From: Bacteroidota bacterium
GTDB taxonomy: Bacteria; Bacteroidota; Bacteroidia; UBA7662; CANHCV01
Assembly (NCBI GenBank): GCA_947459245.1
Contig: CANHCV010000002.1
Coordinates: 6,217 to 70,216, forward strand
Direction of reading: 5' to 3'
Length of the DNA stretch: 64,000 bases
Position 1 is the first letter of the stretch, and each line of letters starts with the position of its first letter. The notes below the pieces were generated by a model that saw only the letters and a list, made by a program, of their open reading frames with translations, searched no databases and was not told the DNA's origin. The translations under genes and the position numbers were made by a program. This document shows positions 1 through 64,000 of the stretch, piece by piece.

Positions 1-3000
1 AGGCGGAATTCCCGATTTCAACGTTTCTACTCTTCCCCTTGCTCAACGTGCTAATTTTCCATCTCGCCCTACTTTACCGGGGAACAATACCGGTGTTTCG
101 GGATATTATACCCCGGTAACCTACCAAGGGGCGTACAGTTTTCCATCGAACCAAGTGCCTGCAATTGCACCCGATACGCTGAAGATGACCACAAATACTG
201 GTGAGATTAGCTTTACTCCAACCAACCAAGGTGGTTTCGTAGTTGCCATTGAGTGCTTGGAATACCGGGTGGATCGCATTAACAATGTTACCACCTACTT
301 GGGTTCTACCCGACGTGATTTGCAATTCTTTTTTGATGCAAGTTGCACCGGGAATACAGCTCCCCAGGTTTTTGTAACCGATAGTTTTACCCTTCAAGTT
401 GGAGATACCCTCGACTTTAACGCCGTAGGGATTGATTTTGACCCCTCCCGCGACACGGTGATCATGAGTATTTCAGGCGATATTGTTGGAACCGGATCCG
501 GAAAAGCTTCCGTAACCATTACCCCAGGGCCAAGTCAAGCCATCATGAACGTGCGTTGGATTCCAACGTGCTCCTTCGCTCGAACTGCTCCGTACTTCTT
601 AATCATTACTGCTAAGGATAGTATTTGTGCCGTTACCCAAAAAACGGTTTATATTCGAGTACTACCGAAAGACATTATTCTTCCCCCCAGTTTACGCTGT
701 GCGGCTGTTTTAGGAGATGATTCCATCTCCCTTTCGTGGGTTCGAACCACTTCAGCATCAGCTGATTTTGGGAAGTATTACATTTATCGGAACCTGAATG
801 GTGGAGCTTTTTCACTGATTGATTCCATCCCCTCAAGAACTACGCAAACCTATTTGGATCGTAATGTTTCATTGGCAGATCAAAGCAATGTTTATGGGTA
901 TTTCATGGTGTCTGTAAATAATTGCGGCGAACCTGGATTAACGAGCGATACCATTTTTTCAATTTTACCCTTGGTTCAAAAAATTAGCAGTACCCAATTT
1001 CGGGTCACCTGGAATGAATTGACCACTGCCATCGGTAAAAGGTATGGAAAAATTTACAGGTTATACGAGGACCGAGGAACGGGTTATACGTTGGTACAAA
1101 CAGGAACTCAGCGATCCTTTGTTAGTTCAGGATGTGATTTCAGAATAAAGTACAAAGTAGAAACAACCGATAGCCAAACCACGTGCATTTCAAGTGGATT
1201 TTCTATTTGGAACGCTTTGAAAGATACCATTCGCCCAAGCACTCCTTCCATTACGTTGTTTTCCGTAGATGGAACAGGAAAATCTACAATTACCGTTCAA
1301 AAATCCGATAGCCTCGATGCCATTCGCTACCTGATTTATCGAAGTTCCAACGGTGGTGCGTATGTTCTCATCGATTCGGTCAATCAAACCGGTTTGGGCA
1401 CTTTTGTTTATCGCGATGCTTCCTCGAATCCTTCCTCCATCAAGTATTGCTACAAGGTGGCTGCTCGAGATTCCTGCGGTAATCTTAGTTTTCAATCTAC
1501 CGAAAATTGTGGAATTAAGTTAACGGGTATTCCTGGACACTTTTCTTCGGTATTAACGTGGACACCCTTTTCGAGTCCGTTGCTAAGCGGTTATGTTTTG
1601 CAACGTTGGAATGGCTCATTGTGGGTTACCATTGGTTCGTTTCCCACCACCCAACTGGGTTACGTAGACACTCCACGAGCATGTGGTATTTCCAACACCT
1701 ATCGGGTTTTTGGTACCTATGGCCCTTCCGATAGTTCATTCAGTAATTCGGTGGTGGTTACCCCCATCGACACGATCAAACCCATTTCTCCAAGATTGCT
1801 TTCGGTTTCTGCCATTTCCAATGATTCTGTTCAAGTTACCTTTTTTCGATCTCCCGATCCCCGGGTTAAACTGAGTCGTATTCAAGTAAGTACCAACGGT
1901 GGTGCTTTCTCCAATCTAACTTCATTTACCAATCCTACCACCGATACGTTAAGGTTCTGGCACGTGGGTTTGAACAATGCAGTGAATCAGTATTGTTACC
2001 GCGTTTTGGCTTTCGATTCGTGTTCAAATACCATTTCTGTTCCACTTGATACCCATTGTGTTACCCAACTTTCGGTAACGGGAGGAAGTCGATTGAATGC
2101 TTTAACATGGCCAAAATATCCTTTTTCCACAACCGATAGCGTTAGAATTGAACGGCAGGTTGGGACGAGTTGGACGAGATGGGCTCTTCTACCTGGAAGT
2201 GCAACCTCTTTCAACGATACCGGGATTGTATGTAATTCAACCATTACGTATCGGGTGATTTCGTTTTCTTCAAGCCTTTCGGCCATTTCTGTTATTCGTT
2301 CAGGGACGGTTTTCGATACCACTCGACCAGCATTGGCTTGGATCAATGGGATTTCATACCTCAACGATACGTTAACGCTGTTTTTCCCAACCCATTTTGA
2401 TGTGGCTGGGGTAAATATTTATTTTAAAACCAATGGTGGACCTCGCAGTTTATTGAGAAAATATTACAAGGTTAATTCTTCGAACATTCAAAAAGTAGCA
2501 TTACCCGCATTAACCTCCTCGGTAGATACCTTTGAATTCTCCATCACCACTTTCGATAGTTGTTCCGAATTGGAATCGGTTCAAAGTCCGTGGTATTTCC
2601 CCATTCACTTAAGGGGAACTGGAGGATCATACACCTCAAATTTATCGTTCAATGCCCCTGTTATTCCCTCCAACAATACACCCTCGTATACTCAAGTTAC
2701 TTTAGAAAGATTTTTGAGTCCACTTTTGGGATACCAAACCGTAAGAACCTTGACCAATATTGTTCCGGGTTTCAATTCAATCATTGATACGGTTCCAGAA
2801 TACATCATCAATCCTACCAACATCAACGATACCATTGATATTTTCTGTGGGCAAGGAATTCTTTACCGAATTTCTTATCTGGCCAATGTTCGTACTCCGA
2901 CGTTAGTCTATTCGAATGAAATAGAAACCTTCCCCATCGATACGTTTTATCCGAACAACGTAAACATCATTTATCTGTCGACCAAAGGAACGGATTCCAT

Positions 3001-6000
3001 TGAGGTTCAATGGAAGAAACACATTCGCCCATCGGTAACCAAGTATGTGGTTTACATTTCTCAAAATGGTGGTCCGTTTGTTTCTGTTGATACCGTTTTG
3101 AACAATTTGCCTTTTGTTTATTTCAAAAGGTACGGAAGATACAATATGACCAATACCCAAATTTCTGTTCGTATTGCAGCTTTCGACTCTTGTTCTGGTA
3201 AATGGTCGAGAAATTTTGAAACCCATACCCATTCTTTCCTTACTGGAACATCTCTAGCGGGAAGAAAAACTGCCGTTTTAAATTGGCGCTCTTATCGCGG
3301 TTATGTGCCTGGATTCCGCTACAAAATTATTCGGATGGATCCAGCCAATGGGGTGTCATCCGTTATTGCCAATGTACTGGATACGTTTTATACCGATACC
3401 ACCATGGCTTGTAACAACCCCATTAACTATACCATTTTTATTGATGAGATCAATGGAGATGGAGGATCGGGGTACACCAACACCATTACCTTAATTGGAA
3501 CAGATACCATTGCTCCAAACAAACCCATGATCAATAGCGTATCGGTGCGAGGTTTGAATCGGATTGAAATTTATCCCAATACCAATTTCCAAGACATCGA
3601 TAGTTTCGAGGTTTTTGGGAGAACGAAATTTGGAACATGGTCATCGCTCGGATTTTATAAAGCACAACCCGTGATTTCGGTGAATTTGTCGCCAACGATG
3701 GATTCTATTTTATGCATTCGAATGGTTGGCTTGGATTCTTGTGCAAATAACCGTTCTGTGCCATCCGATGAACATTGTATGATTCAATTAACAGGATCGC
3801 CCCAAAATCTTTCGAACCAATTGAATTGGTCGGCCTATTCGGGTATTTCCACCAACAACAAAATACACATTGTTCAAGAATTGATTTCCGGCGTTTGGCA
3901 AAATATCGATACCACCCTTTCCAATCAACTTCAATACACCCATCTGAATTTACCTTGCGGAATTGAAAAAACGTACCGCATTATGTATTTCGATACCATC
4001 TCATCCGTTTTTTCGTATTCGGATACGATTTCACTCACCCCATTTGACGTTACTCGCCCAAACAAACCATCCATCAACATAGCTACCGTAGTTGATCAGA
4101 ATACCATTTTCATTCGATGGAATGCAAGCACTTCCCCTGACGTGAATCGTTACGAGTTGTGGAAATCGCCATTGGGTACCAATAACTGGGTTTTGGACCA
4201 ATTGGCTTTCTACCGAGATTCGGCTTGGGTTACCGGAAATACCGTTGATACCATTTGGTCTTTCCGTTTGGTGGCCATTGATAGTTGCGGAAACAACCGA
4301 AGTGATACTTCCTTGGTGCAAACGGTTGCAAATATTCAAGGCATTGCCCAAAATTTACAACTTACCCTGTTCCTCAGTAATTACCGCTCAACAAGCCAAT
4401 ATTCGATGACCTTGGAAGAATATAGTCCGGTGAACGGTTGGATTGGTTCGACCACTAAAACGGGATTAACCGATACACTTGTTATCACGAATTTACCTTG
4501 TAACCAGCCATTCACGTACCGATTGGTGATTCAAGATTCGTTGGGGAATACGGTGAGCTATTCCGACTCCATCCAAGTTGTTCCTTTTGATACGATTACT
4601 CCCATTCAACCGGTTATTGAGTATTTAAGCACCAATGGGGTTGATTCCATTTCTCTTTCTTGGAGCGCAAGTCGGTCTTTGAATATTAAAAACTACCACA
4701 TTTACGGCGCTCCATACGGTACTCCCATAGCTTTTTTAGATTCTGTTCCCGATACGGTTCTGAATTATTCATTTTTGGCGAATAATGTTAATTCCCCTTG
4801 GGTCATTTATGTTCTTGCAAAAAATTATTGCAATGAAAAATTATCCGTATTTGAAGATTCTGTTGTAACGTATCATCCATTCCTTTCTCAAACAGGTTGT
4901 GATAAATCCATTCAATTGGATTGGTCCTTGGGGAAATTTGAATTTTTTATTGGAAATGATAGCATTGATGTTTACCGAGGCACGTCATTCAATACCCTAT
5001 CCCTGTTTCAAACCCTTGCACCCGGTACAGTGAATTTTGTTGATACCTCGGTTCGCTTTGGGACCAGGGTTTATTACCAAATCAAGGTCAATTCAGCAAA
5101 TTACCGGGATTATTCGCTTTCTTTTGTTTCAAACGACAGCATCGTTCCTTTGCCGATTCCTAGTATTATTTTAACTTCGGTACTTAAAACAGATCCAACC
5201 AATGGAAGCATTGAAGTAAAATGGAATTCAGTTCAAACAATTCCTTTTTCAAAATCGGTTAATCTTTACACCTCTACCACCATCAATGGCCCAAAAACCT
5301 TATTGGGTAGATTCTCGAGAACCGATAGCTTTTTTGTTTGGAATGGTATCAATACCGAAACCCAATCGTATTACTTCTTTGCTTATTTAGAAGATTCCTG
5401 CGGATTTGTTTCGGAATCCAATGCACCGCATCGCGATATCGATTTCTCGGTGAACAATGCTCAACTGGTGAATCAGATGAGTTGGAATCATTACGAAGGG
5501 GTTCCGGTTACTTCCTATCAGATCGAAGTATTGAACGGGACCACTTGGAATGTTTTTGATGTGGTGAGCAGTAGTCAAAATAGCTATACCCGATTCCCAG
5601 CGCCTTGTAACAACCAAATCACCTATCGTTTGGGTGCGATTTTGGCCAATGGATTGGTGAGTTATTCCGATACCGTTACCGTTCGGGTAATTGATAACAT
5701 TGTGCCCGATACGGCATTGATTTCACAAGCCACCGTTTTGAACGATTCGGTTGTTCAGCTTACCTTTTCCATGGCAGGAGCCGCAGATATTTATGGCTAC
5801 GCCATCCAGCAATCGATCAACGGTGGTCCCGCAACCACTGTTCAATTTGTTCCTCAAGGAACAATTGGTTCGGTGGTGACCATTTTCGATACCGTTAACA
5901 CCTTGAATAATCGTTTGTGTTATTCGGTACTTACCCAAGATAGCTGTTTGAACGTTTCGAAAGGCGATGATTTCTGTGTTATTCAGTTGGAAGGCCTTGC

Positions 6001-9000
6001 CGAAAACCTTCAAAATACGCTTCGTTGGAGGCCTTTTGCCGGTTACCCCATTCAAACGTATGAGGTGGCTGAATGGAATGGAGCTGCATGGAACACCATC
6101 GCCACCCAAAACGGAAATGATACCGATTTTGTACACGCTCCCCTCAATTGCAATCAAACCCGCCAATACCGAATCAAAGGATTGAGCAGCAATCCCGCGC
6201 TCTTTACTTTTTCAGATACCCTTCATTTGACTCCTTTCGACACCGTTCCGCCCGTGGCTCCAACCATCACAGGGGCTTCCGTTATTGCCAACGGAAGCAT
6301 TCAATTGGATTGGTCTCCCGTTGGAGGTGATGTGCGTTCCTATGAAGTGTGGATGAAAACAAGCGGAGTTTCTACTTTCACGAGCATGGGAGTGATTGGT
6401 CCGATTACCACTTTCCGAGCTACCGGTTTGAATACCCTCGATTCTTCCTATTGCTTTTACCTGATTGCCTTGGACACTTGTGCGGCCAATCGTTCCGTTC
6501 CTAGCACCGTTCATTGCGTTTCTCAACTTCGAGGAGTTGCTCAGAACCTTCAAAATACCCTAACCTGGAATGTTTATTCAGGAGTAAATCCTTTAAATAC
6601 CAAAGTTCAAATTTTCCAAGGCACTTGGAGCGATTTTGATTCCCTTTCTGGACTTGCCTCCAGCTATGTTCACGACAGTTTGCCTTGCCGTGTTCCCGTT
6701 ACCTACCGTTTGAAAATGGAACTTCCCAATGGATACCCTTCCTATTCCGATTCCATTACCCTCACGCCGTTTGATACCATTCCGCCAACTCAACCCACCA
6801 TTTTGAGGGCATCGGTTCTTTCCAGTTCTTCGGTTCAGCTCACCTGGGCACAAGGAAATGCCGATATTGGAAATTACGAAATTTGGGTAAAAGCTGCCAA
6901 TCAATCCACGTTTACTTTGGCCCAAACCGTTGGTGCAGTAACCACAGGAATTGTTTCCGGATTGAATACCACCGATAGTTCCTATTGCTTCCGTTTGGTT
7001 GCTTTGGATACCTGCTCCAATAACCGCTCTCCGTTCTCGGTGGATGAATGCGCCATGCAATTGCAAGGAGTTGCGCAGAACCTCCAAACTACGTTGAATT
7101 GGAATGCCTACAGTACCGTTTCTGGTCCGGTTAAATACTACGTTCAACGTCTTCAAGGAGGATTGTGGGGGAATGTTGATAGTACCGTTAATTTCACCAG
7201 TTACATTCATTTTAATGTACCGTGTTTAACCCCCATTCATTACCGAATCATGGCGGTTTATCCAGTGGCCGATACTTCGTTTTCAGACACCATTATTTTG
7301 GTTCCGTTCGATACCATCAAGCCATTGGCCACCTTGTTGAACAGCGCTTCCGTACAAGAAGATGGATCGATCACGGTGCGCTGGAATACATCTTCTAGCC
7401 CCGATGTTCGATTCCATGATGTTTACCGAGCTCCCATCGGCTCAACCGCATTCGTTTTGGTAGGAACCGCCACCGATGTTGACACCTTTAACGACGCTAC
7501 CGTTCCCAATGCAGGAACCCAGCGCTACACCTATCAAGTTGTGGCCATCGATTCGTGTAACCTGAACAACCGATCCATCGAATCCAATCCGCAAACGACC
7601 TTCAACCTTTCTGTAAGCAGTGGAGCCTGCCAACCAGCGGTAACCTTGAAATGGACGTCGTATTCTACGTTCACCAACGGTTTGTTGCGCTATCGAGTTT
7701 GGAGAAGCGCCGGTGGTCCTTGGACGTTGGTCGATTCCGTTTCGGCTTCCGATACCGACTTCATCGATTATACGGTTAATCCTCGATTCTCCTATTGCTA
7801 TCAAGTAGAAGCCGTTTCAAATGGCCAAACCTATTTAGCTACTTCCGACACTTCTTGTCAGGTTCCTCGACTTTACCCGAACCCGAACCCAACAACCATG
7901 TTCGGCATTACCACCACCGTTACAGGGGTAGCCAACGGGCAATCGAAAATTACCTGGAACCGATTCCCATTGAACGATTCTTTGGCGAGGGGATACGTGG
8001 TTTACCACAGCACCACCGGTGTTTGGCCCTATACACCCATCGCTACCGTTTCTCGTCCAAACGATACGGTTTTCTTCCACAACAACATCAATACAGCCGA
8101 TTCAATTCATTATTACACGGTGAAAGTGATCGATACCTGTGGAGCACAATCCGATTCTGCTGCACCATTCCGAACCATTAACTTGAATCTAACCATTGGC
8201 AATGGTGCCATGGTGTTGGATTGGTTACCGGTTTTGAATGATACCGTAAGCGGTTATGAAATTGAACGATCTTCCAATGGTTTGGCATTGGTACCCATCA
8301 CCATTTTATCGCCAACCACCACCCAATACATCGATAGTGCTGTTTCTTGTGGAACCCGTTACAGTTATCGCGTGAAAGGGTTGTATTCGTTGAAACCCAA
8401 TTTCACAACCTTCTCCGATAGCGTTTCTGGAATTGCAAGAGATACCATTCCACCAGATATTTCTGTAGTTGAAAAAGCCACCGTTTCTGTTCCCAATCGA
8501 AACGGTCAAATCGAATTGAGCTTCTACAGCCCAACCCAACAAAACCGAAGCGGTTACAACATTTACCGTAAAACTGGAAATGGAGCATGGTCATTGTTGA
8601 GAACATTCAATACTACCGCATTTGGATTAATCACGACCACCGATTTTGGGGTGAATACCTTGGATAGCACCTACCAATACCGCCTAAGCAGTTTGGATAG
8701 TTGCGGCAATGAATCGCAATTCGGCGAAATTCACAGTCCTTCCAACATTTCGGTTACCGCCGTAAGCCAAGCCAATAACATTTCATGGTCGGCTTACCTC
8801 GGATTTGATTCGTTGATTTATCGCATTGAAAGAAGCATCAATGGGGGGAATTTCCAATTCTTCTACGATCTTCAAGGAACATCTTATGTCGATTCATCGA
8901 TCAAATGCGATACGCAATACACCTATCGGGTTAAAGTGTACGACATTCAAAACCCAACCGTTATTTCTTTGAGCGATACAGCAACGGTGATTGGGATCGA

Positions 9001-10396
9001 TTTAACCGCTCCTGCTACTCCGGTGCTGGGCGTTGTTTCGGTAATCAATACCAATCCGTTCGGTGGAACCGTTCAAGTTAATTTTGCCAACAGCACCTCC
9101 ACCGACGTTCGTTTCCACATCCTCGAAAGACGTACTGCCAATTCTGCGAATTGGAGCGTTCGAGCTCGAATTCCTGCCGGAGGAGCAACCATCTTCAACG
9201 ATTTTGGAAATACTTCCGACAGCATTTATGTGTATCGAGTTTACGCCATCGATACCTGCGGAAACGTTTCTGCATTCTCTGCCCAACACGCTTTCGTTCA
9301 TTTGGAAACAACGCCGTTGAATGAATCGATGCAGTTGAATTGGTCGCGTTACGTTGGTTTCCCTGTTGGAAAATATGATGTAGTTCGCGATGGAAATGTG
9401 ATTGCTTCTTTCTTAGGAGGAAACGACACCAGCATGATCGATACGCAATTGATTTGTACTCAAACCTACCAATATTTCATTCGAACCTATGGGTTGGATC
9501 AATTAACCACATCCCTTTCGAACGTAGAGAACAACTCGCCCTTCGATACCACCGCTCCTTTGAATACCTATTTGCAGGTCGCTTCCGTTGAACGCGGAGA
9601 TGCTTCCAACAAAATTACCTTCCGTGCAAGTACTTCTTTTGATGTGCGCACGTATCAAATTTGGAGAAGAACCAATGGACTTGGTGCGCCAGTTGTGGTT
9701 TACCAAACCACGAATCCCGTTGTTGGATTTACTACGGTCATCGATTCGTTGAACGTGAAGGCCGATGCAGAATCTTATTGCTACAGCATTGTTGCTTTCG
9801 ACTATTGCGGAAACCAAAGTCCTGAAAGCAATTTGGGCTGTACCATGTTGGCAAAAGCCACGTATTCCAAATTGAAATCGACCATCACCTGGACGCCCTA
9901 CAGCCAGTGGTGGGCTGGAGTTGACCACTACGAAGTGGAACGTACCACCGATGGAACCAACTGGATTCAGGTTGCCAATGTGCCCACCTCCGTGAATAAA
10001 TTTATTGATGAAGATTTGCCCGCTGATGCCGGCCAACTTTGTTACCGCGTTATGGCCGTTGAAACTCCTGGCAATTTCAATGAAAAATCGTACTCCAATA
10101 CTGCTTGCGTGGTTCCCGAACCCGTGGTTCATATCCCAACAGCATTTTCACCTGGAACTTCTGCTGGATTGAATGATAATTTCGGACCGGTTGCGGCCTT
10201 CTACGATCAATTTGAATTGACCATTTTCAACCGTTGGGGTGAAAAAATCTTTGAAGGAAAATCGAAAAACGATCGTTGGGACGGAAAACACAAAGGTGAA
10301 TTGGTTCAAACCGGCCTTTATGTTTACCAATTGATTGTGTACGATTTCAACGGTAAACCTTACCGATTCCAGGGAACTCTTTCGGTGGTACGATGA
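1..10396 (+). CDS. Giant cell-surface adhesin-like protein (more than 3400 aa in the window, 5' end outside it). It is built of tandem FN3/Ig-like beta-sandwich domain pairs and ends in a T9SS type-B C-terminal sorting domain (the gliding-motility-associated CTD).
   Basis: The reading frame is open from position 2 with no upstream stop. The ORF-track M at 155 is internal. The C-terminus reads AFSPGTSAGLNDNF...IFNRWGEKIFEG...WDGKHKGE...GLYVYQLIVYDF, which matches the type-B CTD (TIGR04131-like) consensus FSPNGDGxND...fnRwG...WdG...GvY.Y. A module of about 180 aa recurs many times (...LTPFDTxxP... CYRVxAxDSCxNxS ... NLQNTLxWxxY ... YSDxxxLTPFDT). Confidence 0.85.
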   Translation, partial: GGIPDFNVSTLPLAQRANFPSRPTLPGNNTGVSGYYTPVTYQGAYSFPSNQVPAIAPDTLKMTTNTGEISFTPTNQGGFVVAIECLEYRVDRINNVTTYLGSTRRDLQFFFDASCTGNTAPQVFVTDSFTLQVGDTLDFNAVGIDFDPSRDTVIMSISGDIVGTGSGKASVTITPGPSQAIMNVRWIPTCSFARTAPYFLIITAKDSICAVTQKTVYIRVLPKDIILPPSLRCAAVLGDDSISLSWVRTTSASADFGKYYIYRNLNGGAFSLIDSIPSRTTQTYLDRNVSLADQSNVYGYFMVSVNNCGEPGLTSDTIFSILPLVQKISSTQFRVTWNELTTAIGKRYGKIYRLYEDRGTGYTLVQTGTQRSFVSSGCDFRIKYKVETTDSQTTCISSGFSIWNALKDTIRPSTPSITLFSVDGTGKSTITVQKSDSLDAIRYLIYRSSNGGAYVLIDSVNQTGLGTFVYRDASSNPSSIKYCYKVAARDSCGNLSFQSTENCGIKLTGIPGHFSSVLTWTPFSSPLLSGYVLQRWNGSLWVTIGSFPTTQLGYVDTPRACGISNTYRVFGTYGPSDSSFSNSVVVTPIDTIKPISPRLLSVSAISNDSVQVTFFRSPDPRVKLSRIQVSTNGGAFSNLTSFTNPTTDTLRFWHVGLNNAVNQYCYRVLAFDSCSNTISVPLDTHCVTQLSVTGGSRLNALTWPKYPFSTTDSVRIERQVGTSWTRWALLPGSATSFNDTGIVCNSTITYRVISFSSSLSAISVIRSGTVFDTTRPALAWINGISYLNDTLTLFFPTHFDVAGVNIYFKTNGGPRSLLRKYYKVNSSNIQKVALPALTSSVDTFEFSITTFDSCSELESVQSPWYFPIHLRGTGGSYTSNLSFNAPVIPSNNTPSYTQVTLERFLSPLLGYQTVRTLTNIVPGFNSIIDTVPEYIINPTNINDTIDIFCGQGILYRISYLANVRTPTLVYSNEIETFPIDTFYPNNVNIIYLSTKGTDSIEVQWKKHIRPSVTKYVVYISQNGGPFVSVDTVLNNLPFVYFKRYGRYNMTNTQISVRIAAFDSCSGKWSRNFETHTHSFLTGTSLAGRKTAVLNWRSYRGYVPGFRYKIIRMDPANGVSSVIANVLDTFYTDTTMACNNPINYTIFIDEINGDGGSGYTNTITLIGTDTIAPNKPMINSVSVRGLNRIEIYPNTNFQDIDSFEVFGRTKFGTWSSLGFYKAQPVISVNLSPTMDSILCIRMVGLDSCANNRSVPSDEHCMIQLTGSPQNLSNQLNWSAYSGISTNNKIHIVQELISGVWQNIDTTLSNQLQYTHLNLPCGIEKTYRIMYFDTISSVFSYSDTISLTPFDVTRPNKPSINIATVVDQNTIFIRWNASTSPDVNRYELWKSPLGTNNWVLDQLAFYRDSAWVTGNTVDTIWSFRLVAIDSCGNNRSDTSLVQTVANIQGIAQNLQLTLFLSNYRSTSQYSMTLEEYSPVNGWIGSTTKTGLTDTLVITNLPCNQPFTYRLVIQDSLGNTVSYSDSIQVVPFDTITPIQPVIEYLSTNGVDSISLSWSASRSLNIKNYHIYGAPYGTPIAFLDSVPDTVLNYSFLANNVNSPWVIYVLAKNYCNEKLSVFEDSVVTYHPFLSQTGCDKSIQLDWSLGKFEFFIGNDSIDVYRGTSFNTLSLFQTLAPGTVNFVDTSVRFGTRVYYQIKVNSANYRDYSLSFVSNDSIVPLPIPSIILTSVLKTDPTNGSIEVKWNSVQTIPFSKSVNLYTSTTINGPKTLLGRFSRTDSFFVWNGINTETQSYYFFAYLEDSCGFVSESNAPHRDIDFSVNNAQLVNQMSWNHYEGVPVTSYQIEVLNGTTWNVFDVVSSSQNSYTRFPAPCNNQITYRLGAILANGLVSYSDTVTVRVIDNIVPDTALISQATVLNDSVVQLTFSMAGAADIYGYAIQQSINGGPATTVQFVPQGTIGSVVTIFDTVNTLNNRLCYSVLTQDSCLNVSKGDDFCVIQLEGLAENLQNTLRWRPFAGYPIQTYEVAEWNGAAWNTIATQNGNDTDFVHAPLNCNQTRQYRIKGLSSNPALFTFSDTLHLTPFDTVPPVAPTITGASVIANGSIQLDWSPVGGDVRSYEVWMKTSGVSTFTSMGVIGPITTFRATGLNTLDSSYCFYLIALDTCAANRSVPSTVHCVSQLRGVAQNLQNTLTWNVYSGVNPLNTKVQIFQGTWSDFDSLSGLASSYVHDSLPCRVPVTYRLKMELPNGYPSYSDSITLTPFDTIPPTQPTILRASVLSSSSVQLTWAQGNADIGNYEIWVKAANQSTFTLAQTVGAVTTGIVSGLNTTDSSYCFRLVALDTCSNNRSPFSVDECAMQLQGVAQNLQTTLNWNAYSTVSGPVKYYVQRLQGGLWGNVDSTVNFTSYIHFNVPCLTPIHYRIMAVYPVADTSFSDTIILVPFDTIKPLATLLNSASVQEDGSITVRWNTSSSPDVRFHDVYRAPIGSTAFVLVGTATDVDTFNDATVPNAGTQRYTYQVVAIDSCNLNNRSIESNPQTTFNLSVSSGACQPAVTLKWTSYSTFTNGLLRYRVWRSAGGPWTLVDSVSASDTDFIDYTVNPRFSYCYQVEAVSNGQTYLATSDTSCQVPRLYPNPNPTTMFGITTTVTGVANGQSKITWNRFPLNDSLARGYVVYHSTTGVWPYTPIATVSRPNDTVFFHNNINTADSIHYYTVKVIDTCGAQSDSAAPFRTINLNLTIGNGAMVLDWLPVLNDTVSGYEIERSSNGLALVPITILSPTTTQYIDSAVSCGTRYSYRVKGLYSLKPNFTTFSDSVSGIARDTIPPDISVVEKATVSVPNRNGQIELSFYSPTQQNRSGYNIYRKTGNGAWSLLRTFNTTAFGLITTTDFGVNTLDSTYQYRLSSLDSCGNESQFGEIHSPSNISVTAVSQANNISWSAYLGFDSLIYRIERSINGGNFQFFYDLQGTSYVDSSIKCDTQYTYRVKVYDIQNPTVISLSDTATVIGIDLTAPATPVLGVVSVINTNPFGGTVQVNFANSTSTDVRFHILERRTANSANWSVRARIPAGGATIFNDFGNTSDSIYVYRVYAIDTCGNVSAFSAQHAFVHLETTPLNESMQLNWSRYVGFPVGKYDVVRDGNVIASFLGGNDTSMIDTQLICTQTYQYFIRTYGLDQLTTSLSNVENNSPFDTTAPLNTYLQVASVERGDASNKITFRASTSFDVRTYQIWRRTNGLGAPVVVYQTTNPVVGFTTVIDSLNVKADAESYCYSIVAFDYCGNQSPESNLGCTMLAKATYSKLKSTITWTPYSQWWAGVDHYEVERTTDGTNWIQVANVPTSVNKFIDEDLPADAGQLCYRVMAVETPGNFNEKSYSNTACVVPEPVVHIPTAFSPGTSAGLNDNFGPVAAFYDQFELTIFNRWGEKIFEGKSKNDRWDGKHKGELVQTGLYVYQLIVYDFNGKPYRFQGTLSVVR
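660..9600 (+). repeat. In-frame tandem coding repeats, about 17 units of roughly 535-600 bp (about 180 aa each, two beta-sandwich domains per unit), inside the giant adhesin gene
   Basis: The unit-boundary motif (T/P)PFDT(I/V)xP recurs at about 1222, 1775, 2318, 2931, 3493, 4039, 4580, 5133, 5693, 6230, 6765, 7303, 7860, 8440, 8998 and 9540. Paralogous stretches are recognisable at the DNA level, for example ggagttgctcagaaccttcaaaatac at about 6535 versus ggagttgcgcagaacctccaaactac at about 7070. Confidence 0.7.
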
Positions 10397-11232
10397 AAAT
10401 TATCATCGCAGGAGGAACCGGATTTGTTGGTCGAGCTTTGGCGAAAGAACTCCAAGCGAAACAACACCGCGTTGAAATCATTTCTCGAAAAACCCATGGA
10501 AATTGGGATTCAGCCGATGCGCTGGATCCCAATTTTTTTTTAGAGGCCGATGTCGTAATTAATTTGGCAGGAGCTGGAATTGCCGACCGTCGTTGGTCTG
10601 CCGAACGAAAATCGGAAATCATTCAATCTCGGGTGCAGACCACCCAAAAATGGGTGAATCTTTTGCAACACACATCGCGTCCAATAACGTTCATCCAAGC
10701 ATCAGCGGTTGGGTATTACGGAAGTGAAATTCACCTTCCACCCGCCGATGAAGAAACCTCACCCGGCAACGATTTTCTGTCGGAAGTATGTGTGAAATGG
10801 GAGGCACCGTTGGCATCTCTTTCCAATCCAAACGTTCGGTGGTGCATCACTCGCTTTGGGGTGGTAACCGATGAAGGGGGAGGAGCGGTGAAAAAAATGT
10901 TGCCTTTGTTCCGCCTTGGTTTTGGCTCGGCGGTTGCCCCGGGCAAACAGTGGATGAACCCGGTTTCCTTGGCCTCGGTGGTAAATGTTTTGATCCAACT
11001 GATTCAGCGCCCCGAGTATTCAGGGGTTTTCAATGTGGTTCAACCGCAAAATTATACGGCCGAAGGATTCGCGAAGCAATTGGGAAGAAAACTAAATCGG
11101 CCGGTTTGGTTTCCCAAAGTACCCGCTTGGTTGATGCGGTTGGTTTTTGGAGAAATGGCCGATGTATTGGTAAAAGGTAGAAAAGTGAAGTCCAAAAGAC
11201 TTCCTTCTTCCTGGTTTATTGATCCATTTTAA
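10393..11232 (+). CDS. NAD-dependent epimerase/dehydratase of the TIGR01777 / YfcH (SDR39U1, DUF1731-containing) family
   Basis: N-terminal Rossmann motif MKIIIAGGTGFVGRAL and overall YfcH-like architecture of about 280 aa. The ATG overlaps the TGA stop of the giant adhesin gene (ATGA at 10393-10396). Confidence 0.8.
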   Translation: MKIIIAGGTGFVGRALAKELQAKQHRVEIISRKTHGNWDSADALDPNFFLEADVVINLAGAGIADRRWSAERKSEIIQSRVQTTQKWVNLLQHTSRPITFIQASAVGYYGSEIHLPPADEETSPGNDFLSEVCVKWEAPLASLSNPNVRWCITRFGVVTDEGGGAVKKMLPLFRLGFGSAVAPGKQWMNPVSLASVVNVLIQLIQRPEYSGVFNVVQPQNYTAEGFAKQLGRKLNRPVWFPKVPAWLMRLVFGEMADVLVKGRKVKSKRLPSSWFIDPF

Positions 11233-11990
11233 TGCGCTTCCAATAATTTTTGAGCAAAAACATCGGGCAACTCAGTTTGCCGGATGGCAGCAGCAGCCTT
11301 ATCAACTGGATATTCAAAGCGTTGAAATTCAACCTTGAAGCTGTTTTCGTTGGAATAGGGAAGGGTAACATCCAAATCTAAAATCACATAGCCGCCGCGA
11401 GGGTCTCCGTCCTTGGGTTTTCCTACACTCCCCAAATTGATGGCGTGAAACCTTTTTTCTTCAGAAAATAAGGTGCGATGGTAAGGAATATGGGTATGTC
11501 CGAAACACATCACATCGCAATGAGATTGCTCGAAAATGCGGATTAAACTTTTCTCTTCCCGATCTTCAAACAAATATTCATTCACCTTGCGCGGACTCCC
11601 GTGCACCAACATCATTCGTTTGGATTCATCCGCAAACGGCAAGTCCAGGTGAATGTGTTGTGGAAGTTGCCGCAAATATTTCCGCTCTTCGTTGCCAATA
11701 TTGGCATTGGTGAAGGCGATGGATTTGGCTCCATTGGCGCGGTCTTCATCGGTTTTATAAGCGCATCCGCAATCGTCGCTGTTTAATCCCACTCCAACGT
11801 CGTAATTCCCAGCGATGCAGGGAATTTTTCTTTTTCGAATTTCTTGAACAACTTCATTGGGCCAAGGGGCATAACCAACCAAATCGCCTAGGCAGTACCA
11901 AGCATCAATATTTTGTTCCTCAACATGTTGGAAAAAGGCCTGCAAGGCAGGAAGATTGGCGTGAATATCGCTGAAAAGGGCTATTCTCAT
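11229..11990 (-). CDS. Calcineurin-like metallophosphoesterase (YfcE/MPP family)
   Basis: Motifs [17 protein letters not shown] and GHTH are typical of metallophosphatases. The ATG overlaps the acr3 stop (ATGA at 11987-11990). Confidence 0.75.
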
Positions 11991-13036
11991 GAGAAGTATT
12001 TCTTTTTAAACCAAAAACTCAAATTCACCAAAAGAATGAGGGCAGGCACTTCAATCAATGGACCAATCACGCCAACAAAAGCCTCTCCAGAGTGAATACC
12101 AAAAACTCCTACCGCCACGGCAATAGCGAGTTCAAAATTGTTTCCCGTGGCGGTGAATGCGATGGAGGCCGAACGCGAGTAATCTGCTCCGTAAAATTTT
12201 CCAACAAAAAAACTTACCACGAACATGATGAGGAAATATAGAACGAGTGGGATGGATACTTTGATAACGTCGAAAGGAATTTCTACGACCGATTTGCCCT
12301 TGAGGGAAAACATGTAAACGATGGTAAGAAGAAGGGCAACCAACGTAATCGGCGAAATTTTTGGTAGAAATTCCTGTTGGTACCAGCTTTCCCCATTGAA
12401 ACGAATCATGAGTTTTCTCAAAAAGTAACCAACCACAAAGGGAATGCCGAGGTAAATTCCCACCGATGTAGCGACATCAAGCATGGGTATTTGGACGGAA
12501 TCGGAAGATATTCCCAATCCATTCAAAAGAACATCCGTAAAAAAGTAAGTATAAACCGAATAGAGTAAAACCTGAAAAATGCTGTTCAACGCAACCAACC
12601 CCGCGGCATATTCTCGATTCCCTTCCGCCAAATCGTTCCACACCACCACCATGGCAATGCACCGAGCTAACCCAATGAGAATAAGTCCAACCATGTAATG
12701 CGGTTGGTCCGATAAAAAGAGAACGGCCAAACCAAACATTAAAATGGGACCAATAATCCAGTTGAGGAGAAGGGATGCGAGAAGTACTTTTTTATTGGAA
12801 AAAACCTTTCCCATTTCCTCGTAACGCACTTTCGCCAAAGGCGGAATCATCATAAGGATAAGGCCGATGGCCAAAGGAATGTTGGTAGATGTTCCTTCTG
12901 AGGAAGAGAAATAAACGGAATTTTGAGGGATGATGTTCCCCAGAAAAATTCCCAATCCCATGGCTAAGAAAATCCAAAGGGTTAGGAAACGATCAAGAAA
13001 GCCGAGTTTTTTTCGTTGCGAATGAGTGGTTTCCAT
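11987..13036 (-). CDS. acr3: Arsenite efflux transporter of the ACR3 family
   Basis: A polytopic membrane protein of 349 aa carrying the ACR3 signature [18 protein letters not shown] (conserved Cys). It lies directly downstream of arsR. Confidence 0.9.
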
Positions 13037-13042
13037 GGAGGG

Positions 13043-13384
13043 TTAGCATTTTTTCTTTTTGATCTGTTTGGCCGCATCTTTGAAAAAATCCCTCAAATCC
13101 TTGAAGATTTCCCGATTCAAGCAATAACAAACCGAGGTACCCGAAACGGTGCCTTGAATGATTCCCACCTGTTTTAATTCCCGAAGGTGTTGGGAAATGG
13201 TGGCTTGGGCCAATGGAAGTTTAATCACCAGGTCTCCGCAAATGCAGGTTTCCTGTTCGAGAAGATATTGAACAATGGCCAAACGAGCGGGATGGCCAAG
13301 CGCTTTTAGTAGATTTGCCCGATCAACCAATTCAGAATCAAACGGCTCTGTTTTCGTAATTCCCATAATGTTGCTTTGATGCAA
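13043..13384 (-). CDS. arsR: ArsR-family metalloregulator
   Basis: HTH signature LAIVQYLLEQETCICGDLV, equivalent to the ELCVCDL As(III)-binding motif. It is followed by acr3. Confidence 0.85.
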   Translation of the reverse strand: MHQSNIMGITKTEPFDSELVDRANLLKALGHPARLAIVQYLLEQETCICGDLVIKLPLAQATISQHLRELKQVGIIQGTVSGTSVCYCLNREIFKDLRDFFKDAAKQIKKKKC

Positions 13385-13437
13385 TATTACGATGGAATAA
13401 AGATTTAGAGAACACTCTTTTTGGAATTAAGAAAAAA

Positions 13438-14085
13438 TTAATGATTTGAGATGCGGTAGCGGAGGTATTTGATGGGAATTCCCATGGCCAAAAACTTGGT
13501 TTCAAAAACGGTTTTGATGGAAAGGATATCATCAACAAAAGATTCTTGGTACAAATCTTTGGTGAGTACGTCGATGGTATAGCCGCGCTCTTGGGCAACC
13601 TCTACTGAAAAATCAAAAAGCATTTCGTTGTCGGTTTTTAAATGGACGATGGCTTCTTTTTTCAGGAATTGGGTGTAAAGGTCCAACATCCGGTTGGAGG
13701 TTAACCGTTTGCTGATTTTTGATTTTTTAGGCTGTGGATCGGGGAAAGTGATCCAAATCTCACTGATTTCTTCGGGTGCGAAATAGGTATTGATCTTTTC
13801 AATTTGCGTTCGAAGGAAAGCAACATTTTCAAGTCCTTGCTCTTGGGATTGGGTTGCTCCATGCCACATCCGTGCACCTTTAATGTCGATCCCAATGAAA
13901 TTCTTCTCGGGAAAACGTTGCGCGAGGCCAATGGTATACGTGCCGGTTCCGCAACCGACTTCGAGCACGATGGGGTTTTCGTTTTTAAAGAAGGTGTTCC
14001 ACGTGCCCGCAACGTTTTCTGGATATTCGAAAACATGCCGCATTTCTTTCATTTCGGCAAAGTGCTTGAGTTTTCTTCGAGACAT
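13438..14085 (-). CDS. trmB: tRNA (guanine46-N7)-methyltransferase
   Basis: SAM-binding motif LEVGCGTG and TrmB-like length and conservation (NFIGIDIKG, ISEIWITFPDP). Confidence 0.85.
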   Translation of the reverse strand: MSRRKLKHFAEMKEMRHVFEYPENVAGTWNTFFKNENPIVLEVGCGTGTYTIGLAQRFPEKNFIGIDIKGARMWHGATQSQEQGLENVAFLRTQIEKINTYFAPEEISEIWITFPDPQPKKSKISKRLTSNRMLDLYTQFLKKEAIVHLKTDNEMLFDFSVEVAQERGYTIDVLTKDLYQESFVDDILSIKTVFETKFLAMGIPIKYLRYRISNH

Positions 14086-14091
14086 ATTGGT

Positions 14092-14120
14092 AAAAAAAAA
14101 TCCCGCATGTGCGGGATTGT
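14092..14120 (-). terminator. Rho-independent terminator downstream of tRNA-Val, readable in both directions
   Basis: Perfect palindrome tcccgcatgtgcggga at 14104-14119, followed on the minus strand by a T9 run (plus-strand A9 at 14092-14100). Confidence 0.5.
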
Positions 14121-14122
14121 TG

Positions 14123-14197
14123 TGGGAGCTAAGGGATTCGAACCCCTGACCCTCTGCTTGTAAGGCAGATGCTCTGAACCAGCTGAGCTAAGCTCCC
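14123..14197 (-). tRNA. tRNA-Val (anticodon TAC)
   Basis: The reverse complement GGGAGCTTAGCTCAGCTGGTTCAGAGCATCTGCCTTACAAGCAGAGGGTCAGGGGTTCGAATCCCTTAGCTCCCA folds as a cloverleaf. It has a D-loop AGCTCAGCTGG, an anticodon loop CTTACAA and a T-loop GGTTCGAATCC. Confidence 0.85.
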
Positions 14198-14301
14198 TTG
14201 TGTTTGGGACTGCAAATATGAAACAAAATTTTAAAAAAAACAAGACGCTAAAATTTTTTTTTTCGCCTAATTTTACCTTAACTCAAGTAAACCAACAGCC
14301 T

Positions 14302-14763
14302 ATGCAAAAAATGCTACACATTTTTTTCCTTTTCTTTCTTCTAATGGGCTGCAATAACGCTAATCAGGCGGATGCGGAGTACTTTAGTGAAGAGCTGGAA
14401 TCATCAGCGGAGATCGATTCGCCGTTGGTAACAAGAGACCAAACCATTCAAAAGGTAACCGCAAATCAATTGGTTCAAATGCTTGCACTGGATAAGGCCT
14501 ATTTAATCGATAGCCGTTCTGTTGAGGAATACAACGAAAAAAGAATTGGCAATGCCATTCATTTCAATATCGACCAAAAAGAAGAAGCGGAATCGAAGTT
14601 TAAAAGTTTAGATCAAACCCGAACGTTTTACATCTACGGTAAAAATGAAGCTCAAATTCAGAATTTGGGGAAATGGCTCATCAAACAAGGTGTAAATCAG
14701 GTTTACATTTTAGACGGTGGCCTTCAAGCCTGGGAGGAAGCTCAACTTCCTACGATTCATTGA
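14302..14763 (+). CDS. Rhodanese-domain lipoprotein
   Basis: Lipoprotein signal peptide MQKMLHIFFLFFLLMGC. The C-terminal rhodanese fold reads YLIDSRSVEEYNEKRIGNAIHFNI...FYIYGKNEAQ. The ORF-track start at 14200 is probably an upstream extension. Confidence 0.65.
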   Translation: MQKMLHIFFLFFLLMGCNNANQADAEYFSEELESSAEIDSPLVTRDQTIQKVTANQLVQMLALDKAYLIDSRSVEEYNEKRIGNAIHFNIDQKEEAESKFKSLDQTRTFYIYGKNEAQIQNLGKWLIKQGVNQVYILDGGLQAWEEAQLPTIH

Positions 14764-14995
14764 TCTGAATTTGTTCGGAAATTTTGTTCTGAAGCTCGCT
14801 AATTTCTTGTTCTGTTACTGGGATTTCATTCATCTTTTTTGCCATGAACGACCGAAATGCTGTTTCAAATTCGTAAATGCAACGGCAATCCTGGCAACCG
14901 TTTACGTGCTTCAAAAGTAATTCTGTTTGTTCGTTGTTGGCTTCGCCATCCAAATAAAGTTGGATCAAATGAAGCAAGGTTTTACAGTCCATCAT
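14750..14995 (-). CDS. Zinc-finger (zf-HC2) anti-sigma factor
   Basis: H-x3-C...C-x2-C arrangement (HLIQLYLDGE...CQDCRC). It lies directly downstream of the ECF sigma factor gene and overlaps it by 14 bp. Confidence 0.6.
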   Translation of the reverse strand: MMDCKTLLHLIQLYLDGEANNEQTELLLKHVNGCQDCRCIYEFETAFRSFMAKKMNEIPVTEQEISELQNKISEQIQINES

Positions 14996-15620
14996 CTTCG
15001 TCTTCGGTTTTAAATCCTAGGCCTTTGGCGTATGCCGTTAGTTGTTTTTTGAGGTGATTTCTAGCTCGGTGCAAACGGCTTCGAACGGTTCCAATTGGTA
15101 CTTTGAAAATTGCGGCCAATTCTTCGTAGGAAAATCCCTCTAAATCGGCCAATAAAAACGTCATTCGGTAATCTGCCGGCAGCGAATTGATGGCCATGGT
15201 CATTTCATCTCCGATTAATTGACCGAAAATTTCCGTACTTAGGTTTTGAGCGTGCATGGTAATCTGCCCGTCTTCGTCGCCCGTTTCTTCTTCCAAAGCA
15301 TCGTATCCCGAGAAAGTGGCTTCTTTGCTTTTCTTTCGGTAGAAGGAATAAAACTCATTTTTGAGAATTTTAAAGAGCCAGGCCTTCGCGTTCGTGCCTT
15401 CTTCGAAATAATGCATGAAACGAAAGGCCTTGATGAAGGTTTCTTGAACCAAGTCTTGAGCAAGGTCTTCTTCCTTTACCAAAGTCTTTGCGAACCGAAG
15501 CAAGGCACCCAAATGAGGATAAAATTCTCGCTCAAAACGGTGTTTCCTGAGTTGGATTTCCTGCTCCGTAAGCTGGGGTTTTTCTTGAAACCCTTCTTCC
15601 AATTCAAAATTGTCTTCCAT
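14982..15620 (-). CDS. ECF-subfamily RNA polymerase sigma-70 factor
   Basis: Sigma70 region 2 (LVQETFIKAFR) and region 4 (SYEELAAIFKVPIGTVRSRLHRAR). Confidence 0.85.
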   Translation of the reverse strand: MEDNFELEEGFQEKPQLTEQEIQLRKHRFEREFYPHLGALLRFAKTLVKEEDLAQDLVQETFIKAFRFMHYFEEGTNAKAWLFKILKNEFYSFYRKKSKEATFSGYDALEEETGDEDGQITMHAQNLSTEIFGQLIGDEMTMAINSLPADYRMTFLLADLEGFSYEELAAIFKVPIGTVRSRLHRARNHLKKQLTAYAKGLGFKTEDEDDGL

Positions 15621-15656
15621 AAAAAAAGTCCCGCTCGAGAGCGGGACAAATCTAGT

Positions 15657-17390
15657 TTATTTTTTTGGACTTGTAGTAGGTGTTTTTGCCTTACCTGTTT
15701 TTGGGTCTACCGGTTTACCACCTTTTGGATCTGTGGCTGGGGTATTCCCTTTAGCAGGAACCGTTTGTTTTCTGCTTGTTCCTTGGAAATTAATGATTCG
15801 CTGAGCGGTGCTGTTCATCGGATCTAAGGCTAAAACCTTGGCCGCAAATTCTTTGGCCATTGGAATGTTATCCTTCTGAACGTTGTAGGTCATCAAATAA
15901 CTCAAGGCATCTTGTTGATCTTTCTTGAACTTGGATTTATCTGCTGTTGATGTATCAACCATCATCAAGAATTGCTTGAAGAAGGTTGTTGCTTCAGCAA
16001 ATTGAAGGGCGGTATCGGTTTGAGCATTCGTTTTTGCACGCCACAAATAACCCAAATAGGCTTCAGGTTTAGCAGCAATAACCTTAGAGAAAGCAGAATC
16101 TGCAGAAACAAAATTTTTCGCAAAATAGTAAGCACGGCCAACAGTAAAGTAATCGGCAGCCGACACTTTAGGAAGGTAGGAGTTTTTGGTTTCGAATGCC
16201 ATGGCCGCATCGTTGTAACGACGGGCTTTGTTGTACACATCACCAATCTCACCCCAAAGTTCGGTGCGCTTGGTAGAATCCAAAGAAATGGCTTTTTTGA
16301 AGCTTTCAACGGCTGCATCAACATTGCCGGTTTTGGCATTGATTCTTCCAGAATACTCGTAATCGTTAACAATGATTTTACTAGAGTTTGCCTTAGAGAA
16401 AAATAGGTTAATGTTTTGTAGTGCAGCGTTGAATAAGCTATCGCCTTCTTCTTTGGAAGCAGCTTTTTTACCTTGTTCGAAATTTCCGTAAGCGATCAAA
16501 CGGTAAAGAATAGGGTTCGAAGCATCTACTTTTTGAATCTTCACAATCTCTTGGTTGGCCTTTTCGTAATCATCGCTCAAGAATAAAAATGAAGCATAGC
16601 GGGTTTCGGCCTCAATGGTCACGTCGGCAATCTGAAGGTAGGTGTTGTAATTTTCGGCAGCGGCCTTGTACTTTTTAGCTTGAAATTCCAATTCTCCGAG
16701 GCCGCGGTAGGCTGGAGCATATTGCATGTCTTTGTTGATGGACTGCTCGTAAGCAGCTTTGGAATCGCTGTAGTTTTTGTTGCGGAAGAAAATTTCTCCA
16801 ATGCGCTCGTGTGGGCGACCGGAAGACGGATTCATCAATGCAGCATCTTCGTAATTGTTAACGGCAGCACCACCGGAATCTGGGAACGTCATGTAATAAT
16901 CGCCCCAAGCCATCTTCACTTCAAAATCGTCTTTCTTGGCCAATTTTGCGCGATTCAAATAGTTCCAAGCCGCATCGGTGTTTCTCGCTTTTTCTGAATA
17001 TAAAGCACGAGCTGCCTCGGTAAGAACTTTTACGTTTTTGGCTTCCAACTTTACGGCTACCGCCATTTCGGTGGATAAAGCCATGGCGTCTCCGCCATTT
17101 TTCAATTTCATTTGAATTTGTCCAATTTTTGGAAGAGCCTTTTTCGGATTTGCAGCTACTCCAAGGTCGAAACAAATGCTGGCCGAATCGAATTGCTCGG
17201 TTGCTTGGTACACTTTACCTAAGTAGAAGTAAATTTCGGCGTCGTTGCCTTTTCCAATTAATCCTTTCAATTGATTTTTAGCTTCATTGAAACGGTGGGA
17301 ATACAAGGCATTCAAGCCTTCGTTCAAACTTTGTGCGGATGCGGCAACGATGCTCATCAACGCGACGAATGAAAAGAGAATTTTTTTCAC
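15657..17390 (-). CDS. Secreted tetratricopeptide-repeat protein with a Lys/Pro-rich C-terminal tail
   Basis: Signal peptide MKKILFSFVALMSIVAASAQ. Multiple TPR-like A/Y/L-rich helical repeats. The tail reads PAKGNTPATDPKGGKPVDPKTGKAKTPTTSPKK. Confidence 0.75.
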   Translation of the reverse strand: MKKILFSFVALMSIVAASAQSLNEGLNALYSHRFNEAKNQLKGLIGKGNDAEIYFYLGKVYQATEQFDSASICFDLGVAANPKKALPKIGQIQMKLKNGGDAMALSTEMAVAVKLEAKNVKVLTEAARALYSEKARNTDAAWNYLNRAKLAKKDDFEVKMAWGDYYMTFPDSGGAAVNNYEDAALMNPSSGRPHERIGEIFFRNKNYSDSKAAYEQSINKDMQYAPAYRGLGELEFQAKKYKAAAENYNTYLQIADVTIEAETRYASFLFLSDDYEKANQEIVKIQKVDASNPILYRLIAYGNFEQGKKAASKEEGDSLFNAALQNINLFFSKANSSKIIVNDYEYSGRINAKTGNVDAAVESFKKAISLDSTKRTELWGEIGDVYNKARRYNDAAMAFETKNSYLPKVSAADYFTVGRAYYFAKNFVSADSAFSKVIAAKPEAYLGYLWRAKTNAQTDTALQFAEATTFFKQFLMMVDTSTADKSKFKKDQQDALSYLMTYNVQKDNIPMAKEFAAKVLALDPMNSTAQRIINFQGTSRKQTVPAKGNTPATDPKGGKPVDPKTGKAKTPTTSPKK

Positions 17391-17394
17391 GGAT

Positions 17395-18327
17395 TTATTG
17401 TTTTATACTTTGAATTCGAATGTTTTGGGTGGCGGGTAATAGGCCAGATTTTAGGAAAATAAGTTGGCCTTTGGGCCCCGCCATGTAGGCATTGAAGCCC
17501 AAGGCCAAACCGGCATACGATTGGCGGGAAATGGCGAAAACTTCACGGGTAAATGGATATTTTTTCTGAGCCATGTACGCTTGAAAGGGTTGATACCCTT
17601 CTCCTCGATCGCGGCTAACTTCGGTAGCGGCAATTTCAGCAACTTTAATTTTTGAAAGAAAAGAAACCATTTGGGGATCGTCTGGATCGCAAACCCAACT
17701 CACCGGAATAACACCCAACGAATTGGGATGTTCGGCTACCCAGTCAATCACTTTTTGGTAATCTTGTGTTGCCGTTATGGTTGATGGAAAATCTTTCTTT
17801 CCCAAAAACAAATCTTTTAAGGTTCGGGCGCTGCTTCCGCCAGCGTTATCCATCACCAATTGAATTTTCCCCGTTTTTTTTCCTTTTGCCACATCTTTCC
17901 AATCGGTGATTTCTCCTGTAACGATTTGACGAATTTCGTCGTAGGTGAGGCAGGTATCTGCAATGGAAGGATGAAGGAGAAAAGCCAAGGCATCGTAGGC
18001 CAGAGGTGTAACCTTAGGAACAACCTTAATGCTGCGGAGGTATTTTTCTTCTTGAGCCGATAGGCGTCGACTTGAAATGATCACCTTGGCGGAATCGTTG
18101 ATGAATTGTTTCCAAGATTCTACTTCAGTGAGGTATTTTACCCGAACGTCGGCATACGGATATTGAACAGTAAATGCTCGAATTTCAGAATCGACAATCG
18201 GTTGGTAAGCCGCATCGGCAACAACCGAAAGAACTCCCGAAGTGGGGGTATCAGACGGTTGATTCGTCTTTTCTCCGTTGGAGCAGGCTGCTCCGATAAG
18301 GAGTAAAAGGATTCCGAGCTTACGCAT
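17395..18327 (-). CDS. PstS-like phosphate-binding (type 2 periplasmic-binding fold) lipoprotein
   Basis: Lipoprotein signal MRKLGILLLLIGAAC and PBP-fold conservation. It sits in the conserved Bacteroidota tonB-exbBD neighbourhood. Confidence 0.7.
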   Translation of the reverse strand: MRKLGILLLLIGAACSNGEKTNQPSDTPTSGVLSVVADAAYQPIVDSEIRAFTVQYPYADVRVKYLTEVESWKQFINDSAKVIISSRRLSAQEEKYLRSIKVVPKVTPLAYDALAFLLHPSIADTCLTYDEIRQIVTGEITDWKDVAKGKKTGKIQLVMDNAGGSSARTLKDLFLGKKDFPSTITATQDYQKVIDWVAEHPNSLGVIPVSWVCDPDDPQMVSFLSKIKVAEIAATEVSRDRGEGYQPFQAYMAQKKYPFTREVFAISRQSYAGLALGFNAYMAGPKGQLIFLKSGLLPATQNIRIQSIKQ

Positions 18328-18535
18328 TTTCTTTTTTATTTTTCAAACGAATCCATCGAAAGATGGACATTCCAACACAGGCAGCTCCCAAAAAGTAGGC
18401 CAATTTGGGTTGAGCAAATTTGGAGGCCGAAACCAGACAGAAGATTCCGATTCCAGCATAGGCCACAATGGCCAGCCAAAGAAAAAGCCGGGACACCCGA
18501 CGAAAGCTTTTCGTAGTTGATCCCGGCTCTTTCAA
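18320..18535 (-). CDS. Small two-helix membrane protein (hypothetical)
   Basis: A 71-aa ORF that exactly fills the gap between tonB and the PstS-like gene, with two hydrophobic stretches (LFLWLAIVAYAGIGIFCLV and LAYFLGAACVGMSIF). Confidence 0.35.
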   Translation of the reverse strand: MKEPGSTTKSFRRVSRLFLWLAIVAYAGIGIFCLVSASKFAQPKLAYFLGAACVGMSIFRWIRLKNKKENA

Positions 18536-18541
18536 GTGGAT

Positions 18542-19360
18542 TTATTCTTTAATTCCGAATCGGAATGGTAGGTTAATCAATACCGAAACGGCTTTACCGT
18601 TTTGTTTACCTGCAGACCAGTTGGGCATCTTTTTGATGGCCGACATGGAAGCTTCATCCAACAAAGGGTGAACCTTACGAACCACGTGGGCATCTTTGAT
18701 ATCGCCGGTGCGATCTACGGTGAACTGAACGATAACGGTACCGTCGATGCCGTTTTCACGGGCAGCGGCAGGGTAGGGAGTGTTTTTCAACAACCATTCG
18801 TTCAAAGCTTCTTCTCCACCTGGGAATCGAGGCATTTGTTCAACCGACATGAAGGGCTTATCGTCTTCACCATCGTCGATGATGTCTTTGTCTCCGTTTC
18901 CAGTATCGTCCAAAAGCGATAAATCAACGCCACGATCGGGATCTCCTTGTTGGTTTTTGGTAGAAATATCTACGTCTTTCAACTCGTCGATTTCCTTGAT
19001 CATGTTTTCTTCGTTCACTTGGTTATCGTCAACGATTTCGGGTGGGGTGTAGGCCACGGTTGTTTTCAACGGTGGTGGTGGTTCGAATTCGGGTTCTTCG
19101 GGCTTTTGCTCTTCTGGTTCTTGAACGTCAACCACTTCAGCATCGGTTTTTACCACTACTTCTTCTTTGAACCGTTCTTTGATGGCCGCAATGATGGCGG
19201 GTGCAAGAATAGCCAGAACGAAGAGGGAAACCGAAACAGCTAAAGCAACTCCAGCATTTTTTCCTCGACCTTTTCGAATTTGGTAGGCTCCGTATTCTTT
19301 GTTTTTCCCTTCGAATACGAGATCGCTCCAATCTTTGTCAAATATGTCGTTTCCGATCAT
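18542..19360 (-). CDS. tonB: Energy transducer TonB
   Basis: N-terminal anchor, a Pro/Glu-rich spacer (EPEEQKPEEPEFEPPPP) and a C-terminal TonB domain (MPRFPGGEEAL...GTVIVQFTVDRTG). Confidence 0.85.
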   Translation of the reverse strand: MIGNDIFDKDWSDLVFEGKNKEYGAYQIRKGRGKNAGVALAVSVSLFVLAILAPAIIAAIKERFKEEVVVKTDAEVVDVQEPEEQKPEEPEFEPPPPLKTTVAYTPPEIVDDNQVNEENMIKEIDELKDVDISTKNQQGDPDRGVDLSLLDDTGNGDKDIIDDGEDDKPFMSVEQMPRFPGGEEALNEWLLKNTPYPAAARENGIDGTVIVQFTVDRTGDIKDAHVVRKVHPLLDEASMSAIKKMPNWSAGKQNGKAVSVLINLPFRFGIKE

Positions 19361-19362
19361 GA

Positions 19363-19998
19363 TTACTTCAGGTTTTTAGCGGTTAGCATGGCTTTTTCTT
19401 GATCGTTGAGATCAACAATAGCGTATTTACCAATTTCGCAAATGTTCAATTCATCTACAATGTCCACCAAATTTTTGTACTTGGAGTTATCCGTTGCTTT
19501 AATCAACATGGTGGTAGCGAGTTTTTCGCCTTTGATTCCTGAAATTTCTTTGCGAAGCGCTTCCATTTGTGCCGCCGAAGGGTTGTTTGGAAGTTTTGAT
19601 TTCGCAGCTTTGATTTTAGAAATCCAAGGGGCCTGCTTGGCCAAAAGCACATCGCGAATGCCGCCGCTTGCAGCGAATGACGATACTTTGATGCTATCGG
19701 CTACGGCAGGGGTGTTTCCTTCGTAGTAATAAACCTTACCAAATTCACCGAGAATAACGGTGATCGCTGAACTTTCAGCTACTTTGGTTTGGTCATCTTG
19801 TTTTACTTTTTCTTTTGAGGGTAAATTAACCTCCATGGTTTGCGGTTTGCTCATGGTGGTGGTAAGCATGAAGAACGTAATCAACAAGAAACCTAAATCC
19901 ACCATGGGGGTGAAATCGATTCGGGTTGACTGTTTCTTCCCTTTGGGTTTACCACCTTTGTGTTTGCCACCGCCATCGCCGCCTAATTCTGCTGCCAT
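19363..19998 (-). CDS. exbD: Biopolymer transport protein ExbD/TolR
   Basis: ExbD signature TPMVDLGFLLITFFMLTT. Confidence 0.85.
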   Translation of the reverse strand: MAAELGGDGGGKHKGGKPKGKKQSTRIDFTPMVDLGFLLITFFMLTTTMSKPQTMEVNLPSKEKVKQDDQTKVAESSAITVILGEFGKVYYYEGNTPAVADSIKVSSFAASGGIRDVLLAKQAPWISKIKAAKSKLPNNPSAAQMEALRKEISGIKGEKLATTMLIKATDNSKYKNLVDIVDELNICEIGKYAIVDLNDQEKAMLTAKNLK

Positions 19999-20016
19999 TT
20001 TCTTGTTTTTATGGGG

Positions 20017-20625
20017 TTAAACATTCGGGCGTTTCTCCAAACTGGTCACAAAATTGAATTTGTTGACCTTTTTTTCTTGGAAGATGTCGAAAACGCGCTT
20101 CACTACTGGATAGTTTGTTTCACGATCGCCTTTGATCACCGCTTGATATTCGGGATTAGAAAGGCGAGCGAACCAAATCCAATCAGCTAACTGATTATTG
20201 GTTGAATCGATGGGAATTCCAGGGGAATTTTTATCGTACTCGGTGCGTTCGGTATTCGACCAATTGAGGTATTCTTTCAATTTGGTCACAGGCATACCGA
20301 TGGTTTGAAGATTGGAGAACGTTTCCTTTTCGTCTTCGGAAAAGTTGATTTTGTATTTCTGTCCTAACTTGCCTAACAAATCTTTTCGATAGGTTGGTCC
20401 GTCACAATTGAAGAATACACGGCCCTTTACATCAACCAAAACTTGCATCATGTTGGATTCCATCAATTTTTCTTCAGAAACCGAAGATGGGGTATCCACC
20501 ATCACAGGCTCGTCTGGTTTAAATTGAGTGGTTAGAATGAAAAAGGTCAACAGAAGGAAGGCCACGTCGGTCATTGCCGTCATGTCTACTGCTGTGCTTT
20601 TTCTAGGTACTTTAACCTTTGGCAT
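20017..20625 (-). CDS. exbD: Biopolymer transport protein ExbD/TolR (second paralogue)
   Basis: ExbD signature MTAMTDVAFLLLTFFILTT. Confidence 0.85.
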   Translation of the reverse strand: MPKVKVPRKSTAVDMTAMTDVAFLLLTFFILTTQFKPDEPVMVDTPSSVSEEKLMESNMMQVLVDVKGRVFFNCDGPTYRKDLLGKLGQKYKINFSEDEKETFSNLQTIGMPVTKLKEYLNWSNTERTEYDKNSPGIPIDSTNNQLADWIWFARLSNPEYQAVIKGDRETNYPVVKRVFDIFQEKKVNKFNFVTSLEKRPNV

Positions 20626-20645
20626 GGTGAAGTGTGGTTAAAGGA

Positions 20646-21461
20646 TTACTTATTGTTAGCTGCAAACGTTTGAACAATGCTGAATCCAGCTTCTTCAATC
20701 GCGTAAGTTAATTTATCGATGCGGGTAGTGAACAAGTTGTACATGATGATAGCAATCGCTGAAGTTGCAATACCAACGGCAGTATTAACAAGTGCTTCAG
20801 AAATCGCATTCGCTAACTCACCAGAATCGTTGGTTTCTCCCAAGCTACCGAATGCCTTGATCATACCAATTACCGTTCCTAAAAGAGCGATCAAGGTACC
20901 GATGTTCGAAATTGTGGAGATGACCACCAAATTCTTTTCCAAACCTGGCAATTCCAAGGTTGTAGCTTCTTCCAATTCTTTTTGAATGGCCAACATCTTT
21001 TGTTCTTTGTCCATTTTATCTTCGGTCATCATCACCTGGTATTTGTGCAAACCGGCTTGTACCACGTTCGCCAAAGAACCACCTTGCTTATCGCATTCAG
21101 CAATGGCTTCAGCAATTTTACCTTCGCCCAACAACTTCTGGATTACGCGAACGAATGCATCATTGCCTTTTTTACCAGAAGATTTGGTAAGCGCCAAAAA
21201 TCTTTCAAATGAGAAAGTAAATACCAACAAGAATAAGGTCATCAACAAGGGTACAATGAATCCACCTTTGTAAACGATACCGAAATAATCACCGGGCATT
21301 GGTTTGTTGGAATTGATTCCACCTTCAAAGTGTGAACCGTCTCCAAATACCGTATGGAAGATGATTTCACAAACGATTAGGGCTACTGGAATTACCAAGT
21401 AAGCGAAAATGGTTGCTCCGTTTCCAGACTTTTGTTTTTTTGCTGCGTTTTGAGTGCTCAT
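20646..21461 (-). CDS. exbB: MotA/TolQ/ExbB proton-channel protein
   Basis: Conserved C-terminal TM region ...ISNIGTLIALLGTVIGMIKAFGSL...GIATSAIAIIMYN. The ATG at 21459-21461 is the likely start. The ORF-track start at 21521 is a TTG. Confidence 0.85.
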   Translation of the reverse strand: MSTQNAAKKQKSGNGATIFAYLVIPVALIVCEIIFHTVFGDGSHFEGGINSNKPMPGDYFGIVYKGGFIVPLLMTLFLLVFTFSFERFLALTKSSGKKGNDAFVRVIQKLLGEGKIAEAIAECDKQGGSLANVVQAGLHKYQVMMTEDKMDKEQKMLAIQKELEEATTLELPGLEKNLVVISTISNIGTLIALLGTVIGMIKAFGSLGETNDSGELANAISEALVNTAVGIATSAIAIIMYNLFTTRIDKLTYAIEEAGFSIVQTFAANNK

Positions 21462-21585
21462 TTTTTGTGTTTTTTGTAGTTTTTTCAAAATTTTGCCCAA
21501 AAATAAGTTTTTTTGACTCAATCACCTAACCTTTTTGGCGTCGATTCAAAAAATTATCTTTAGGTTAACGACGGCGGGTTTCGCC

Positions 21586-22755
21586 TTATTCCATAAGGGC
21601 GTAAAAAATAGAATCGCCTCCTTCCTTCCATTTCCACGAATAATTTTGGAAGATGAGCGATAAACCCAAGGAATTTTGCATGAATTCAACGATTTTTTCA
21701 TTTTCTTCTTCGAAGATGGAGCAAGTGACGTACATCAATTTTCCATTTTTTTCGAGGTGCTTTGACAAATTGGTGACAATTCTTTTTTGCCTTTCGGCGT
21801 GTTCGTTGAGTTTTTCAACCGTGAAATTGGACAAATGTTGCGGACTCCGAAGCCAAGTTCCGCTTCCGCTGCAAGGAACATCGGCCAAAATGAAATCGAA
21901 TTTCGAAGGCAGCGGGTTTTCTTCCTCCCAATTTTTAGTCAATATTTCAATGTTCTTGGAATGATTCCCCAAGCGTCCGCGGTAAGAACGAAGGATGTTT
22001 TCGCGTACATCGGTAGCGGTGAGATCAATGTTGGGGTTTGCTTCCAACAGCAAGAGCGATTTTCCTCCACTGGCGCAACAAGCATCCAAAACGGTTTGGC
22101 CGTTTTCCAATTTGGGCAATTCTTCCGCCCACGATTGAACGGCCAAATCCATCACCTCAAACCTTCCCGGTGCCCATCCTGGGGCATTTTCCATGGCCTT
22201 CGATTTTTTCAAAGTCAGGGTCTTCCCCTCTACGTTTTCCAAAACGCCTTCTTTTTCTAACCAAGCGGCAAATCCAAACTTTCCCGGCTGCATCTGACGA
22301 ACAAAGACTTTTCGGGGTGCAAAAAATCCTGCTTTCCAATCCAAGCCATCCAGTGCAGGCGAAAGGGAATGAGGGAAAAGGGGATTGGATGCCCAAACGG
22401 ACGATTCCCAACTCTTTTGGGGGTATTCCGAATTCCAAATGGAAAAGGCAACGGTGCAGGCTTCTTGCCAAGATAAATCGGCCAAAGCGTGCCTTAATCG
22501 GAGAGTACCGTACACCAAATCCTGAAAAACCTTCCGGTCTTTGCTTCCCATTTCGGGATGTTGTTTCGTGAAATTTTTCACTTGAAGCTCAAGCGGGGTG
22601 TCGGAATCGAGGGATTCTAGAAAAGAAGAAGCCCGAAGGATGCGTTTTTGTAAAATGGGATTATCGGTTCCTTCGGGAAATGCCATGCGGTGTAATTTGA
22701 AGCAATTGTACGTGTTTGTTGGAGTAATTAGCAGGAGTTTCAACCACCAATTCAA
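21586..22755 (-). CDS. NOL1/NOP2/Sun-family rRNA cytosine-C5 methyltransferase (RsmB-like). The start codon is uncertain.
   Basis: SAM-MTase motifs VLDACCASGGKS and DFILADVPCSGSGT. The 5' end overlaps the upstream gene, so the start is probably an internal Met. Confidence 0.7.
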   Translation of the reverse strand: MNWWLKLLLITPTNTYNCFKLHRMAFPEGTDNPILQKRILRASSFLESLDSDTPLELQVKNFTKQHPEMGSKDRKVFQDLVYGTLRLRHALADLSWQEACTVAFSIWNSEYPQKSWESSVWASNPLFPHSLSPALDGLDWKAGFFAPRKVFVRQMQPGKFGFAAWLEKEGVLENVEGKTLTLKKSKAMENAPGWAPGRFEVMDLAVQSWAEELPKLENGQTVLDACCASGGKSLLLLEANPNIDLTATDVRENILRSYRGRLGNHSKNIEILTKNWEEENPLPSKFDFILADVPCSGSGTWLRSPQHLSNFTVEKLNEHAERQKRIVTNLSKHLEKNGKLMYVTCSIFEEENEKIVEFMQNSLGLSLIFQNYSWKWKEGGDSIFYALME

Positions 22756-23698
22756 AGTCGTTCACCAATCGTTTTTTATCGGGATCGGTGAGGTGTAAAT
22801 CGAAATCGTTGGGGTATTTTAAGAGCAGCGTTCCCCAGAAAATTCCCGCATCGAAGCCGCGGTAAGCGAAATCGTGAGGATCGGTGAAGTAGCGTTCTTG
22901 GTATAATTTTCGGAACCACATCAAATCGCTGCGTTGGTAGTCTACAAACTTTTCACTGGTGTACAACAGCTGTACTTTTTGGAACAATTCCGCGTCGATG
23001 GAGCCGAAATTCATCCAATTGGGAAGCCCAACCACCACCACCGTATAGGCATCTGCCAATCCTTGAATTCGGTTTAAGGCATTGGCCACAAAACTTTGAT
23101 CGGCGCTGGGAACCAAAATGTAATTGATCATTCCCTTCTTCAATTTTCCTTCCAAAGGAAAACCCGTTAAATCGGTCCGTACCAATTCAGGAATCGTATC
23201 GAAACCGGCTACGTGCAACTCATCTTTCCACACTTCCAAGATTTTCTTTTCTTGAGGTTTGTTGCGGTGCAACAACAGCAGGTTTTTTTTGCCTGGAACT
23301 TGAAAGAGGTAGGAAGACATGGCCGCCAAGTGTTCCCGCATGGGCGCATTGAATTCGATGCGGGCGGCCCCATTTTTTTTCCCGGTAAAGAAGAACACTT
23401 TTCCTTGTTTGCTCAAAATCATCTCCACTTCCGTCCACGGTTTCATGGGTGCAATGGAATCGCCTTCCAATTCTTCATCAGCAACATCCAATTTGATGTC
23501 CAAACCTTGGTTGGCTAGGGAATCTAAGGCCAATTTTAATCCTTGGTAGAAGGCCAAGCCGGGAGTAGATTTCGGGCTCAACGAATCTCCTTTTTGCAAA
23601 TCGAGGTACAAAGGAGCCCGCAAAACCATGCGCAATTGAGCGGTGGATTTCCAAGAAACACAAATGGCCAAAGCCGCGAAAATAAAGGTCTTCATCAT
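22661..23698 (-). CDS. Hypothetical secreted protein
   Basis: A 345-aa ORF with a signal peptide MMKTFIFAALAICVSWKSTAQ. No family was recognised confidently. Confidence 0.5.
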   Translation of the reverse strand: MMKTFIFAALAICVSWKSTAQLRMVLRAPLYLDLQKGDSLSPKSTPGLAFYQGLKLALDSLANQGLDIKLDVADEELEGDSIAPMKPWTEVEMILSKQGKVFFFTGKKNGAARIEFNAPMREHLAAMSSYLFQVPGKKNLLLLHRNKPQEKKILEVWKDELHVAGFDTIPELVRTDLTGFPLEGKLKKGMINYILVPSADQSFVANALNRIQGLADAYTVVVVGLPNWMNFGSIDAELFQKVQLLYTSEKFVDYQRSDLMWFRKLYQERYFTDPHDFAYRGFDAGIFWGTLLLKYPNDFDLHLTDPDKKRLVNDFELVVETPANYSNKHVQLLQITPHGISRRNR

Positions 23699-24180
23699 GA
23701 GGTAAATTCCTTTCCAAAGGTACGTTGAAGATCGGCTAGGATTTCTCGAACCAACGAAGATTCGTACCCTTTGGTGTTCATGTACTTGTGAATTTTGGAT
23801 TCTTTTTCCAATGGTTTTTCTCCAAAGAGGGAAGCGTGCTTCTTTTGAATGAGTTTTTCAGCGGTTTTGTAATAATCGTCGAGGTCGATTTCTTTTAATC
23901 CCAGGGCAATGTTTTCTGGGGAGATGCCCTTTTCTTGCAGGGCTTTTCTGATTTTCATTTTGCCCCAATGTTTGATTCGGAATTTTCCACCTGAAAAGGC
24001 TTGGGCAAAACGAAGGTCGTTTTGGAAGTTTTGTTCTTGGAGCGATTTGGCAACGATGAGGATGCTCTCGTAGGTAGCGTCAAGGGTTTCTAACTTTTGG
24101 GTGACTTCCTTGTAGGATCGTTCTTGGCGGCTGCACCAAAGCGCCAAACGCTTGAAGAGTTTTTTATCTTCCTCTTTCAA
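23695..24180 (-). CDS. recX: Regulatory protein RecX
   Basis: About 160 aa, helical, with RecX-like repeats (LALWCSRQERSYKEV..., ...KIRKALQEKGIS...). Confidence 0.7.
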   Translation of the reverse strand: MKEEDKKLFKRLALWCSRQERSYKEVTQKLETLDATYESILIVAKSLQEQNFQNDLRFAQAFSGGKFRIKHWGKMKIRKALQEKGISPENIALGLKEIDLDDYYKTAEKLIQKKHASLFGEKPLEKESKIHKYMNTKGYESSLVREILADLQRTFGKEFTS

Positions 24181-24181
24181 A

Positions 24182-24763
24182 TCATTGCAATTTGTAAGAA
24201 ATAGGCAATCGCATGACGGTATTTACCGCTTTTCCATTTTGCATTCCAGGCGTCCATTTCGGCATTTTCTTGATGGTTTTCAAAGCAGCATTGGATAAAA
24301 TTGGGCTAGGACTTTTTAAAACGGTAAAATTGCCACAAACTCCTGTACTGTAAACATTAAATTGAACAAAAACGCGTCCTTCAATGCCTTGTTCTTTTGC
24401 TTCCTCAGGGTATTCGAGGTTCTTTTGAAGCCAAGCCATCAGGGCATTTTGTCCGCCCGGGAACTCCGGCATCTGTTCAGCAATTTGAAGAACTTCTTGA
24501 TTGGAGGTGTCTTGAGGCGAGGTGGCTGATCCTTCCGTTGGAACTTGTTCCTTGGGAAATTCAATCGGTTTTGCGTCATCGATGAGTAGGATTTCCTGTG
24601 GTTTTGGAGGATCCATGATGTTTTCAGGTGGAGGTCCAGGCACTTCGGTTACCACCATGGTTTTTGATGGTGTTCCTACCATTAGTTTTTCTAAAGGGTC
24701 ATTCTTGTGGCTTTTACATCCGAAAATCAACGGAAGAAAGGCAATGCAGACAAACTTTACCAT
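24182..24763 (-). CDS. TonB C-terminal-domain lipoprotein (TonB family)
   Basis: Lipobox LPLIFGC, a Pro-rich linker and a C-terminal TonB fold (MPEFPGGQNALMAWLQKNLEYP...GRVFVQFNV). Confidence 0.7.
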   Translation of the reverse strand: MVKFVCIAFLPLIFGCKSHKNDPLEKLMVGTPSKTMVVTEVPGPPPENIMDPPKPQEILLIDDAKPIEFPKEQVPTEGSATSPQDTSNQEVLQIAEQMPEFPGGQNALMAWLQKNLEYPEEAKEQGIEGRVFVQFNVYSTGVCGNFTVLKSPSPILSNAALKTIKKMPKWTPGMQNGKAVNTVMRLPISYKLQ

Positions 24764-25800
24764 ACAAACTTCAATTGAGGATATTTGGCTAAACTATCCA
24801 AGTTGGATACTTCCCGGAAAGTGGGAGATTGCAGATAATAATTGGCATCGATTCCGGTATCTTTCAAATTGGTTGGAATGCGAATGCGGCTGGAGAAAAT
24901 ACCGGCCGTGGGATTCCCTTTTTTACTAACAATGTTGGTGAATGAAGGTCGATCTTGAACGATGGAAGTACTGGGCTGATTGATGTTGATGAAGGTAGCC
25001 AAATCTTGTCCTCCAACGTGAACGATGAATTCAATCCCTTTGAGTTGGCGATTGATCGTATCGATTTTTGGAAGGGATTGATTGAGAAATTCAATGATCT
25101 CCAACCCATTCAAAGAATAGGTGAACAAGCCCGCAGAATTGATGAATAAGTTTTTGTAGATGGTGTAATCTACATATTTGAATTCGTTGGTTTGGGTGGG
25201 TTGATCGGGATCGTACTGGGTGTAGTGCACGCGAGCGGTCATTTCGTGAATTTTACCGTTGGCGGGGGTGGTGAATTTGATGTTGTTGGTTTTTCGACTC
25301 ATGCGAATAACCCCCGGAATGCGAGCGGGTTCACTGAGGGCAAAATTGTTCACCATTTTGGTTTCGGAAGTAACCTCATCGCCCGATGGCGTAATGGCAA
25401 CCACTTTGTACATTTTGGTAACATCCAAACGTGCTTGGGTTTTGTAAAGAACTTGGTACTTGTTGCCGAAGAAACCGGAATCTTTAGGAACGGTACGGTC
25501 TTCTTCCAAAGGGAAACTGCGACTTAAAATCCAATTGTTGCCCGATAAAGCGTACTCTTCCAAACGCGCATTGAGGTTGGGGTAGTAAAGTGAATCTTCC
25601 ACTTTTGCCCCTACCGAAGCACCCGTTTTAGGGTCCAAATACCCTTTGGTAATGCGGAAAAAATGAACCGAATCGTTGGCGTTCAAAAGGCCCCAAACGG
25701 AGGTAACTTCTTTCCAATCTGCCGCAATTTTCAAATCGTTGTTGCAAGAAGAAAACAGGCTAGCGATTAAAAAGATGGCCAAAAAGTTTTTCAAAAATTT
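24757..25800 (-). CDS. Hypothetical lipoprotein
   Basis: The lipoprotein signal MKFLKNFLAIFLIASLFSSC begins at an internal Met. The ORF-track start at 25905 would overlap the divergent GGGPS gene. Confidence 0.5.
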   Translation of the reverse strand, partial: KFLKNFLAIFLIASLFSSCNNDLKIAADWKEVTSVWGLLNANDSVHFFRITKGYLDPKTGASVGAKVEDSLYYPNLNARLEEYALSGNNWILSRSFPLEEDRTVPKDSGFFGNKYQVLYKTQARLDVTKMYKVVAITPSGDEVTSETKMVNNFALSEPARIPGVIRMSRKTNNIKFTTPANGKIHEMTARVHYTQYDPDQPTQTNEFKYVDYTIYKNLFINSAGLFTYSLNGLEIIEFLNQSLPKIDTINRQLKGIEFIVHVGGQDLATFININQPSTSIVQDRPSFTNIVSKKGNPTAGIFSSRIRIPTNLKDTGIDANYYLQSPTFREVSNLDSLAKYPQLKFVW

Positions 25801-25870
25801 CATCAGCATAACGACAAAGATAAGCCGAGAATGTTGCAATAAAATGCAAAATTTGTTGCACCTTTGTAAC

Positions 25871-26620
25871 ATGTCTGCCATTTTAAACCACCTTGCGCAA
25901 CTCAAAGAAAATCAAGAGTCCGAATTGGTGGTTTTAATCGACCCCGACAAATCCGAGCAGAAAGCCATTCACCGATTGGTGGAAGGTTGTTTGCAAGCTC
26001 AAATTTCCACCCTTTTGATCGGCGGAAGTTATGTTCCACAAGGGAAAACCGAGCAATTGCTGAAGTGGATCAAAGAAGTTTCTACCGATGTGCAATTGGT
26101 GCTTTTCCCCGGTCACCCCGATCAAATTTCTTCCCAAGCAGATGCTTTATTGTTGCTTTCTTTGCTCTCCGGAAGAAATCCCGATTACCTCATTGGCCAC
26201 CATGTTCAATCGGCCAATCGCCTTCGTGAAAGCGGCTTGGATTTAATTCCCACTGCGTACATTTTGATCGATGGAGGGAAAACCACGGCGGTTCAATACA
26301 TCAGCAATACCCAACCTATCCCGCCCCAAGAAATTGCGTTGGCCTGTTCTACGGCTCTTGCCGGCGAACAATTGGGAATGAAATTGGTGTACATGGATGC
26401 CGGCAGTGGAGCGTTGTTGCCCATTCCAACCGAATTGATCGAGGAAGTGAGCAAAACCACGGCTCTTCCTTTGGTGGTTGGAGGCGGAATGCGCACCCCA
26501 CGAGAACTACAAGATCGAGCCATTGCCGGTGCGCAATGGTTGGTGGTTGGTAACGCCCTCGAAAAAGACCCGGATCTTCTTCAAGAAATGGCCTTGGCCA
26601 TCCCTCAGCGTACCCGTTAA
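25871..26620 (+). CDS. Geranylgeranylglyceryl / heptaprenylglyceryl phosphate synthase family protein (PcrB/GGGPS homologue)
   Basis: TIM-barrel GGGPS signatures (LLIGGSY..., YMDAGSGA..., VVGGGMRTP). The ATG at 25871 removes the overlap with the divergent upstream gene. Confidence 0.75.
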   Translation: MSAILNHLAQLKENQESELVVLIDPDKSEQKAIHRLVEGCLQAQISTLLIGGSYVPQGKTEQLLKWIKEVSTDVQLVLFPGHPDQISSQADALLLLSLLSGRNPDYLIGHHVQSANRLRESGLDLIPTAYILIDGGKTTAVQYISNTQPIPPQEIALACSTALAGEQLGMKLVYMDAGSGALLPIPTELIEEVSKTTALPLVVGGGMRTPRELQDRAIAGAQWLVVGNALEKDPDLLQEMALAIPQRTR

Positions 26621-28866
26621 CGCCGCTTGATCAGCAATTTGGATCCCTTATTTTTCCACTGGATAAAGTACAAACCTTCGGGAATTCCACCCACTTCCAA
26701 TTGAGCCGATTCCCCCAAAGGAATCTCCCATGAATGAATGAGTTGACCGGTGAGATTGAACAGGTTGATGGGCGCTTTCGGCCCTTGGGGTTGAATGATT
26801 TCTACTCGATCGGTGGCCGGATTTGGGAATAATTGAAGTGGAGTTACCTCTTGTTTTGGGAGTTGTTTGGTGCTTAAAGAACCCGCACGATTCCTTAAAC
26901 CAATGATTCCTCCATTGTTGGTGCCTAAAATCAAATCGGGAAGCGAATCTCCATTCCAATCGGCAACGGCCATGCGGAAACCATCTCCAAAATCGGCCTC
27001 ATCCACCGAGGCACCGCCCAACGAATTGGAGTAATAAAAAACAGAATCGTAGCGGTGCAAAATCGTATCGAAAATGTTATCAAACAAAATCAAGCGACCA
27101 CCCATTTCACCCACGGCCAAATCCCACTTTCCATCGGCATTGAAATCGGCCAAACGTGGGGTCGTTCTCGCCGGAAAAATGCTGTTCAAATCCAATCCAC
27201 CAAGGGTATCCGGCGCATTGGCTTGAAAAATGGGTGCGGTTTTCGTACCGGTATTTCGGTAGTAAAATACATGTCCATCAATGTCTCCCGAAATCAAATC
27301 CAACAACCCATCTTTATCTACATCAATCAATTGTGGAGCTGCATCGTAACCCAATTGGATGTTTTGAAAGGTGTCATTCTGCAAGGTGAATTCCACTTTT
27401 CCAGCAACCAAAGACCCGGAATAATATTCAATCAAGCCACTCGAATTTCCTGCCAATAAATCGGGAATGGAATCTCCATTCAAATCTCCGAACGTTGGAA
27501 TGAGATTCTTTCTGTTCGTTTGACCGATGATGTTGGAATAATTGGTATCCAGCCAATGGTAGCCGGTTGCCCCATATTCCAAAAGTTGAAGCGCTGCTTT
27601 GTTGTTCGCATTTTGAGTAAAGATGAATAGATCCAAATCCCCATCACGGTCGTAATCCAAAAATTCTGGAGATGACCACCAAGGAAAGTCGAGCATAGAA
27701 GCCGGAAACCAATTGGTTTCGCGCAAGGTAAATGTTTCTGGAGACGTAGGCGATACAGCGGTGTTTTCGTAATACCATCTACTGTTGTACCCCTTCGATT
27801 TGTTGTCGAATGGGTTCACCACCAAATCCATTTTTCCATCTTGGTTCACGTCCACTCGGCTAGCATGCGGGTAAATGGACCCTTTGTAAGGAATTTGATA
27901 ATTGGGGAAAGACGTATCCAATCCACAACCCATCGAATCTACACCGGTTAAAGAGGAATTTTGGATAAAAATCAAATTGGGATAAGAAATGTCGGAAAGT
28001 AAAATATCGTATTTCCCATCTTTATTTTGGTCGAAAATGGTGAGTGTTCCTCCCGAGTGAGTGGTTTTTTCGGGTTTTTCTTCTTGGGCGCGAAGTCCGC
28101 ATGGGCAAGACCGTGAGGTGTCACGGAAACAATTGGCATCCAAGCAGAGTCGAAGGTCATTGGTGATGAAACTTTCTTGAAACCGGCCCCAACAATTGGA
28201 TGAAATGAGAAAATCAAGGGTGTCGCGCCGGTTATACCGATCCATGCTCAAGTTTTTGTACCAAATGATGGATGGCGAAAAAATTTCCCATGCCAAAACA
28301 TCTACATCCCCATCGCCATCAATGTCAACCACCTCAGCATTGTCGGTGGCATTCACGTACATGTTGGTAGGGAAGGGTGAAAACTGAGTTTTAACAGGAA
28401 TGGCTGCGGTTTTTAACGTAAAGATGGGATAGGCATTTCCGGCCGGGGTGGTGTTCCGAAATAGTTTGGTTTCTCCGTTGTTGTTGGTGAAAAGATCCAA
28501 CCGCCCGTCTCCATCGTAGTCGGCAAAATCTACCCAATCTTGTACGAAAGGGAAGAATTTTTGATACTGAGGAGCAAATTCGTATTGGGTTTGCCCACCC
28601 ATGTTTCGGTTGAGGTAAACCGAAAGGATGGAATCTTGCTTTTCAAAACTGACGATATCTTGAGACCCATCTCCGTTAACATCCATGTTGAAAAACTGAT
28701 TGCAGGTTGCCCCACCGTTCCAAGCCGCTTGGAGAAACAAACCGGAGGTATCGAATACCGGAAGTGGCGCTACTCGATCAAACAAAAAAGGAAACCGCCC
28801 CGATTGCGCCACTAAGAATTGAGAAAACAAGAGTAGAAATGCCGATAAAAAGAGTCGCTTCTGCAT
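26617..28866 (-). CDS. FG-GAP / VCBS-repeat beta-propeller protein with a T9SS type-A C-terminal sorting domain
   Basis: Many D-x-D-G-D / FG-GAP-like repeats (DVNGDGSQD, DYDGDGRLD, DIDGDGDVD, DYDRDGDLD...). The C-terminus is a Por_Secre_tail (LQLFPNPATDRVEI...LYFIQWKNKGS). Confidence 0.8.
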   Translation of the reverse strand: MQKRLFLSAFLLLFSQFLVAQSGRFPFLFDRVAPLPVFDTSGLFLQAAWNGGATCNQFFNMDVNGDGSQDIVSFEKQDSILSVYLNRNMGGQTQYEFAPQYQKFFPFVQDWVDFADYDGDGRLDLFTNNNGETKLFRNTTPAGNAYPIFTLKTAAIPVKTQFSPFPTNMYVNATDNAEVVDIDGDGDVDVLAWEIFSPSIIWYKNLSMDRYNRRDTLDFLISSNCWGRFQESFITNDLRLCLDANCFRDTSRSCPCGLRAQEEKPEKTTHSGGTLTIFDQNKDGKYDILLSDISYPNLIFIQNSSLTGVDSMGCGLDTSFPNYQIPYKGSIYPHASRVDVNQDGKMDLVVNPFDNKSKGYNSRWYYENTAVSPTSPETFTLRETNWFPASMLDFPWWSSPEFLDYDRDGDLDLFIFTQNANNKAALQLLEYGATGYHWLDTNYSNIIGQTNRKNLIPTFGDLNGDSIPDLLAGNSSGLIEYYSGSLVAGKVEFTLQNDTFQNIQLGYDAAPQLIDVDKDGLLDLISGDIDGHVFYYRNTGTKTAPIFQANAPDTLGGLDLNSIFPARTTPRLADFNADGKWDLAVGEMGGRLILFDNIFDTILHRYDSVFYYSNSLGGASVDEADFGDGFRMAVADWNGDSLPDLILGTNNGGIIGLRNRAGSLSTKQLPKQEVTPLQLFPNPATDRVEIIQPQGPKAPINLFNLTGQLIHSWEIPLGESAQLEVGGIPEGLYFIQWKNKGSKLLIKRR

Positions 28867-28931
28867 AAAATCAAAATTACATGGAAAGTTGTTCCTTGAA
28901 ACGTAATTTTGGAAAAAATAATTGTCACAAT

Positions 28932-30152
28932 ATGAAGATTTTAAAAGTCCTGTCCGTATTTCTCATCTTGTTCAGCATGTCTGAAACCGTTTTAACCAAT
29001 TCGGGTGGAGCTCCAAGTGGATACACCGGTGCCCCAGGAGAAGGGAACTGTACCAATTGCCACTACGGCACCGTGAACGGCGGAAGTGGAAGCCTAACCA
29101 TCAGCATTGCAGGTAATCCATCCACGTATGTCCCTGGCCAATCGTACGATGTAACCGTTTATGTTCGCGATCCTTTGGCCAATAAATTTGGATTTCAAGC
29201 CACGGCAGTTCGCAATTCCAATAACCAAGGGGCTGGAACCATGAGCGCAGGAAGTTTTAACCAAATTTCCGTTTCCAGCAGCAGTGGTAAATCGTATGCC
29301 AACCACAATACCTCCCCTGGAATTGTTCAATTTGGTCGCCGTTGGACGTTCGTGTGGACGGCTCCAGCAGCAGGAACAGGTGCAGTAACCATTTACGCTT
29401 CAGGGAATGTTGCCAATAACGATAGATCTACTTCGGGCGACGAAATTTATACCAACAACCTTACCATCAACGAGGCGGTAACTTCCACACCTCCGGTGAT
29501 TTCCTCTACTACGGTTACCGCCTGCCAAGGAGATACCATCCGTTTGCAACAAACCACCACTCAATCCATCACCTGGTTTTTCAATGGAGTAATTACCTCT
29601 CAAACCTCCAATAACTTTTCGGCCACCCAATCGGGCAATTACTACGCAGTGAATGGGAATGGCGATTCTTCCAACCACATTCGTTTGGTTTTTAATCCCA
29701 AACCTGCCGTTCCAACCGTTTCTCAAACCGGACAAGGGGTATTGGTTTCGAGTTCCAACTCGGGCAATCAATGGTACTTCAACGGGGCTCCCATTGCCGG
29801 TTCAAACGGCCCATCCATCACCATTTCTTCGGGTGGAGTTTATTGGGTAACCACTACCAATAGCTTCGGTTGCAGCAGTACTTCTCAGCCATTTTATTCG
29901 GCTTTGGGTGCAAAAGGTGGCGTTTCAACATCTCCAAAATTGTACCCAAATCCATCTTCTACCCCAACGTTGGACTTAGGAACCTGGGAGAAGGCAGAAG
30001 TAATGATTTGGGATGCTCAAGGGAAAGTTGTCTTTAGAAAGAATGGAGCTTCAGGATCTTTGGTTTTGCCTGAATTGTTTGCCGGTATTTATACCATTGA
30101 AGTTCGATCCAATAACGTAATTTGGAAGCAAAAATGGATCAACCCATCATAA
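28932..30152 (+). CDS. Secreted T9SS type-A cargo protein with an N-terminal CXXCH-containing (reeler-like?) domain
   Basis: Signal peptide MKILKVLSVFLILFSMSE. The motif GAPSGYTGAPGEGNCTNCH lies immediately after the signal peptide. The C-terminus is a Por_Secre_tail (KLYPNPSSTPTLDL...GIYTIEVRSN). Confidence 0.75.
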   Translation: MKILKVLSVFLILFSMSETVLTNSGGAPSGYTGAPGEGNCTNCHYGTVNGGSGSLTISIAGNPSTYVPGQSYDVTVYVRDPLANKFGFQATAVRNSNNQGAGTMSAGSFNQISVSSSSGKSYANHNTSPGIVQFGRRWTFVWTAPAAGTGAVTIYASGNVANNDRSTSGDEIYTNNLTINEAVTSTPPVISSTTVTACQGDTIRLQQTTTQSITWFFNGVITSQTSNNFSATQSGNYYAVNGNGDSSNHIRLVFNPKPAVPTVSQTGQGVLVSSSNSGNQWYFNGAPIAGSNGPSITISSGGVYWVTTTNSFGCSSTSQPFYSALGAKGGVSTSPKLYPNPSSTPTLDLGTWEKAEVMIWDAQGKVVFRKNGASGSLVLPELFAGIYTIEVRSNNVIWKQKWINPS

Positions 30153-30661
30153 AACCCATCGATGCCGAAATGCCGGAATATTACCGGTATTACGTTGGCC
30201 TGGTTGCTGAAAACAATTTGCTGGATGGGTTGAAGGCAGCCTCCTTGCTATGGGATGAATTGCTGCAATCGGTAAGCATGGAGCAGTTTCATTTTCGATA
30301 TGCCGATGGAAAATGGTCGATGGCCGAGGTGCTGATGCACATGATGGATACCGAACGAATCTTTGCTTACCGGGCTTTTCGCTGTTCAAGAATGGATGCG
30401 ACCGTTTTGCCCGGATTCGATGAAAATCATTTCATCGCTCACGCCAATGGGGAAATGAACCTAGCTACCCCGCAGCAATGGGGTAAGATGCATCGGAATT
30501 TGCGCGCTGTTACCATCGATTTATTTGAAGGAATGCCATTAGCGGGGTTGAATTTTTTCGGAAATGCCAATGGCCTTTCGGTTTCTGCCAGGGCTTTGGG
30601 CTTTATGATCGTGGGTCATGATTTGCACCATTTGAAGGTTATTCGAGAAAGATATCTTTGA
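30134..30661 (+). CDS. DinB/YfiT-family protein (DinB_2 four-helix bundle)
   Basis: Conserved His residues in ...EVLMHMMDTERIF... and ...MIVGHDLHHL... over about 175 aa. Confidence 0.7.
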   Translation: MDQPIIKPIDAEMPEYYRYYVGLVAENNLLDGLKAASLLWDELLQSVSMEQFHFRYADGKWSMAEVLMHMMDTERIFAYRAFRCSRMDATVLPGFDENHFIAHANGEMNLATPQQWGKMHRNLRAVTIDLFEGMPLAGLNFFGNANGLSVSARALGFMIVGHDLHHLKVIRERYL

Positions 30662-30672
30662 TGCAGATCACC

Positions 30673-30704
30673 AAAAAAGGGGCAGCTTCAGCTGCCCCTT
30701 TTTT
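30673..30704. terminator. Bidirectional rho-independent terminator between two convergent genes
   Basis: The sequence aaaaaaGGGGCAGCttcaGCTGCCCCtttttt has an 8-bp perfect stem flanked by an A-run and a T-run. Confidence 0.65.
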
Positions 30705-30718
30705 GGTGGGATAATGAA

Positions 30719-31297
30719 TTATTTCCCCCATTGAAATTCACCCAATTCCATCACTACAGCACGAAGTGACAATTGAATATCGGCTTTGATGCGCGTGGTT
30801 GAGGGATGATCTCTTCGGAGCATTCCTCTACCTGAAATTTCGATGGAAGGCTTTTCCGCGTAGGGAAGCAAATCATCCGAAGAAATGTAGGAAGGCTGAA
30901 AAAACTTGGAGTTCAAAGGAACCGCACTTTCGCCGGCTAATTTAATGAGTGGCAAATTCTCAGCTTCCCCATACATTTCAAACGATTCTAAATCGTCGAA
31001 CGTTTGATCTTCTGGAAATTCCGTTGAGAGGGTCACCGCGTTCACCCCAATGAATTCGATGTTTTCCTTGTTCAAGTTATTGGTTCTACAGAAATCAGCC
31101 AAATCAATATTGATTGATTTTTTTGCTTCAATGGTTTCGCCGGCATTTTTAGGCGGCACATCGAAATAAATGGTGGCCATGTTGTAATTCACATTGGCGG
31201 TTACATTCTGTTTGTTGCAAGAGGTGAACGACCAGCCTAGGATCACCGCACCCAATAGTAGCATTTGTTTCATTTGTTTTTCGTTTTGATGAAACAA
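30719..31297 (-). CDS. Hypothetical lipoprotein
   Basis: Lipobox ...ILGWSFTSC. No family was recognised. Confidence 0.5.
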   Translation of the reverse strand: MFHQNEKQMKQMLLLGAVILGWSFTSCNKQNVTANVNYNMATIYFDVPPKNAGETIEAKKSINIDLADFCRTNNLNKENIEFIGVNAVTLSTEFPEDQTFDDLESFEMYGEAENLPLIKLAGESAVPLNSKFFQPSYISSDDLLPYAEKPSIEISGRGMLRRDHPSTTRIKADIQLSLRAVVMELGEFQWGK

Positions 31298-31520
31298 ATC
31301 TGAACAACATTTTTCATTAAAAAAAACGAGTGAAAAAATGCAAAGGATTTTTCAGGTCGTGATTTAAATTAATGGTGCAAAAAGAAACAAAAATGTTAAA
31401 AAACTGAAGTAATTGAGCCTGAAATTACGGAATAAACGGGATTTTCTGCCCATTAATGCGCATAAAAGTAGAAAAAAGAGATATTTATTACTTGGTTCGA
31501 TTCGCGATGAAACGAAGGAA

Positions 31521-32414
31521 TTAAAACTTATAGTTTAATCCTAATCCTAGAACTTGAGAGAATTGAATCTTGGTATCTTGATCAATATCTCTTATGATGA
31601 TGATGCTTCCAGTGAATCGCAACCACTTGTTGATTTTGTAGGTGAGTAAGATGTCTACCCGGTGATCGAAAACCTTGGGTTGGGAAATTTGCTGGTAAGA
31701 AACGAATCCCTGGTAACGGCCTTTAAAGGAAAGCTGCTTAATGATGTCTTTGTCAACGCTTACCTGAAGCTGCATGCCCACTTCGTTGCGAATTCTCTCG
31801 CCTTTGGGAACCCCGTACCTCAACGTATCGGTTAAGCCATACACTTCTTCGTTGATCACCATCGACTGTTTCAGGGCCAATAAACCCATTCGGGCGTTCA
31901 AGATTTGCGCTTTTTTGTACTGAAGTCCAATCGCTTCGGTTAAATAACCCGGAGCTAAAAAGGAGGAAATGAACTTTCTGCTGCTGGCGTAATCGAAACC
32001 GGGGCTGAATTGAGAAACCAAATTCAATGATGCGAATCCCATCCACCGTTGATTGATTTCGTGGCTGTAGTTTCCATCTACATAAATCAAATCCTGGGTT
32101 TTTCGAACGAATGAATCAACCACGTTTTTTTGAAGTCCAAACCTAAAATCACCCGTAAAAGTGGCACTCATGGTTTTCTTTTTGTACAAGGCCTTGGTGA
32201 TGAAAACCGTATTTCCGGCTAAGTTGTTCACCCCTCCAGACTTCCAGTTTCTTGAAAAGTAGGATTGGTTTCCGCTTAAGGAATACTCATTGGTCCAAGT
32301 CCAATATTTTTCCGGCAGGGTGGTGGGCAAGGGTTTGGATGTAGATTGCGCCAACCCCTTGAAATGAAAGAATCCGAAAATGGACAAAAAGATTATTCCG
32401 ACTTTTTTTTCCAT
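31521..32414 (-). CDS. Outer-membrane beta-barrel protein (DUF3078-like)
   Basis: Signal peptide plus alternating amphipathic beta-strands ending in a C-terminal aromatic residue (...LGLGLNYKF). Confidence 0.5.
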   Translation of the reverse strand: MEKKVGIIFLSIFGFFHFKGLAQSTSKPLPTTLPEKYWTWTNEYSLSGNQSYFSRNWKSGGVNNLAGNTVFITKALYKKKTMSATFTGDFRFGLQKNVVDSFVRKTQDLIYVDGNYSHEINQRWMGFASLNLVSQFSPGFDYASSRKFISSFLAPGYLTEAIGLQYKKAQILNARMGLLALKQSMVINEEVYGLTDTLRYGVPKGERIRNEVGMQLQVSVDKDIIKQLSFKGRYQGFVSYQQISQPKVFDHRVDILLTYKINKWLRFTGSIIIIRDIDQDTKIQFSQVLGLGLNYKF

Positions 32415-34735
32415 TGAAATCTTCGGATCTTTTTGATGGAGCCAAACGAATAAATCAACGCAGGAAGCAGAATCAAATTGGACAGCATCGAAACCAAAAT
32501 GGTGGTACTGGTTAACATCCCTAAGGCCACTGTGCCTTCAAATTGGGAAGCTCCGAAAATAGCAAAACCAAAGAAAATGATGATGGAGGTGTAGATCATT
32601 CCACTGCCGGTTTCTTTCAACGCAACCAAAACAGTTGTTCTAATATCCCAATCGTGGCGTTCAATTTCTTGTCGGTATTTGACCAAAAAGTGGGTGGTGC
32701 AATCCACCGCAATCCCCAACGCAATGGAAAAGACCAGAACCGTGGACGGTTTCAACGGAATACCAGAGAATCCCATAAATCCAGCCACCCACAACATGGG
32801 GAGCGTATTGGGAATAAGGGAAATGATGAGCAAGCGAAAGCTTCGGAACAACGGAAGCATTACCAACGCGATCAAAATGTAACTCTGCCAAATGCTGGAA
32901 TTCAAACTGTCGATCAAGTACTGATTCCCTTTTAGAAACACCACACTCGAGCCCGTTACGGTTACTTTAACGTTGGTGTCTTTGATGATGGAATCGATTT
33001 TCGGACGAACTTTTCCGACAATTTCTTTCATTTTGGTAGTTCCAACGTCGGCCATTTTGAAGGAAAGGCGAATGATGGAACGGGTACTATCGGTAAATGC
33101 TGAAGCAATTTTACCTCCTGGTCCACCGCCTCGCATGCTTCGGTACATGATGGGCAAAATGAAATTGCGTTCCATTCCAGTGAATAAGGAATACTCTGAA
33201 GGATCGCCTCCTCGGTAGGCTTGTCGGCAAGCTTTCATCACTTCCACCAAGGAAACGGGACGGGCAAAACTGGAATCTTCCATCACCACTTGCTGAATTT
33301 GCTCGGCAATTTCCAAATTGGTCTGGTCCAAGGCTCCGTTGGGCTCACCGGTTTCAACCAAAATCTCGAACGGCATCAAGCCGTGAAAATGCTTTTCAAA
33401 AAACTTTAAGTCGGTATAAAGAACATCGTCGTGAGGAATATCATCCACCAAATAACTCAGTGGTTTTAACATCGTCATCCCCCATAACCCAATGATGGTG
33501 AGGACCGTTACTCCCGCATAAATCGCTTTTCGATAAGTGAATGCCCATTTTCCGAACAATTCCACAAAATAATTCACCGTTTTATTCTCCAGGTGATCGG
33601 TTTGCTTCGAACTCGGTGGAGGTAAAAAACTGTAAATGGCAGGAACCATGATCAAACTCGAAAGGAAAATGAGCATGACGTTCAATGCCGAAATCAATCC
33701 GAATTCAACCAAAATGCTGGAACCGGTCGTCATGAAAACCCCAAAACCAATGGCTGTCGTGAAATTGGCGATGAAAGTACTGGCGCCAATTTTCTCCACT
33801 ACCCGCGTTAATGCCAGAATTTTATTTCCGTGTTTGGTGTATTCGATGTGGTATTTATTCAGCAGATAAATGCAATTTGGAACGCCAATCACCACAATCA
33901 ATGGCGGAATTAATCCGGTAAGAATGGTGATTTTGTAGTCGAACATCACAATCGTCCCCATGGTCCAAATTCCACCCAAAAGAACAATGACTGTGGGGAT
34001 GATCACCGCTAAAAACGAACGGAAGAAAAACCACAGCAAAATGGAGGTTACCGCTACCGAAAGAATGGAGAAGAGGTACAACTCGTTTTTCACTTTGGTG
34101 GCGAAAATGGTCCGCACCAAGGGTAGGCCCGAATAGTGCAACTCCACTTCCTGTTCTTTTTCAAACTGTTTCGCCCACTCCATGATTCGGTCGCACACTT
34201 CAATGCGCTGTTTGCTGTCCAAAACCTTGCGGTCTAGACCAATGGCAATCAAGGTGCTCGATGATGCAGAATCGTACACCAATCCTTCAAAGAATTTATT
34301 GGCCATGACCTTTTGTCGAATGGTATCCACCTCTTGTTGAGATCGCGGCAATTCGGTGCAGATTTTGGCAATTTTGAATTTCTTTGCCGCGGTATCCAAC
34401 TCAATGTTGTACAAATCGGCCAAAGAAACCATGTCGGTTACGCCTGGAATTTTTTTGATGTGCTGGCTCAGTTGGTACCAGTCGTTGAAAAATTCTTGTT
34501 CAAAAATGCGAGGGGTTTGAACGCCCACAACAATCACGTTTCCGTCGTTCCCAAAATATTTGATGAACTTATCGAAGTTTTTGTATTCGGGATCATTCGG
34601 AGGGACAATGCGCGATTTTTCGTACGATAATTCCACTTTCGACGCCAAATACGCGGTGTACCCGGTGAAAAGCGCAATAATGATCAGCAAGGTCCACCGA
34701 TTCCGGAGGATGAATTTCGAGAATTTAAACCACAT
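32393..34735 (-). CDS. MMPL / RND-superfamily transporter (HpnN-like, with sterol-sensing-type domains)
   Basis: A 780-aa protein with two 6-TM bundles and two large extracytoplasmic loops, which is the MMPL-family architecture. Confidence 0.8.
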   Translation of the reverse strand: MWFKFSKFILRNRWTLLIIIALFTGYTAYLASKVELSYEKSRIVPPNDPEYKNFDKFIKYFGNDGNVIVVGVQTPRIFEQEFFNDWYQLSQHIKKIPGVTDMVSLADLYNIELDTAAKKFKIAKICTELPRSQQEVDTIRQKVMANKFFEGLVYDSASSSTLIAIGLDRKVLDSKQRIEVCDRIMEWAKQFEKEQEVELHYSGLPLVRTIFATKVKNELYLFSILSVAVTSILLWFFFRSFLAVIIPTVIVLLGGIWTMGTIVMFDYKITILTGLIPPLIVVIGVPNCIYLLNKYHIEYTKHGNKILALTRVVEKIGASTFIANFTTAIGFGVFMTTGSSILVEFGLISALNVMLIFLSSLIMVPAIYSFLPPPSSKQTDHLENKTVNYFVELFGKWAFTYRKAIYAGVTVLTIIGLWGMTMLKPLSYLVDDIPHDDVLYTDLKFFEKHFHGLMPFEILVETGEPNGALDQTNLEIAEQIQQVVMEDSSFARPVSLVEVMKACRQAYRGGDPSEYSLFTGMERNFILPIMYRSMRGGGPGGKIASAFTDSTRSIIRLSFKMADVGTTKMKEIVGKVRPKIDSIIKDTNVKVTVTGSSVVFLKGNQYLIDSLNSSIWQSYILIALVMLPLFRSFRLLIISLIPNTLPMLWVAGFMGFSGIPLKPSTVLVFSIALGIAVDCTTHFLVKYRQEIERHDWDIRTTVLVALKETGSGMIYTSIIIFFGFAIFGASQFEGTVALGMLTSTTILVSMLSNLILLPALIYSFGSIKKIRRFQWKKKSE

Positions 34736-34737
34736 GA

Positions 34738-36138
34738 TTAAATGTGAATAGCGCGGTTATCGGTCGCGGCTAAACAAGCTTCTTTAAATGATTCTGTAAA
34801 TGTGGGGTGAGCATGGCTCATTCGGGTAATGTCTTCTGCAGATGCGCGGAACTCCATCGCAACCACCGCTTCAGCAATCATATCGGCCACCCGAGGGCCG
34901 ATCATGTGAACGCCTAAAATTTCATCGGTCGTTTTATCGGCCAACACCTTCACCACTCCGTCGGTATCCATCGAAGCGCGCGCTCTTCCGCTGGCTTTGA
35001 AAGGGAAAGAACCCACTTTGTAAGCGCGTCCTTGCTTTTTCAATTCCTCTTCGGTGTGCCCAACGGCAGCTACTTCGGGCCAGGTATAAACCACACCTGG
35101 AATCAACAAATAATTGATGTGCGGCTTTTGGCCAGCAATCGTTTCAGCAACAAAAGTTCCTTCTTCTTCGGCTTTGTGGGCCAACATGGCACCGCGAACG
35201 ACATCTCCAACGGCATAAATGCCCGGAACAGAGGTTTGCAAATGATCATCAACCAATACTCGGCCACGCTCGTCGGTGGTTAAACCGATATTTTCAAGGC
35301 CAAGCCCTTCGGTGTAAGCTTTTCTTCCAACCGAAACCAAGCAATAATCGGCTTTGATTTCTACCTTTTCATTGGTTTTCATGTTTTCGGCTACCACGGA
35401 AACGGTTTTACCCTTTACGCTGGCCGATTCTACTTTGTGCCCCAAGAAGAATTCAAACCCAAGTTTTTCCAAACTTTTCTTCAATTCTTTGCCCATGGTG
35501 GCATCCATGGTTGGAATGATGGATCCCATGTATTCAACCACCGAAACTTTGGCGCCCAAACGAGCATAAACCGATCCCAATTCCATGCCAATAACACCGC
35601 CACCAATCACAATCATGTGCTTGGGAACCTCGGGCAAATTCAAGGCCTCCGTGGAAGTGATGATTCGTTTTTTATCGATGTCGAGTCCGGGCAACGAAGC
35701 GGGCTTCGATCCGGTTGCGATGATGGTATTTTTGGTGGTGATGGTTTTGGTTTCAGCATCACCTTTGATTTGAATGGTGTTTTTATCGATGAAAGATCCC
35801 CAACCTTGGAAAACGGTTACCTTGTTTTTTTTCATCAAAAACTGAATGCCGTCGCAAGTTTGTTGAACCACTTCATTCTTGCGGTTAATCATTTGACCCA
35901 GGTTAACTTTCAAATTCGAAAGTTCAATTCCATGGGTTGAAAACGTATGCGCAGCATTGTGGTAATGTTCGGAACTGTCGAGCATGGCCTTGGAAGGAAT
36001 ACATCCAACATTGAGACAGGTACCACCAAGGGTGGAATACTTTTCAATGAGTGCGGTTTTCAAACCCAACTGAGCGCAGCGAATGGCCGCAACATATCCT
36101 CCAGGACCGGAGCCAATAACGGTTACATCAAATTCCAT
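34738..36138 (-). CDS. lpdA: Dihydrolipoyl dehydrogenase
   Basis: FAD-binding motif GSGPGGYVAAI and the redox-active disulfide GGTCLNVGCIPSK. Confidence 0.9.
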   Translation of the reverse strand: MEFDVTVIGSGPGGYVAAIRCAQLGLKTALIEKYSTLGGTCLNVGCIPSKAMLDSSEHYHNAAHTFSTHGIELSNLKVNLGQMINRKNEVVQQTCDGIQFLMKKNKVTVFQGWGSFIDKNTIQIKGDAETKTITTKNTIIATGSKPASLPGLDIDKKRIITSTEALNLPEVPKHMIVIGGGVIGMELGSVYARLGAKVSVVEYMGSIIPTMDATMGKELKKSLEKLGFEFFLGHKVESASVKGKTVSVVAENMKTNEKVEIKADYCLVSVGRKAYTEGLGLENIGLTTDERGRVLVDDHLQTSVPGIYAVGDVVRGAMLAHKAEEEGTFVAETIAGQKPHINYLLIPGVVYTWPEVAAVGHTEEELKKQGRAYKVGSFPFKASGRARASMDTDGVVKVLADKTTDEILGVHMIGPRVADMIAEAVVAMEFRASAEDITRMSHAHPTFTESFKEACLAATDNRAIHI

Positions 36139-36214
36139 GATAAAAATCTTTCTACAAAAATACCCAATTATTTTGGGCTTCCCTAATTTTGGCTCAATTC
36201 CTTAACTTGCATCC

Positions 36215-37177
36215 GTGAAAAAAGGACTCCTCTTAGCATTTTTTTTCAGCTTGACCTTGGGCTTCCATCCAGAAATGAATGCCTGGGGTTTTCATGCTCA
36301 TAAAATGATCAATCGGTATGCGGTTTTTACGCTCCCAACCGAATTGTTTGGCTTCTACAAAAAGAACATCGATTACATCACCGAACACGCGGTAGATCCC
36401 GATAAGCGTCGTTATGCTATTTTGGAAGAGGGACCTCGACATTTTATTGATATTGATCACTACGGAAGCTATCCTTTCCCTGAACTGCCTCGGGTTTGGG
36501 AAAAGGCCGTGGCTAAATTTTCCGAAGATACCTTGATCGAATACGGCATTGTTCCTTGGAATACCTACAAAGTTTACCGCCAATTGGTGTGGGCATTTTC
36601 TCAGAAAAACGTGGGGCGGATCCTCAAGCTTTCCGCCGACCTCGGGCATTACATCGGTGATGCGCACGTTCCCTTGCACGCCACCAAAAACTACAACGGG
36701 CAATTCACCAATCAGGAAGGCATTCATGGCCTATTGGAATCGCGGTTGCCCGAATTGTTTGCTGCCGACTACGATTTTTTTGTGGGAAAAGCAGAATTCG
36801 TAGATAAACCGCAAGAAGCCATTTGGAATGCCGTTCTGGGCAGCGCAAAATTGGTAGATACCGTGTTTTCTTCCGAAAGAATGACCGGGAAAAGCGTTTC
36901 TCCCCAAGCAAAATATGCTTTCGAAACCAAGGGGAGAACCGTTGCAAAACAGTATTCGAAGGCATATTCTTCCGATTTTCATGCCCGTTTAGGAAGCCTG
37001 GTGGAAGACCGAATGAAATCGTCGATTGTGTTATTGGGAAGTTTGTGGTACTCGGCTTGGGTGGAAGGCGGGCAGCCGAATTTGGATCAATTGGCAGGAA
37101 TTCCAGAGAAGGAAGATATCGTTGCCGATTCGGCTTTTCGAGAAGGGAAAATCAAAGGACGAATCGAAGCCGATTAA
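36215..37177 (+). CDS. Zinc-dependent phospholipase C / S1-P1 nuclease-superfamily protein
   Basis: Signal peptide followed by the mature N-terminal WGFHAHKMI motif, plus His/Asp-rich zinc-ligand motifs (HFIDIDHYG, GDAHVPLHAT). Confidence 0.6.
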   Translation: MKKGLLLAFFFSLTLGFHPEMNAWGFHAHKMINRYAVFTLPTELFGFYKKNIDYITEHAVDPDKRRYAILEEGPRHFIDIDHYGSYPFPELPRVWEKAVAKFSEDTLIEYGIVPWNTYKVYRQLVWAFSQKNVGRILKLSADLGHYIGDAHVPLHATKNYNGQFTNQEGIHGLLESRLPELFAADYDFFVGKAEFVDKPQEAIWNAVLGSAKLVDTVFSSERMTGKSVSPQAKYAFETKGRTVAKQYSKAYSSDFHARLGSLVEDRMKSSIVLLGSLWYSAWVEGGQPNLDQLAGIPEKEDIVADSAFREGKIKGRIEAD

Positions 37178-37238
37178 TTGCAATTTCCGTCCAAATCGCA
37201 GGAATTTCCAGAGGTCGAAGGTTCGTTTTGGACGGATT
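37162..37238. repeat. Left copy of a 77-bp direct repeat flanking the VapBC insertion
   Basis: Identical to 38073-38149 at 75 of 77 positions. It contains the genuine stop of the nuclease-like gene and an orphan copy of the dsbA 3' end. Confidence 0.9.
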
Positions 37239-37291
37239 CTCAGACGGATGAAAGGGCACCTATTGTCAATTTTGCAAAAATAACCACCTGT

Positions 37292-37324
37292 TTACACGTG
37301 CTTATTTACCAAATTTTACACGTG
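37292..37324 (+). promoter_or_regulatory. Putative vapBC promoter/operator: two direct copies of TTACACGTG, each containing the CACGTG palindrome, 24 bp apart
   Basis: tTTACACGTGcttatttaccaaatTTTACACGTGtt lies 40-75 bp upstream of the vapB ATG. Confidence 0.4.
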
Positions 37325-37365
37325 TTACTTGAATCTTTTTCTAACTTTGTGAAAAGACGAACCTC

Positions 37366-37614
37366 ATGAATACAAAACTTACGCTTACCATTGATCATTC
37401 CATCATTGAGAAGGCAAAACGTTATGCACGAGAACAAGAGAGAAGCCTATCCGACTTAATAGAGAATTATCTTAGGGCATTGACCAATGAAAATGCGGTG
37501 GATGACGAAGTTTTGAGTCCCACCATCGAGCAATTGCGTGGTTCATTTAAAATGCCTAAGGATTTTGATTACAAAAAAGAACTCACAGATAGCTTAACAA
37601 AAAAGTTTCTTTGA
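37366..37614 (+). CDS. vapB: VapB-like antitoxin of a type II toxin-antitoxin system
   Basis: An 82-aa protein. The N-terminal KLTLTIDHSIIEKAKRYAREQERSLSDLIENYL is RHH/Phd-like. Its stop lies 2 nt before the PIN-gene ATG. Confidence 0.65.
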   Translation: MNTKLTLTIDHSIIEKAKRYAREQERSLSDLIENYLRALTNENAVDDEVLSPTIEQLRGSFKMPKDFDYKKELTDSLTKKFL

Positions 37615-37616
37615 TC

Positions 37617-38039
37617 ATGAACAAGATCTTCATTGATACGGATGTTATACTTGACTTCTTTTTTGATAGAAAGCCATTTTCTGATGATGCCACTAAGCTT
37701 TTCATTTTATGTGAAAAAAAGATTGTTACTGGTTTCGTAACCCCCGTAATTCTAAGCAATGTGTATTATCTTTTGAGAAAAACTGCAAAACATGAGAAGG
37801 TCATTGAGAAGTTAAAAATGCTCATCAATTTGATCGAAATAGTGACAATTAATAAGGCTACGATTTTAGAAGCTCTAAATTCGGAATTCAAAGATTTTGA
37901 AGATGCATTGCAGAATTATTCTGCACAACACGACAAAGACATTCAAGTCATTGTGACAAGAAACGTCAAAGATTTTAAAGAAAGTCGTTTGTCGGTCATG
38001 ACTCCAGAAACATATTTGAGGATAGGAAACGTCTTCTAG
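37617..38039 (+). CDS. vapC: PIN-domain ribonuclease toxin VapC
   Basis: N-terminal IFIDTDVILDFF with the catalytic Asp, plus downstream acidic residues (NSEFKDFEDALQ..., VTRNVKDF). The ORF-track start at 37611 is a TTG and the ATG is at 37617. Confidence 0.8.
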   Translation: MNKIFIDTDVILDFFFDRKPFSDDATKLFILCEKKIVTGFVTPVILSNVYYLLRKTAKHEKVIEKLKMLINLIEIVTINKATILEALNSEFKDFEDALQNYSAQHDKDIQVIVTRNVKDFKESRLSVMTPETYLRIGNVF

Positions 38040-38072
38040 CAGGAACCAAACTGTTTTAAGGTTAGTTCTCTC

Positions 38073-38149
38073 AATCGAAGCCGATTAATTGCAATTTCCG
38101 TCCAAATCGCAGGAATTTCCAGGGGTTGAAGGTTCGTTTTGGACGGATT
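38073..38149. repeat. Right copy of the 77-bp direct repeat
   Basis: See the left copy. This copy carries the functional dsbA 3' end and an orphan copy of the nuclease-like gene's last codons. Confidence 0.9.
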
Positions 38150-38789
38150 TCCACTCTCCGAACGATTGGCGCAAAGCGCCGGCAAAAACCGAGGCGTCTT
38201 GGGCGCCAGAAACTACGTACTTGTCGTTGAAAACGAAGTGGGGAACGCCCCGAACTCCAACATTTTTCGCTTCGTATTGATCCTGAATCACGTCGTTGGA
38301 ATAAACATCGGATTCGAATAACTCCTGAATTTCAGAATCGGAGATGCCTAAATTCGCACCAATTTCCGAGATAACCTTGGTGTCATCGATGTTTTTTCCT
38401 TCGGAAAAATGGGCCAAAAACAACGCTTCTTCGCAGGCGTGCTGCACGTTCCATTTTTTGGCCAAGTGGCTTAACCGATGAGCTAAAAAGGAATTGGCAA
38501 TCACTTGTCGATCGAAATGCATGGCAATCCCCACCTCTTTGGCCATTTCCGAAACCCGTTGAATCATGGATCGAACGTGTTCCATTGGCATTCCTTTTTC
38601 CTCGGAAAGGTAGTGGTAAATGGACGCTTCAAGATTGGTTTCCAAATCGGGATTCAATTGATAGCTTTTCCAAATGATTTGGATGTTGTCTTTGAATTCC
38701 AAGGATTGTAACGCTTGCTCCAATTTTCGCTTACCAATGTAGCAAAACGGGCACATCACATCGCTCCAAATCTCTACTTTCATGTCCAA
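38085..38789 (-). CDS. DsbA-family thiol-disulfide oxidoreductase (FrnE-like)
   Basis: Thioredoxin-fold active site CPFCY in MKVEIWSDVMCPFCYIGK. Length 234 aa. Confidence 0.8.
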   Translation of the reverse strand: MDMKVEIWSDVMCPFCYIGKRKLEQALQSLEFKDNIQIIWKSYQLNPDLETNLEASIYHYLSEEKGMPMEHVRSMIQRVSEMAKEVGIAMHFDRQVIANSFLAHRLSHLAKKWNVQHACEEALFLAHFSEGKNIDDTKVISEIGANLGISDSEIQELFESDVYSNDVIQDQYEAKNVGVRGVPHFVFNDKYVVSGAQDASVFAGALRQSFGEWKSVQNEPSTPGNSCDLDGNCN

Positions 38790-40502
38790 TTATCTTCCCA
38801 TGGAAACCAAAAACTCTTCGTTGCTGATGGTGCCTTTCATTTGCGACAACAAGAATTCCATGGCTTCGGTGTTGCTCATGTCGTTCAAGTGGTTGCGAAG
38901 GATGTACATGCGTTGAAGTACTTCTTTGCGGTGCAACAAATCGTCGCGTCGGGTGGAAGAGGTCATCACGTCGATGGCAGGATAGATGCGGCGGTTCGAA
39001 AGTTTACGATCGAGCTGCAATTCCATGTTTCCGGTTCCTTTGAATTCCTCGAAAATTACTTCATCCATTTTACTTCCGGTGTCGATCAACGCCGTGGCAA
39101 TGATGGTAAGAGAACCGCCGTTTTCGATGTTACGAGCAGCTCCAAAAAATCGCTTGGGTTTGTGCAAGGCATTGGCGTCAACCCCACCCGAAAGAATCTT
39201 TCCGGATGCAGGAGCAACGGTATTGTAAGCCCTTGCCAATCGCGTAATGGAATCCAAAAGAATCACTACATCGTGTCCGCTTTCCACCATTCTTTTGGCT
39301 TTTTCGAGCACCATGCTGGCAACTTTTACGTGTTTATCGGCCGGTTCGTCGAAGGTAGAAGCGATCACTTCTCCTTTTACGCTTCGGGCCATATCGGTTA
39401 CTTCTTCTGGTCGTTCGTCGATCAAAAGAACAATCATGTAGGTTTCGGGATGGTTGCGGGCGATGGCGTTGGCCACGCTTTTTAGAAGCATGGTTTTACC
39501 CGTTTTGGGTTGCGCTACAATGAGTCCGCGCTGCCCTTTTCCGATGGGAGAAAAAAGGTCGAGAATGCGACAAGAATAATCGTTCGCCTGATCGGCTAAG
39601 TTGAATTTTTCGTCGGGGAAAACCGGGGTTAAGTAATCGAAAGGAACACGTTCCCGTACTTCTGTAGGGTTTTTCCCATTGATGCTATCAACGCGTACCA
39701 GAGCAAAATAACGTTCTCCTTCTTTGGGTGGACGCAATGAACCTACTACCGTATCGCCCGTTTTTAGTCCGTAATTGCGGATTTGGTTCGGGGAAACGTA
39801 CACATCATCGGGAGAGGAAAGGTAATTATAATCGGAGGAACGCATGAAGCCGTAGCCTTCCGACATGATTTCCACCACGCCTTCGTGCATGATGAGGTTA
39901 TCGAAATTGTATTGATCCAGGGCGTGGTTTTTGGGACCATTATTGCGTTGGGGATGTTGGTGTTGGTGATGCGGATGTGGTCGCGACTCTGGATTATTCT
40001 CCGTTGGGTTTTGATCGGATTTTGGTTCTTGTTGTTTGCCTTCCGGACGTGGAGAAAATCCGCGGTTTTCCCGATTTTCCTGTGGTTTACGCTCTTCAGA
40101 TTTGGGTAAATCGGAAGGGTTCCTGGGACGTTTTTCGAATCGATTGGGGCGTTTTTCAGGGGTTCCTTCAGATGCTGCTACTTCCGAAGTGGTAGGAGCC
40201 TCTGAAACCGGAGTGGCTGGAACGGTTACCTCCTCTTTATCCATTCTCCTTCTTTTCGTTGTTTTTTCGATTCCTGCTTCTGCAGCAGGTTTTTCATCCG
40301 AAAAAAGAGTGGGTTTTTCTTCTTTGGAGAAACGTGAACGTTTGGGCTTTTCTTCTGCTGGTGCTGGTGCGGTGCTTTTGTTTCCAGAAATGGCTTCAAT
40401 CAAAGCATCTTTTTTAAGAGAGAAGAAATTCTCCAAGTTCAATTCATCCGCAATGATTCTCAAATCTTTGAGAGATTTCGCTTTTAAATCATTTAAATTC
40501 AA
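38790..40502 (-). CDS. rho: Transcription termination factor Rho with a long low-complexity N-terminal insertion
   Basis: The C-terminal RecA-type ATPase ([20 protein letters not shown], Walker A) and the OB/CSD region are conserved. About 230 aa of K/E/P/R-rich sequence, including [10 protein letters not shown], lies between the N-terminal helix and the CSD. Confidence 0.9.
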
Positions 40503-40651
40503 TCCAAAAAATTTTAGGAGTAGGTGGAAAACAGGAAATTAATTGATGGAAGGACTCCAAAAGAAATGCACCGAAAATGGCGCTTGGAGAAATCCGACGT
40601 GCAATGATACAACGGAAAAAGGAATTTCGACCAATATTGACAAAAATCTTT

Positions 40652-41797
40652 TTAAAAAGCTTCATTCACACGGACATACCATCCAGAACCGCCTTCGCGG
40701 TTGATGGCATAATCCAATCGAAGGATGGTTCGACTTCCTTCGGAGACCTTGTAGCGAAGTCCAATTCCTCCGGCAATTTTCCAGGGAGAATTGCCAAAGT
40801 TTTTCCAGGTTTCGCCCACTTGCCCGGCTGAGGCGAAAGCTTGAAAGCCGAATTGATTGGGGAAGGTGTGTCGAATTTCCGCTTGTGCGGCTGCGTAGGA
40901 ATAATCGCGGTAACGACCGCGGAAATAGCCGCGAAGGATTCGATCGCCACCCAGGGTGGGAATGAATTGGAAGGCGGCTCCCTTGGAGGTTTGATCCAAG
41001 TAAAGCTGGGTTGCGAGCACGGTTTGGGAACGAAGAAGGGGAGTAGCCCAGCGCAGGTCGGTTCGAATTCGGGTGAAAGGATGGGTGTTCGCACCGTTGT
41101 TGGCTGCGTTGAGGTATTGAACCTCCCAAAACCAACCCGAACTTTGAACAAATTGATGGTCGCGGGTATCGATGATGCTGCTGAGTCCAATCGCAAGGTT
41201 TTTACTGCCTTCGGCTCCAGGAGCGGTGCGATTGGCCAAGGCGCCATTTCCGGAAATGACCGAGATATTCCTCAAATCGTAGTACCAGCCAATTCCTCCC
41301 AAATAACAATTTTTCCGCCATTGCCATTGCGCTTGTTGGAACCAAAAAGAGCGTTGAAATCGAAACGTTTCCAAATCCGATTCCCGTTGATTTCCGCCAA
41401 TCCCATAGTATTTGTCGTAAAAATCATCCACATTGATGTTTCCACGAAGAAAGATTTTCCCCTTAGCAAAGAGTAGATGATGGTTCAACTCCAACAAGGT
41501 CTGTTTTTTTGTGGTATGAATGAGTGAGAGGTAAATGGTTGAAAACCTTTTTTTGGTCGAATCAACGTACTCGATAGGGTTGAAACGGTACAAGGTTCCC
41601 AAACCAAATGCAGCCCCATTTTCAGGCGTGCGATAGAAAACCGGTGTTGGGAAAATATGCAAACTGTCGGGCGCAGGAAGCCATTTTGGGTAGGGAATAA
41701 CCCCTTGGGTAAATCCGAAAAGAGGAAACAACAAAACCAAGATGAAGGAGCAAAATCTTATGCCCATACCTTGGTTCCTTCCGTGCAATTGGTGCAA
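40652..41797 (-). CDS. Outer-membrane beta-barrel protein (Omp85/BamA-barrel-like). The start is probably the internal Met at 41767.
   Basis: Signal peptide MGIRFCSFILVLLFPLFGFTQ, amphipathic beta-strands and a C-terminal aromatic-rich end (...GWYVRVNEAF). Confidence 0.5.
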   Translation of the reverse strand: MHQLHGRNQGMGIRFCSFILVLLFPLFGFTQGVIPYPKWLPAPDSLHIFPTPVFYRTPENGAAFGLGTLYRFNPIEYVDSTKKRFSTIYLSLIHTTKKQTLLELNHHLLFAKGKIFLRGNINVDDFYDKYYGIGGNQRESDLETFRFQRSFWFQQAQWQWRKNCYLGGIGWYYDLRNISVISGNGALANRTAPGAEGSKNLAIGLSSIIDTRDHQFVQSSGWFWEVQYLNAANNGANTHPFTRIRTDLRWATPLLRSQTVLATQLYLDQTSKGAAFQFIPTLGGDRILRGYFRGRYRDYSYAAAQAEIRHTFPNQFGFQAFASAGQVGETWKNFGNSPWKIAGGIGLRYKVSEGSRTILRLDYAINREGGSGWYVRVNEAF

Positions 41798-42882
41798 ATG
41801 TCGATTTCTGATCGGGATTTAATGATGGATTTTCGGAACGACTGGTAGGAAGGGCCTTTCCATACTTCTTTAAAGGTGTTGTTTTTCACTTGCCCCAATT
41901 TGTGGCTTGCATCTTTATCAAAACAACAGGGCACCACCCAGCCGTCCCAGGTAATTACTGCACTGTGCCAAAGTCGCCAACAATGATTGATGAGGGTATT
42001 TTTGATGGAATACGACCCGTCTTTGTTTTTTCGATATCGGCTAAACTTTTCATTTTTTGGAATGAGGGGTGAGCCGTGCTGATAATCGTAAATCTGAGCC
42101 GTTTTAAATTTTACTTCATCCACGCCCAACGAATTTGCCAATTGAACTACTTCCTCCATTTGGTGTTCGTTGGGGCCCACCACCAAGAATTGAAAAATGA
42201 TGGTTGGGGTGGCAGATTTGAGTTTTTTTCGGGCTTCGATGAGGTTTTTCGTTCCCTCGATCACTTGAGAAAGGTTTCCTTCTTTTCGGTATTGCTCGTA
42301 CACCTCTTGGGTGGTCCCATCGATGGAAATGATGCAACGATCGAGCCCACTTTGAACGGTTTTTTCCGCAGTTTCGGGGTCGAAAAAGTGGGCATTGGTG
42401 GAGGTAGCGGTGTAAACGCCTTGGGAATGCGCTTTCCGAATCATTTCCAACAATTGTTTGTTCAGGAAGGGTTCTCCTTGAAAGTAAAAAATGAGGTAAG
42501 AAAGCGATGGAGCGAGCTCTTGAAGAACGGTATCGAAAAAATCGGACTTTAAATTGCCCTGATCTCGGGTGAACGAACGCAGGCCGCTGGGGCATTCAGG
42601 GCAACGAAGGTTGCAAGCCGTGGTGGGTTCGATGGAAATGGAAATGGGGTTTCCCCAGTGGATGGGTTTTTTAAGGGCTTTGGAAAGCAGGTAGGAAACG
42701 ACCACGAGGAACATGTTCCAAACACGACGTGGAGTTTGTTTGGAAATCCACCGAATTGAATCTTTCCAATTTTTCACCCGGTAAAGGTACGATGGGAAAC
42801 CCTGAAAAATTTGTTTCTTTGCAAAGTGAAACGCATCTTGTTTTTCGGAATGATGTTTTGGGTTTTGGGCGTTTCCGCCCAA
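41758..42882 (-). CDS. Radical SAM enzyme with a C-terminal SPASM / auxiliary-cluster Cys motif. The start is uncertain.
   Basis: The CxxxCxxC triad reads CNLRCPEC. There is a C-terminal Cys cluster (VVPCCFDKD...ICTNCTEG). The 5' end overlaps a divergent gene, so an internal Met around 42714 is more likely. Confidence 0.75.
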   Translation of the reverse strand: MGGNAQNPKHHSEKQDAFHFAKKQIFQGFPSYLYRVKNWKDSIRWISKQTPRRVWNMFLVVVSYLLSKALKKPIHWGNPISISIEPTTACNLRCPECPSGLRSFTRDQGNLKSDFFDTVLQELAPSLSYLIFYFQGEPFLNKQLLEMIRKAHSQGVYTATSTNAHFFDPETAEKTVQSGLDRCIISIDGTTQEVYEQYRKEGNLSQVIEGTKNLIEARKKLKSATPTIIFQFLVVGPNEHQMEEVVQLANSLGVDEVKFKTAQIYDYQHGSPLIPKNEKFSRYRKNKDGSYSIKNTLINHCWRLWHSAVITWDGWVVPCCFDKDASHKLGQVKNNTFKEVWKGPSYQSFRKSIIKSRSEIDICTNCTEGTKVWA

Positions 42883-43689
42883 ACGGTCGATTCTTCTCGG
42901 GTCGATTCCTTATCGGTGACCGATTCTTTGTTGGTTATGGAACCCGTTCAAGAAGCTAAGGTTGAGGATACCTTATTGGAGCCAACGTATTGGAATTTGA
43001 AGGAGAAGAAGGTGGAGATGAAAGCCGTTCGCGTTCCTCCTGGCAACCGCACGGGCTATTTTATTTGGGCCTTGATGTCGCTCTTGTTGGGGGTGATCGG
43101 GTATTGGATGAACGAGGTCTATTTCAACAAAATTGGATATTCATTGATCAATGTTCGGTTTGCCGAGGAGTTTTTTAGGGATTACAAGAAACGACTATCG
43201 GTGGGGTTATTGAATTTGGATTTGAGTTGGGTGATTGGTTTTTCCATTTGGATCGATTATTTTTTAATTTCGAGAGGCATTGAATTTCCATTGGTGGCTC
43301 TGGTAGGAATCGTTGGTGGAGTTTATTGGATGAAGCGGCAATGGATTTGGATCTTGGGGAAAGCTACGCGAATGGATGATACGGGCGAGTATTATTTGTT
43401 TTCGTTGTTCAATTATTTTCGTTGGATTGCGCCGTTGTTGGGGGTTTGTTCTTTATTCTTGGTGTTTTTCAATCAGGAAAAATGGATGAATTGGGGTGGA
43501 ATTCGTTTGGAGGAAATTATTTTTTGGGCGATTCCATTTTTTTGGGCCATTTCCTTTGTTTTTCGGTTGTTTCGGGTTTTGTTTCGGTTTACATCGAAGG
43601 GAGTTGGTGTTTTCTTGCGTTTTCTTTTTTACTTTTGCGTTTTGGAAATTATTCCAACCTTGGTTTTGATTAAATGGTTTTGGAGATGA
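42850..43689 (+). CDS. DUF4271-like polytopic membrane protein
   Basis: Signal/TM segment MMFWVLGVSAQ followed by multiple TM helices. Its stop overlaps the hemD ATG (ATGA at 43686-43689). The ORF-track start at 42811 is a TTG. Confidence 0.55.
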   Translation: MMFWVLGVSAQTVDSSRVDSLSVTDSLLVMEPVQEAKVEDTLLEPTYWNLKEKKVEMKAVRVPPGNRTGYFIWALMSLLLGVIGYWMNEVYFNKIGYSLINVRFAEEFFRDYKKRLSVGLLNLDLSWVIGFSIWIDYFLISRGIEFPLVALVGIVGGVYWMKRQWIWILGKATRMDDTGEYYLFSLFNYFRWIAPLLGVCSLFLVFFNQEKWMNWGGIRLEEIIFWAIPFFWAISFVFRLFRVLFRFTSKGVGVFLRFLFYFCVLEIIPTLVLIKWFWR

Positions 43690-44438
43690 GTAAACCGAAT
43701 CCGGTTCGTAGCGTATTAATTGCCCAACCTGCACCTGAAGCAGCGAATCCCTATCAGGGGATCATCGATCGCTTCAAGTTGAAGGTTGATTTTCGGGCAT
43801 TTCACCACGTTGAAGGGATTTCAGCGAAAGATTTTCGGAAGCAGAAGATCGAGATTAAGGATTACAACGCTATTGTATTTACAAGTAAGAATTCCATCGA
43901 CCATTTCTTTCGTTTGTGTGGGGATTTCAAGCACGAAATGCCCATTGATGCAAAATATTTTTGCACGAGCGAGGCCATTGCGCTGTACATGCAGAAATAC
44001 ATTCAGATGCGGAAGCGCAAAGTGTTTTTCGGCAAGGGAAGTTTGAACGACATTCTTCCATACTTTCAAAGGCACAAAGCAGAGAAGTTTTTGATGCCGA
44101 TTTCGGAACAATCGTTGAGCGACTTCAATCTGACCTTCGAAACGGCGGGAATCGATTTAACCAAGGCCATCATGTTCAAAACCGCCATCAGCGATTTGAG
44201 TGATTTGGCGGATGTTAAATACGACGTTCTGTGTTTTTTTAGTCCCACTGGAATTGAATCGTTGTTTAAGAACTTCCCAGATTTTAAACAAGAGAAAACA
44301 AGAATTTCGGTTTTTGGCCCAACCACCCGCAAGTCTGCCGAAGATAACCAGTTGGTTGTAAATGTTTACGCCCCAGAACCCGGTGTTCCGAGCATGGCAA
44401 AAGCCATCGAAAATTACATTCTTTCTTTAGGGAAGTAA
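43686..44438 (+). CDS. hemD: Uroporphyrinogen-III synthase
   Basis: HemD fold of about 250 aa (NAIVFTSKNSIDHFF... and VLCFFSPTGIESLF). Confidence 0.7.
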   Translation: MSKPNPVRSVLIAQPAPEAANPYQGIIDRFKLKVDFRAFHHVEGISAKDFRKQKIEIKDYNAIVFTSKNSIDHFFRLCGDFKHEMPIDAKYFCTSEAIALYMQKYIQMRKRKVFFGKGSLNDILPYFQRHKAEKFLMPISEQSLSDFNLTFETAGIDLTKAIMFKTAISDLSDLADVKYDVLCFFSPTGIESLFKNFPDFKQEKTRISVFGPTTRKSAEDNQLVVNVYAPEPGVPSMAKAIENYILSLGK

Positions 44439-44526
44439 GGCAAATTTTCAGAAAAAATCTTTCCACTTTTTTTTCTATCGGGAAAATCATCTATCTTAGC
44501 ACACCTTCCAACTAAAGAAAAACCAA

Positions 44527-45480
44527 ATGAGAAAGGTTACCCTCCTCTTATTCGTTGCTGTTGCTTCCATGATTTCCACTGTGGGTTTCGCCCAACAGGA
44601 CTGGAAATTCAATCAATATGCCCTCAATGGCATGGGTTTTAATCCGGCCTTTACCGGTTTAGGAACCAACATTTCTGCTACCGGTTTGTACCGGAATCAA
44701 TACATGGGATTAGCGGATTTCAATCCGACCTCGAGAAATTTTAACATTCACTCCAAAGTGAACAAGGTAAAAGGAGGTTTGGGCTTAAATATTCTAGACG
44801 ACGAATACGGTTTAGAAAAGTTTACCGGGGTTTATTTGTCGTATGCTTACCACAAAGACAATGTTTTGCCTTTCGAAGGAACCCTTTCTGCTGGAATTAG
44901 TGTTGGAATGCTTCAAATCTCAAGTCAGTTCAGTAAACTAAATCCCAGAACCAACCCTGATCCAATTTTGGTAACTTCAGATATCAGTGGTTTTGGATTA
45001 GATGTAAATGCAGGGTTGCTGTTTACCGCACCCAATTATTATGTTGGAATTTCTGCAACACACCTAACCAATCCAAATGTAGAGTTGCAAAACAATGCTT
45101 CCGTGAACATGCAACCCCACTTATTTATTACTGGTGGTTACACGTACAAGCTCAACGAAAAAATTAATTTGATGCCTTCAGTTTTGATCAAGTCAATTGT
45201 GAAAAAATCCCAATTTGATTTTTCGACCATTGGGATGTATTCCAACAAGTATTGGGGTGGACTTGGGTATTCCACTTCCGATGCAATTTACTTGTTGGCT
45301 GGAGGTTATTTAAAAGGAAATCAATCAGATGGAGGATTGAAATTAGGAGTTTCTTACGGTGCTACCATGAATAAGTTGGGCAGCATTGGAGGACGAAACA
45401 GCGTTGAGGCGATGTTGGGTTACAACTTCAAAATTCAAATTCCTGTTAAAATTCCACCTACCGACCCCATATTTCATTGA
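44527..45480 (+). CDS. porP: PorP/SprF-family T9SS outer-membrane protein
   Basis: Signal peptide, then QQDWKFNQYALNGMGFNPAFTG, which is the PorP/SprF family N-terminal signature. It is a beta-barrel of about 315 aa located immediately upstream of gldK. Confidence 0.8.
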   Translation: MRKVTLLLFVAVASMISTVGFAQQDWKFNQYALNGMGFNPAFTGLGTNISATGLYRNQYMGLADFNPTSRNFNIHSKVNKVKGGLGLNILDDEYGLEKFTGVYLSYAYHKDNVLPFEGTLSAGISVGMLQISSQFSKLNPRTNPDPILVTSDISGFGLDVNAGLLFTAPNYYVGISATHLTNPNVELQNNASVNMQPHLFITGGYTYKLNEKINLMPSVLIKSIVKKSQFDFSTIGMYSNKYWGGLGYSTSDAIYLLAGGYLKGNQSDGGLKLGVSYGATMNKLGSIGGRNSVEAMLGYNFKIQIPVKIPPTDPIFH

Positions 45481-45553
45481 TAGTTGGAGTTTTTGTTTTG
45501 TATTTTTCCACTCTGTTAAAAACATCGATCACTAGTAGTTGTAAATGATACTT

Positions 45554-46798
45554 ATGAAGAGACTTGCTCTTTTTTCTTTAACGCTTTTCGGCATGGTTGC
45601 CTTAAGCAGTTGTGGTGGCTCCGGAAATGGGGAGCTTATCGGGGTACAAGGTCGTGAGGCCTATTTCCCAGGAGAACCTTATGGAATGGTATTTGTACCA
45701 CAAGGAAATTTCCAGGCTGGGCAAAGCGATCAGGACGTGATGTTCTCGCTTAATGCGCCTACCAAAACCGTTTCAGTTGGAGCGTTCTATATGGATGAAA
45801 CTGAAATTACGAACAACGAGTACCGTCAGTTCGTTCAATGGGTTGCAGATTCCATCGCTCATACCAAATTGAACCACATCAAAGAAGGTCCTGCCGGTGA
45901 AAAGTTCATCGATTGGGAACAAGAAATTAAGTGGAACGATGAGGCGTTGAAAGACATGTTCTATGCTGGCGATGACCAAGTATTCGGAAAACAAGAATTG
46001 GATGTTCGCAAGTTGACCTATTTGTACCAGTGGTACGATTTGAACAATGCTGCTCATAACAAGGATGTAACTGCAAAACGCAACAAGTTCATTGTTCGCG
46101 ATTCGGTTTACGTTTATCCTGATACGCTTTGTTGGACTCGCGATTTCGCGTACAGCTACAACGAGCCGATGACTCAGAACTATTACAGCCACCCAGCTTA
46201 CGATGATTATCCTGTCGTTGGTGTGAACTGGAATCAGGCAAATGCTTTCTGCTCTTGGAGAACCGACTATGTGAATACCTTCCGTCGTGAAAACAAAGAG
46301 GTTGAAGCCCCACCGTACCACTTGCCAACAGAATGGCAATTTGAATACGCTGCTCGTGGTGGTTTGAATACTTCTCCTTATCCTTGGGGTGGTCCTTACA
46401 TCCGTAACGATAAAGGATGTTTCTTGGCTAACTTCAAACCCGGCCGTGGTAACTACACCGATGATGGTGGTCACTACACCGTTAAAGTTTACAGCTACAA
46501 TCCTAACGATTTCGGACTTTATAACATGTCTGGTAACGTTGCTGAGTGGACCCTTACTTCTTACGAAGAATCTGTTTACAGCACCGTTCACGATATGAAT
46601 CCAGATTTCCGTTACCAGCGCAAAAAAGGAGACGACATTGTTCGCACTCGTAAAGTTATCCGCGGTGGATCTTGGAAAGATGCTGCTCACATGTTGCGCG
46701 TTTCTACCCGCGACTTTGAATACCAAGACACTTCCAAAAGTTACATTGGCTTCCGTTGTATCCAAGATTTCTTGGGCCGTTCCATGGAAGACTTTTAA
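45554..46798 (+). CDS. gldK: Gliding motility / T9SS lipoprotein GldK (PorK) with an FGE-sulfatase-like domain
   Basis: Lipobox LALFSLTLFGMVALSSC and the SUMF1/FGE-fold motif RGGSWKDAAHMLRVSTR. It is followed by gldLMN. Confidence 0.9.
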   Translation: MKRLALFSLTLFGMVALSSCGGSGNGELIGVQGREAYFPGEPYGMVFVPQGNFQAGQSDQDVMFSLNAPTKTVSVGAFYMDETEITNNEYRQFVQWVADSIAHTKLNHIKEGPAGEKFIDWEQEIKWNDEALKDMFYAGDDQVFGKQELDVRKLTYLYQWYDLNNAAHNKDVTAKRNKFIVRDSVYVYPDTLCWTRDFAYSYNEPMTQNYYSHPAYDDYPVVGVNWNQANAFCSWRTDYVNTFRRENKEVEAPPYHLPTEWQFEYAARGGLNTSPYPWGGPYIRNDKGCFLANFKPGRGNYTDDGGHYTVKVYSYNPNDFGLYNMSGNVAEWTLTSYEESVYSTVHDMNPDFRYQRKKGDDIVRTRKVIRGGSWKDAAHMLRVSTRDFEYQDTSKSYIGFRCIQDFLGRSMEDF

Positions 46799-46852
46799 TC
46801 AGAGAAATAACAAATAAAAAAATAAAAAGTAAAACATTTAAAACACAAAACT

Positions 46853-47515
46853 ATGTCAGGTGGTAATTTCATGACTTCCAAAAAAGGAAAAACAATCTTA
46901 GGATATGCATATGCCTGGGGTGCTGCGGTAGTAATCTTGGGTGCGTTATTCAAAATCATGCACTGGAAAGGCGCTTCTGAAATGTTAATTATTGGTATGG
47001 GTACTGAGGCGGTTATCTTCTTCGTTTCTGCTTTCGAACCTGTACACATGGAAATCGATTGGTCTTTGGTTTATCCTGAATTGAAAGGTTCTGGAGCTGA
47101 TCCATCCAAGAAATCAAAATCAGTAACTGAGCAATTGGATGACATGCTTGGCAAGTCTAAAGTTGGAACTGAATTGATCGATTCTTTAGGAAAAGGAATG
47201 ACCAACTTGAGCGATACCGTTGGAAAAATGTCGAAATTGGGTGATGCTTCTGTAGCAACTCAAGAGTTTTCTACCAACGTTAAAACTGCAGCTGGTTCTG
47301 TTTCTGCTTTCAACAACATTACCGTTGAAGCTGGTGGAAAAATTTCTGAAATGACCAAAGCTTACGGTGGTGTTGCTAACTCTATCGCTACTTTGAACGC
47401 TGCTGCTGCTGATGCAGAAGTGTACAAAGCAGAGTTGAGCAAGTTGACTTCTAACTTGAAGAACTTGAACAACATCTACGGCGGTATGTTGTCTGCAATG
47501 ACCGGTAATAAATAA
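46853..47515 (+). CDS. gldL: Gliding motility / T9SS protein GldL (PorL)
   Basis: Two N-terminal TM helices (GAAVVILGALFKIMHWKG, LIIGMGTEAVIFFVSAF) and a cytoplasmic coiled region. About 220 aa. Confidence 0.9.
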   Translation: MSGGNFMTSKKGKTILGYAYAWGAAVVILGALFKIMHWKGASEMLIIGMGTEAVIFFVSAFEPVHMEIDWSLVYPELKGSGADPSKKSKSVTEQLDDMLGKSKVGTELIDSLGKGMTNLSDTVGKMSKLGDASVATQEFSTNVKTAAGSVSAFNNITVEAGGKISEMTKAYGGVANSIATLNAAAADAEVYKAELSKLTSNLKNLNNIYGGMLSAMTGNK

Positions 47516-47554
47516 TTTTAATCCAACACATTTTAATCAAATAAACTTGTAACT

Positions 47555-49144
47555 ATGGCAGGTGGTAATGTTTCACCGCGTCAGAAGATGATCAACATGA
47601 TGTATCTCGTGTTGACCGCCCTCTTGGCGCTTCAGGTTTCAAGTGAGGTGTTGGCTGCGTTCTTTCGCATCAATAACTCCTTGAGTTCCTCTAACGTAAA
47701 TACCGTATCTAAAATTGATGCGCTTTACGACAAATTTGAATCCGAATACAAAAAGAATCCAGCGAAAGTTGAGAAGTTTTACACCAAAGCAAAAGACGCA
47801 AAATCTGCAGTAGAAGAAGCTTTAAAAGTTATTTCTGAATACCGCGATAAGCTGATCGATTTGGCTGGTAACGTAAACGGTAAACACGATGCTGGTGACC
47901 ACAAAGACGAGGATATTACCAAGTCTTGGATGGGTGAATCCAACATCGACGTTGGTCCAGTATTGTTCATTGGTCCCAATGGACGTACCAAAGACGGTGA
48001 CCGTTTGGAAAACACCATTCGCGACGTTCGCAAGAAGTTGATCGCTTTGGTTGGAGAACAGAACAAAGGCTTGGTGAAAATCGAAGAGCCTGTAGGTTTG
48101 CCTGCTTCTAAGGATCAACCCAAAAAATCTTGGTTGGAAGCCAACTTCCAATCCATGCCTTTGGCCGGTATCGTTACCTTGATGACCAAATTTGAATCAG
48201 ATTTGCGCAACTCTCAATCTGAAATCGTTGCCTTCTTGTTGGGTGATATCGATGCATTGGACATCAAAGTAAACAAATTGGAAGCTAAGGTTATCGCAAA
48301 ATCTACTTATATCCTTCAGGGTGGTAAGTACGAAGCTGAAGTAATTGTAGCTGCATTTGACTCGACTGCTCAACCAAAAGCATACGTTGGTGGAAGCTTG
48401 TTGAAAAACGAAGGCGGAAAATCAATGTACTCTTCTGGAGCTACTGCAGCTGGAGTTAAGAAGTACGAAGGTTACGTAGAATTCCCAGATCCAAAGTCTC
48501 CAACCGGTATCGCCAAACTTCCATTCAAAGCTGAATACGAAGTGGGTGCTCCTACCGCTGCGGTTTCTCCCGATAACATGAACGTATTCTACATTGGTGT
48601 AGATAACCCAGTTACTATTTCTGCATCTGGAGTTTCTGCGAACTCTTTGAAACCTCAATTGGTAGGTGATGGAACCATCACTTCAACCGGTCCTGGTAAA
48701 TTCATGGTTCGCGTTTCTGGCCCTGCAGTTAAAGACAAAAAAGTTGTTGTTAAAGTAATCGGTCAAGTTGATGGCAAGCCACGTGAAATGGGTGCTGCTG
48801 AATTCCGAGTAAAGGCAATTCCTCTTCCTACTGCGAAAGTTGGTGCGGTTGAACCTACAGCTCCAGTAACCAAAGTAGCGCTTACTTCTCAATCTGGACT
48901 TACTGCTACTCCACTTGGATTCGATTTCGCTGTTAAATACAACGTAACTGAATATCAGTTCTATGCTTTCATCCCAGGAAAAGGTAAAGCAGTTGTTGAT
49001 GTTAAAGGTGCTGCACTTTCCGGTGAAGTAAAAAATACCATCAGCATTCTTCCCGCTGGTTCCTCCGTTGTTTTCCGTAACATCAAAGCAACTGGTCCTG
49101 ATGGCGTGAAATCATTGCTTCCATTAACCTATGAAATCAAGTAA
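47555..49144 (+). CDS. gldM: Gliding motility / T9SS protein GldM (PorM)
   Basis: N-terminal signature MAGGNVSPRQKMINMMYLVLTALLALQVSSEVL and a periplasmic multi-domain stalk of about 530 aa. Confidence 0.9.
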   Translation: MAGGNVSPRQKMINMMYLVLTALLALQVSSEVLAAFFRINNSLSSSNVNTVSKIDALYDKFESEYKKNPAKVEKFYTKAKDAKSAVEEALKVISEYRDKLIDLAGNVNGKHDAGDHKDEDITKSWMGESNIDVGPVLFIGPNGRTKDGDRLENTIRDVRKKLIALVGEQNKGLVKIEEPVGLPASKDQPKKSWLEANFQSMPLAGIVTLMTKFESDLRNSQSEIVAFLLGDIDALDIKVNKLEAKVIAKSTYILQGGKYEAEVIVAAFDSTAQPKAYVGGSLLKNEGGKSMYSSGATAAGVKKYEGYVEFPDPKSPTGIAKLPFKAEYEVGAPTAAVSPDNMNVFYIGVDNPVTISASGVSANSLKPQLVGDGTITSTGPGKFMVRVSGPAVKDKKVVVKVIGQVDGKPREMGAAEFRVKAIPLPTAKVGAVEPTAPVTKVALTSQSGLTATPLGFDFAVKYNVTEYQFYAFIPGKGKAVVDVKGAALSGEVKNTISILPAGSSVVFRNIKATGPDGVKSLLPLTYEIK

Positions 49145-49148
49145 TCTT

Positions 49149-50132
49149 ATGAAAAAGGTTATCCTATTGTTAGCAGTTGTTGGTATGTTTTCTTCTTTTG
49201 ATGCTATGGCTCAAAAAAAGAAAAAGAAACCAGCTCCTAAAAAACCAACCACAACTCAAACTACTCCCGTAGTTGAAACGCCAGCAGCTCCTCCTGCACC
49301 AAAAATTGATCCGGCAGATGTTCGTCCAAAAGTTGGACAAGCTAATCCAAACATCAAAGTGGTTGATGGAGGTTTCGAACGCCGTTCAGCTTCAGCTAAA
49401 GGAGCCATTGATCTTCCACAATTGCGTGAGAGTGATATCATTTGGTCTAAAGTTGTTTACCGTCAGATCGATTTGAAAGAGAAACAAAATTTGCCTTTGG
49501 CTTATAAAGGAAATCAACAAAAGAAGGATTTTCGCCTTCAGTTGATGGAATTGATGAAGTCTGGTAAATTGGAAGGATTCATCTTCGGTCGTTTGTTCGC
49601 TGATTATGCTGTAGAATTGGATGATTCTCAGGTGATGAGTAAAAACAACGTACTTAGCCAAGTAAACATCAAGGAAGTTATTCCTGTGGATGAAGACGGT
49701 GATGGTACCGCTGAAAGCTCAAAAGACACCTTGATTCCAATTGATGCTGATAAAATTACTGCTCTTCGTGTTAAAGAAGAATGGTATTTCGACAAGCAGT
49801 ACGGTCGTTTCGATGTTCGTATCGTAGCTATTGCTCCTTGTTACCGTAACCCTTCAGGTGATGGATACATCACCATCGCTTGGGTTTATTATCCAGCTCT
49901 TCGTCCTTTCATTTCTACTACCGAAATGATTTGCTGGCAGAACGATAATGCTAAAATTACTTTTGATGATTTCTTCATCAAGCGTTTGTTCTCCTCTGTT
50001 ATTTACCGCGAGGTTGAAGTAGGCGATCGTAACATTGAACAGTACACAGGTCCTGGTACTGCAGCTTTGAAAGAAGCCGATAAAATCAAAAACAAAATCA
50101 TCGATTGGGAACAATCGTTGTGGGAATATTGA
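49149..50132 (+). CDS. gldN: Gliding motility / T9SS protein GldN (PorN)
   Basis: Signal peptide MKKVILLLAVVGMFSSFDAMAQ at an ATG 5 bp after the gldM stop. Length and position are GldN-like. Confidence 0.85.
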   Translation: MKKVILLLAVVGMFSSFDAMAQKKKKKPAPKKPTTTQTTPVVETPAAPPAPKIDPADVRPKVGQANPNIKVVDGGFERRSASAKGAIDLPQLRESDIIWSKVVYRQIDLKEKQNLPLAYKGNQQKKDFRLQLMELMKSGKLEGFIFGRLFADYAVELDDSQVMSKNNVLSQVNIKEVIPVDEDGDGTAESSKDTLIPIDADKITALRVKEEWYFDKQYGRFDVRIVAIAPCYRNPSGDGYITIAWVYYPALRPFISTTEMICWQNDNAKITFDDFFIKRLFSSVIYREVEVGDRNIEQYTGPGTAALKEADKIKNKIIDWEQSLWEY

Positions 50133-50147
50133 TCCCAATTTTGTCCT

Positions 50148-50181
50148 AATAAAAAAGCCCTGTCGAAAGATAGGGCTTTTT
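50148..50181. terminator. Bidirectional rho-independent terminator between gldN and ssrA
   Basis: The sequence aaaaaaGCCCTGTCgaaaGATAGGGCtttttta forms a stem (with one G-U pair) flanked by an A-run and a T-run. Confidence 0.6.
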
Positions 50182-50184
50182 TAT

Positions 50185-50552
50185 TGGTGGACCCGGAGGG
50201 AGTCGAACCCTCGTCCGGAGCTGATCTTCACAGGCGATCTACATGCTTAGTTGCATCTTGCTTTTCGTGAATGAACCGGCAATGCAACGGCCTACTCATT
50301 CCTTATCCCTTTGATCTCGGAACCTTTAAGGGCGTGGAAGTTCCTATCTCCTGCATACTGGACCCGGTCGACCCGCCGGCAGGAGCCATGGGCAGGTGCG
50401 TAGGGTACTAGTGCGTTAATCCTAGATTAAGCAGCTAGTGCGTAGTTGTTGTTGCCAGTTAAAGGCTGAAGGTTCAGATTAACGTGCATTTCCAACAAGG
50501 CACGGCATGCACACAAGCAAAGGCGTCAACCCGTCGATTCCGGTCGGGCCCC
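50185..50552 (-). ncRNA. ssrA: Transfer-messenger RNA (tmRNA, ssrA), about 368 nt
   Basis: On the minus strand the 5' end reads GGGGCCCGACCGGAATCGACGGG. The tag reading frame reads ...GNNNYALAA* (stop at plus 50427-50429). The 3' end reads GGACGAGGGTTCGACTCCCTCCGGGTCCACCA, giving a T-arm, a G3-U wobble in the acceptor stem and a CCA end. Confidence 0.85.
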
Positions 50553-50607
50553 GTTTGAGTGTGTTAATTCAAAAACCTTGCAAAGGTAACCCGTTCCAAA
50601 ATTTTTT

Positions 50608-51210
50608 TTAGAAAAGCTTTTGCTGATTTTCTGGTAGTAGGCGGAAACTCTTCCGATGGATTTCGGTTGGCCCTAACTGTTGAATGGCTTTACGGTGTTC
50701 AATGGTAGGATAACCCATGTTTGTTTTCCAGTTGTATTGTGGATGTAAATCATGGTATTCCTCCATGATTCGATCTCTTTCTGTTTTTGCCAAAATACTT
50801 GCCGCACTGATGGCCGCTACCAATGCATCCCCTTTTACAACCGTTTGATGCGGCCAATTTCGGAAAGGTTTAAACCGATTTCCATCCACCAAAATGATGT
50901 CGGGTGTTTCTTTAACTTTTTCCAATGCTTTGTGCATCGCTAAAACGGATGCCCACAGGATATTGTGCTCGTCGATTTCTTCAGGGCTGCAAATCCCAAC
51001 GCCGAAAGCTACAGCTTGCTCTTCAATTAAAGTGCGTAACCGATTTCGATTCTTTTTATTCACCACTTTGGAATCCGTAAGGTTCGGTAAATCGTACTTT
51101 TCGGGTAACCAAACGGCTGCTGCAACGACCGGTCCTGCCAAACAACCTCTTCCCGCTTCGTCGCAGCCAACATGCCTCCACGAAATTCCATGTTCTTCAA
51201 TCCAACTCAT
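50608..51210 (-). CDS. rnhB: Ribonuclease HII
   Basis: Motif GCDEAGRGCLAGPVVAAAV together with DSK and ILVDG catalytic motifs. Confidence 0.85.
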   Translation of the reverse strand: MSWIEEHGISWRHVGCDEAGRGCLAGPVVAAAVWLPEKYDLPNLTDSKVVNKKNRNRLRTLIEEQAVAFGVGICSPEEIDEHNILWASVLAMHKALEKVKETPDIILVDGNRFKPFRNWPHQTVVKGDALVAAISAASILAKTERDRIMEEYHDLHPQYNWKTNMGYPTIEHRKAIQQLGPTEIHRKSFRLLPENQQKLF

Positions 51211-51920
51211 GACTTCCCGTCGTATTCGTACATGGCCATGTGGCCAACGCCTTTCATTACAAAAACATGGGTACTAGGGATGCATTTTGCGGTTTCCTCT
51301 ACCTGCCATGGTTCTATGCTTTCATCTTCTGTTCCTACAAAGAATAGAGCTCGGTTGTTTAGTTTGGAAAGAAATTCAGTTCGGTCGGGGCGATCCCTCA
51401 TCGATAAACTGGCTTGGATAACTGTTTCTGGTCGTATGCTTTGAGCACGTTGTTTTAATAACTCGGTAACCGATTGGAATTTTTCCCGATTTGCAGGGGC
51501 AAACAAATTCCGATGGAAACCATCCAGGAATAAAGCTGTACCTTTTTCTTTAACCAAATCAATCAATCGGGTGCGGTTTTGTTGCTTCATTACGCCATCG
51601 GCTGCAGCATGGCTATTGATGAGCCAGAATTCGGTAATTCTTGATTCCTGTTGTTCTGCCATGGCTAAACCGATGTAACCGCCCATGCTGTGGCCGGCAA
51701 TGGCAAGGTGATGGATGTTCATCCCATCGATCCATTGCCACAATTCTTTGGCTTCTTCTTCGATTCCTAAAAAATCTTCGTTCACCCTTCTTCCAAATCC
51801 TCCTAGATCTGGGGCTAAGATTCGGTATTTCTTGCTCCAATTGGCCAATTGAGGTTCCCAAATTCTGGAATCTTCCATGAATCCATGAATGAGCAACAAG
51901 TAAGGGCGTTGGTCTTCCAT
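51207..51920 (-). CDS. Alpha/beta-fold hydrolase
   Basis: Motifs LLLIHGF and the nucleophile elbow GHSMGG. Confidence 0.75.
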   Translation of the reverse strand: MEDQRPYLLLIHGFMEDSRIWEPQLANWSKKYRILAPDLGGFGRRVNEDFLGIEEEAKELWQWIDGMNIHHLAIAGHSMGGYIGLAMAEQQESRITEFWLINSHAAADGVMKQQNRTRLIDLVKEKGTALFLDGFHRNLFAPANREKFQSVTELLKQRAQSIRPETVIQASLSMRDRPDRTEFLSKLNNRALFFVGTEDESIEPWQVEETAKCIPSTHVFVMKGVGHMAMYEYDGKS

Positions 51921-53206
51921 CAGGGGCGAATTTTTAACTGCTGTCCTAACCGGAGCGAAGCATTGGTTAAACCGTTTCGTTTCAAAAGATCATCTACTTT
52001 TATTCCATATTTTTTGGAGATGGAGTAAGCGGTTTCACCTTGGAGTACGGTATGGAATTCGGGTAACAAAAGGGAAGGTCGTTCAGTTGAAACGGTATCG
52101 ATGGGTTTGATTGGGACAATAACTTTCTTTGGAAGGGTGTCGGTGGGTGGACCGCTGATGCTGCTCGGTTTTTTTACGATGGTATCACCGGGTTGGTATT
52201 TGGGAGTAGAATCGATTTTGGGTTGAAGTTGAATTTTCCGTTGTTCTATATCGTTGGAGCTGCGTGTTTTCGGTGTTTCATCGGTTTTTTTTCGCAGGAA
52301 AAGGATGGTTCCTTCCGCCGGTTCCTGACCTTCTTCCAAGTGGTTCTTTCTTCGCAGCGAATTCAACCGAATGCCGTGCAGCTGAGAAATTTGCCATAAG
52401 GTTTCCGTTGCACCTACTTTGTGGTAAGGTGTTCGAGCTTTTCTTCGTTTGGGTTTCAAATACACCACTTCTCCGGGCTCGAACAAGAATTTTTCTTTGG
52501 GCAAATCGTTGTATTTGTAAATCTGCCAGGGCATCATCTGAAACTTATCGGCTACACTTAGAGGGCCCTCATCGTTTTTCTGAACGGCATACGCATCGAT
52601 TTCATTGTATTTGATGATTTGTTTCACCACTTTTTCATCCAAGTGTTGTTTTGGAATGGGCTTCGAATGCTGAACCAAGTTTTTTAAACCGTTTTCATCC
52701 ACCAAATCGTATTGCATCAATTGCAGTTTCTCAATCAAATCGATGAGCAATTGAGCGTAATTGGGATTGGTGGCGTACCCTGCTTTTTTAAGCCCCAGGG
52801 CCCAACTTCGGTAATCTGTTTTATTGAGATCGAACAAAAAAGCGTACCGTGGACGCGTTCTTAAAAAATTACTATGGTCGGTAAAACTTTCTTCTGCACT
52901 GCCGTAAACCCGAAAACATTCCCCAATGGTATCGTCGTCCATGTAAATTTTTGGGCCTTTCCAATCCTTGTGGCATTTGATGCCGAAGTGATTTTTAGCC
53001 TCAGTAGCTAATTGGGAGTTGCCCGAACTCGACTCTAGAATGCCTTGCGCCAAGGTGATGGAAGCCGGTACTCCGGTTCTGATCATTTCCGAAATGGCGA
53101 TGGTCTTGTATTTTTCGATGTATTGTTCTTTGGTTTGACGGGTATTGACTTGAGCTGATGCCAAGCCCCAATAGAACAATCCTAAAAATAGAAAAAGGTG
53201 TTTCAT
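51920..53206 (-). CDS. Peptidoglycan hydrolase: GH73 N-acetylglucosaminidase (FlgJ-like) domain plus two LysM domains
   Basis: Signal peptide. The GH73 motif reads ...SITLAQGILESSSG...HFGIK. Two LysM repeats are present (YHKVGATETLWQISQLHGI... and HTVLQGETAYSISKKYGIKVDDLL). Confidence 0.75.
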   Translation of the reverse strand: MKHLFLFLGLFYWGLASAQVNTRQTKEQYIEKYKTIAISEMIRTGVPASITLAQGILESSSGNSQLATEAKNHFGIKCHKDWKGPKIYMDDDTIGECFRVYGSAEESFTDHSNFLRTRPRYAFLFDLNKTDYRSWALGLKKAGYATNPNYAQLLIDLIEKLQLMQYDLVDENGLKNLVQHSKPIPKQHLDEKVVKQIIKYNEIDAYAVQKNDEGPLSVADKFQMMPWQIYKYNDLPKEKFLFEPGEVVYLKPKRRKARTPYHKVGATETLWQISQLHGIRLNSLRRKNHLEEGQEPAEGTILFLRKKTDETPKTRSSNDIEQRKIQLQPKIDSTPKYQPGDTIVKKPSSISGPPTDTLPKKVIVPIKPIDTVSTERPSLLLPEFHTVLQGETAYSISKKYGIKVDDLLKRNGLTNASLRLGQQLKIRP

Positions 53207-53838
53207 TTTTTTTGAATCAAGGTAAGTCCGTCCCTAAGGGGTAAAATTACGGAAGTCACTCGGGAATCTTCGGCAATTTTTTGATTGAATTGGCGAAGGG
53301 TTACGGCATCTTTTTGTTGGTTGGTGGGATCGGCCACGGTGCCGTACCAAAGCACGTTGTCAACGATGATTAGCCCACCGGAACGCAGCAAAACCAATGC
53401 TGCCTCATAATAGGCATCGTATTGCTGCTTTTCGGCATCAATGAAAATCAAGTCAAAGATTTCGGAGCTTTCTTTCATCCACAACAATGCATCTCCACAA
53501 TGAAAAGAAATTCGGTTCGATTCGGGATATTCCTGCAAGAGGCGTTGGGCTTTCACCCAATGCTCCTCGTTTTTTTCCAAGGTAATCACTCGTCCGTTTT
53601 CTCCAACACCAAACGCAAACGCAAGGGCGCTCTGTCCGGTAAACGTTCCTACATCCAAAACATTGCGAGCGCCCATCAATTGGGCCATGAGTCGAAGGAA
53701 TTGGGCCTGCCCCACATCCGAAACCATGTGGCCGTACACCATTTCCCATTGGCTTTTTTTCCAAAGTTTTCGAAAAGCTTCGGGGGCATCCCCAACGTGT
53801 GCGTCGAGGTAGTTTTCAATGGAAGAATGAAGAATCAT
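53203..53838 (-). CDS. Class I SAM-dependent O-methyltransferase (family 3, CCoAOMT-like)
   Basis: Motif NVLDVGTFTGQSAL followed by DLIFIDAEKQQY. Confidence 0.8.
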   Translation of the reverse strand: MILHSSIENYLDAHVGDAPEAFRKLWKKSQWEMVYGHMVSDVGQAQFLRLMAQLMGARNVLDVGTFTGQSALAFAFGVGENGRVITLEKNEEHWVKAQRLLQEYPESNRISFHCGDALLWMKESSEIFDLIFIDAEKQQYDAYYEAALVLLRSGGLIIVDNVLWYGTVADPTNQQKDAVTLRQFNQKIAEDSRVTSVILPLRDGLTLIQKK

Positions 53839-55064
53839 GCCTCAGGAAAATAAGTGAGTCGACTTAACCGATTGGGATGAATTTGATCGTTTGCGCAAGC
53901 CAAAAGATCAGCAGAAGTTATGGCATCGATGGCTTTGAATACCTCATCCAAAGAATCGATCCGACCAAAATCAAGGAGGTTTTTCGCTAATGCTGCAATG
54001 AGCCCTTGTCGGCTTTCCTCTCCCATCAGAACTTTGCTTTTGAATTGGGTTTTGAAGCGGTGCAATTCGCCGGTTGAAAGGGCTTTGGTGCACAACTTCA
54101 TCAACTCTTTATCGATCAGTCCTTCAATTTTTGAGGCGTATTTAGGGTCGGAGCTGAAAAAGATGTTGAACAATCCGGCGTCGGTCATGGGGTTGTATTG
54201 CGCCTCAATCTGGTAAACCAGTCCTACTTTTTCGCGGATGTTCAAGTTGAGTCGGGAATTGGCGTTATCTCCTCCCAAAATAGCGGTGAGGAGCAGCATG
54301 GGAATGCGTTGAGATTCGGCAGCAGAAAACGCCAATGCGCCCAAATTCTTATAAACTTGCTGGCAGTTTTTGGCTTCTTGAATTTGGAATGGGGTATCCT
54401 TTTGAAAAGCTTTTCGCTTCGGAGCCGCACCAGTAGGCATGTATTCCAAATATCTTTCAACCGCAGCAACCACTTTGCTCAACGGCCAATTGCCGGAATA
54501 GGCCAAAACCGAATTTTCGGCGGTGAAGTAGTTGCGATGAAAACTTGCAACCATTTCGGTATGGAAGCGGGTTACCGAATGTTCGGTTCCTAAAATGTTG
54601 GTTCCCAAAGGAGTTCCTGCAAACAACTTTTCTTCAAAAACATCGAAGATTTGCTCGTCGGGACTGTCTTGGTACAAGTGGATTTCATCGATCACCACCG
54701 ATTTTTCTTTTTCCAATTCTTTGGATGGAAAGGTAGAAAAAAAGTACTGATCGAGCAGTAAATCCAATGCTTTTCGGGTATGTGGATCGATGAAGGAAGC
54801 GTACAAACAAAGTTTTTCTTTGGTGGTGTAAGCATTTACTTCCCCTCCAACCTCATCGAGGTAGGTGTTCACTTTGTGGGCCGATCGTTTTTGGGTACCT
54901 TTAAAAAGGAGGTGCTCGGTGAAATGCGCCAAACCGTTCTCGTGTTCGTTTTTTTCATCGCGGGTACCCACGTTTCCAACCAACGCCCAGTGGCCTACTT
55001 GGGTATGTTTGATGCGTTGGTGAACCAGTTGCAATCCGTTAGTGAAGCGATGAATGTGAATCAT
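53835..55064 (-). CDS. M16-family (pitrilysin/insulinase) zinc peptidase
   Basis: Inverted zinc motif HxxEH in GLAHFTEHLLFKGT. Length 409 aa. Confidence 0.85.
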   Translation of the reverse strand: MIHIHRFTNGLQLVHQRIKHTQVGHWALVGNVGTRDEKNEHENGLAHFTEHLLFKGTQKRSAHKVNTYLDEVGGEVNAYTTKEKLCLYASFIDPHTRKALDLLLDQYFFSTFPSKELEKEKSVVIDEIHLYQDSPDEQIFDVFEEKLFAGTPLGTNILGTEHSVTRFHTEMVASFHRNYFTAENSVLAYSGNWPLSKVVAAVERYLEYMPTGAAPKRKAFQKDTPFQIQEAKNCQQVYKNLGALAFSAAESQRIPMLLLTAILGGDNANSRLNLNIREKVGLVYQIEAQYNPMTDAGLFNIFFSSDPKYASKIEGLIDKELMKLCTKALSTGELHRFKTQFKSKVLMGEESRQGLIAALAKNLLDFGRIDSLDEVFKAIDAITSADLLACANDQIHPNRLSRLTYFPEA

Positions 55065-55103
55065 AAGGCAAAGGTACGTTGGATCCTCGGATGGGTATGG
55101 AAA

Positions 55104-55436
55104 TTACTTAAAAAGCTCTTCCGGATTCCAGAAATGGTTATGAAAATCGACGATTTGGTTATCAACGATTTTTAATCCCTCGTTTTTCAATCGGTCTTCC
55201 ATTTCGGTAGGGGAGGAGAAGTGCATTTTCCCGCTCAGCAATCCGTTTCGATTCACCACCCGATGGGCGGGAACATCGGCAAATGCATGGCTGGCGTTCA
55301 TGGCGTAACCAACGGTTCTGGCGCTGCGGGGGTGCCCTAAAAACGAAGCGATGGCGCCGTAAGAGGTTACCCTTCCTGGTGGAATTTGACGAACCACTTC
55401 CCAAACCTGCTCAAAAAAATCGGAACTTGAACTCAT
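55104..55436 (-). CDS. Alkyltransferase-like (ATL) / MGMT-family DNA-binding protein with the active-site Cys replaced by Ala
   Basis: MGMT C-terminal helix-turn-helix and active-site region WEVVRQIPPGRVTSYGAIA...VPAHRVVN, with PAHRV in place of the canonical PCHRV. The ATG at 55434-55436 (start MSSSSDFF) gives about 110 aa. Confidence 0.65.
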   Translation of the reverse strand: MSSSSDFFEQVWEVVRQIPPGRVTSYGAIASFLGHPRSARTVGYAMNASHAFADVPAHRVVNRNGLLSGKMHFSSPTEMEDRLKNEGLKIVDNQIVDFHNHFWNPEELFK

Positions 55437-55633
55437 CGGGTGCATTTCACCACCATCACCACCAAACAAAGGAGGAACATAATGATGCTAATTTTATTGA
55501 TGCCGTGCATCACTTTTAAGTTCACGTTTCGGCTTTTTTTGGCTCCCGGGCGAAAGATATCTACCCAATAACTCAGGAATCCAGACTTTCGGTAATTTTG
55601 TTGATTTTCGGGGGTGTTGTTTTGCTTTTCCAT
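55433..55633 (-). CDS. Small tail-anchored membrane protein (hypothetical, 66 aa)
   Basis: It fills the rodA-ATL gap exactly. Its stop overlaps the ATL ATG (ATGA at 55433-55436). It has a polar N-terminus and a C-terminal TM helix IIMFLLCLVVMVV. Confidence 0.4.
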   Translation of the reverse strand: MEKQNNTPENQQNYRKSGFLSYWVDIFRPGAKKSRNVNLKVMHGINKISIIMFLLCLVVMVVKCTR

Positions 55634-55662
55634 GTTTTTATAACAATGAATTCAACGGAAAG

Positions 55663-56928
55663 TTAGCGCATGGTACTTCTCATTCCAGCATCCATCCGTA
55701 AAAGAATTGCCATTAAAATGGAAAACGCCCAAAGTGATGAACCTCCGTAACTGATGAATGGGAGCGGAATACCAATTACAGGAAGAATTCCCATGGTCAT
55801 TCCCAGGTTGATGAGTACGTGGAAAAAGATGATGGATGCAACGCCATAAGCGTAGATTCGGCCGAATTTGGTGGGCATCCTTTCGCCAATGTGGATGATT
55901 CGGAATAGCAAAAGTCCAAACAGAATGATGAGCACGGTACTTCCCACAAACCCCCATTCCTCTCCAATGGTACAAAAAATAAAATCGGTGGTTTGTTCCG
56001 GAACGTAATCGAATTTGGTTTGGGTTCCATTGAGCCAACCTTTGCCTAAAAATCCACCCGAACCGATAGCGATGAGGGATTGGTTAACGTTGTATCCCGC
56101 ACCGGAAGGGTCTTCAATTTTACCCAACAGCAACAGGATGCGGGTTTTTTGGTGCTCTTGCAAAATGTGTTCGAAGGCGTACTGAACGCCATAAATAATG
56201 GCTGTAGATGCCGCCGTCCAGGTGATGGCGGTAATGCTGGCTTGTTTTTTACGGCGGGAAAAAAGCACGTAAAGCATCATGAAAACACCCACCGAGCCGT
56301 ACAAATAAGGAGCTGGAATAAGAATGGATAGCACAATAGCGGCGATGGTTGCCAACCCCAAGACCAAGTAGATGATGCTCAATCCTTCCCGTTGAAGCAC
56401 GAAAATGAAACTGGCGTACACCAAGGCCGAACCCGTATCTCGGGAAAGAATGATGAGGAAGGCCGGCACCAAAATGATGAATGCAGAAATGAGCTGGGTG
56501 GTTTGGTTCTCAAGCCGAACATCGTAACTGGAGAGGTAGCTGGCAACCATCAAGCAGGTGGCTAACTTGGCAAATTCTCCAGGCTGAAGCCCTACGGGTC
56601 CGATTTGGATCCATGCTTTGGCACCGTTTACCTCTTTTCCCAGGAAAATGGTTGCGACCAGAATCCCGATCATGATGATGTACGAGATGGAGGCCATTCC
56701 TTCGAAAAGCCGGTAATCCATGGAGAAGAGTACCACGAATAAAAAAACGGAAGTAAGAATCCAAACGGCTTGTCGGCCGGCGGCGTGTTCCCAATTGAAT
56801 GGCCCTCCCATTTGGGGGCTGTACACGGCGGCATGAATGGCAACCCAGCCAATCAAGACCAATGCCAGCATGAGGATCAGCGTTGGGCGATCGATGTACT
56901 TGAAAGGGTTTTCCTGTTTACCGGCCAT
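55663..56928 (-). CDS. rodA: Peptidoglycan glycosyltransferase RodA (SEDS family)
   Basis: A 10-TM SEDS protein with the motifs ...QPGEFAKLA... and ...ISYGGSS.... It sits in the mre/mrd operon. Confidence 0.9.
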   Translation of the reverse strand: MAGKQENPFKYIDRPTLILMLALVLIGWVAIHAAVYSPQMGGPFNWEHAAGRQAVWILTSVFLFVVLFSMDYRLFEGMASISYIIMIGILVATIFLGKEVNGAKAWIQIGPVGLQPGEFAKLATCLMVASYLSSYDVRLENQTTQLISAFIILVPAFLIILSRDTGSALVYASFIFVLQREGLSIIYLVLGLATIAAIVLSILIPAPYLYGSVGVFMMLYVLFSRRKKQASITAITWTAASTAIIYGVQYAFEHILQEHQKTRILLLLGKIEDPSGAGYNVNQSLIAIGSGGFLGKGWLNGTQTKFDYVPEQTTDFIFCTIGEEWGFVGSTVLIILFGLLLFRIIHIGERMPTKFGRIYAYGVASIIFFHVLINLGMTMGILPVIGIPLPFISYGGSSLWAFSILMAILLRMDAGMRSTMR

Positions 56929-58826
56929 ACCGCTTGGGGTTTTAAGGTGTCTGTTGGAGTGGGTTTAGGCTTTTCACCGTTTTCCCCTGGCTTCGTTGCT
57001 GGAGGATTTGGGTTCACGTAGCCAGGATATTTGTGAAGCAACGAACCTTCCAACATCCGCTTTTCCAATGCGGGCCGAGAGATGGAATCGTGCAAGTATT
57101 TTTCGATGAGCAATGAGCTGATGGGAGCGGCCCAAGTGGCCCCAAATCCTGCGTTTTCTACGTAAGTAGCGATAGCAATTTTGGGGTTATCTTTTGGGGC
57201 AAAAGCAATGAAAATGGAGTGATCTTCCCCATGAGGATTTTCAGCGGTTCCTGTTTTTCCGCACATGGAAACTCCTGGAATTTTGGCGATGGTTCCCGTT
57301 CCTCCTTCGATTACTTTTTCCATCGCATCCACCAAATAATTGAAGTATTCTTGTTGTACCCCGGTTTGGTGTTTTTCAACCTTGTTTTTGGGACTTTTTC
57401 GAATAATGTGAGGGGTGAAATAATGTCCGCGATTAGCAATAGCACACGCGTAATTGGCCATTTGAATGGGCGAAACCCCCAATTCTCCCTGACCAATGGC
57501 CAAACTTAAAATGGTAGCTCCCCTCCATCTCCAACCTTTGTTCACCTTGTCGTAAAACTCAGCCGTTGGTAAATTTCCTTTTACCTCTCCCGGTAAATCA
57601 ATGCCGGTTTTTTTGCCAATTCCGAAACGTTGAACGGCGGCGTACCAATCTTTGTAATTGCGGTCTACTTGGTTATCGCGATCAATCAACCGCAGAAAAA
57701 CGTTGCAATAATAGGCATTGCAGCTGGTTTGAATGGAAAATTCAAAATCAACCGGAGAGCGGTGGGCGTGGCAACCCACGTGAATGGCTCCGTTGTATCC
57801 GCCGAAACAGTTAAACGTGGTGTGCACATCAATAACGCCACGCTGCAAACCGATCAGGCCATTGATGGCCTTGAAGGTTGATCCTGGAGGGTAACTCGCC
57901 CCTTTGATGGGTCGATTAAACAAGGGTTTTAGCGGATCTTTGGCGAGAGAAGCAAAGGTTTTGCCTCGATTTCTTCCGACCAACTTATTGGGATCGAAAG
58001 TGGGTGCGCTCACAAAACAAAGGACTTCACCGGTGGATGGATCGATGGCAACAACAGATCCAATTTTGTTGGTCATTAACCTTTCTGCATAGGTTTGGAG
58101 TTCAATATCGAGGGACGTTTGAAGGTTTTCACCTGCTTTTGCCGCTACGTCTTCCTCACCATCTTTGTAACGTCCTTGCGGCCTTCCTTTCACATCGAAA
58201 TACTGATAGGAAATGCCTTTTACGCCCCTTAACCGTTCCTCGTATTCCTTCTCAATTCCAGTAATGCCCACATAATCACCCGGATTGTAGTATTGGCTCG
58301 CATCTTTGTCCAACTGCTCTTGGTTGATCTCCCCCAAGTACCCAAAAATTTGTCCGCCACTGCCATAGGGATAATTTCGGGTGTACGTTTTTTCAGCGTA
58401 GAATTGAGGGAAATGGTAAAGGCCTTCTTGAACTTTTGCATATTCTTCAACGCTCAACTGGGAAATGAAGATTTGCGGACGGTACATGCTAAAACCAACC
58501 TGTTTCCGAAGTTCGGCCATGCGTTTGCTGAAGAATTCGGGTTCGAGGTCCATCAATCGACAAAAGGTGATGGAATCGAATTCAACGGGTAAATTTTTAG
58601 GAACGAATTTGATGTCGAAAAAGGGGCGATTGATCACCATTAACTTCCCTTTTCGGTCGATGAGGCTTCCCCGCGCGGGTCGGATGATGAGTTTTTTAAT
58701 GGCGTTGTTTCGCGCGGCTTCAATGTAAGAAGAATCAATGACTTGGATGTAAAATAGGCGGCCAACGAACACCGTGAACACGGTAATGATGAACACCATC
58801 AATACTACCCGATTGTAGCTGTTCAT
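56877..58826 (-). CDS. mrdA: Penicillin-binding protein 2 (peptidoglycan D,D-transpeptidase)
   Basis: Active-site motifs STFK, SCN and KTGT. There is an N-terminal anchor and the gene is in the mre/mrd operon. Confidence 0.9.
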   Translation of the reverse strand: MNSYNRVVLMVFIITVFTVFVGRLFYIQVIDSSYIEAARNNAIKKLIIRPARGSLIDRKGKLMVINRPFFDIKFVPKNLPVEFDSITFCRLMDLEPEFFSKRMAELRKQVGFSMYRPQIFISQLSVEEYAKVQEGLYHFPQFYAEKTYTRNYPYGSGGQIFGYLGEINQEQLDKDASQYYNPGDYVGITGIEKEYEERLRGVKGISYQYFDVKGRPQGRYKDGEEDVAAKAGENLQTSLDIELQTYAERLMTNKIGSVVAIDPSTGEVLCFVSAPTFDPNKLVGRNRGKTFASLAKDPLKPLFNRPIKGASYPPGSTFKAINGLIGLQRGVIDVHTTFNCFGGYNGAIHVGCHAHRSPVDFEFSIQTSCNAYYCNVFLRLIDRDNQVDRNYKDWYAAVQRFGIGKKTGIDLPGEVKGNLPTAEFYDKVNKGWRWRGATILSLAIGQGELGVSPIQMANYACAIANRGHYFTPHIIRKSPKNKVEKHQTGVQQEYFNYLVDAMEKVIEGGTGTIAKIPGVSMCGKTGTAENPHGEDHSIFIAFAPKDNPKIAIATYVENAGFGATWAAPISSLLIEKYLHDSISRPALEKRMLEGSLLHKYPGYVNPNPPATKPGENGEKPKPTPTDTLKPQAVWPVNRKTLSSTSIAQR

Positions 58827-59347
58827 CTTGCTTTATTTTTTCGGAAGGCCGAAGGAAAATAACGAAGGATGAAGACCAAAATTCCGGTAAAAAAGGCATT
58901 GATCGTTCCGTAATACAAAACAGAGGGAGTTTTTCCAAGGTCCAAATACTCTACAGAAAACAAAAAGATTTGGTGAGCCCAAATCAACGGAAGCGCATAC
59001 AATAGGAATTGGCCGGCAGTAAGTTGATCGGGACCGTGTGCGCCAACTTCGTCGCCTTGTTCCCGCTGATTCAAGGTGTTCAACCACAATGGTGCGATGA
59101 ATCCGAGGAAAACGGCCGAAGACGTATGTATTCCTGCCGAATCGCCGAAGGCATCGATGGCGTAACCGGCCGCAAAGCCGAGGAGGATGTGCACAAAATG
59201 CGGCCATTCCCGGGGAAGTAACAACAAGAAGTACACGTAAATGGAAGGGTTCACGAAAGCCAGGGCATCAACCCGGTCGAGTACAAACGTCTGCAAGAAA
59301 AACACCAGCAGAAAACGCCACAACTGAAGAAAAATGATTCTACTCAC
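58823..59347 (-). CDS. mreD: Rod shape-determining protein MreD
   Basis: Small polytopic membrane protein directly downstream of mreC. Confidence 0.75.
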   Translation of the reverse strand: MSRIIFLQLWRFLLVFFLQTFVLDRVDALAFVNPSIYVYFLLLLPREWPHFVHILLGFAAGYAIDAFGDSAGIHTSSAVFLGFIAPLWLNTLNQREQGDEVGAHGPDQLTAGQFLLYALPLIWAHQIFLFSVEYLDLGKTPSVLYYGTINAFFTGILVFILRYFPSAFRKNKAR

Positions 59348-60173
59348 GAACGGTTGGTTTACTGGTTTCGTCCAATTTTTTAAGTTCTTCCTTGTAAAGG
59401 TTCCTAACTACATACACGTAACTCAACTTGCCTAAGTCTTCAAAGTAACGCACTTTGAGTTGGTAATTCCCTTCTTCACCACCTTTGAAAACGGCCGTTA
59501 CTTTGCCCACCGGGAAATCAACCGGATAGGAAGAATAATAGTCGGCTACCACGGTGTCTCCTTTGCGCACTTTTTCGTATCCCGGAATGTCGTTCAACGT
59601 TCCTTCGTTGAAATCGTCCCCGTCCCACGTCATGGTTGCAATGTGGTTGGATCGTTTGATTCGTGCGGGAAAACGATAATCGATATTGATGACAGGAACC
59701 ACGGTGGCGAATTTTGGAGAAACGGCAACCACTTTTCCAACCACCCCTTTGTTTCCAATTACGGCATCATCTACCCGAATTCCTGCCAAGGCACCTTGGT
59801 CGATGGTGAATCGATTTTGTTTTTCATGAAGTGAAACCCGAATCAATCGAGCTGCAATAAAATCGTATTGTTGTTTACCACTATCAACCCGATGGACCAA
59901 GGAAGCGGTATCGAACCTTTTGGACGATAGCAATAGGTTTTTAAGACGAGCATTTTCTTCGGCCAATTGTCGATTTACACGACCTAGTTCTACGTATTCG
60001 GTGATTTCAGTTTCCCAAGAACGGAACTGCCCAACGATTTCGCTGCTTCCTTGAACAAAAATGGAATCGTGGTACAATCGATCTTTTCTCAATTGGCTAA
60101 CACAAACAATTTCCAGTATGAGAAAAACCAGGAAAGGGTGGTAGCGCAGAATGAGAAAAAGGATCAGCCGCAC
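59340..60173 (-). CDS. mreC: Rod shape-determining protein MreC
   Basis: N-terminal TM helix, a coiled coil and a C-terminal beta-domain. It lies between mreB and mreD. Confidence 0.85.
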   Translation of the reverse strand: MRLILFLILRYHPFLVFLILEIVCVSQLRKDRLYHDSIFVQGSSEIVGQFRSWETEITEYVELGRVNRQLAEENARLKNLLLSSKRFDTASLVHRVDSGKQQYDFIAARLIRVSLHEKQNRFTIDQGALAGIRVDDAVIGNKGVVGKVVAVSPKFATVVPVINIDYRFPARIKRSNHIATMTWDGDDFNEGTLNDIPGYEKVRKGDTVVADYYSSYPVDFPVGKVTAVFKGGEEGNYQLKVRYFEDLGKLSYVYVVRNLYKEELKKLDETSKPTVRE

Positions 60174-60175
60174 GC

Positions 60176-61213
60176 TTAACCGTTTTTAGTCATCAAGAAA
60201 CTAAAGTTATTGATATTTTTCAGGGCGATTCCGGTCCCGCAAACCACGGCTTTCAACGGATCTTCGGCAACGTGAACCACCAATTTGGTTTTCTGCGCAA
60301 TTCGTTTATCGAGTCCACGCAGCAACGCGCCTCCACCGGTGAGGTAAATTCCCGTTTCGAAAATATCGGAGGAAAGTTCTGGAGGAGTAATTTCCAAAGC
60401 CTTCAATACCGCCGTTTCAATTTTTCGGATGGATTTGTCCAAAGCGTGGGCGATTTCGGAATAGTTGACTTTGATTTGTCGCGGAGTACCCGTGATCAAA
60501 TCGCGGCCAGAAACAGCATAATCCGGCGGCGGATTATCCAACTCTGGGATGGCCGCGCCCACGTTGATTTTGATTTGTTCGGCGGTGCGCTCCCCAATCA
60601 AAATTTTATGTTCGGTGCGGATGTAATCCAAAATGTCTTGGGTGAATTGGTCACCGGCGGTGCGCACCGATTGGTCGCAAACAATGCCGGCTAAGGCAAT
60701 AACCGCAATTTCGGAAGTTCCCCCGCCGATATCGATGATCATGTTGCCTTTCGGTTCCTCCACGTCGATTCCCATCCCAACGGCTGCTGCCATCGGCTCG
60801 TGAATCAAGTACACTTCTTTGGCGCCAGCATGTTCAGCAGAATCAATAACCGCACGTTTTTCCACCTCGGTAATTCCCGATGGAATGCAAATAACCATGC
60901 GCATGGGCGGTTTAAACAACCGCTTGCTTCCCTTGAAAATCAAATCAATCATGCCGCGAATCATGGCTTCGGCATGCGTAAAGTCGGCAATAACACCGTC
61001 GCGCAGCGGGCGAATCGTTTTGATTCCCTCGTGCGCCTTTCCGTGCATCTGCATCGCCTGACGGCCAATGGCAATCACTTTGTTCGTGCGTTGATCCACC
61101 GCCACAATCGACGGTTCGTCAATCACAATTTTATCTTTATGGATAATGAGGGTATTTGCTGTACCCAAATCAATCGCAATTTCTTGCGTGAAAAAGTCAA
61201 AAAGGCCTGCCAT
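60176..61213 (-). CDS. mreB: Rod shape-determining actin homologue MreB
   Basis: Motifs IDLGTANTLI, MIIDIGGGTSE and TGGGALL. Confidence 0.95.
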   Translation of the reverse strand: MAGLFDFFTQEIAIDLGTANTLIIHKDKIVIDEPSIVAVDQRTNKVIAIGRQAMQMHGKAHEGIKTIRPLRDGVIADFTHAEAMIRGMIDLIFKGSKRLFKPPMRMVICIPSGITEVEKRAVIDSAEHAGAKEVYLIHEPMAAAVGMGIDVEEPKGNMIIDIGGGTSEIAVIALAGIVCDQSVRTAGDQFTQDILDYIRTEHKILIGERTAEQIKINVGAAIPELDNPPPDYAVSGRDLITGTPRQIKVNYSEIAHALDKSIRKIETAVLKALEITPPELSSDIFETGIYLTGGGALLRGLDKRIAQKTKLVVHVAEDPLKAVVCGTGIALKNINNFSFLMTKNG

Positions 61214-61235
61214 GTTTAATCCGCGTTGTAACCAA

Positions 61236-61243
61236 CAAAATTA
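61236..61243 (-). promoter_or_regulatory. Candidate Bacteroidota sigma-A -7 element (TAnnTTTG) upstream of mreB
   Basis: The minus-strand sequence TAATTTTG lies about 25 nt upstream of the mreB ATG. Confidence 0.3.
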
Positions 61244-61347
61244 AATCAAAATCAGTCGCTTTCGGTCGTTTGTGAATAAAAAAAATTTGAAATCCAAAAT
61301 TGCCCTTTTTTCAAATTAAAATGCTGAAAAAGAACGGATTAGATAAG

Positions 61348-61947
61348 TTATTGAAATCCCATTTTCTTTTCCCACTCGGCCGCCTCTGGCGGACTCAGTA
61401 ACTTTTCCGATTGGATGATTTTTCCGGAAGAAACGACTTGTTGAATCATCACCTTTTCACCCATCTTCCGAATGAAAAACGTATCCATGGGCTGGGTAGC
61501 GTTTCCGTAGAAATAATCCGACTCCTCCCAGTGGTTTTTTTGGTAAGCGATTTTTTTGCGAACCCGATTATTTTCATCTAAAAACTCGATGTTTCCCTGA
61601 TGGGTTTTCTTCAGAAAGATGCGGAATGGTTTGAATCCGGAATATTTTTCCGTCACTTTCCATTCCTTTTGAAGGGGTTTTCCTTGCATTTCACTCCTCC
61701 ATCCTTCTTTCTCTTTCCATTGCTTCTCCCACGCGTATTGACTTCCCCAATAAGCGAAAACGGCGTGACCCACGGCTACCACAAAAAGTTGAAGGAAAGC
61801 AAAAAATAGGAATAACTTTTTCGCTTTTTGAAATTCTGATTTTTGGTTTTTTCGTTCGTAGAAATACGACCAAATCACTCCAATGACCAGCAAAACAAAG
61901 GCGATTTGAAAAGCCAAATTGTAGTCGGAAAGTTTTACCAGAATCAT
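61348..61947 (-). CDS. Hypothetical membrane-anchored protein
   Basis: The start is probably MILVKL..., whose ATG overlaps the mfd stop (ATGA at 61944-61947). There is one N-terminal TM helix (FQIAFVLLVIGVIWSYF). Confidence 0.5.
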   Translation of the reverse strand: MILVKLSDYNLAFQIAFVLLVIGVIWSYFYERKNQKSEFQKAKKLFLFFAFLQLFVVAVGHAVFAYWGSQYAWEKQWKEKEGWRSEMQGKPLQKEWKVTEKYSGFKPFRIFLKKTHQGNIEFLDENNRVRKKIAYQKNHWEESDYFYGNATQPMDTFFIRKMGEKVMIQQVVSSGKIIQSEKLLSPPEAAEWEKKMGFQ

Positions 61948-64000
61948 GCAGTTGTTTGAAGAATGTCTTGCAAAAGTACAAAGGCTTCTCGCAATTGATG
62001 AACCATTTGCCACTCCAATTGAATGCTTTCTCCCTTTTGTTTGAATTGCATTTTCTCGGGATGTTGTTGTGCCCACGCCAAGATTTGACCAAAAATGGGG
62101 CTTTGGTAAAAGCGTTCCACGTTTCCGGCTACCAAATGTCCCCGCATTTTGCTGTTTTTGAGAACCAATTTCTCAATTCCCAGCTGTTTCGCCAGCCTCC
62201 TCAAACGAATGACTTCCAACAAATTAAGCCCAGCTTTTGGCATGGGTCCAAAACGGTCTTCCAATTTCTTTTTGTAGGCTTCAATGCTCTCGTCGCTCTC
62301 ATCCAAATTATCCAATTCCATGTACATGGCCAACCTTTCGGTGGTGTTGTTTACGTAATTTTCGGGCAAAAACGCGTCGATTTCGGCTTCTACTTGGCAA
62401 TCGCGAACAAACGGACGATCGGGTTGATCTTGGAACAAATCCTTGAATTCCTCGTGTTTCAGTTCCTCTACCGCTTCATCCAAAATCTTGTGGTACATCT
62501 CAAAACCAATTTCGCTGATGAAACCGCTTTGCTCTCCGCCCAACAAATTCCCCGCTCCCCGAATGTCGAGGTCTTTCATGGCCACGTTGAAGCCGCTTCC
62601 AAGGTCGCTGAATTCTTCAATGGCTTTCAAGCGGCGGCGCGCCTCGTTAGAGAGTGACCTGAATGATGGCACAATTAAATAACAAAACGCTTTGGCATTG
62701 CTTCGGCCTACTCGTCCCCGCATTTGATGCAAATCGCTCAGGCCGAAATTTTGGGCCTCGTTTATGATGATGGTATTGGCATTGCTGATGTCGAGCCCGC
62801 TTTCAATAATGTTGGTAGCAACTAAAATATCGAACGCTCCATCCATGAAAGCCATCAAGGTTTCTTCCAAAGCGTCGCCTTCCATTTGCCCATGGCCCAC
62901 ACAAATGCGGGCTTCGGGAACCAATTTTTTAAGGAAAGCCGCAATCTCTTGGATGTTTTTTACCCGGTTGTGTACGAAAAATACTTGCCCATCCCGTGCC
63001 AATTCGAAACGAATGGCATCCCGAATTTTCTCTTCATTCGAAAAAAATGAACTTTTCCCATGTTCGTTCGAACTCATTAACTCGGTAGAAACCGGCTGAC
63101 GATTCGGAGGTGGAGTATTGATCACCGAAAAATCCCGAGCACCCATCAACGAAAATTGCAAGGTTCTTGGGATGGGCGTAGCGGTTAATGTTAACGTATC
63201 TACATTCACCCGGAACGACTTCAATTTTTCCTTTACCGAAACACCAAATTTTTGCTCTTCGTCAATAATCAAAAGTCCTAAATCTTTGAACTTTACATTC
63301 TTACTAACAATGGCGTGCGTTCCAATCACAATATCTACTTTGCCGTTTTCCAAAGCTGCATATACTTCTTTGGTTTCTTTGGTAGAGCGGAAACGATTCA
63401 AATAATCAACCTTCACCGGGAAATCGGCCAATCGTTCCGAGAAGGTTCGGTAGTGTTGGAAGGCCAATAACGTGGTTGGAACCAAAACGGCCACCTGTTT
63501 TCCGTCGCAAGCGGCTTTAAAGGCTGCTCGTATGGCCACTTCCGTTTTTCCGAATCCAACGTCTCCACACACCAAGCGGTCCATCGGCATTTCTTTTTCC
63601 ATATCGGTTTTTACCGCTTGGATGGCCTTGGCCTGATCGGGTGTTTCTTCGTAAATGAAGTTCGATTCCAATTCGTACAGCAAATAATTATCGGGACCAA
63701 AAGCGAAACCTTTTTGAGCCCTTCGCTTAGCATACAGAAGGATAAGGTCTTTGGCGATATCCTTGACCTTCGATTTCGTTTTGGTTTTTAATTTCTCCCA
63801 AGCATCGGAACCCAGTTTGTTCAATTTGGGGTCGGCATTTTCACTTCCGCTGTATTTGCTGATTTTGTGCAAAGAGCTGATGCTCACGTACAATAAATCG
63901 TTGTCGCGGTACAACAAGCGAACGGCTTCTTGCAGTTTTCCTTGTACTTCCAGTTTCTCCAATCCGTCGTACCGGCCGATGCCGTGATCGATGTGCACTA
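61944..64000 (-). CDS. mfd: Transcription-repair coupling factor Mfd (C-terminal roughly 685 aa; the 5' part lies beyond the window)
   Basis: Superfamily-2 helicase motifs (GDVGFGKTEVA, DEEQKFG, QMRGRVGRS) and a TRG/C-terminal domain. The ORF is open to the window edge. Confidence 0.9.
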   Translation of the reverse strand, partial: VHIDHGIGRYDGLEKLEVQGKLQEAVRLLYRDNDLLYVSISSLHKISKYSGSENADPKLNKLGSDAWEKLKTKTKSKVKDIAKDLILLYAKRRAQKGFAFGPDNYLLYELESNFIYEETPDQAKAIQAVKTDMEKEMPMDRLVCGDVGFGKTEVAIRAAFKAACDGKQVAVLVPTTLLAFQHYRTFSERLADFPVKVDYLNRFRSTKETKEVYAALENGKVDIVIGTHAIVSKNVKFKDLGLLIIDEEQKFGVSVKEKLKSFRVNVDTLTLTATPIPRTLQFSLMGARDFSVINTPPPNRQPVSTELMSSNEHGKSSFFSNEEKIRDAIRFELARDGQVFFVHNRVKNIQEIAAFLKKLVPEARICVGHGQMEGDALEETLMAFMDGAFDILVATNIIESGLDISNANTIIINEAQNFGLSDLHQMRGRVGRSNAKAFCYLIVPSFRSLSNEARRRLKAIEEFSDLGSGFNVAMKDLDIRGAGNLLGGEQSGFISEIGFEMYHKILDEAVEELKHEEFKDLFQDQPDRPFVRDCQVEAEIDAFLPENYVNNTTERLAMYMELDNLDESDESIEAYKKKLEDRFGPMPKAGLNLLEVIRLRRLAKQLGIEKLVLKNSKMRGHLVAGNVERFYQSPIFGQILAWAQQHPEKMQFKQKGESIQLEWQMVHQLREAFVLLQDILQTTA

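What the first reader, a model, noticed from the sequence alone, without database searches (positions are those of the whole stretch)
10380..11232. Type-B CTD adhesin is translationally coupled (ATGA) to a YfcH-like epimerase instead of a cognate PorP/SprF partner
Established work in Flavobacterium shows that type-B CTD cargo usually needs a dedicated PorP/SprF-like protein encoded immediately downstream, as with sprB-sprF. Here the gene whose ATG overlaps the adhesin stop codon is an SDR39U1/YfcH-type NAD-dependent epimerase/dehydratase. The only PorP/SprF gene in the window sits about 34 kb away, in front of gldK. One reading is that this adhesin uses the generic PorP. Another is that the coupled SDR enzyme takes part in modifying or attaching the adhesin. 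Neither arrangement is described.
Basis: partly seen in the sequence, partly recalled or inferred. Interest (0 to 1): 0.55.

Follow-up and report, generated by a model that had tools for sequence, protein, structure and literature searches.

The report
Orphan type-B adhesin overlapping a YfcH gene
A giant secreted surface adhesin gene ends four bases inside an ordinary YfcH-type oxidoreductase gene and has no partner shuttle gene beside it, but partnerless adhesins of this kind are already described and common, and the enzyme pairing is confined to one small uncultured lineage, so the finding is largely ordinary.

Summary
A giant ORF runs off the window's 5' end (3685 aa in the source contig) and ends at 10396 with a CHU_C/type-B T9SS sorting domain. 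A 279-aa TIGR01777 (YfcH/SDR39U1) gene starts at 10393, giving an ATGA overlap. The only PorP/SprF gene in the window (44527-45480) precedes gldKLMN. In a 94%-identical MAG there is no PorP/SprF in the 9.3 kb upstream either.

The interpretation mostly fails.
- "Orphan" type-B cargo served by a shuttle encoded elsewhere is published: F. johnsoniae Fjoh_1677, and P. gingivalis PG1035 with PorP.
- Of 68 metagenomic type-B CTD genes I surveyed, only 11 have PorP/SprF as the next gene.
- ATGA overlaps occur at 6 of 38 co-directional junctions in this window, several between unrelated housekeeping genes.
- The adhesin-yfcH junction is conserved within one uncultured freshwater Bacteroidota clade, down to 55-57% protein identity and despite changed downstream flanks.
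- The pairing is absent from four more distant YfcH contexts (at least two from Bacteroidota MAGs) and from all 80 surveyed type-B loci.

Most likely this is an orphan type-B adhesin using a trans-encoded PorP/SprF, with an unrelated atypical SDR gene at the 3' end of its transcription unit. A functional link to the SDR is not excluded but is unlikely (about 0.1).

The parts
2..10396 (+). Giant T9SS cargo/adhesin gene, 5'-truncated by the window edge. The window holds 3464 of 3685 aa. The protein is a repetitive, cysteine-containing, Ig/FN3-like module array.
   Evidence: The frame is open from base 2. Full length is 3685 aa in the source contig and in L004. The L004 ortholog starts with the signal peptide MRRFFWLLIGFFLLGPFAQA. 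There are faint fn3 hits.
10130..10393 (+). Type-B (CHU_C) T9SS C-terminal sorting domain of the adhesin.
   Evidence: PF13585 E 2e-11 over residues 3377-3453. TIGR04131 32.2 bits against a cutoff of 35. It aligns with 11 other CHU_C tails and shares the conserved IP.AF.P...N..F.P, RWG, W.G and G..Y.Y positions.
10393..10396 (+). ATGA overlap of the yfcH start codon and the adhesin stop codon.
   Evidence: The junction CGATGAA is invariant in six relatives down to 57% YfcH identity.
10393..11232 (+). yfcH-like atypical SDR (TIGR01777 / SDR39U1 family), 279 aa, cytoplasmic, with no signal peptide.
   Evidence: TIGR01777 260.8 bits. Epimerase plus partial DUF1731. PDB 4B4O E 4.5e-39. Sequence.
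11229..11990 (-). Convergent calcineurin-like phosphoesterase gene. Its stop codon overlaps the yfcH stop (TTAA at 11229-11232), leaving no room for a terminator after yfcH.
44527..45480 (+). The only PorP/SprF-family gene in the window, and a candidate trans-acting shuttle/anchor for the adhesin.
   Evidence: PF11751 E 3e-54. TIGR03519 207.7 bits. No other PorP_SprF hit among the window ORFs scanned.
45545..50132 (+). gldK-gldL-gldM-gldN T9SS core genes immediately downstream of porP.
   Evidence: TIGR03525, TIGR03513, TIGR03517 and TIGR03523, all above their cutoffs.

Best explanation
The adhesin is an 'orphan' type-B T9SS substrate. It is exported by Sec (signal peptide) and passed through the T9SS translocon. 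It is then collected and anchored by a PorP/SprF-family outer-membrane barrel encoded elsewhere in the genome. That barrel is either the porP in front of gldKLMN in this window or another unlinked paralogue.

The yfcH-like gene encodes a cytoplasmic atypical SDR of a near-universal family whose biochemical function is unknown. It sits at the 3' end of the adhesin transcription unit and is probably co-transcribed and re-initiated at the ATGA overlap. It has no specific role in the adhesin's secretion, modification or attachment. The pairing persists in this lineage through shared ancestry, and because overlapping codons make the junction hard to break.

Shown: the gene anatomy, the family assignments, the absence of an adjacent PorP/SprF, the clade-limited conservation, and the frequency of orphan arrangements.

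Inferred: use of a trans-encoded shuttle, co-transcription, and the lack of a functional link.
For: - No PorP/SprF lies downstream or within 9.3 kb upstream in the 94%-identical L004.
- A complete porP-gldKLMN set is in the same window.
- Published precedents exist for unlinked shuttles. Fjoh_1677 serves three orphan type-B CTDs (PMC12618676). P. gingivalis PorP binds the unlinked type-B protein PG1035 (PMC9143113).
- In a survey of 68 type-B CTD genes, only 11 are followed by PorP_SprF. The rest are followed by more than 100 other families.
- The three nearest smaller homologs of the adhesin tail also lack a PorP/SprF within 6 kb. One overlaps coaX in the same way.
- ATGA overlaps occur at 6 of 38 junctions in the window, including the chain M16 peptidase > O-methyltransferase > glucosaminidase > hydrolase > RNase HII.
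- YfcH homologs occur in organisms of phyla not known to have a T9SS, such as Marinospirillum, Bacillus and Caldilineaceae, as well as in humans.
- Four more distant YfcH genes (35-43% identity; at least two from Bacteroidota MAGs) sit in unrelated contexts with no CHU_C gene beside them.
- No YfcH homolog is found among 324 ORFs around 80 type-B CTD genes.
Against: - The adhesin-yfcH junction, down to the ATGA, is retained in every member of the clade found. YfcH identity is 94, 87, 84, 78 and 57%, and the adhesin is 55% identical and collinear in the most distant member.
- Meanwhile the gene downstream of yfcH has been replaced at least twice. That is more persistence than for the neighbouring junction.
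- I could not census PorP/SprF paralogues or a second yfcH copy in the whole genome.
- No transcript data are available. An internal promoter for yfcH inside the adhesin's 3' end cannot be excluded (searches were uninformative).
Confidence: 0.72

Rival explanations
1. The YfcH-like SDR is a functional partner of the adhesin. It would be co-expressed to make or reduce a nucleotide-sugar or lipid-linked precursor used to glycosylate or otherwise decorate the giant adhesin, or to remodel the envelope when the adhesin is produced.
For: - The pair and its 4-bp overlap are conserved across the whole clade, down to 55-57% identity for both proteins, while the downstream flank changes.
- The fold family is that of sugar-nucleotide epimerases and reductases.
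- A GT2 glycosyltransferase lies at the head of the cluster in L004.
- Glycosyltransferases are the second most frequent downstream neighbours of type-B CTD genes in the survey, at 4 of 68.
Against: - No enzymatic activity has been shown for any TIGR01777/SDR39U1 member (PMC11711299).
- The protein has no signal peptide, so it cannot act on the exported adhesin directly.
- The family is found in organisms of phyla not known to have a T9SS.
- Four more distant YfcH contexts and 80 type-B loci show no such pairing.
- The conserved clade may be shallow, because adhesins evolve fast, so shared ancestry suffices to explain it.
- ATGA overlaps join unrelated genes in this genome.
Confidence: 0.1
2. 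The adhesin is served by a dedicated SprF-like shuttle located elsewhere in the genome, as Fjoh_1677 serves F. johnsoniae orphans, and not by the porP in front of gldK. This would be an unlinked but still specific pair.
For: - In F. johnsoniae the three orphan CTDs use a specific unlinked SprF-like protein, and pairing is specific (PMC12618676).
- Only 64 kb of this genome was examined for PorP/SprF genes, plus about 9 kb upstream in a relative.
Against: - No other PorP/SprF gene was seen in the sequence available.
- In P. gingivalis the PorP encoded with porKLMN itself binds the type-B protein (PMC9143113).
- The data here cannot discriminate between the two shuttles.
Confidence: 0.35
3. The CHU_C-like tail is not a PorP/SprF-dependent type-B signal at all. 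It could be a degenerate or alternative CTD handled by PorV or released, which would explain why no partner is adjacent.
For: TIGR04131 scores 32.2 bits, below its cutoff of 35.
Against: - PF13585 is above its gathering threshold in the window protein (44 bits) and in its ortholog (48.6 bits).
- The tail aligns end to end with bona fide CHU_C tails and keeps the conserved positions.
- There is no Por_Secre_tail (type-A) hit.
Confidence: 0.05

Closest known systems
Orphan type-B CTD substrates of Flavobacterium johnsoniae (Fjoh_1123, Fjoh_1720, Fjoh_4934) served by the unlinked SprF-like shuttle Fjoh_1677 (PMC12618676)
   Same: A type-B CTD protein whose gene is not next to any porP/sprF-like gene. 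The shuttle is presumed to be encoded elsewhere.
   Different: The cargo here is far larger (3685 aa) and comes from an uncultured freshwater Bacteroidota lineage. Its shuttle has not been identified. Its stop codon overlaps a yfcH-type gene.
Porphyromonas gingivalis PG1035-PorP-PorE complex (PMC9143113)
   Same: A type-B CTD protein is anchored by PorP. PG1035 is the only type-B protein in that organism, and its gene has no dedicated sprF-like partner. The candidate shuttle here likewise directly precedes the gldKLMN (porKLMN) genes. That P. gingivalis porP is the first gene of porPKLMN is from my own knowledge, not from a passage I read.
   Different: PG1035 is about 50 kDa and may act as a cap on PorP. 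Here the cargo is a giant adhesin. Binding to PorP is inferred, not shown.
sprB-sprF (sprCDBF operon) of F. johnsoniae
   Same: A giant repetitive type-B CTD surface adhesin in a gliding/T9SS-bearing Bacteroidota.
   Different: The defining downstream cognate sprF gene is absent. There are no SprB-repeat Pfam hits. The downstream gene is an SDR instead.
YfcH / SDR39U1 / ThyD (TIGR01777) atypical SDR family
   Same: A full-length match above the curated cutoff, with Epimerase plus DUF1731 architecture and an N-terminal GGTGFVG motif. The closest solved structure is human SDR39U1 (4B4O).
   Different: It is about 20 aa shorter at the C-terminus, with only the first 28 of 47 DUF1731 positions matched. 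It is at most 43% identical to any member outside its own clade. It is the only context seen in which the gene overlaps a T9SS cargo gene.

Membership tests
Type-B T9SS C-terminal sorting domain (PF13585 CHU_C / TIGR04131) | Profile match above the curated threshold at the extreme C-terminus | tested here: met
   PF13585 scores 44.2 bits (cutoff 27) over residues 3377-3453 of 3464, ending 11 aa before the stop. The ortholog scores 48.6 bits.
Type-B T9SS C-terminal sorting domain (PF13585 CHU_C / TIGR04131) | TIGR04131 match above NCBI's cutoff | tested here: inconclusive
   32.2 bits against a cutoff of 35. The match is full length (2-83 of 85) but just below threshold.
Type-B T9SS C-terminal sorting domain (PF13585 CHU_C / TIGR04131) | Sec signal peptide at the N-terminus and a T9SS in the same genome | tested here: met
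   The signal peptide is present in the 94%-identical full-length ortholog. porP-gldKLMN is in the window.
Type-B T9SS C-terminal sorting domain (PF13585 CHU_C / TIGR04131) | Secretion dependent on a PorP/SprF-like protein and independent of PorV | not testable with these tools
   This needs genetics or pull-downs.
Cognate type-B cargo / SprF-like operon (sprB-sprF type) | porP/sprF-like gene immediately downstream of the cargo gene | tested here: not met
   The downstream gene is TIGR01777 yfcH. The genes after it are convergent Metallophos and SBF genes.
Cognate type-B cargo / SprF-like operon (sprB-sprF type) | porP/sprF-like or porE-like gene elsewhere in the same cluster (upstream) | tested here: not met
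   In L004, the 9.3 kb upstream holds a GT2 gene and a 2707-aa type-A CTD protein only.
YfcH / SDR39U1 (TIGR01777) | Match to TIGR01777 above the curated cutoff, with Epimerase plus DUF1731 architecture | tested here: met
   260.8 bits against 207.35. PF01370 plus PF08338. 4B4O E 4.5e-39.
YfcH / SDR39U1 (TIGR01777) | Glycine-rich NAD(P)-binding motif at the N-terminus | tested here: met
   MKIIIAGGTGFVGRAL.
YfcH / SDR39U1 (TIGR01777) | Defined enzymatic activity | not testable with these tools
   None has been demonstrated for the family (PMC11711299).
PorP/SprF (PF11751 / TIGR03519), for the gene at 44527-45480 | Full-length profile match above the cutoff | tested here: met
   PF11751 184.8 bits. 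TIGR03519 207.7 bits against 90.55.

The most novel reading that the evidence does not exclude
In this uncultured freshwater Bacteroidota clade, a divergent and C-terminally shortened YfcH-type SDR has been recruited as an obligatory, translationally coupled partner of a 3685-aa type-B adhesin. It would, for example, supply a modified sugar or reduced cofactor needed for the adhesin's decoration or anchoring. That would give the first functional context for the orphan SDR39U1/YfcH family and a new accessory step for type-B T9SS cargo.
Probability: 0.08. Interest if true: 0.6.

Novelty: new member of a known kind. Interest (0 to 1): 0.17.

Why it matters
The finding matters little as it stands. 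It adds one more giant 'orphan' type-B T9SS adhesin, from an uncultured freshwater lineage, to a category that is already described.

The survey is the more useful by-product. Among type-B CTD genes resembling this one in metagenomes, only about one in six is followed by a PorP/SprF gene. The F. johnsoniae cognate-pair rule therefore should not be used as a genome-reading expectation across Bacteroidota, and unlinked shuttles are probably the norm.

If the low-probability reading were true, it would give a first handle on the function of the widespread but uncharacterised YfcH/SDR39U1 family.

Tried and rejected
- A search of the 5.8-billion-protein database with the whole 3464-aa adhesin timed out.
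- Searches with its first and last 600 aa returned no full-length giant orthologs, only proteins of about 900 aa or less. I therefore could not look up the adhesin itself. I reached its upstream region through the genome-contig scan instead.
- P0002 looked like a possible fragmented ortholog. It turned out to be an unrelated Fib_succ_major protein sharing only an N-terminal module.
- L006-L008 from the genome scan are giant proteins with FlgD_ig/type-A-like tails, not type-B, so they were not used for the synteny count.
- A 12-sequence CTD alignment was too divergent for the metagenome scan. A 4-sequence subset worked.
- Promoter and terminator scans gave counts no different from shuffles. Neither the sigma-70 consensus nor the Bacteroidota-type pattern TTG-N19-TAnnTTTG produced a hit in the adhesin's last 400 nt. 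The question of an internal yfcH promoter stays open.
- I considered that the CTD might not be type-B, because TIGR04131 is just sub-threshold. I rejected this on the Pfam score and the alignment.
- I could not census PorP/SprF or yfcH copies genome-wide, because only loci and not whole MAGs are retrievable.
Full report
**1. What is in the sequence**

The frame of the large ORF is open from base 2 of the window to a TGA at 10394-10396. The gene is cut by the window edge. On the source contig (ENA metagenome assembly ERZ27263785, k141_1923204, 97 kb) the product is 3685 aa. It is also 3685 aa in a 94%-identical MAG, CANMVY010000013 ('Bacteroidetes bacterium ZE-Jul18-35', locus L004).

The L004 ortholog begins with a typical signal peptide, MRRFFWLLIGFFLLGPFAQA. 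The C-terminus matches Pfam CHU_C (PF13585, 44 bits, cutoff 27). It matches TIGR04131 full length but just below the cutoff (32.2 against 35). Aligned with eleven other CHU_C tails, it keeps the conserved positions (IP.AF.P, N..F.P, RWG, W.G, G.Y.Y, G). It has no type-A Por_Secre_tail hit. I therefore accept it as a type-B CTD cargo.

The next gene starts at the ATG at 10393 (sequence CG-ATGA-AA). It encodes 279 aa beginning MKIIIAGGTGFVG. It matches TIGR01777 'yfcH' at 260.8 bits (cutoff 207.35), and also Epimerase plus a partial DUF1731. The closest solved structure is human SDR39U1, 4B4O (E 4.5e-39). It has no signal peptide.

Its TAA stop overlaps the stop of a convergent Metallophos gene (11229-11990, minus strand). 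Beyond that gene lie an SBF/ACR3-like transporter and an ArsR-type regulator.

The only PorP_SprF protein among the window's ORFs is at 44527-45480. It is immediately followed by gldK, gldL, gldM and gldN.

**2. Is the ATGA overlap special?**

It is not. A simple longest-ORF gene model of the window gives 38 co-directional junctions, and 6 of them are ATGA overlaps. One run at 50608-55064 chains five genes by ATGA or 1-bp overlaps: an M16 peptidase, an O-methyltransferase, a glucosaminidase/LysM protein, an alpha/beta hydrolase and RNase HII. In this compact genome the overlap indicates co-transcription and probably re-initiation. It does not indicate a shared function.

**3. Is a PorP/SprF hidden just outside the window?**

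It is not. In L004 the 9.3 kb upstream of the adhesin holds two genes:
- a GT2 glycosyltransferase;
- a 2707-aa protein with LTD and GEVED domains and a type-A Por_Secre_tail.

A strong hairpin followed by a T-run lies between that gene and the adhesin. In an 84%-identical MAG (L005) the upstream gene is again a type-A CTD protein. The first refutation clause is not met.

**4. Is the adhesin-yfcH pairing conserved?**

A search of the 5.8-billion-protein collection with the YfcH-like protein gave a tight clade of 279-aa proteins at 78-94% identity. It also gave one cluster at 57% (P0021, 282 aa). Everything else is at 43% identity or less and comes from many phyla, including Marinospirillum, Bacillus, Caldilineaceae, Ignavibacteriales, Flavobacteriaceae and Vicingaceae.

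Every clade member whose context could be read has the adhesin ending 4 bp inside yfcH:
- L004, 94%;
- L011, 87%;
- L005, 84%;
- L013, 78%;
- L009/L010, 57%.

The heptamer CGATGAA is invariant in all six sequences. In L009 the adhesin is 3689 aa, collinear with the window's and 55% identical to it.

The gene after yfcH differs between lineages. It is a convergent Metallophos gene here, a co-directional sulfatase-like gene in L013, and a small convergent lipoprotein gene in L009. None of the latter has a homolog in the window. The pair has therefore outlasted at least two rearrangements at its 3' border.

Outside the clade the pairing disappears. Four YfcH genes at 35-43% identity sit in four unrelated housekeeping contexts with no CHU_C gene beside them. 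Two of these are from MAGs labelled Bacteroidota and one from a Vicingaceae MAG; the fourth has no taxon name.

The second refutation clause is therefore half met. The adjacency is conserved in close relatives but is not a property of either family.

**5. How unusual is a type-B cargo without an adjacent PorP/SprF?**

*Literature.* In F. johnsoniae 9 of 12 type-B genes are adjacent to an sprF-like gene. The other three are called 'orphans' and are served by the unlinked shuttle Fjoh_1677, and cross-talk between pairs exists (PMC12618676). In P. gingivalis the single type-B protein, PG1035, binds PorP (PMC9143113).

*Data.* The three nearest smaller homologs of the adhesin tail (P0127, P0128, P0129; about 700 aa, CHU_C) have no PorP/SprF within 6 kb. 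They are followed by a GT2-like gene, by coaX with overlapping stop and start, and by IMPDH.

I then scanned the metagenome collection with a 4-sequence CTD alignment. I took the 80 best loci and located the stop codon after each CTD match. It lies within 60 nt of the match in 79 of the 80. I kept the 68 loci with at least 1.09 kb of downstream sequence.

Pfam finds PorP_SprF in 11 of the 68 immediate downstream genes. An HMM that I iterated from the window's PorP finds the same 11, plus one as the second downstream gene. The other 57 downstream genes fall into more than 100 families. The most frequent are GT2 glycosyltransferases (4) and further CHU_C proteins (4).

No YfcH homolog occurs among the 324 ORFs of these loci.

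*Caveat.* The loci were ranked by similarity to this adhesin's CTD, so they may over-represent an 'orphan-type' CTD subfamily. Only 5 kb on each side was examined.

**6. What the YfcH-like protein is**

The family (TIGR01777; E. coli YfcH, B. subtilis YfhF, human and plant SDR39U1, cyanobacterial ThyD/Slr1223) has an epimerase-like fold, but no activity has been demonstrated. Known phenotypes concern cell or plastid division and high-light acclimation (PMC11711299). Its wide distribution outside Bacteroidota argues against a core role in T9SS cargo handling. Because it is cytoplasmic, it could influence an exported adhesin only indirectly, through a precursor.

**7. Most likely mechanism**

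The adhesin is an orphan type-B substrate. It follows the route Sec export, then the T9SS translocon, then capture and anchoring by a trans-encoded PorP/SprF barrel. That barrel is either the gldK-linked PorP, 34 kb away, or an unlinked paralogue elsewhere, and I cannot tell which. yfcH rides on the 3' end of the adhesin transcript and re-initiates at the ATGA, with no specific functional link. The junction persists through common descent and because overlapping codons resist rearrangement. Confidence is about 0.7.

The rival is a clade-specific functional recruitment of the SDR. It is kept alive only by the junction's persistence against changing flanks, and by the loose recurrence of sugar-related genes near type-B cargo. 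I give it about 0.1.

**8. Novelty and score**

The adhesin family is new in the sense that it is uncharacterised and restricted to an uncultured freshwater lineage. The arrangement belongs to a known kind, the orphan type-B cargo. The yfcH overlap is a lineage-specific curiosity. A specialist would not be surprised by it. Interest is 0.17.

Noticed in passing
L004:1141-9264 (upstream of the window's left edge in the 94%-identical MAG); hairpin at L004:9279-9310: The gene immediately upstream of the adhesin is another giant T9SS cargo: 2707 aa, with three Lamin-tail domains, a GEVED domain and a type-A Por_Secre_tail. It is preceded by a GT2 glycosyltransferase. A perfect 10-bp hairpin plus T-run separates it from the adhesin. 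A type-A and a type-B giant cargo therefore sit in tandem.
   Followed up: partly
window 50608-55064 (- strand): Five functionally unrelated genes are chained by three ATGA overlaps and one 1-bp overlap: M16 peptidase, O-methyltransferase, glucosaminidase/LysM, alpha/beta hydrolase and RNase HII. This shows how routinely the genome overlaps start and stop codons.
   Followed up: yes
window 11229-11232: The stop codons of yfcH (+) and the convergent Metallophos gene (-) overlap in the tetranucleotide TTAA. There is no intergenic space for a terminator on either strand, so the two transcripts must run into each other.
   Followed up: no
L024:5287-6123, L020:8172-8984 and two further loci of alignment A4: GT2/CHGN-like glycosyltransferases are the second most frequent gene directly downstream of type-B CTD genes in the survey (4 of 68). 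They include the loci whose CTDs are most similar to this adhesin's. This may be a recurrent cargo-glycosyltransferase association. Some of the cases could be orthologous loci.
   Followed up: no
L021:3415-5532 / 5532-6281: In a Crocinitomicaceae MAG, a 705-aa CHU_C protein homologous to the adhesin's tail overlaps by 1 bp a type III pantothenate kinase (coaX) gene. This is another type-B cargo gene overlapped by a housekeeping gene.
   Followed up: partly
L023:414-8728 (contig k141_990954 of the same metagenome): A tandem array of five Fib_succ_major (PF09603) genes. The last (P0002, 902 aa) shares 60% identity with part of the adhesin's N-terminal region, so that N-terminal module is reused in a different protein family.
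   Followed up: no
L006, L007, L008 (giant ORFs of 3440-4091 aa): Giant proteins distantly related to the adhesin's N-terminal modules carry dockerin/cohesin-like and He_PIG domains and a FlgD_ig-type C-terminal tail instead of CHU_C. One of them, with a TonB-dependent receptor next to it, is on a contig binned as 'Synechococcus sp. UW140'. That looks like a binning contaminant.
   Followed up: no
window 42811-45480: porP is preceded by a DUF4271 membrane protein gene and a hemD (uroporphyrinogen-III synthase) gene on the same strand, and followed by gldKLMN.
   Followed up: no
window 26617-30152: Two divergently transcribed T9SS type-A cargo genes: an FG-GAP repeat protein of 749 aa, and a 423-aa protein with a borderline Por_Secre_tail. 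They are 14 bp apart.
   Followed up: no
window 10393-11232: The clade's YfcH proteins are 279-282 aa, about 20 aa shorter than typical family members (295-307 aa). Only the first 28 of 47 DUF1731 positions are matched. The C-terminal segment, which forms a membrane-binding amphipathic helix in the plant homolog and is predicted to do so in the cyanobacterial one, appears to be missing.
   Followed up: no

Follow-up and report, generated by a model that had tools for sequence, protein, structure and literature searches.

The locus described here raises the question of how an ars operon that encodes a repressor, an arsenite pump and a metallophosphoesterase might confer resistance to arsenate with no classical arsenate reductase nearby, and what part the metallophosphoesterase has in it. 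In the stretch of DNA that was analysed (the window, 64 kb), we found the three-gene set arsR-acr3-metallophosphoesterase named in a preliminary description of the sequence, packed tightly and with all genes on the minus strand, as seen both in the ORF listing and by reading the sequence (Table 1). Judged from its sequence, the locus is very probably an arsR-acr3-car1 operon that suffices by itself, in minimal form, for resistance to both arsenate and arsenite in an uncultured Bacteroidota host.

Layout and components of the operon

Table 1. Positions of the ars genes and associated features in the window.
Feature	Position	Strand	Remarks
arsR	13043..13384 or 13043..13366	-	ORF listing and direct reading
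acr3	11987..13036	-	349 aa; ORF listing and direct reading
metallophosphoesterase (predicted car1-type)	11229..11990	-	253 aa; ORF listing and direct reading
Cys74-Gly-Cys76 codons	11763..11771	-	redox cysteine pair of Car1-type enzymes
car1 start / acr3 stop overlap, ATGA	11987..11990	-	direct reading; ttctcATGAgaa, ttctcATGAgaatag
trmB-arsR intergenic region, 71 nt	13367..13437	-	presumed ars promoter/operator site

Between the stop of arsR and the start of acr3 there are 6 nt, and the metallophosphoesterase ATG does overlap the acr3 stop as ATGA, at 11990-11987, as had been described. This overlap of the acr3 stop with the car1 start suggests translational coupling of the two genes. The ORF of arsR opens at a TTG at 13384, but the ATG at 13366 is the more likely start and gives a protein of 107 aa, which is also the length of the ArsR reported by independent gene callers on identical or related contigs. 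A relative with a phosphoesterase of 80% identity has the order trmB-arsR-acr3-metallophosphoesterase at the same site. We saw no sign of horizontal acquisition of the operon, and the GC content is uniform throughout the region.

A scan with the sigma-70 consensus gave no match upstream of arsR, a result that is uninformative because the promoters of Bacteroidota differ from this consensus. Positions 13360 to 13460 were also searched for inverted repeats as candidate ArsR operators, and only trivial AT palindromes turned up.

ArsR matches the winged-helix Pfam family HTH_5 (PF01022, E 1e-10), and it scores 68.6 bits against NF033788, the ArsR/SmtB model of NCBIfam, which has a cut-off of 55. 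The CIC metal site ascribed to it is found as Cys41 and Cys43 (107-aa numbering) in the region of the DNA-binding helix. The arsenite site of the R773 type is C-x-C-(x2)-C and lies in the helix preceding the recognition helix; the sequence E-T-C41-I-C43-G-D-L contains the first two cysteines of this site and lacks the third, and further cysteines are present at C80, C82 and C107. Work on the R773 ArsR reportedly found two cysteines to be enough for induction. By analogy with its family, ArsR would hold the operon repressed until Cys41 and Cys43 bind arsenite.

For Acr3, the assignment is at the equivalog level, with 419.1 bits against TIGR00832 (cut-off 282.8) over residues 11-339, together with an E value of 1.7e-56 against Pfam SBF. 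The GLARCIAMV signature reported earlier is present and contains Cys126, the sole cysteine of the protein, and Glu329 is located within PLIEVPAL (I-E-V-P). Mutagenesis of a Corynebacterium Acr3 is said to have found that the cysteine of R-C-I-A-M-V and the glutamate of E-V-P are both needed for transport. From its membership of this equivalog family, the protein is expected to pump arsenite out of the cell.

The statement that no LMW-PTP or glutaredoxin-type arsenate reductase lies nearby extends to the whole 64 kb, by motif scan, Pfam and tblastn. In a six-frame scan of the window, no small ORF of ArsC size contained a CX5R[ST] or a Grx-ArsC motif; the sole match in a long frame is within a 749-aa ORF (26617-28866), and the other matches fall in short ORFs that were dropped by greedy gene selection. 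Among 10 small ORFs of the window submitted to Pfam, nine belong to unrelated families and the tenth was unmatched, and tblastn of the window with five LMW-PTP-type ArsC or ArsC-like queries and one Grx-type query gave a best E value of 0.04. The metallophosphoesterase itself contains no CX5R(S/T) P-loop, no N-terminal HNPxC-type motif and no HCX5R in a rhodanese fold. Two other proteins were considered and rejected. A rhodanese-domain protein (14200-14763), a candidate Acr2/Cdc25-type reductase, has the cysteine of its lipobox as its only cysteine, and its active-site loop reads YIYGKNEAQ. A DsbA-like protein (38085-38789), a candidate further part of the system, is 25 kb away, and the genes in between have no apparent link to arsenic. 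A canonical arsC could be encoded elsewhere in the source genome, beyond the window.

The metallophosphoesterase and its likeness to Car1

The metallophosphoesterase matches the Pfam profiles Metallophos_2 (E 4.4e-22) and Metallophos (E 6.2e-16), and its match to the YfcE profile is below the cut-off. Over residues 1-252 it is 59% identical and 73% similar (E 5e-110) to the R. tibetensis protein P0140, which carries the NCBI name 'arsenate reductase Car1 [Rufibacter tibetensis]'. According to the passage on Car1 in PMC12124457, Car1 is an As(V) reductase for whose activity Cys74 and Cys76 are essential, and the source study cited there is Shen et al. 2024, Mol Microbiol 122:201. We found that the window protein has a Cys74-Gly-Cys76 motif which aligns to the C-G-C of Car1 with the same numbering, and this motif is invariant across an alignment of 23 homologues. 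The metal-ligand motifs DIH (8-10), GD (35-36), GN (61-62), VHG (129-131) and GHTH (164-167) are likewise conserved, with D8/H10, D36, N62, H130 and H165/H167 invariant in the same alignment. A search of plasmids for the Car1 of R. tibetensis returned no plasmid of Rufibacter but did return homologues from Hymenobacteraceae, through which Car1 was reached.

Furthermore, 72 of 77 genes of the Car1 clade have tyrosine (GNY) where the GNH motif has its catalytic histidine, the other five giving no match in the motif search, and this replacement fits a weakened phosphoesterase function. Paraclostridium (Bacillota) and Rubrobacter (Actinomycetota) likewise have the combination of GNY and CGC in their ars clusters, and a Halorubrum homologue outside any ars context has GNH and lacks the CGC. 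Neighbour-joining places the window protein within the Car1 (GNY and CGC) clade and separates it from the paralogues with GNH and without CGC. A more speculative possibility is that the change from GNH to GNY and the gain of C-G-C mark a single ancient recruitment of a phosphoesterase to redox chemistry that is now present in at least three phyla. An AlphaFold2 model of the protein has a mean pLDDT of 89.4, and the solved structures nearest to it are 3rqz and SapH. The closest homologues in reference genomes, among the matches listed, are about 65% identical, and the exact window protein occurs only on metagenome contigs.

We consider it highly likely that the window phosphoesterase is a Car1-type arsenate reductase, a prediction from sequence in which 59% identity is no proof of identical activity. 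The suggestion that it is a non-canonical enzyme for processing arsenate or organo-arsenicals rather than a passenger is supported by its likeness to Car1, by Cys74 and Cys76, by its linkage to ars genes and by the finding of no arsC in the window. The suggestion is right but not new, because the function of Car1 had, as that passage has it, already been published in 2024.

Under this hypothesis, arsenate, a phosphate analogue, would bind at the binuclear metal site that the enzyme retains from its phosphoesterase ancestry. Cys74 would then attack the arsenate and Cys76 would resolve the adduct, which would give arsenite and a Cys74-Cys76 disulfide that thioredoxin would re-reduce. For Car1, Shen and colleagues reportedly describe in their abstract a mechanism with attack by Cys74, resolution by Cys76 and re-reduction by thioredoxin. 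In the operon as a whole, the Car1-type enzyme would reduce arsenate to arsenite, Acr3 would export the arsenite and ArsR would derepress the genes on arsenite binding. For the source organism we infer the catalytic activity, the coupling to thioredoxin and the regulation.

Linkage to ars genes and alternative readings

The preliminary description had also raised the case of a metallophosphoesterase found at this position independently of ars genes. In a sample of 77 loci from related Bacteroidota genomes with a CGC-type homologue, we found ars genes beside the homologue in 75, with ArsR, Acr3 or ArsM close by and on the same strand. The gene orders include ArsR-Acr3-metallophosphoesterase, ArsR-metallophosphoesterase-Acr3, ArsR-ArsM-metallophosphoesterase and ArsR-ArsM-aquaporin-metallophosphoesterase, and such varied order points to functional linkage and not to accidental synteny. 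The acr3 gene immediately adjoins the homologue in about half of the loci (38, and it is non-adjacent in the other 39), and some clusters lack Acr3 and have ArsM in its place, in some cases accompanied by an aquaporin. Many of the related clusters also encode the organoarsenical enzymes ArsM, ArsN1, ArsN2 and ArsO. No LMW-PTP-type ArsC is found in the cluster at 47 of the 77 loci. At 18 loci the cluster also contains the gene for a canonical ArsC of the thioredoxin type, and at 9 more it contains a long LMW-PTP-like gene, suggesting that ArsC and Car1 may not be fully redundant; the Car1-type proteins of these clusters could have an extra or a different role.

This linkage bears directly on the reading of the gene as a passenger, that is, a phosphodiesterase with a housekeeping role, similar to YfcE or Ap4A hydrolases, and no part in the handling of arsenic. 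Its top profiles are generic (Metallophos_2, and YfcE below cut-off) and its nearest structures are the uncharacterised 3rqz and SapH, all of which would fit a passenger. However, 75 of the 77 homologue loci are ars clusters with varied gene orders, the ATG of the gene and the stop of acr3 overlap here, and the identity to a characterised arsenate reductase is 59%. The general-acid histidine of GNH is, moreover, replaced by tyrosine in 72 of 77 genes, whereas the adjacent paralogue has GNH in 27 of 27, and we regard a passenger as extremely improbable. A chaperone that binds arsenite, or a regulatory partner of Acr3 comparable to what ArsD is for ArsA and ArsB, appears very unlikely as well. 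In its favour, arsenite binds to vicinal cysteines of this C-x-C kind, the overlap with acr3 suggests translational coupling here, and the gene adjoins acr3 at 38 loci. Against it, the gene is non-adjacent at 39, there are clusters without any Acr3, a chaperone would not need the catalytic metal site that is fully conserved, and the characterised homologue is an enzyme.

A hydrolytic use of the metallophosphoesterase site, with arsenate esters or organoarsenicals as substrates, is in our view improbable. The invariant Cys-Gly-Cys is a redox feature, described in the passage on Car1 in PMC12124457 as essential for the reductase, and the change from GNH to GNY removes the histidine that usually protonates the leaving group. 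The operon of the window itself, moreover, has no organoarsenical genes. In favour of a hydrolytic role are the retention of all the binuclear metal-ligand motifs, the presence of ArsM, ArsN1, ArsN2 and ArsO in many related clusters, and the 18 loci with a canonical ArsC, whose co-occurrence hints at non-redundancy. Beyond its predicted role as a Car1-type reductase, the enzyme may couple physically or kinetically to Acr3 and hand the arsenite held by Cys74 and Cys76 to the pump. Such coupling would explain the translational coupling, the adjacency to acr3 in about half of the loci and the presence of Car1 beside ArsC, and we put it forward as a tentative and rather doubtful extension.

Annotation and comparison with known systems

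Car1-type homologues are numerous, with more than 8000 in Bacteroidota at E <= 1e-10, and any names that they carry are generic ones, for example "metallophosphoesterase family protein", "YfcE family phosphodiesterase" or "predicted phosphodiesterase". NCBIfam release 20.0 contains no Car1 model, and Car1 itself scores below threshold against YfcE. Surveys of genomes or metagenomes that count arsC as a gauge of the potential for arsenate reduction would miss clusters like this one, as illustrated by the 47 of 77 loci without an LMW-PTP-type arsC. A rule that closes this gap would call a protein Car1-type when it combines the MPP fold, GNY in place of GNH, a C-G-C at about 74-76 and an ars context. 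With the biology already known, the value of the present analysis is mostly practical and lies in this annotation gap.

Among solved structures, 3rqz (Sphaerobacter thermophilus), the Ap4A hydrolase SapH/Spr1479 (3qfm), PF1291 (1nnw) and PH1004 (2gju) have the same fold and metal scaffold as the window protein. Foldseek comparisons with these structures gave E values of 4e-19 to 2e-14 and TM-scores of 0.70-0.78 at 22-27% identity, and the best structure match in a sequence search was 3rqz (E 4e-20), with no C-G-C aligned at 74-76. To our knowledge, none of these four proteins has been reported as a reductase, and we know of no solved structure of a Car1-type protein.

The LMW-PTP-type ArsC (pI258 and B. 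subtilis type, TIGR02691) has the same place in the pathway as that predicted for the window enzyme, namely the conversion of arsenate to arsenite ahead of the efflux pump. The general chemistry is also alike, in that one cysteine acts as the nucleophile, a second one resolves the adduct and thioredoxin, reportedly in Car1 as well, serves as reductant. The scaffolds differ, ArsC being a Rossmann-like PTPase, whereas the window enzyme is a binuclear metallophosphoesterase sandwich with a metal site and without the CX5R P-loop.

Paired metallophosphoesterases, MrMe1 and MrMe2, are known from the ars operons of Mucilaginibacter, and the second was described as uncharacterised in 2023 (PMC10652896). 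The window protein corresponds to the first member of this pair, which has the CGC and is encoded directly after acr3; its identity to the copies from Mucilaginibacter is about 60%. The second paralogue is absent from the window; it is present at 27 of the 77 loci, where it is 40-47% identical, lacks the CGC and has GNH in all 27.

The closest counterpart with an assigned function is Car1 of R. tibetensis 1351. Its locus is arsR-DUF6428-car1-acr3, in contrast to the arsR-acr3-car1 order with the ATGA overlap in the window, which has no DUF6428 gene; arsC is found in neither cluster. The two proteins are of the same length class (259 aa for Car1 and 253 aa here) and have in common the metal-ligand motifs, the GNYD variant of motif III and the loop C74-G-C76-A-Y-K-T-D.

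Identity of the third gene of the operon

A plasmid search with the 253-aa metallophosphoesterase (MPE) encoded after arsR and acr3 recovered Hymenobacteraceae homologues with 53-61% identity, and the Adhaeribacter swui copy, used as a query, led to a protein (P0140) listed at NCBI as "arsenate reductase Car1 [Rufibacter tibetensis]". We found that the window protein aligns with Car1 over its full length with 59% identity and 73% similarity (E 5e-110), the segment GNYD-x9-CGCAYKTD aligning without a gap. Its C-G-C occupies exactly residues 74-76, and Cys74 and Cys76 of Car1 are cited as essential for reductase activity in PMC12124457, which gives Shen et al. 2024 (Mol Microbiol 122:201) as its source for Car1 and reports that, among anaerobic methylators of arsenic, the ars operons contain MPE genes with about 40% identity to Car1. 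In a neighbour-joining tree, the window protein groups within the Car1 clade. By every computationally testable feature of the Car1 family it would be counted as a member, and it lies outside every classical ArsC family. The suspicion, raised in the preliminary description, of a non-canonical arsenate enzyme was thus sound, and its answer is already published: before 2024 such genes in ars clusters were unexplained, as in Deinococcus indicus, where in 2022 the function was called unknown and an ATPase was suggested (PMC9807832).

NCBIfam release 20.0 contains no Car1 model, and with the YfcE subfamily model Car1 itself reaches 43 bits, short of the cut-off of 56.25; where a source names family members, the label is generic, for example "metallophosphoesterase family protein". 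Because there is no dedicated model and the YfcE matches are sub-threshold, arsenate-reduction potential is undercounted wherever arsC serves as the marker.

The operon and its surroundings

Three tightly packed minus-strand ORFs fill 11229-13384. Direct reading of the DNA shows acr3 beginning 6 nt past the arsR stop codon, and an ATGA at 11990-11987 in which the MPE start overlaps the acr3 stop, as had been described. The motifs named earlier are likewise present: C-I-C of ArsR is Cys41/Cys43, and GLARCIAMV of Acr3 holds Cys126, the only cysteine of the permease, with Glu329 lying within IEVP. The arsR ORF starts with TTG at 13384, while the ATG at 13366 yields a 107-aa product, which is the one called by independent gene callers on the identical contig from a metagenome and on a related contig.

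Features of the operon and of the window
Feature	Position	Strand	Remarks
arsR, ArsR/SmtB regulator	13043-13384	-	HTH_5 E 1e-10; NF033788 68.6 bits (cut-off 55)
acr3, ACR3 arsenite permease	11987-13036	-	TIGR00832 equivalog 419.1 bits (cut-off 282.8)
calcineurin-like metallophosphoesterase, 253 aa	11229-11990	-	Metallophos_2 E 4.4e-22
trmB	13438-14085	-	upstream of arsR, same strand
strong terminator-like hairpin, AATCCCGCACATGCGGGATT + T run	14118-14099	-	directly after tRNA-Val, just upstream of trmB
tRNA-Val, anticodon TAC	14122-14197	-	upstream of trmB
rhodanese-domain lipoprotein	14200-14763	+	likely start near 14302
giant ORF, >3400 aa	155-10396	+	repeated Ig-like modules; CHU_C-type C-terminal domain
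749-aa ORF	26617-28866		one ArsC motif match
82-aa ORF, then 142-aa PIN_3-domain protein	37366-38039	+	stop and start codons overlap
tmRNA gene	50185-50551	-	tag peptide GNNNYALAA

Downstream of the operon, the 3′ end of the MPE gene shares 4 nt with a convergent gene for a yfcH-type epimerase. The giant ORF reaches the start of this yfcH-like gene, with a 4-nt overlap (10393-10396), and is called at 3685 aa on a 97-kb metagenome contig (L084), where the end of the locus cuts it. Elsewhere in the window, the pair ending in the PIN_3-domain protein looks like a toxin-antitoxin module.

The exact window protein was found in metagenome contigs only, the longest of those inspected being 97 kb (ENA ERZ27263785), with identical neighbours. 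A relative in which the MPE has 80% identity carries trmB-arsR-acr3-MPE at the same place in the chromosome, followed by an additional sulfatase gene, and GC content is even across the operon region; on these two grounds the operon seems to be a stable part of the chromosome in this lineage and not a recent island. The CHU_C-type domain of the giant protein and the taxonomy of the MPE homologues assign the organism to Bacteroidota.

The absence of an LMW-PTP- or Grx-type ArsC near the operon, noted earlier, extends to the whole 64-kb window by motif scan, Pfam and tblastn. In a six-frame scan, the LMW-PTP P-loop, the Grx-ArsC N-terminal motif and the Cdc25 HCX5R motif occurred in no small ORF of ArsC size; one match fell inside the 749-aa ORF and the remaining ones in short ORFs dropped by greedy gene selection. 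Ten small ORFs from other parts of the window were compared with Pfam: nine have other identities (DinB, MGMT DNA-binding domain, DsbA, TonB_C, RNase HII, O-methyltransferase, RecX, PIN and HemD), and the tenth matched nothing. By tblastn, five LMW-PTP-type ArsC or ArsC-like proteins from related loci, a Grx-type ArsC of E. coli, DUF6428 and ArsM gave nothing in the window better than E 0.04, save a match of ArsM to TrmB at the level of the fold only. The rhodanese-domain lipoprotein was considered as an Acr2-like reductase and is ruled out, since the lipobox Cys is its only cysteine; YIYGKNEAQ stands at the usual position of the catalytic Cys, and from these residues the domain is presumably inactive.

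Conservation and context of the family

More than 8000 homologues were found at E <= 1e-10; those with an organism name are all Bacteroidota, and the top 120 are all at least 60% identical. In a 23-sequence alignment, the metal ligands (D8, H10, D36, N62, H130, H165 and H167) and C74-G75-C76-A-Y-K are invariant.

Genomic context was surveyed by tblastn and ORF clustering at one genome per species (at least 80 loci), and counts refer to the 77 listed loci with a called Car1-like gene carrying C-G-C, unless stated otherwise. ArsR, Acr3 or ArsM is encoded nearby on the same strand in 75 of these (ArsR in 64, Acr3 in 57), so that an occurrence of the MPE apart from ars genes in relatives was not borne out. 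Gene orders include R-Acr3-MPE, R-MPE-Acr3, R-ArsM-MPE and R-ArsM-aquaporin-MPE (R, ArsR), and plasmids carry arsR-arsN2-arsM-MPE-acr3 (Adhaeribacter), arsR-MPE-arsM (Paraclostridium) and arsC-arsM-arsR-arsH-MPE-arsC (Rubrobacter). Such variation in order argues that the link between the MPE and ars genes is functional rather than positional. Related clusters further contain thioredoxin-type ArsC, ArsM, ArsN1, ArsN2, ArsO, DUF6428 and a GcvH-like protein. An LMW-PTP-type gene is lacking from 47/77 clusters, a long PTP-like gene is present in nine, and a motif search found no Grx-type ArsC in the listed related loci; canonical ArsC accompanies the MPE in 18/77, which leaves room for a Car1-type role that is not strictly redundant with ArsC.

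Two further genes recur in these clusters. Eleven listed loci (L012:6535-6912, L049:5792-6169 and nine others) have a gene for the GcvH-like lipoyl carrier (NF002270, 165 bits), in most cases placed between the Car1-type gene and acr3. In 41 of 80 listed loci (e.g. L037:1750-2223, L083:7377-7949), among them the R. tibetensis car1 locus, arsR is followed by a gene for a DUF6428 protein; an example, which has no NCBIfam match, ends in a Cys-rich tail (…SSCCTPGGGCC), and the window lacks the gene.

Directly after the Car1-type gene, 27/77 loci carry a second MPE (L003:5774-6523, L007:5761-6417, L008:5775-6512 and 24 others), with 40-47% identity to the window protein. Its counterpart in Mucilaginibacter gossypii is mrme2, and the mrme1/mrme2 pair was called uncharacterised there in 2023 (PMC10652896); the window has no such copy. 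In every case the second MPE shows the standard GNH(D/E) motif III and lacks C-G-C, whereas the Car1-type copy combines C-G-C with GNY(D) in 72/77 loci, the motif search returning nothing for the other five. GNYD and CGC are common to Car1 and the Paraclostridium and Rubrobacter proteins; a homologue in Halorubrum that is not associated with ars genes has GNHD and lacks CGC. On a plasmid of Picosynechococcus sp. PCC 7117, a homologue with 34.5% identity (L091:4001-4825), in a non-ars context and adjoining another metallophosphatase, has G-C-W-D for GNH/GNY and C-E-C for C-G-C, and may represent another redox-type version of this scaffold.

Proposed role and comparison with Car1

An AlphaFold2 model of the window protein, built from the 23-sequence alignment, has a mean pLDDT of 89.4 and a pTM of 0.88, with less confidence at the C74-G-C76 loop around residues 70-80 (mean pLDDT 84 for 61-70 and 72 for 71-80). 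Foldseek against the PDB returned generic metallophosphoesterases only, namely 3rqz (26% identity), the Ap4A hydrolase SapH and Pyrococcus 1nnw and 2gju; a sequence search agrees, and neither finds a Car1-type structure among solved ones. The GNH His serves well-studied metallophosphoesterases as the general acid that protonates the leaving group, and a Tyr in its place in motif III fits an enzyme with demoted phosphoesterase chemistry. Despite the generic fold, we consider it unlikely that the MPE is a passenger phosphodiesterase, and hydrolysis of arsenate esters or organoarsenicals is an improbable function as well. Acr3 is immediately adjacent in 38/77 loci, a position that an arsenite chaperone for Acr3 might also occupy; such a role too seems unlikely, as the gene is not adjacent to acr3 in the other 39 and the characterised homologue is an enzyme.

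The best-supported reading is that the operon forms a minimal module for resistance to arsenate and arsenite; we show its anatomy, homology, conserved residues and context, and infer its activities. Arsenate would enter the cell as a phosphate mimic and bind to the Car1-type enzyme at the binuclear metal site; Cys74 would attack it and Cys76 resolve the adduct, giving arsenite and a disulfide that thioredoxin would recycle. Acr3 would export the arsenite, and arsenite on the C-x-C pair of ArsR would derepress the operon. Attack by Cys74, resolution by Cys76 and recycling by thioredoxin are reportedly the chemistry set out for Car1 by Shen et al. (2024). As in the window operon, the cluster is without arsC at the car1 locus of R. 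tibetensis, which has the order arsR-DUF6428-car1-acr3.

What the first reader, a model, noticed from the sequence alone, without database searches (positions are those of the whole stretch)
28932..30152. T9SS cargo protein with an N-terminal CXXCH motif (possible c-type heme or metal site) in a reeler-like domain
Immediately after the signal peptide the protein reads GGAPSGYTGAPGEGNCTNCH. CXXCH is the canonical covalent heme-attachment motif. The downstream region is an all-beta Ser/Thr/Asn-rich domain and the C-terminus is a type-A T9SS sorting domain. A heme-binding or redox-active surface protein exported by the T9SS would be unusual. The gene is divergent from a large FG-GAP T9SS cargo gene.
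Basis: partly seen in the sequence, partly recalled or inferred. Interest (0 to 1): 0.5.

Follow-up and report, generated by a model that had tools for sequence, protein, structure and literature searches.

The report
Reeler-fold surface cytochrome, T9SS-anchored
This gene most likely encodes a single-haem cytochrome with an unusual all-beta (reeler / cytochrome-f-like) fold that a freshwater Bacteroidota bacterium displays on its surface through the type IX secretion system; it belongs to a very large, catalogued but unstudied family that may carry electrons outside the cell.

Summary
Window 28932..30152 (+) encodes a 406-aa protein with four parts: a signal peptide, an N-terminal domain carrying C40-T-N-C43-H44, a Ser/Thr-rich stalk, and a type-A T9SS sorting domain. 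It lies divergent from an FG-GAP T9SS cargo gene.

The N-domain belongs to NCBIfam "choice-of-anchor V" (110.8 bits, cut-off 42) and is a sequence and fold relative of the animal Reeler domain. All 207 complete homologues examined keep Cys...Cys-His, with spacing CX2-5CH and one motif per protein. The family has about 11,000 clusters at 50% identity, and the domain is always N-terminal.

In relatives, the domain sits in a conserved operon: DUF5777 outer-membrane barrel, then (YceI-like protein), then small lipoprotein cytochrome c, then choice-of-anchor V. It follows DUF5777 in 29 of 37 informative loci.

Best reading: a covalently haem-bound, surface-displayed electron-transfer protein. Haem binding is inferred, not shown. 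The window gene itself has no such partners nearby. I found no literature on the family. Novelty: a new variant of a known kind. Interest is about 0.6.

The parts
28904..28911 (+). Putative Bacteroidetes-type -7 promoter box TAATTTTG (consensus TAnnTTTG), 20 nt upstream of ATG 28932
   Evidence: Read from the sequence. The consensus comes from established knowledge of Bacteroidetes sigma-AB promoters. This is an inference and was not tested.
28932..30152 (+). Coding sequence of the 406-aa choice-of-anchor V / T9SS cargo protein, including the stop codon
   Evidence: Orthologues at 89% identity occur in the syntenic loci L007 and L008, with third-position-dominated substitutions.
28932..28997 (+). 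Sec signal peptide (residues 1 to about 22). Cleavage is probably after S17 (SMS|E) or T22.
   Evidence: Read from the sequence: K2 and K5, then a hydrophobic core at residues 6-14. Family-wide, the hydrophobic region ends about 25 residues before the first Cys. No dedicated signal-peptide predictor was available.
28998..29477 (+). Choice-of-anchor V domain (residues 23-182): a reeler-like beta-sandwich and the putative haem domain
29049..29063 (+). C40-T-N-C43-H44: putative covalent haem c attachment site with the proximal His ligand
   Evidence: 100% conserved in 207 homologues. Spacing varies over CX2-5CH, with one motif per protein.
29304..29306 (+). His125, a candidate distal (sixth) haem ligand
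   Evidence: His in 90% and Gln in 7% of 207 homologues. It is absent from the haem-less F-spondin reeler domain, where a Cys two residues upstream aligns instead. This is an inference.
29478..29939 (+). Ser/Thr/Asn-rich stalk (residues 183-336) with two W[FY]FNG-containing, probably Ig-like modules
   Evidence: Weak Pfam Ig_2 hit, E 0.032. pLDDT is below 50 because the alignment has no homologues here. The internal repeat is not significant. Longer relatives carry SprB, PKD or Ig repeats in this position.
29940..30149 (+). T9SS type-A C-terminal sorting domain (residues 337-406)
   Evidence: TIGR04183 scores 34.1 bits against a cut-off of 23. Pfam PF18962 scores 26 against 27. pLDDT is above 90 with a beta-sandwich fold.
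26617..28866 (-). Divergently transcribed neighbour: a 749-aa FG-GAP repeat T9SS cargo protein
   Evidence: FG-GAP_3 2.5e-35 and Por_Secre_tail 1.7e-8. Synteny is conserved in L007 and L008.
30134..30661 (+). Downstream DinB_2-family gene whose ATG overlaps the last 19 nt of the target gene; probably co-transcribed
   Evidence: DinB_2 5.7e-13. The overlap was read from the sequence. The arrangement is conserved in L007 and L008. Functional linkage is unknown.
45545..50132 (+). gldK-gldL-gldM-gldN: the T9SS core operon of the same organism, the machinery that would export the protein
   Evidence: TIGR03525 580 bits, TIGR03513 170.7, TIGR03517 313.6 and TIGR03523 161.2, all above their cut-offs.

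Best explanation
The gene encodes a cell-surface monohaem c-type cytochrome built on a reeler-like beta-sandwich rather than on a classical helical cytochrome c fold. The proposed pathway has four steps, all inferred.

1. The precursor crosses the inner membrane through Sec, and the signal peptide is removed.
2. In the periplasm, the cytochrome c maturation system attaches haem covalently to Cys40 and Cys43. His44 is the proximal iron ligand. The distal ligand is probably His125, or, as in cytochrome f, the free N-terminal amine about 20 residues upstream.
3. The folded holo-protein is recognised through its C-terminal type-A sorting domain and exported by the T9SS, whose gldKLMN genes are in the same window. 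It is then attached to the cell surface.
4. The haem domain sits at the distal tip of a short Ig-like stalk and exchanges single electrons with an extracellular partner.

In close relatives, the same domain is the last gene of an operon that also encodes an outer-membrane beta-barrel (DUF5777), a YceI-like (isoprenoid/quinone-binding family) protein and a small lipoprotein cytochrome c. That points to a trans-outer-membrane electron path ending on this protein.

The physiological acceptor or donor is not identified. Candidates are ferric iron or other metals, humics, oxygen or reactive oxygen species, or a secreted redox enzyme. The window copy is a stand-alone version of the module.
For: Shown by tool results:
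- Family membership and reeler homology.
- Cys, Cys and His are invariant in 207 of 207 complete homologues. Spacing is CX2CH in 132, CX3CH in 12, CX4CH in 57 and CX5CH in 5, with one motif per protein.
- The other invariant residues (Y66, P68, G69, Y72, W142, A144, P145, G150) are shared with the haem-less F-spondin reeler domain. C40, C43, H44, H125 and the GxPxGxTGxPG(D/E)G lead-in are specific to the bacterial family.
- The domain starts at residues 1-24 in all 150 best family representatives, including proteins of up to 1177 aa that carry SprB/PKD/Ig repeats and a T9SS CTD.
- Operon linkage: all 37 DUF5777 loci with at least 2.2 kb downstream carry a small lipoprotein cytochrome c (Pfam Cytochrome_CBB3, 27.4 bits against 27). 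Of these, 29 carry choice-of-anchor V next on the same strand and 26 carry a YceI-like protein.
- A distant GC-rich lineage pairs two choice-of-anchor V genes with two CX4CH lipoproteins next to a DUF3570 barrel.
- The lipoprotein cytochrome orthologues themselves alternate between CX2CH and CX4CH. So this spacing variation occurs in a Pfam-recognised cytochrome c of the same lineages.
- The T9SS machinery is in the window.
- The gene is under purifying selection and syntenic in two MAGs.
Against: - No experiment and no haem-containing structure model supports haem binding, so it rests on motif conservation and context.
- The window gene has no cytochrome, barrel or cytochrome c maturation gene within 64 kb. 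Most family contexts examined, about 15 of 18, are likewise solitary.
- The distal ligand is unresolved: H125 is replaced by Gln in 7% of homologues.
- Animal Reeler domains are adhesion/heparin-binding modules without haem. A tip-domain + stalk + anchor layout is also what adhesins look like.
- The cytochrome f similarity is fold-only. hhalign aligns 9 columns around CXXCH, with probability 4-13%. Foldseek does not list cytochrome f among its top 50 hits.
Confidence: 0.6

Rival explanations
1. The protein is a non-haem surface adhesin or binding module. The reeler-like domain binds a polymer or another cell, as animal Reeler domains bind heparin or microbial surfaces. The Cys-x-x-Cys-His segment forms a structural disulfide or a Zn/Cu site that stabilises the N-terminal arm.
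For: - Homology to the haem-less F-spondin reeler domain, in which the Cys aligned with C40 is retained without the CH.
- The layout of tip domain, Ig/PKD/SprB stalk and CTD is typical of Bacteroidota adhesins.
- Most genomic contexts are uninformative.
- YcnI, a copper-binding protein, appears among the weaker fold matches.
Against: - A disulfide does not explain an invariant His fixed directly after the second Cys while the Cys-Cys spacing varies from 2 to 5.
- The conserved operon contains one or two bona fide cytochromes c and an outer-membrane barrel.
- Fold similarity to cytochrome f.
Confidence: 0.13
2. The protein is a haem protein, but not an electron shuttle. The covalently bound haem is five-coordinate or has a labile ligand. 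It acts catalytically or as a ligand binder at the cell surface. Possible roles are a peroxidase or superoxide-handling enzyme, or an NO/O2 binder comparable to the beta-sheet cytochromes P460 and c'-beta.
For: - The only candidate distal ligand, H125, is not invariant: 90% His and 7% Gln.
- The window gene and most relatives lack electron-transfer partners nearby.
- The downstream overlapping DinB_2 gene and the neighbourhood give no respiratory signal.
Against: - There is no sequence or fold match to peroxidases, P460 or cytochrome c'.
- Where context is conserved, the partners are electron carriers (small cytochrome c, dihaem cytochrome c, YceI-like protein) and a barrel, not enzymes.
Confidence: 0.17
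3. The motif occurs by chance in an ordinary Ser/Thr-rich T9SS cargo protein, or the ORF is an annotation artefact.
For: None beyond the general fact that short motifs can arise by chance.
Against: - About 0.03 CXXCH are expected in all long ORFs of the window, and this is the only one found in a real gene.
- The motif is invariant in 207 homologues.
- The gene is conserved, syntenic and under purifying selection.
Confidence: 0.01

Closest known systems
NCBIfam NF041895 'choice-of-anchor V domain' (with NF041894, the MXAN_6652 family MYXO-CTERM-anchored protein)
   Same: The window protein scores 110.8 bits against a cut-off of 42 over residues 14-177. The domain is N-terminal and followed by a C-terminal sorting signal, here the T9SS type-A CTD. 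This is the family the protein belongs to.
   Different: The family is only a catalogue entry. In the searchable literature I found no paper that names choice-of-anchor V or reports a function, cofactor or structure for it. The window protein is not the MXAN_6652 equivalog (43.6 bits against a cut-off of 200).
Animal Reeler domain (Pfam PF02014; F-spondin reelin-N domain, PDB 2ZOT, 2ZOU, 3COO)
   Different: F-spondin has no Cys-x-x-Cys-His and no equivalent of H125. It lacks the Gly/Pro-rich N-terminal lead-in and is a haem-less extracellular-matrix module.
Cytochrome f (PetA) large domain of the cytochrome b6f complex
   Different: There is no detectable sequence homology beyond the motif. 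There is no small-domain insertion, no C-terminal membrane helix and no b6f genes. The protein is surface-exposed rather than facing a thylakoid lumen. N-terminal amine ligation is untested.
Porin-cytochrome outer-membrane conduits (MtrCAB, PioAB/MtoAB, Cyc2) of metal-reducing and metal-oxidising bacteria
   Same: In relatives, an outer-membrane barrel gene is co-encoded with a periplasm-side lipoprotein cytochrome c and a surface-exposed haem-motif protein. This is the same logic of passing electrons across the outer membrane.
   Different: The components are unrelated in sequence. The cytochromes here are monohaem rather than decahaem. The barrel is DUF5777 or DUF3570, about 290-400 aa. The surface component reaches the outside by T9SS rather than T2SS. 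The window gene itself is not in such an operon.
Cytochrome domain of cellobiose dehydrogenase and DOMON-type haem domains; Cellvibrio japonicus Cbp2D/Cbp2E (from my own knowledge, not tested here)
   Same: These are extracellular beta-sandwich haem domains, or secreted proteins containing cytochrome c and YceI-like domains, that hand electrons to extracellular partners. The pairing of YceI-like and cytochrome recurs in the DUF5777 operons.
   Different: CDH and DOMON bind haem b non-covalently through Met/His. No sequence or fold match to them was found. No LPMO or carbohydrate-binding module is nearby.

Membership tests
Choice-of-anchor V domain (NCBIfam NF041895) | Score above the curated cut-off of the family model | tested here: met
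   110.8 bits against a cut-off of 42, E 5.8e-32, residues 14-177 covering model positions 3-149 of 150.
Choice-of-anchor V domain (NCBIfam NF041895) | N-terminal domain followed by one of several alternative C-terminal sorting or anchoring signals | tested here: met
   The domain lies directly after the signal peptide and a T9SS type-A CTD is at the C-terminus. Relatives end in Por_Secre_tail, FlgD_ig-type tails or no recognised tail.
Reeler domain (Pfam PF02014) | Profile match at or above the gathering score | tested here: met
   22 bits against 21, which is marginal. It is supported by a family-profile hit to the F-spondin reeler domain, E 8.4e-9.
Reeler domain (Pfam PF02014) | Reeler beta-sandwich fold | tested here: met
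c-type cytochrome (covalent haem protein) | Cys-Xn-Cys-His attachment motif in a Sec-exported protein | tested here: met
   CTNCH at residues 40-44, after a signal peptide.
c-type cytochrome (covalent haem protein) | Motif conserved across homologues | tested here: met
   207 of 207 complete homologues keep the motif, with spacing of 2-5 residues and the CH pair invariant.
c-type cytochrome (covalent haem protein) | Covalently bound haem demonstrated | not testable with these tools
   This needs haem staining, a pyridine haemochrome spectrum or mass spectrometry of the protein.
c-type cytochrome (covalent haem protein) | Cytochrome c maturation system (CcsBA or Ccm) in the same genome | tested here: inconclusive
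   None was found among the window ORFs scanned against Pfam/NCBIfam, and no other haem-motif gene occurs in the 64 kb. The rest of the genome is not available. Related Bacteroidota loci do encode Pfam-recognised cytochromes c, so the lineage matures c-type cytochromes.
c-type cytochrome (covalent haem protein) | Identifiable distal axial ligand | tested here: inconclusive
   H125 is 90% conserved, with Gln in 7%. No invariant Met or second His exists. The N-terminal amine is possible.
Cytochrome f (Pfam PF16639 / PF01333) | Sequence-profile match to apocytochrome f | tested here: not met
   There is no Pfam hit. hhalign aligns only 9 columns around CXXCH, with probability 4% and 13%.
Cytochrome f (Pfam PF16639 / PF01333) | Large-domain beta-sandwich fold with an N-terminal haem-binding segment | tested here: met
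Cytochrome f (Pfam PF16639 / PF01333) | Small-domain insertion, C-terminal transmembrane helix and association with b6f genes | tested here: not met
   The domain is about 160 residues without an insertion. The C-terminus is a T9SS CTD. No pet genes are nearby.
T9SS type-A cargo | Signal peptide plus a C-terminal type-A sorting domain | tested here: met
   TIGR04183 scores 34.1 bits against a cut-off of 23. Pfam PF18962 scores 26 against 27. The CTD is modelled at pLDDT above 90.
T9SS type-A cargo | T9SS machinery present in the organism | tested here: met
   gldK, gldL, gldM and gldN lie at 45545-50132, and all four equivalog models score above their cut-offs.
Porin-cytochrome type outer-membrane electron conduit | Surface cytochrome co-encoded with an outer-membrane barrel and a periplasmic cytochrome | tested here: not met
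   This is not met for the window gene: no homologue of DUF5777, YceI or the lipoprotein cytochrome occurs in the 64 kb. It is met for relatives: 29 of 37 DUF5777 loci, and locus L088.

The most novel reading that the evidence does not exclude
Two linked claims that the evidence does not exclude.

1. The bacterial choice-of-anchor V domain, the animal Reeler domain and the large domain of cytochrome f are one ancient superfamily of beta-sandwich domains whose ancestral state was a covalent N-terminal haem. That would give cytochrome f, so far regarded as having no relatives (my own knowledge), thousands of bacterial cousins. It would also suggest that animal Reeler domains, including the one on the ferric reductase FRRS1/SDR2, descend from extracellular cytochromes.

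2. DUF5777 barrel + YceI-like protein + lipoprotein cytochrome c + T9SS-exported choice-of-anchor V cytochrome form a previously unrecognised extracellular electron-transfer chain. It would be widespread in aerobic freshwater and marine Bacteroidota. Stand-alone copies such as the window gene would be additional surface terminals.
Probability: 0.25. Interest if true: 0.85.

Novelty: new variant of a known kind. Interest (0 to 1): 0.62.

Why it matters
If the domain binds haem, about 11,000 sequence clusters, now labelled only "choice-of-anchor V" or "hypothetical", become a new structural class of cell-surface cytochrome.

- This would be the first T9SS cargo I could find with a covalent redox cofactor.
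- It would imply that many aerobic, polymer-degrading Bacteroidota, together with Ignavibacteria, Zixibacteria, Calditrichota and myxobacteria-like lineages, move electrons to or from the outside of the cell. That bears on iron acquisition, humic and metal redox cycling, and extracellular reactive-oxygen chemistry in lakes and oceans.
- It would provide a testable evolutionary link between cytochrome f, whose origin is unexplained, and the animal Reeler domain, whose role in the ferric reductase SDR2/FRRS1 is unknown (bioRxiv 10.1101/2023.09.01.555970).
- The hypothesis is cheap to test with one recombinant domain.

Tried and rejected
- **Sequence homology to cytochrome f.** hhalign of the family alignment against Chlamydomonas cytochrome f, and against a 19-sequence cytochrome f alignment, aligned only 9 columns around CXXCH with probability 4% and 13%. 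The large homologue search with cytochrome f returned only close green-algal sequences and added little diversity. The relationship therefore rests on fold only.
- **Tyr66 as haem ligand.** It is invariant, but it is equally conserved in the haem-less F-spondin reeler domain, so it is more likely a fold residue.
- **Internal repeat in the stalk.** The two W[FY]FNG modules align with a score of 42 against a shuffle mean of 31 +/- 6, which is not significant.
- **Conserved neighbours of the window gene.** Its contexts and those of most homologues share nothing informative. No other haem-motif gene occurs in the window.
- **Genome-collection scan with the family alignment.** It failed because no stretch was conserved enough. 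The single-protein scan mostly recovered stalk and CTD relatives.
- **AlphaFold database fold library.** It was not available, so no annotated AFDB neighbours were obtained.
- **Literature.** Seven searches found nothing on the topic: reeler + haem, T9SS + cytochrome + extracellular electron transfer, cytochrome f + reeler, reeler + type IX secretion, MXAN_6652, DUF5777, and type IX secretion + c-type cytochrome. The choice-of-anchor search returned 33 papers; none of the 15 listed concerned type V, a haem group or a cytochrome, and none was opened.
- **Chance occurrence and mis-annotation.** Both were considered and rejected.
Full report
**1. The observation**

The ORF at 28932..30152 (+) is real and reads as described.
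- A signal peptide (MKILKVLSVFLILFSMS...) is followed by NSGGAPSGYTGAPGEGN-C40-T-N-C43-H44.
- The rest comprises a ~160-residue all-beta domain, a Ser/Thr/Asn-rich stretch (residues 183-336) and a C-terminal T9SS type-A sorting domain.
- The sorting domain scores 34.1 bits on TIGR04183 (cut-off 23) and 26 on Pfam PF18962 (cut-off 27).
- The upstream divergent gene 26617..28866 (-) is an FG-GAP protein with its own Por_Secre_tail.
- ATG 28932 is the likely start. A Bacteroidetes-type -7 box, TAATTTTG, lies at 28904-28911, downstream of the alternative ATG 28881, and the orthologues begin MKILKV.
- The motif is not a chance event. With Cys at 0.98% and His at 1.75%, about 0.03 CXXCH are expected in all long ORFs of the window, and this is the only genuine gene that carries one.

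**2. Which family it is**

- The N-terminal domain is a clear member of NCBIfam NF041895, "choice-of-anchor V domain" (110.8 bits, cut-off 42).
- It just passes Pfam Reeler (22 bits against 21).
- The only solved structures found by sequence are the F-spondin reeler domains. The single sequence gives E 4e-6 and the family profile gives E 8e-9.
- A profile search of 1.84 billion representative proteins found 11,011 clusters at E<=1e-3 and 7,919 at E<=1e-10. In all 150 best hits the domain starts at residues 1-24, directly after the signal peptide, even in proteins of 1,000 residues or more.
- Those long members carry SprB, PKD or Ig-like repeats and a T9SS CTD behind the domain. The domain therefore sits at the distal tip of a stalk of variable length.

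**3.

- In 56 aligned homologues, and then in all 207 complete sequences collected, the two Cys and the His are 100% conserved.
- The spacing is CX2CH in 132, CX3CH in 12, CX4CH in 57 and CX5CH in 5. The His always directly follows the second Cys, and there is one motif per protein.
- A fixed CH pair with a variable Cys-Cys loop is the signature of c-type haem attachment sites. A structural disulfide would not require it.
- The other invariant or near-invariant residues (Y66, P68, G69, Y72, W142, A144, P145, G150) are also conserved in the haem-less F-spondin reeler domain, so they are fold determinants.
- C40, C43, H44, H125 (90% His, 7% Gln) and the Gly/Pro-rich lead-in GxPxGxTGxPG(D/E)G are specific to the bacterial family.
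- In the F-spondin alignment, one Cys aligns with C40 and another lies two residues before the H125 position. This suggests, by inference only, that the H125 loop and the motif are neighbours in space, which makes H125 a candidate distal ligand.

**4. Fold**

- AlphaFold models the N-domain with pLDDT 89 and pTM 0.83. In the full-length model the CTD is also above 90, while the stalk is poorly modelled because the alignment is empty there.
- From established knowledge, cytochrome f is the all-beta c-type cytochrome whose single CXXCH lies 20 residues from the mature N-terminus, and whose N-terminal amine is the sixth haem ligand.
- In this family the first Cys lies about 20 (+/- 3) residues after the hydrophobic core of the signal peptide, and the domain is always N-terminal.
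- The relationship is not visible in sequence. hhalign aligns nine columns around the motif, with probability 4-13%, and Foldseek does not list cytochrome f in its top 50. I treat it as a structural analogy that may or may not reflect common descent.

**5. Genomic context**

*The window gene*
- The window gene is solitary as far as redox partners are concerned. Its neighbours are PcrB, TonB-C, RecX, a DinB_2 gene that overlaps its 3' end by 19 nt, a small lipoprotein, DUF3078 and an MMPL transporter.
- The same arrangement is kept in two freshwater Bacteroidetes MAGs, L007 and L008. Their orthologue is 89% identical, with substitutions falling 36/15/134 on codon positions 1/2/3.
- The window also contains the T9SS core operon gldKLMN (45545-50132) and a 3,413-residue CHU_C-type cargo protein, so the export route exists in this organism.
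- Most homologue contexts are equally uninformative.

*The DUF5777 operon in relatives*
- The closest N-domain relatives (P0004 and L017, 42-46% identity) lie in an operon. Its order is DUF5777 ("membrane bound beta barrel", E 1.7e-74), a 113-123-residue lipoprotein with a haem motif, then choice-of-anchor V with a CTD. In some loci a dihaem cytochrome c lies upstream.
- A scan for DUF5777 in metagenomes gave 80 loci, of which 37 have at least 2.2 kb of downstream sequence.

| Feature downstream of DUF5777 | Loci (of 37) |
|---|---|
| Small lipoprotein cytochrome c (Pfam Cytochrome_CBB3, 27.4 bits against 27) | 37 |
| Choice-of-anchor V next on the same strand | 29 |
| YceI-like protein (E 1.8e-28) | 26 |
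| Small membrane protein | 18 |

- Where choice-of-anchor V is missing, its slot holds a TPR protein and a DUF2271 T9SS cargo protein.
- In a distant GC-rich lineage (L088), two choice-of-anchor V genes alternate with two CX4CH lipoproteins next to DUF4266 and a DUF3570 barrel.
- The lipoprotein cytochrome orthologues alternate between CX2CH and CX4CH. This is an internal control: these lineages show the same spacing variation in a Pfam-recognised cytochrome c.

**6. Mechanism proposed**

- Shown: family membership, motif invariance, fold, anchoring signal, presence of the T9SS, and operon linkage in relatives.
- Inferred: the protein is Sec-exported and receives haem on C40/C43 in the periplasm, with H44 as the proximal ligand. 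It folds, is exported through the T9SS and is attached to the surface.
- Inferred: there the monohaem domain, at the tip of a short stalk, exchanges electrons with an external partner.
- Inferred: in operon-bearing relatives, electrons would pass from a periplasm-side lipoprotein cytochrome (perhaps fed through the YceI-like protein) across or along the DUF5777 barrel to the surface domain.
- The acceptor or donor is unknown. Candidates are iron or other metals, humics, oxygen species and secreted redox enzymes.
- I put 0.6 on this reading as a whole. The haem-binding part alone is higher and the electron-shuttle role is lower.

**7. Rivals**

- A non-haem adhesin with a disulfide or metal site fits the reeler ancestry and the adhesin-like layout. 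It does not explain the invariant CH, the variable spacing or the cytochrome operons (0.13).
- A haem protein with a catalytic or ligand-binding role fits the non-invariant H125 and the solitary context. It has no positive support from matches to known enzymes (0.17).
- Chance or mis-annotation is excluded (0.01).

**8. Comparison with what is known**

- The protein is a member of choice-of-anchor V and of the Reeler superfamily, and it is T9SS type-A cargo.
- It works, I propose, like a surface cytochrome of a porin-cytochrome system, and it resembles cytochrome f in how a beta-sandwich carries an N-terminal haem. It is a member of neither family, because the sequence criteria were tested and not met.
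- The full-text searches turned up no paper that names choice-of-anchor V or links a reeler-type domain to haem in bacteria, a T9SS-exported c-type cytochrome, or DUF5777. The choice-of-anchor hits were judged from their titles and abstract openings only.

**9. Verdict**

- The individual gene is an ordinary, stand-alone member of a very large catalogued family, which tempers the score.
- The family as a whole appears to be an unrecognised class of reeler-fold surface cytochromes, with a conserved partner operon in relatives and a striking fold resemblance to cytochrome f.
- Novelty: a new variant of a known kind. Interest: 0.62.
- The decisive experiment is a haem stain and pyridine haemochrome spectrum on the recombinant N-domain with Cys/His variants.

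Noticed in passing
window 45545-50132 (+): The complete T9SS core operon gldK-gldL-gldM-gldN. All four NCBIfam equivalog models score above their cut-offs.
   Followed up: yes
window 155-10396 (+): A giant 3,413-residue ORF whose only Pfam match is a C-terminal CHU_C (type-B) T9SS signal domain. It is presumably a SprB-like surface or gliding adhesin. The body of the protein matches no family.
   Followed up: partly
window 30134-30661 (+): The ATG of a DinB_2-family gene overlaps the last 19 nt of the cytochrome-like gene in another frame. The overlap and order are conserved in the orthologous loci L007 and L008. It is unknown whether this cytoplasmic-type protein is functionally linked.
   Followed up: partly
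L105 3878-6971; also L100, L104, L107, L124, L126 and others: A conserved five-gene operon: DUF5777 outer-membrane barrel, YceI-like protein, ~130-aa membrane protein, ~112-aa lipoprotein cytochrome c, and choice-of-anchor V T9SS cargo. I found no description of it in the searchable literature.
   Followed up: yes
L118, L123, L139 (about 6180-7570): In DUF5777 operons that lack choice-of-anchor V, the terminal slot holds a TPR protein followed by a DUF2271 protein with a T9SS CTD. This may be an alternative surface terminal for the same module.
   Followed up: partly
L088 4093-8192: A GC-rich, non-Bacteroidota locus. It carries a DUF4266 lipoprotein, a DUF3570 barrel, and then two tandem pairs of a CX4CH lipoprotein (PSCyt-like lead-in, V/I-x-P-I/L-L...C) and a choice-of-anchor V protein. 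One of the latter has the motif CANCH, as in cytochrome f.
   Followed up: partly
L001/L002 8001-9729: Two tandem choice-of-anchor V + T9SS CTD paralogues (282 and 281 aa) lie side by side, which indicates local gene duplication in the family.
   Followed up: no
L013 (contig CALRIT020000017.1): A MAG labelled Vulcanococcus limneticus (a cyanobacterium) carries a Bacteroidota-like 887-residue choice-of-anchor V T9SS protein nearly identical in its motif region to L011 and L012. This probably reflects bin contamination rather than a cyanobacterial gene.
   Followed up: no
window 30719-31297 (-) and 31521-32414 (-): A 192-aa lipoprotein with no family match, next to a DUF3078 protein that ends in an aromatic residue (probably an outer-membrane barrel). 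Both are conserved in L007 and L008, and both are of unknown function.
   Followed up: no
window 15657-17390 (-): A TPR protein with a sub-threshold match to the CcmH/CycH TPR domain of cytochrome c biogenesis (35.8 bits against a cut-off of 42). This is most likely generic TPR similarity.
   Followed up: no
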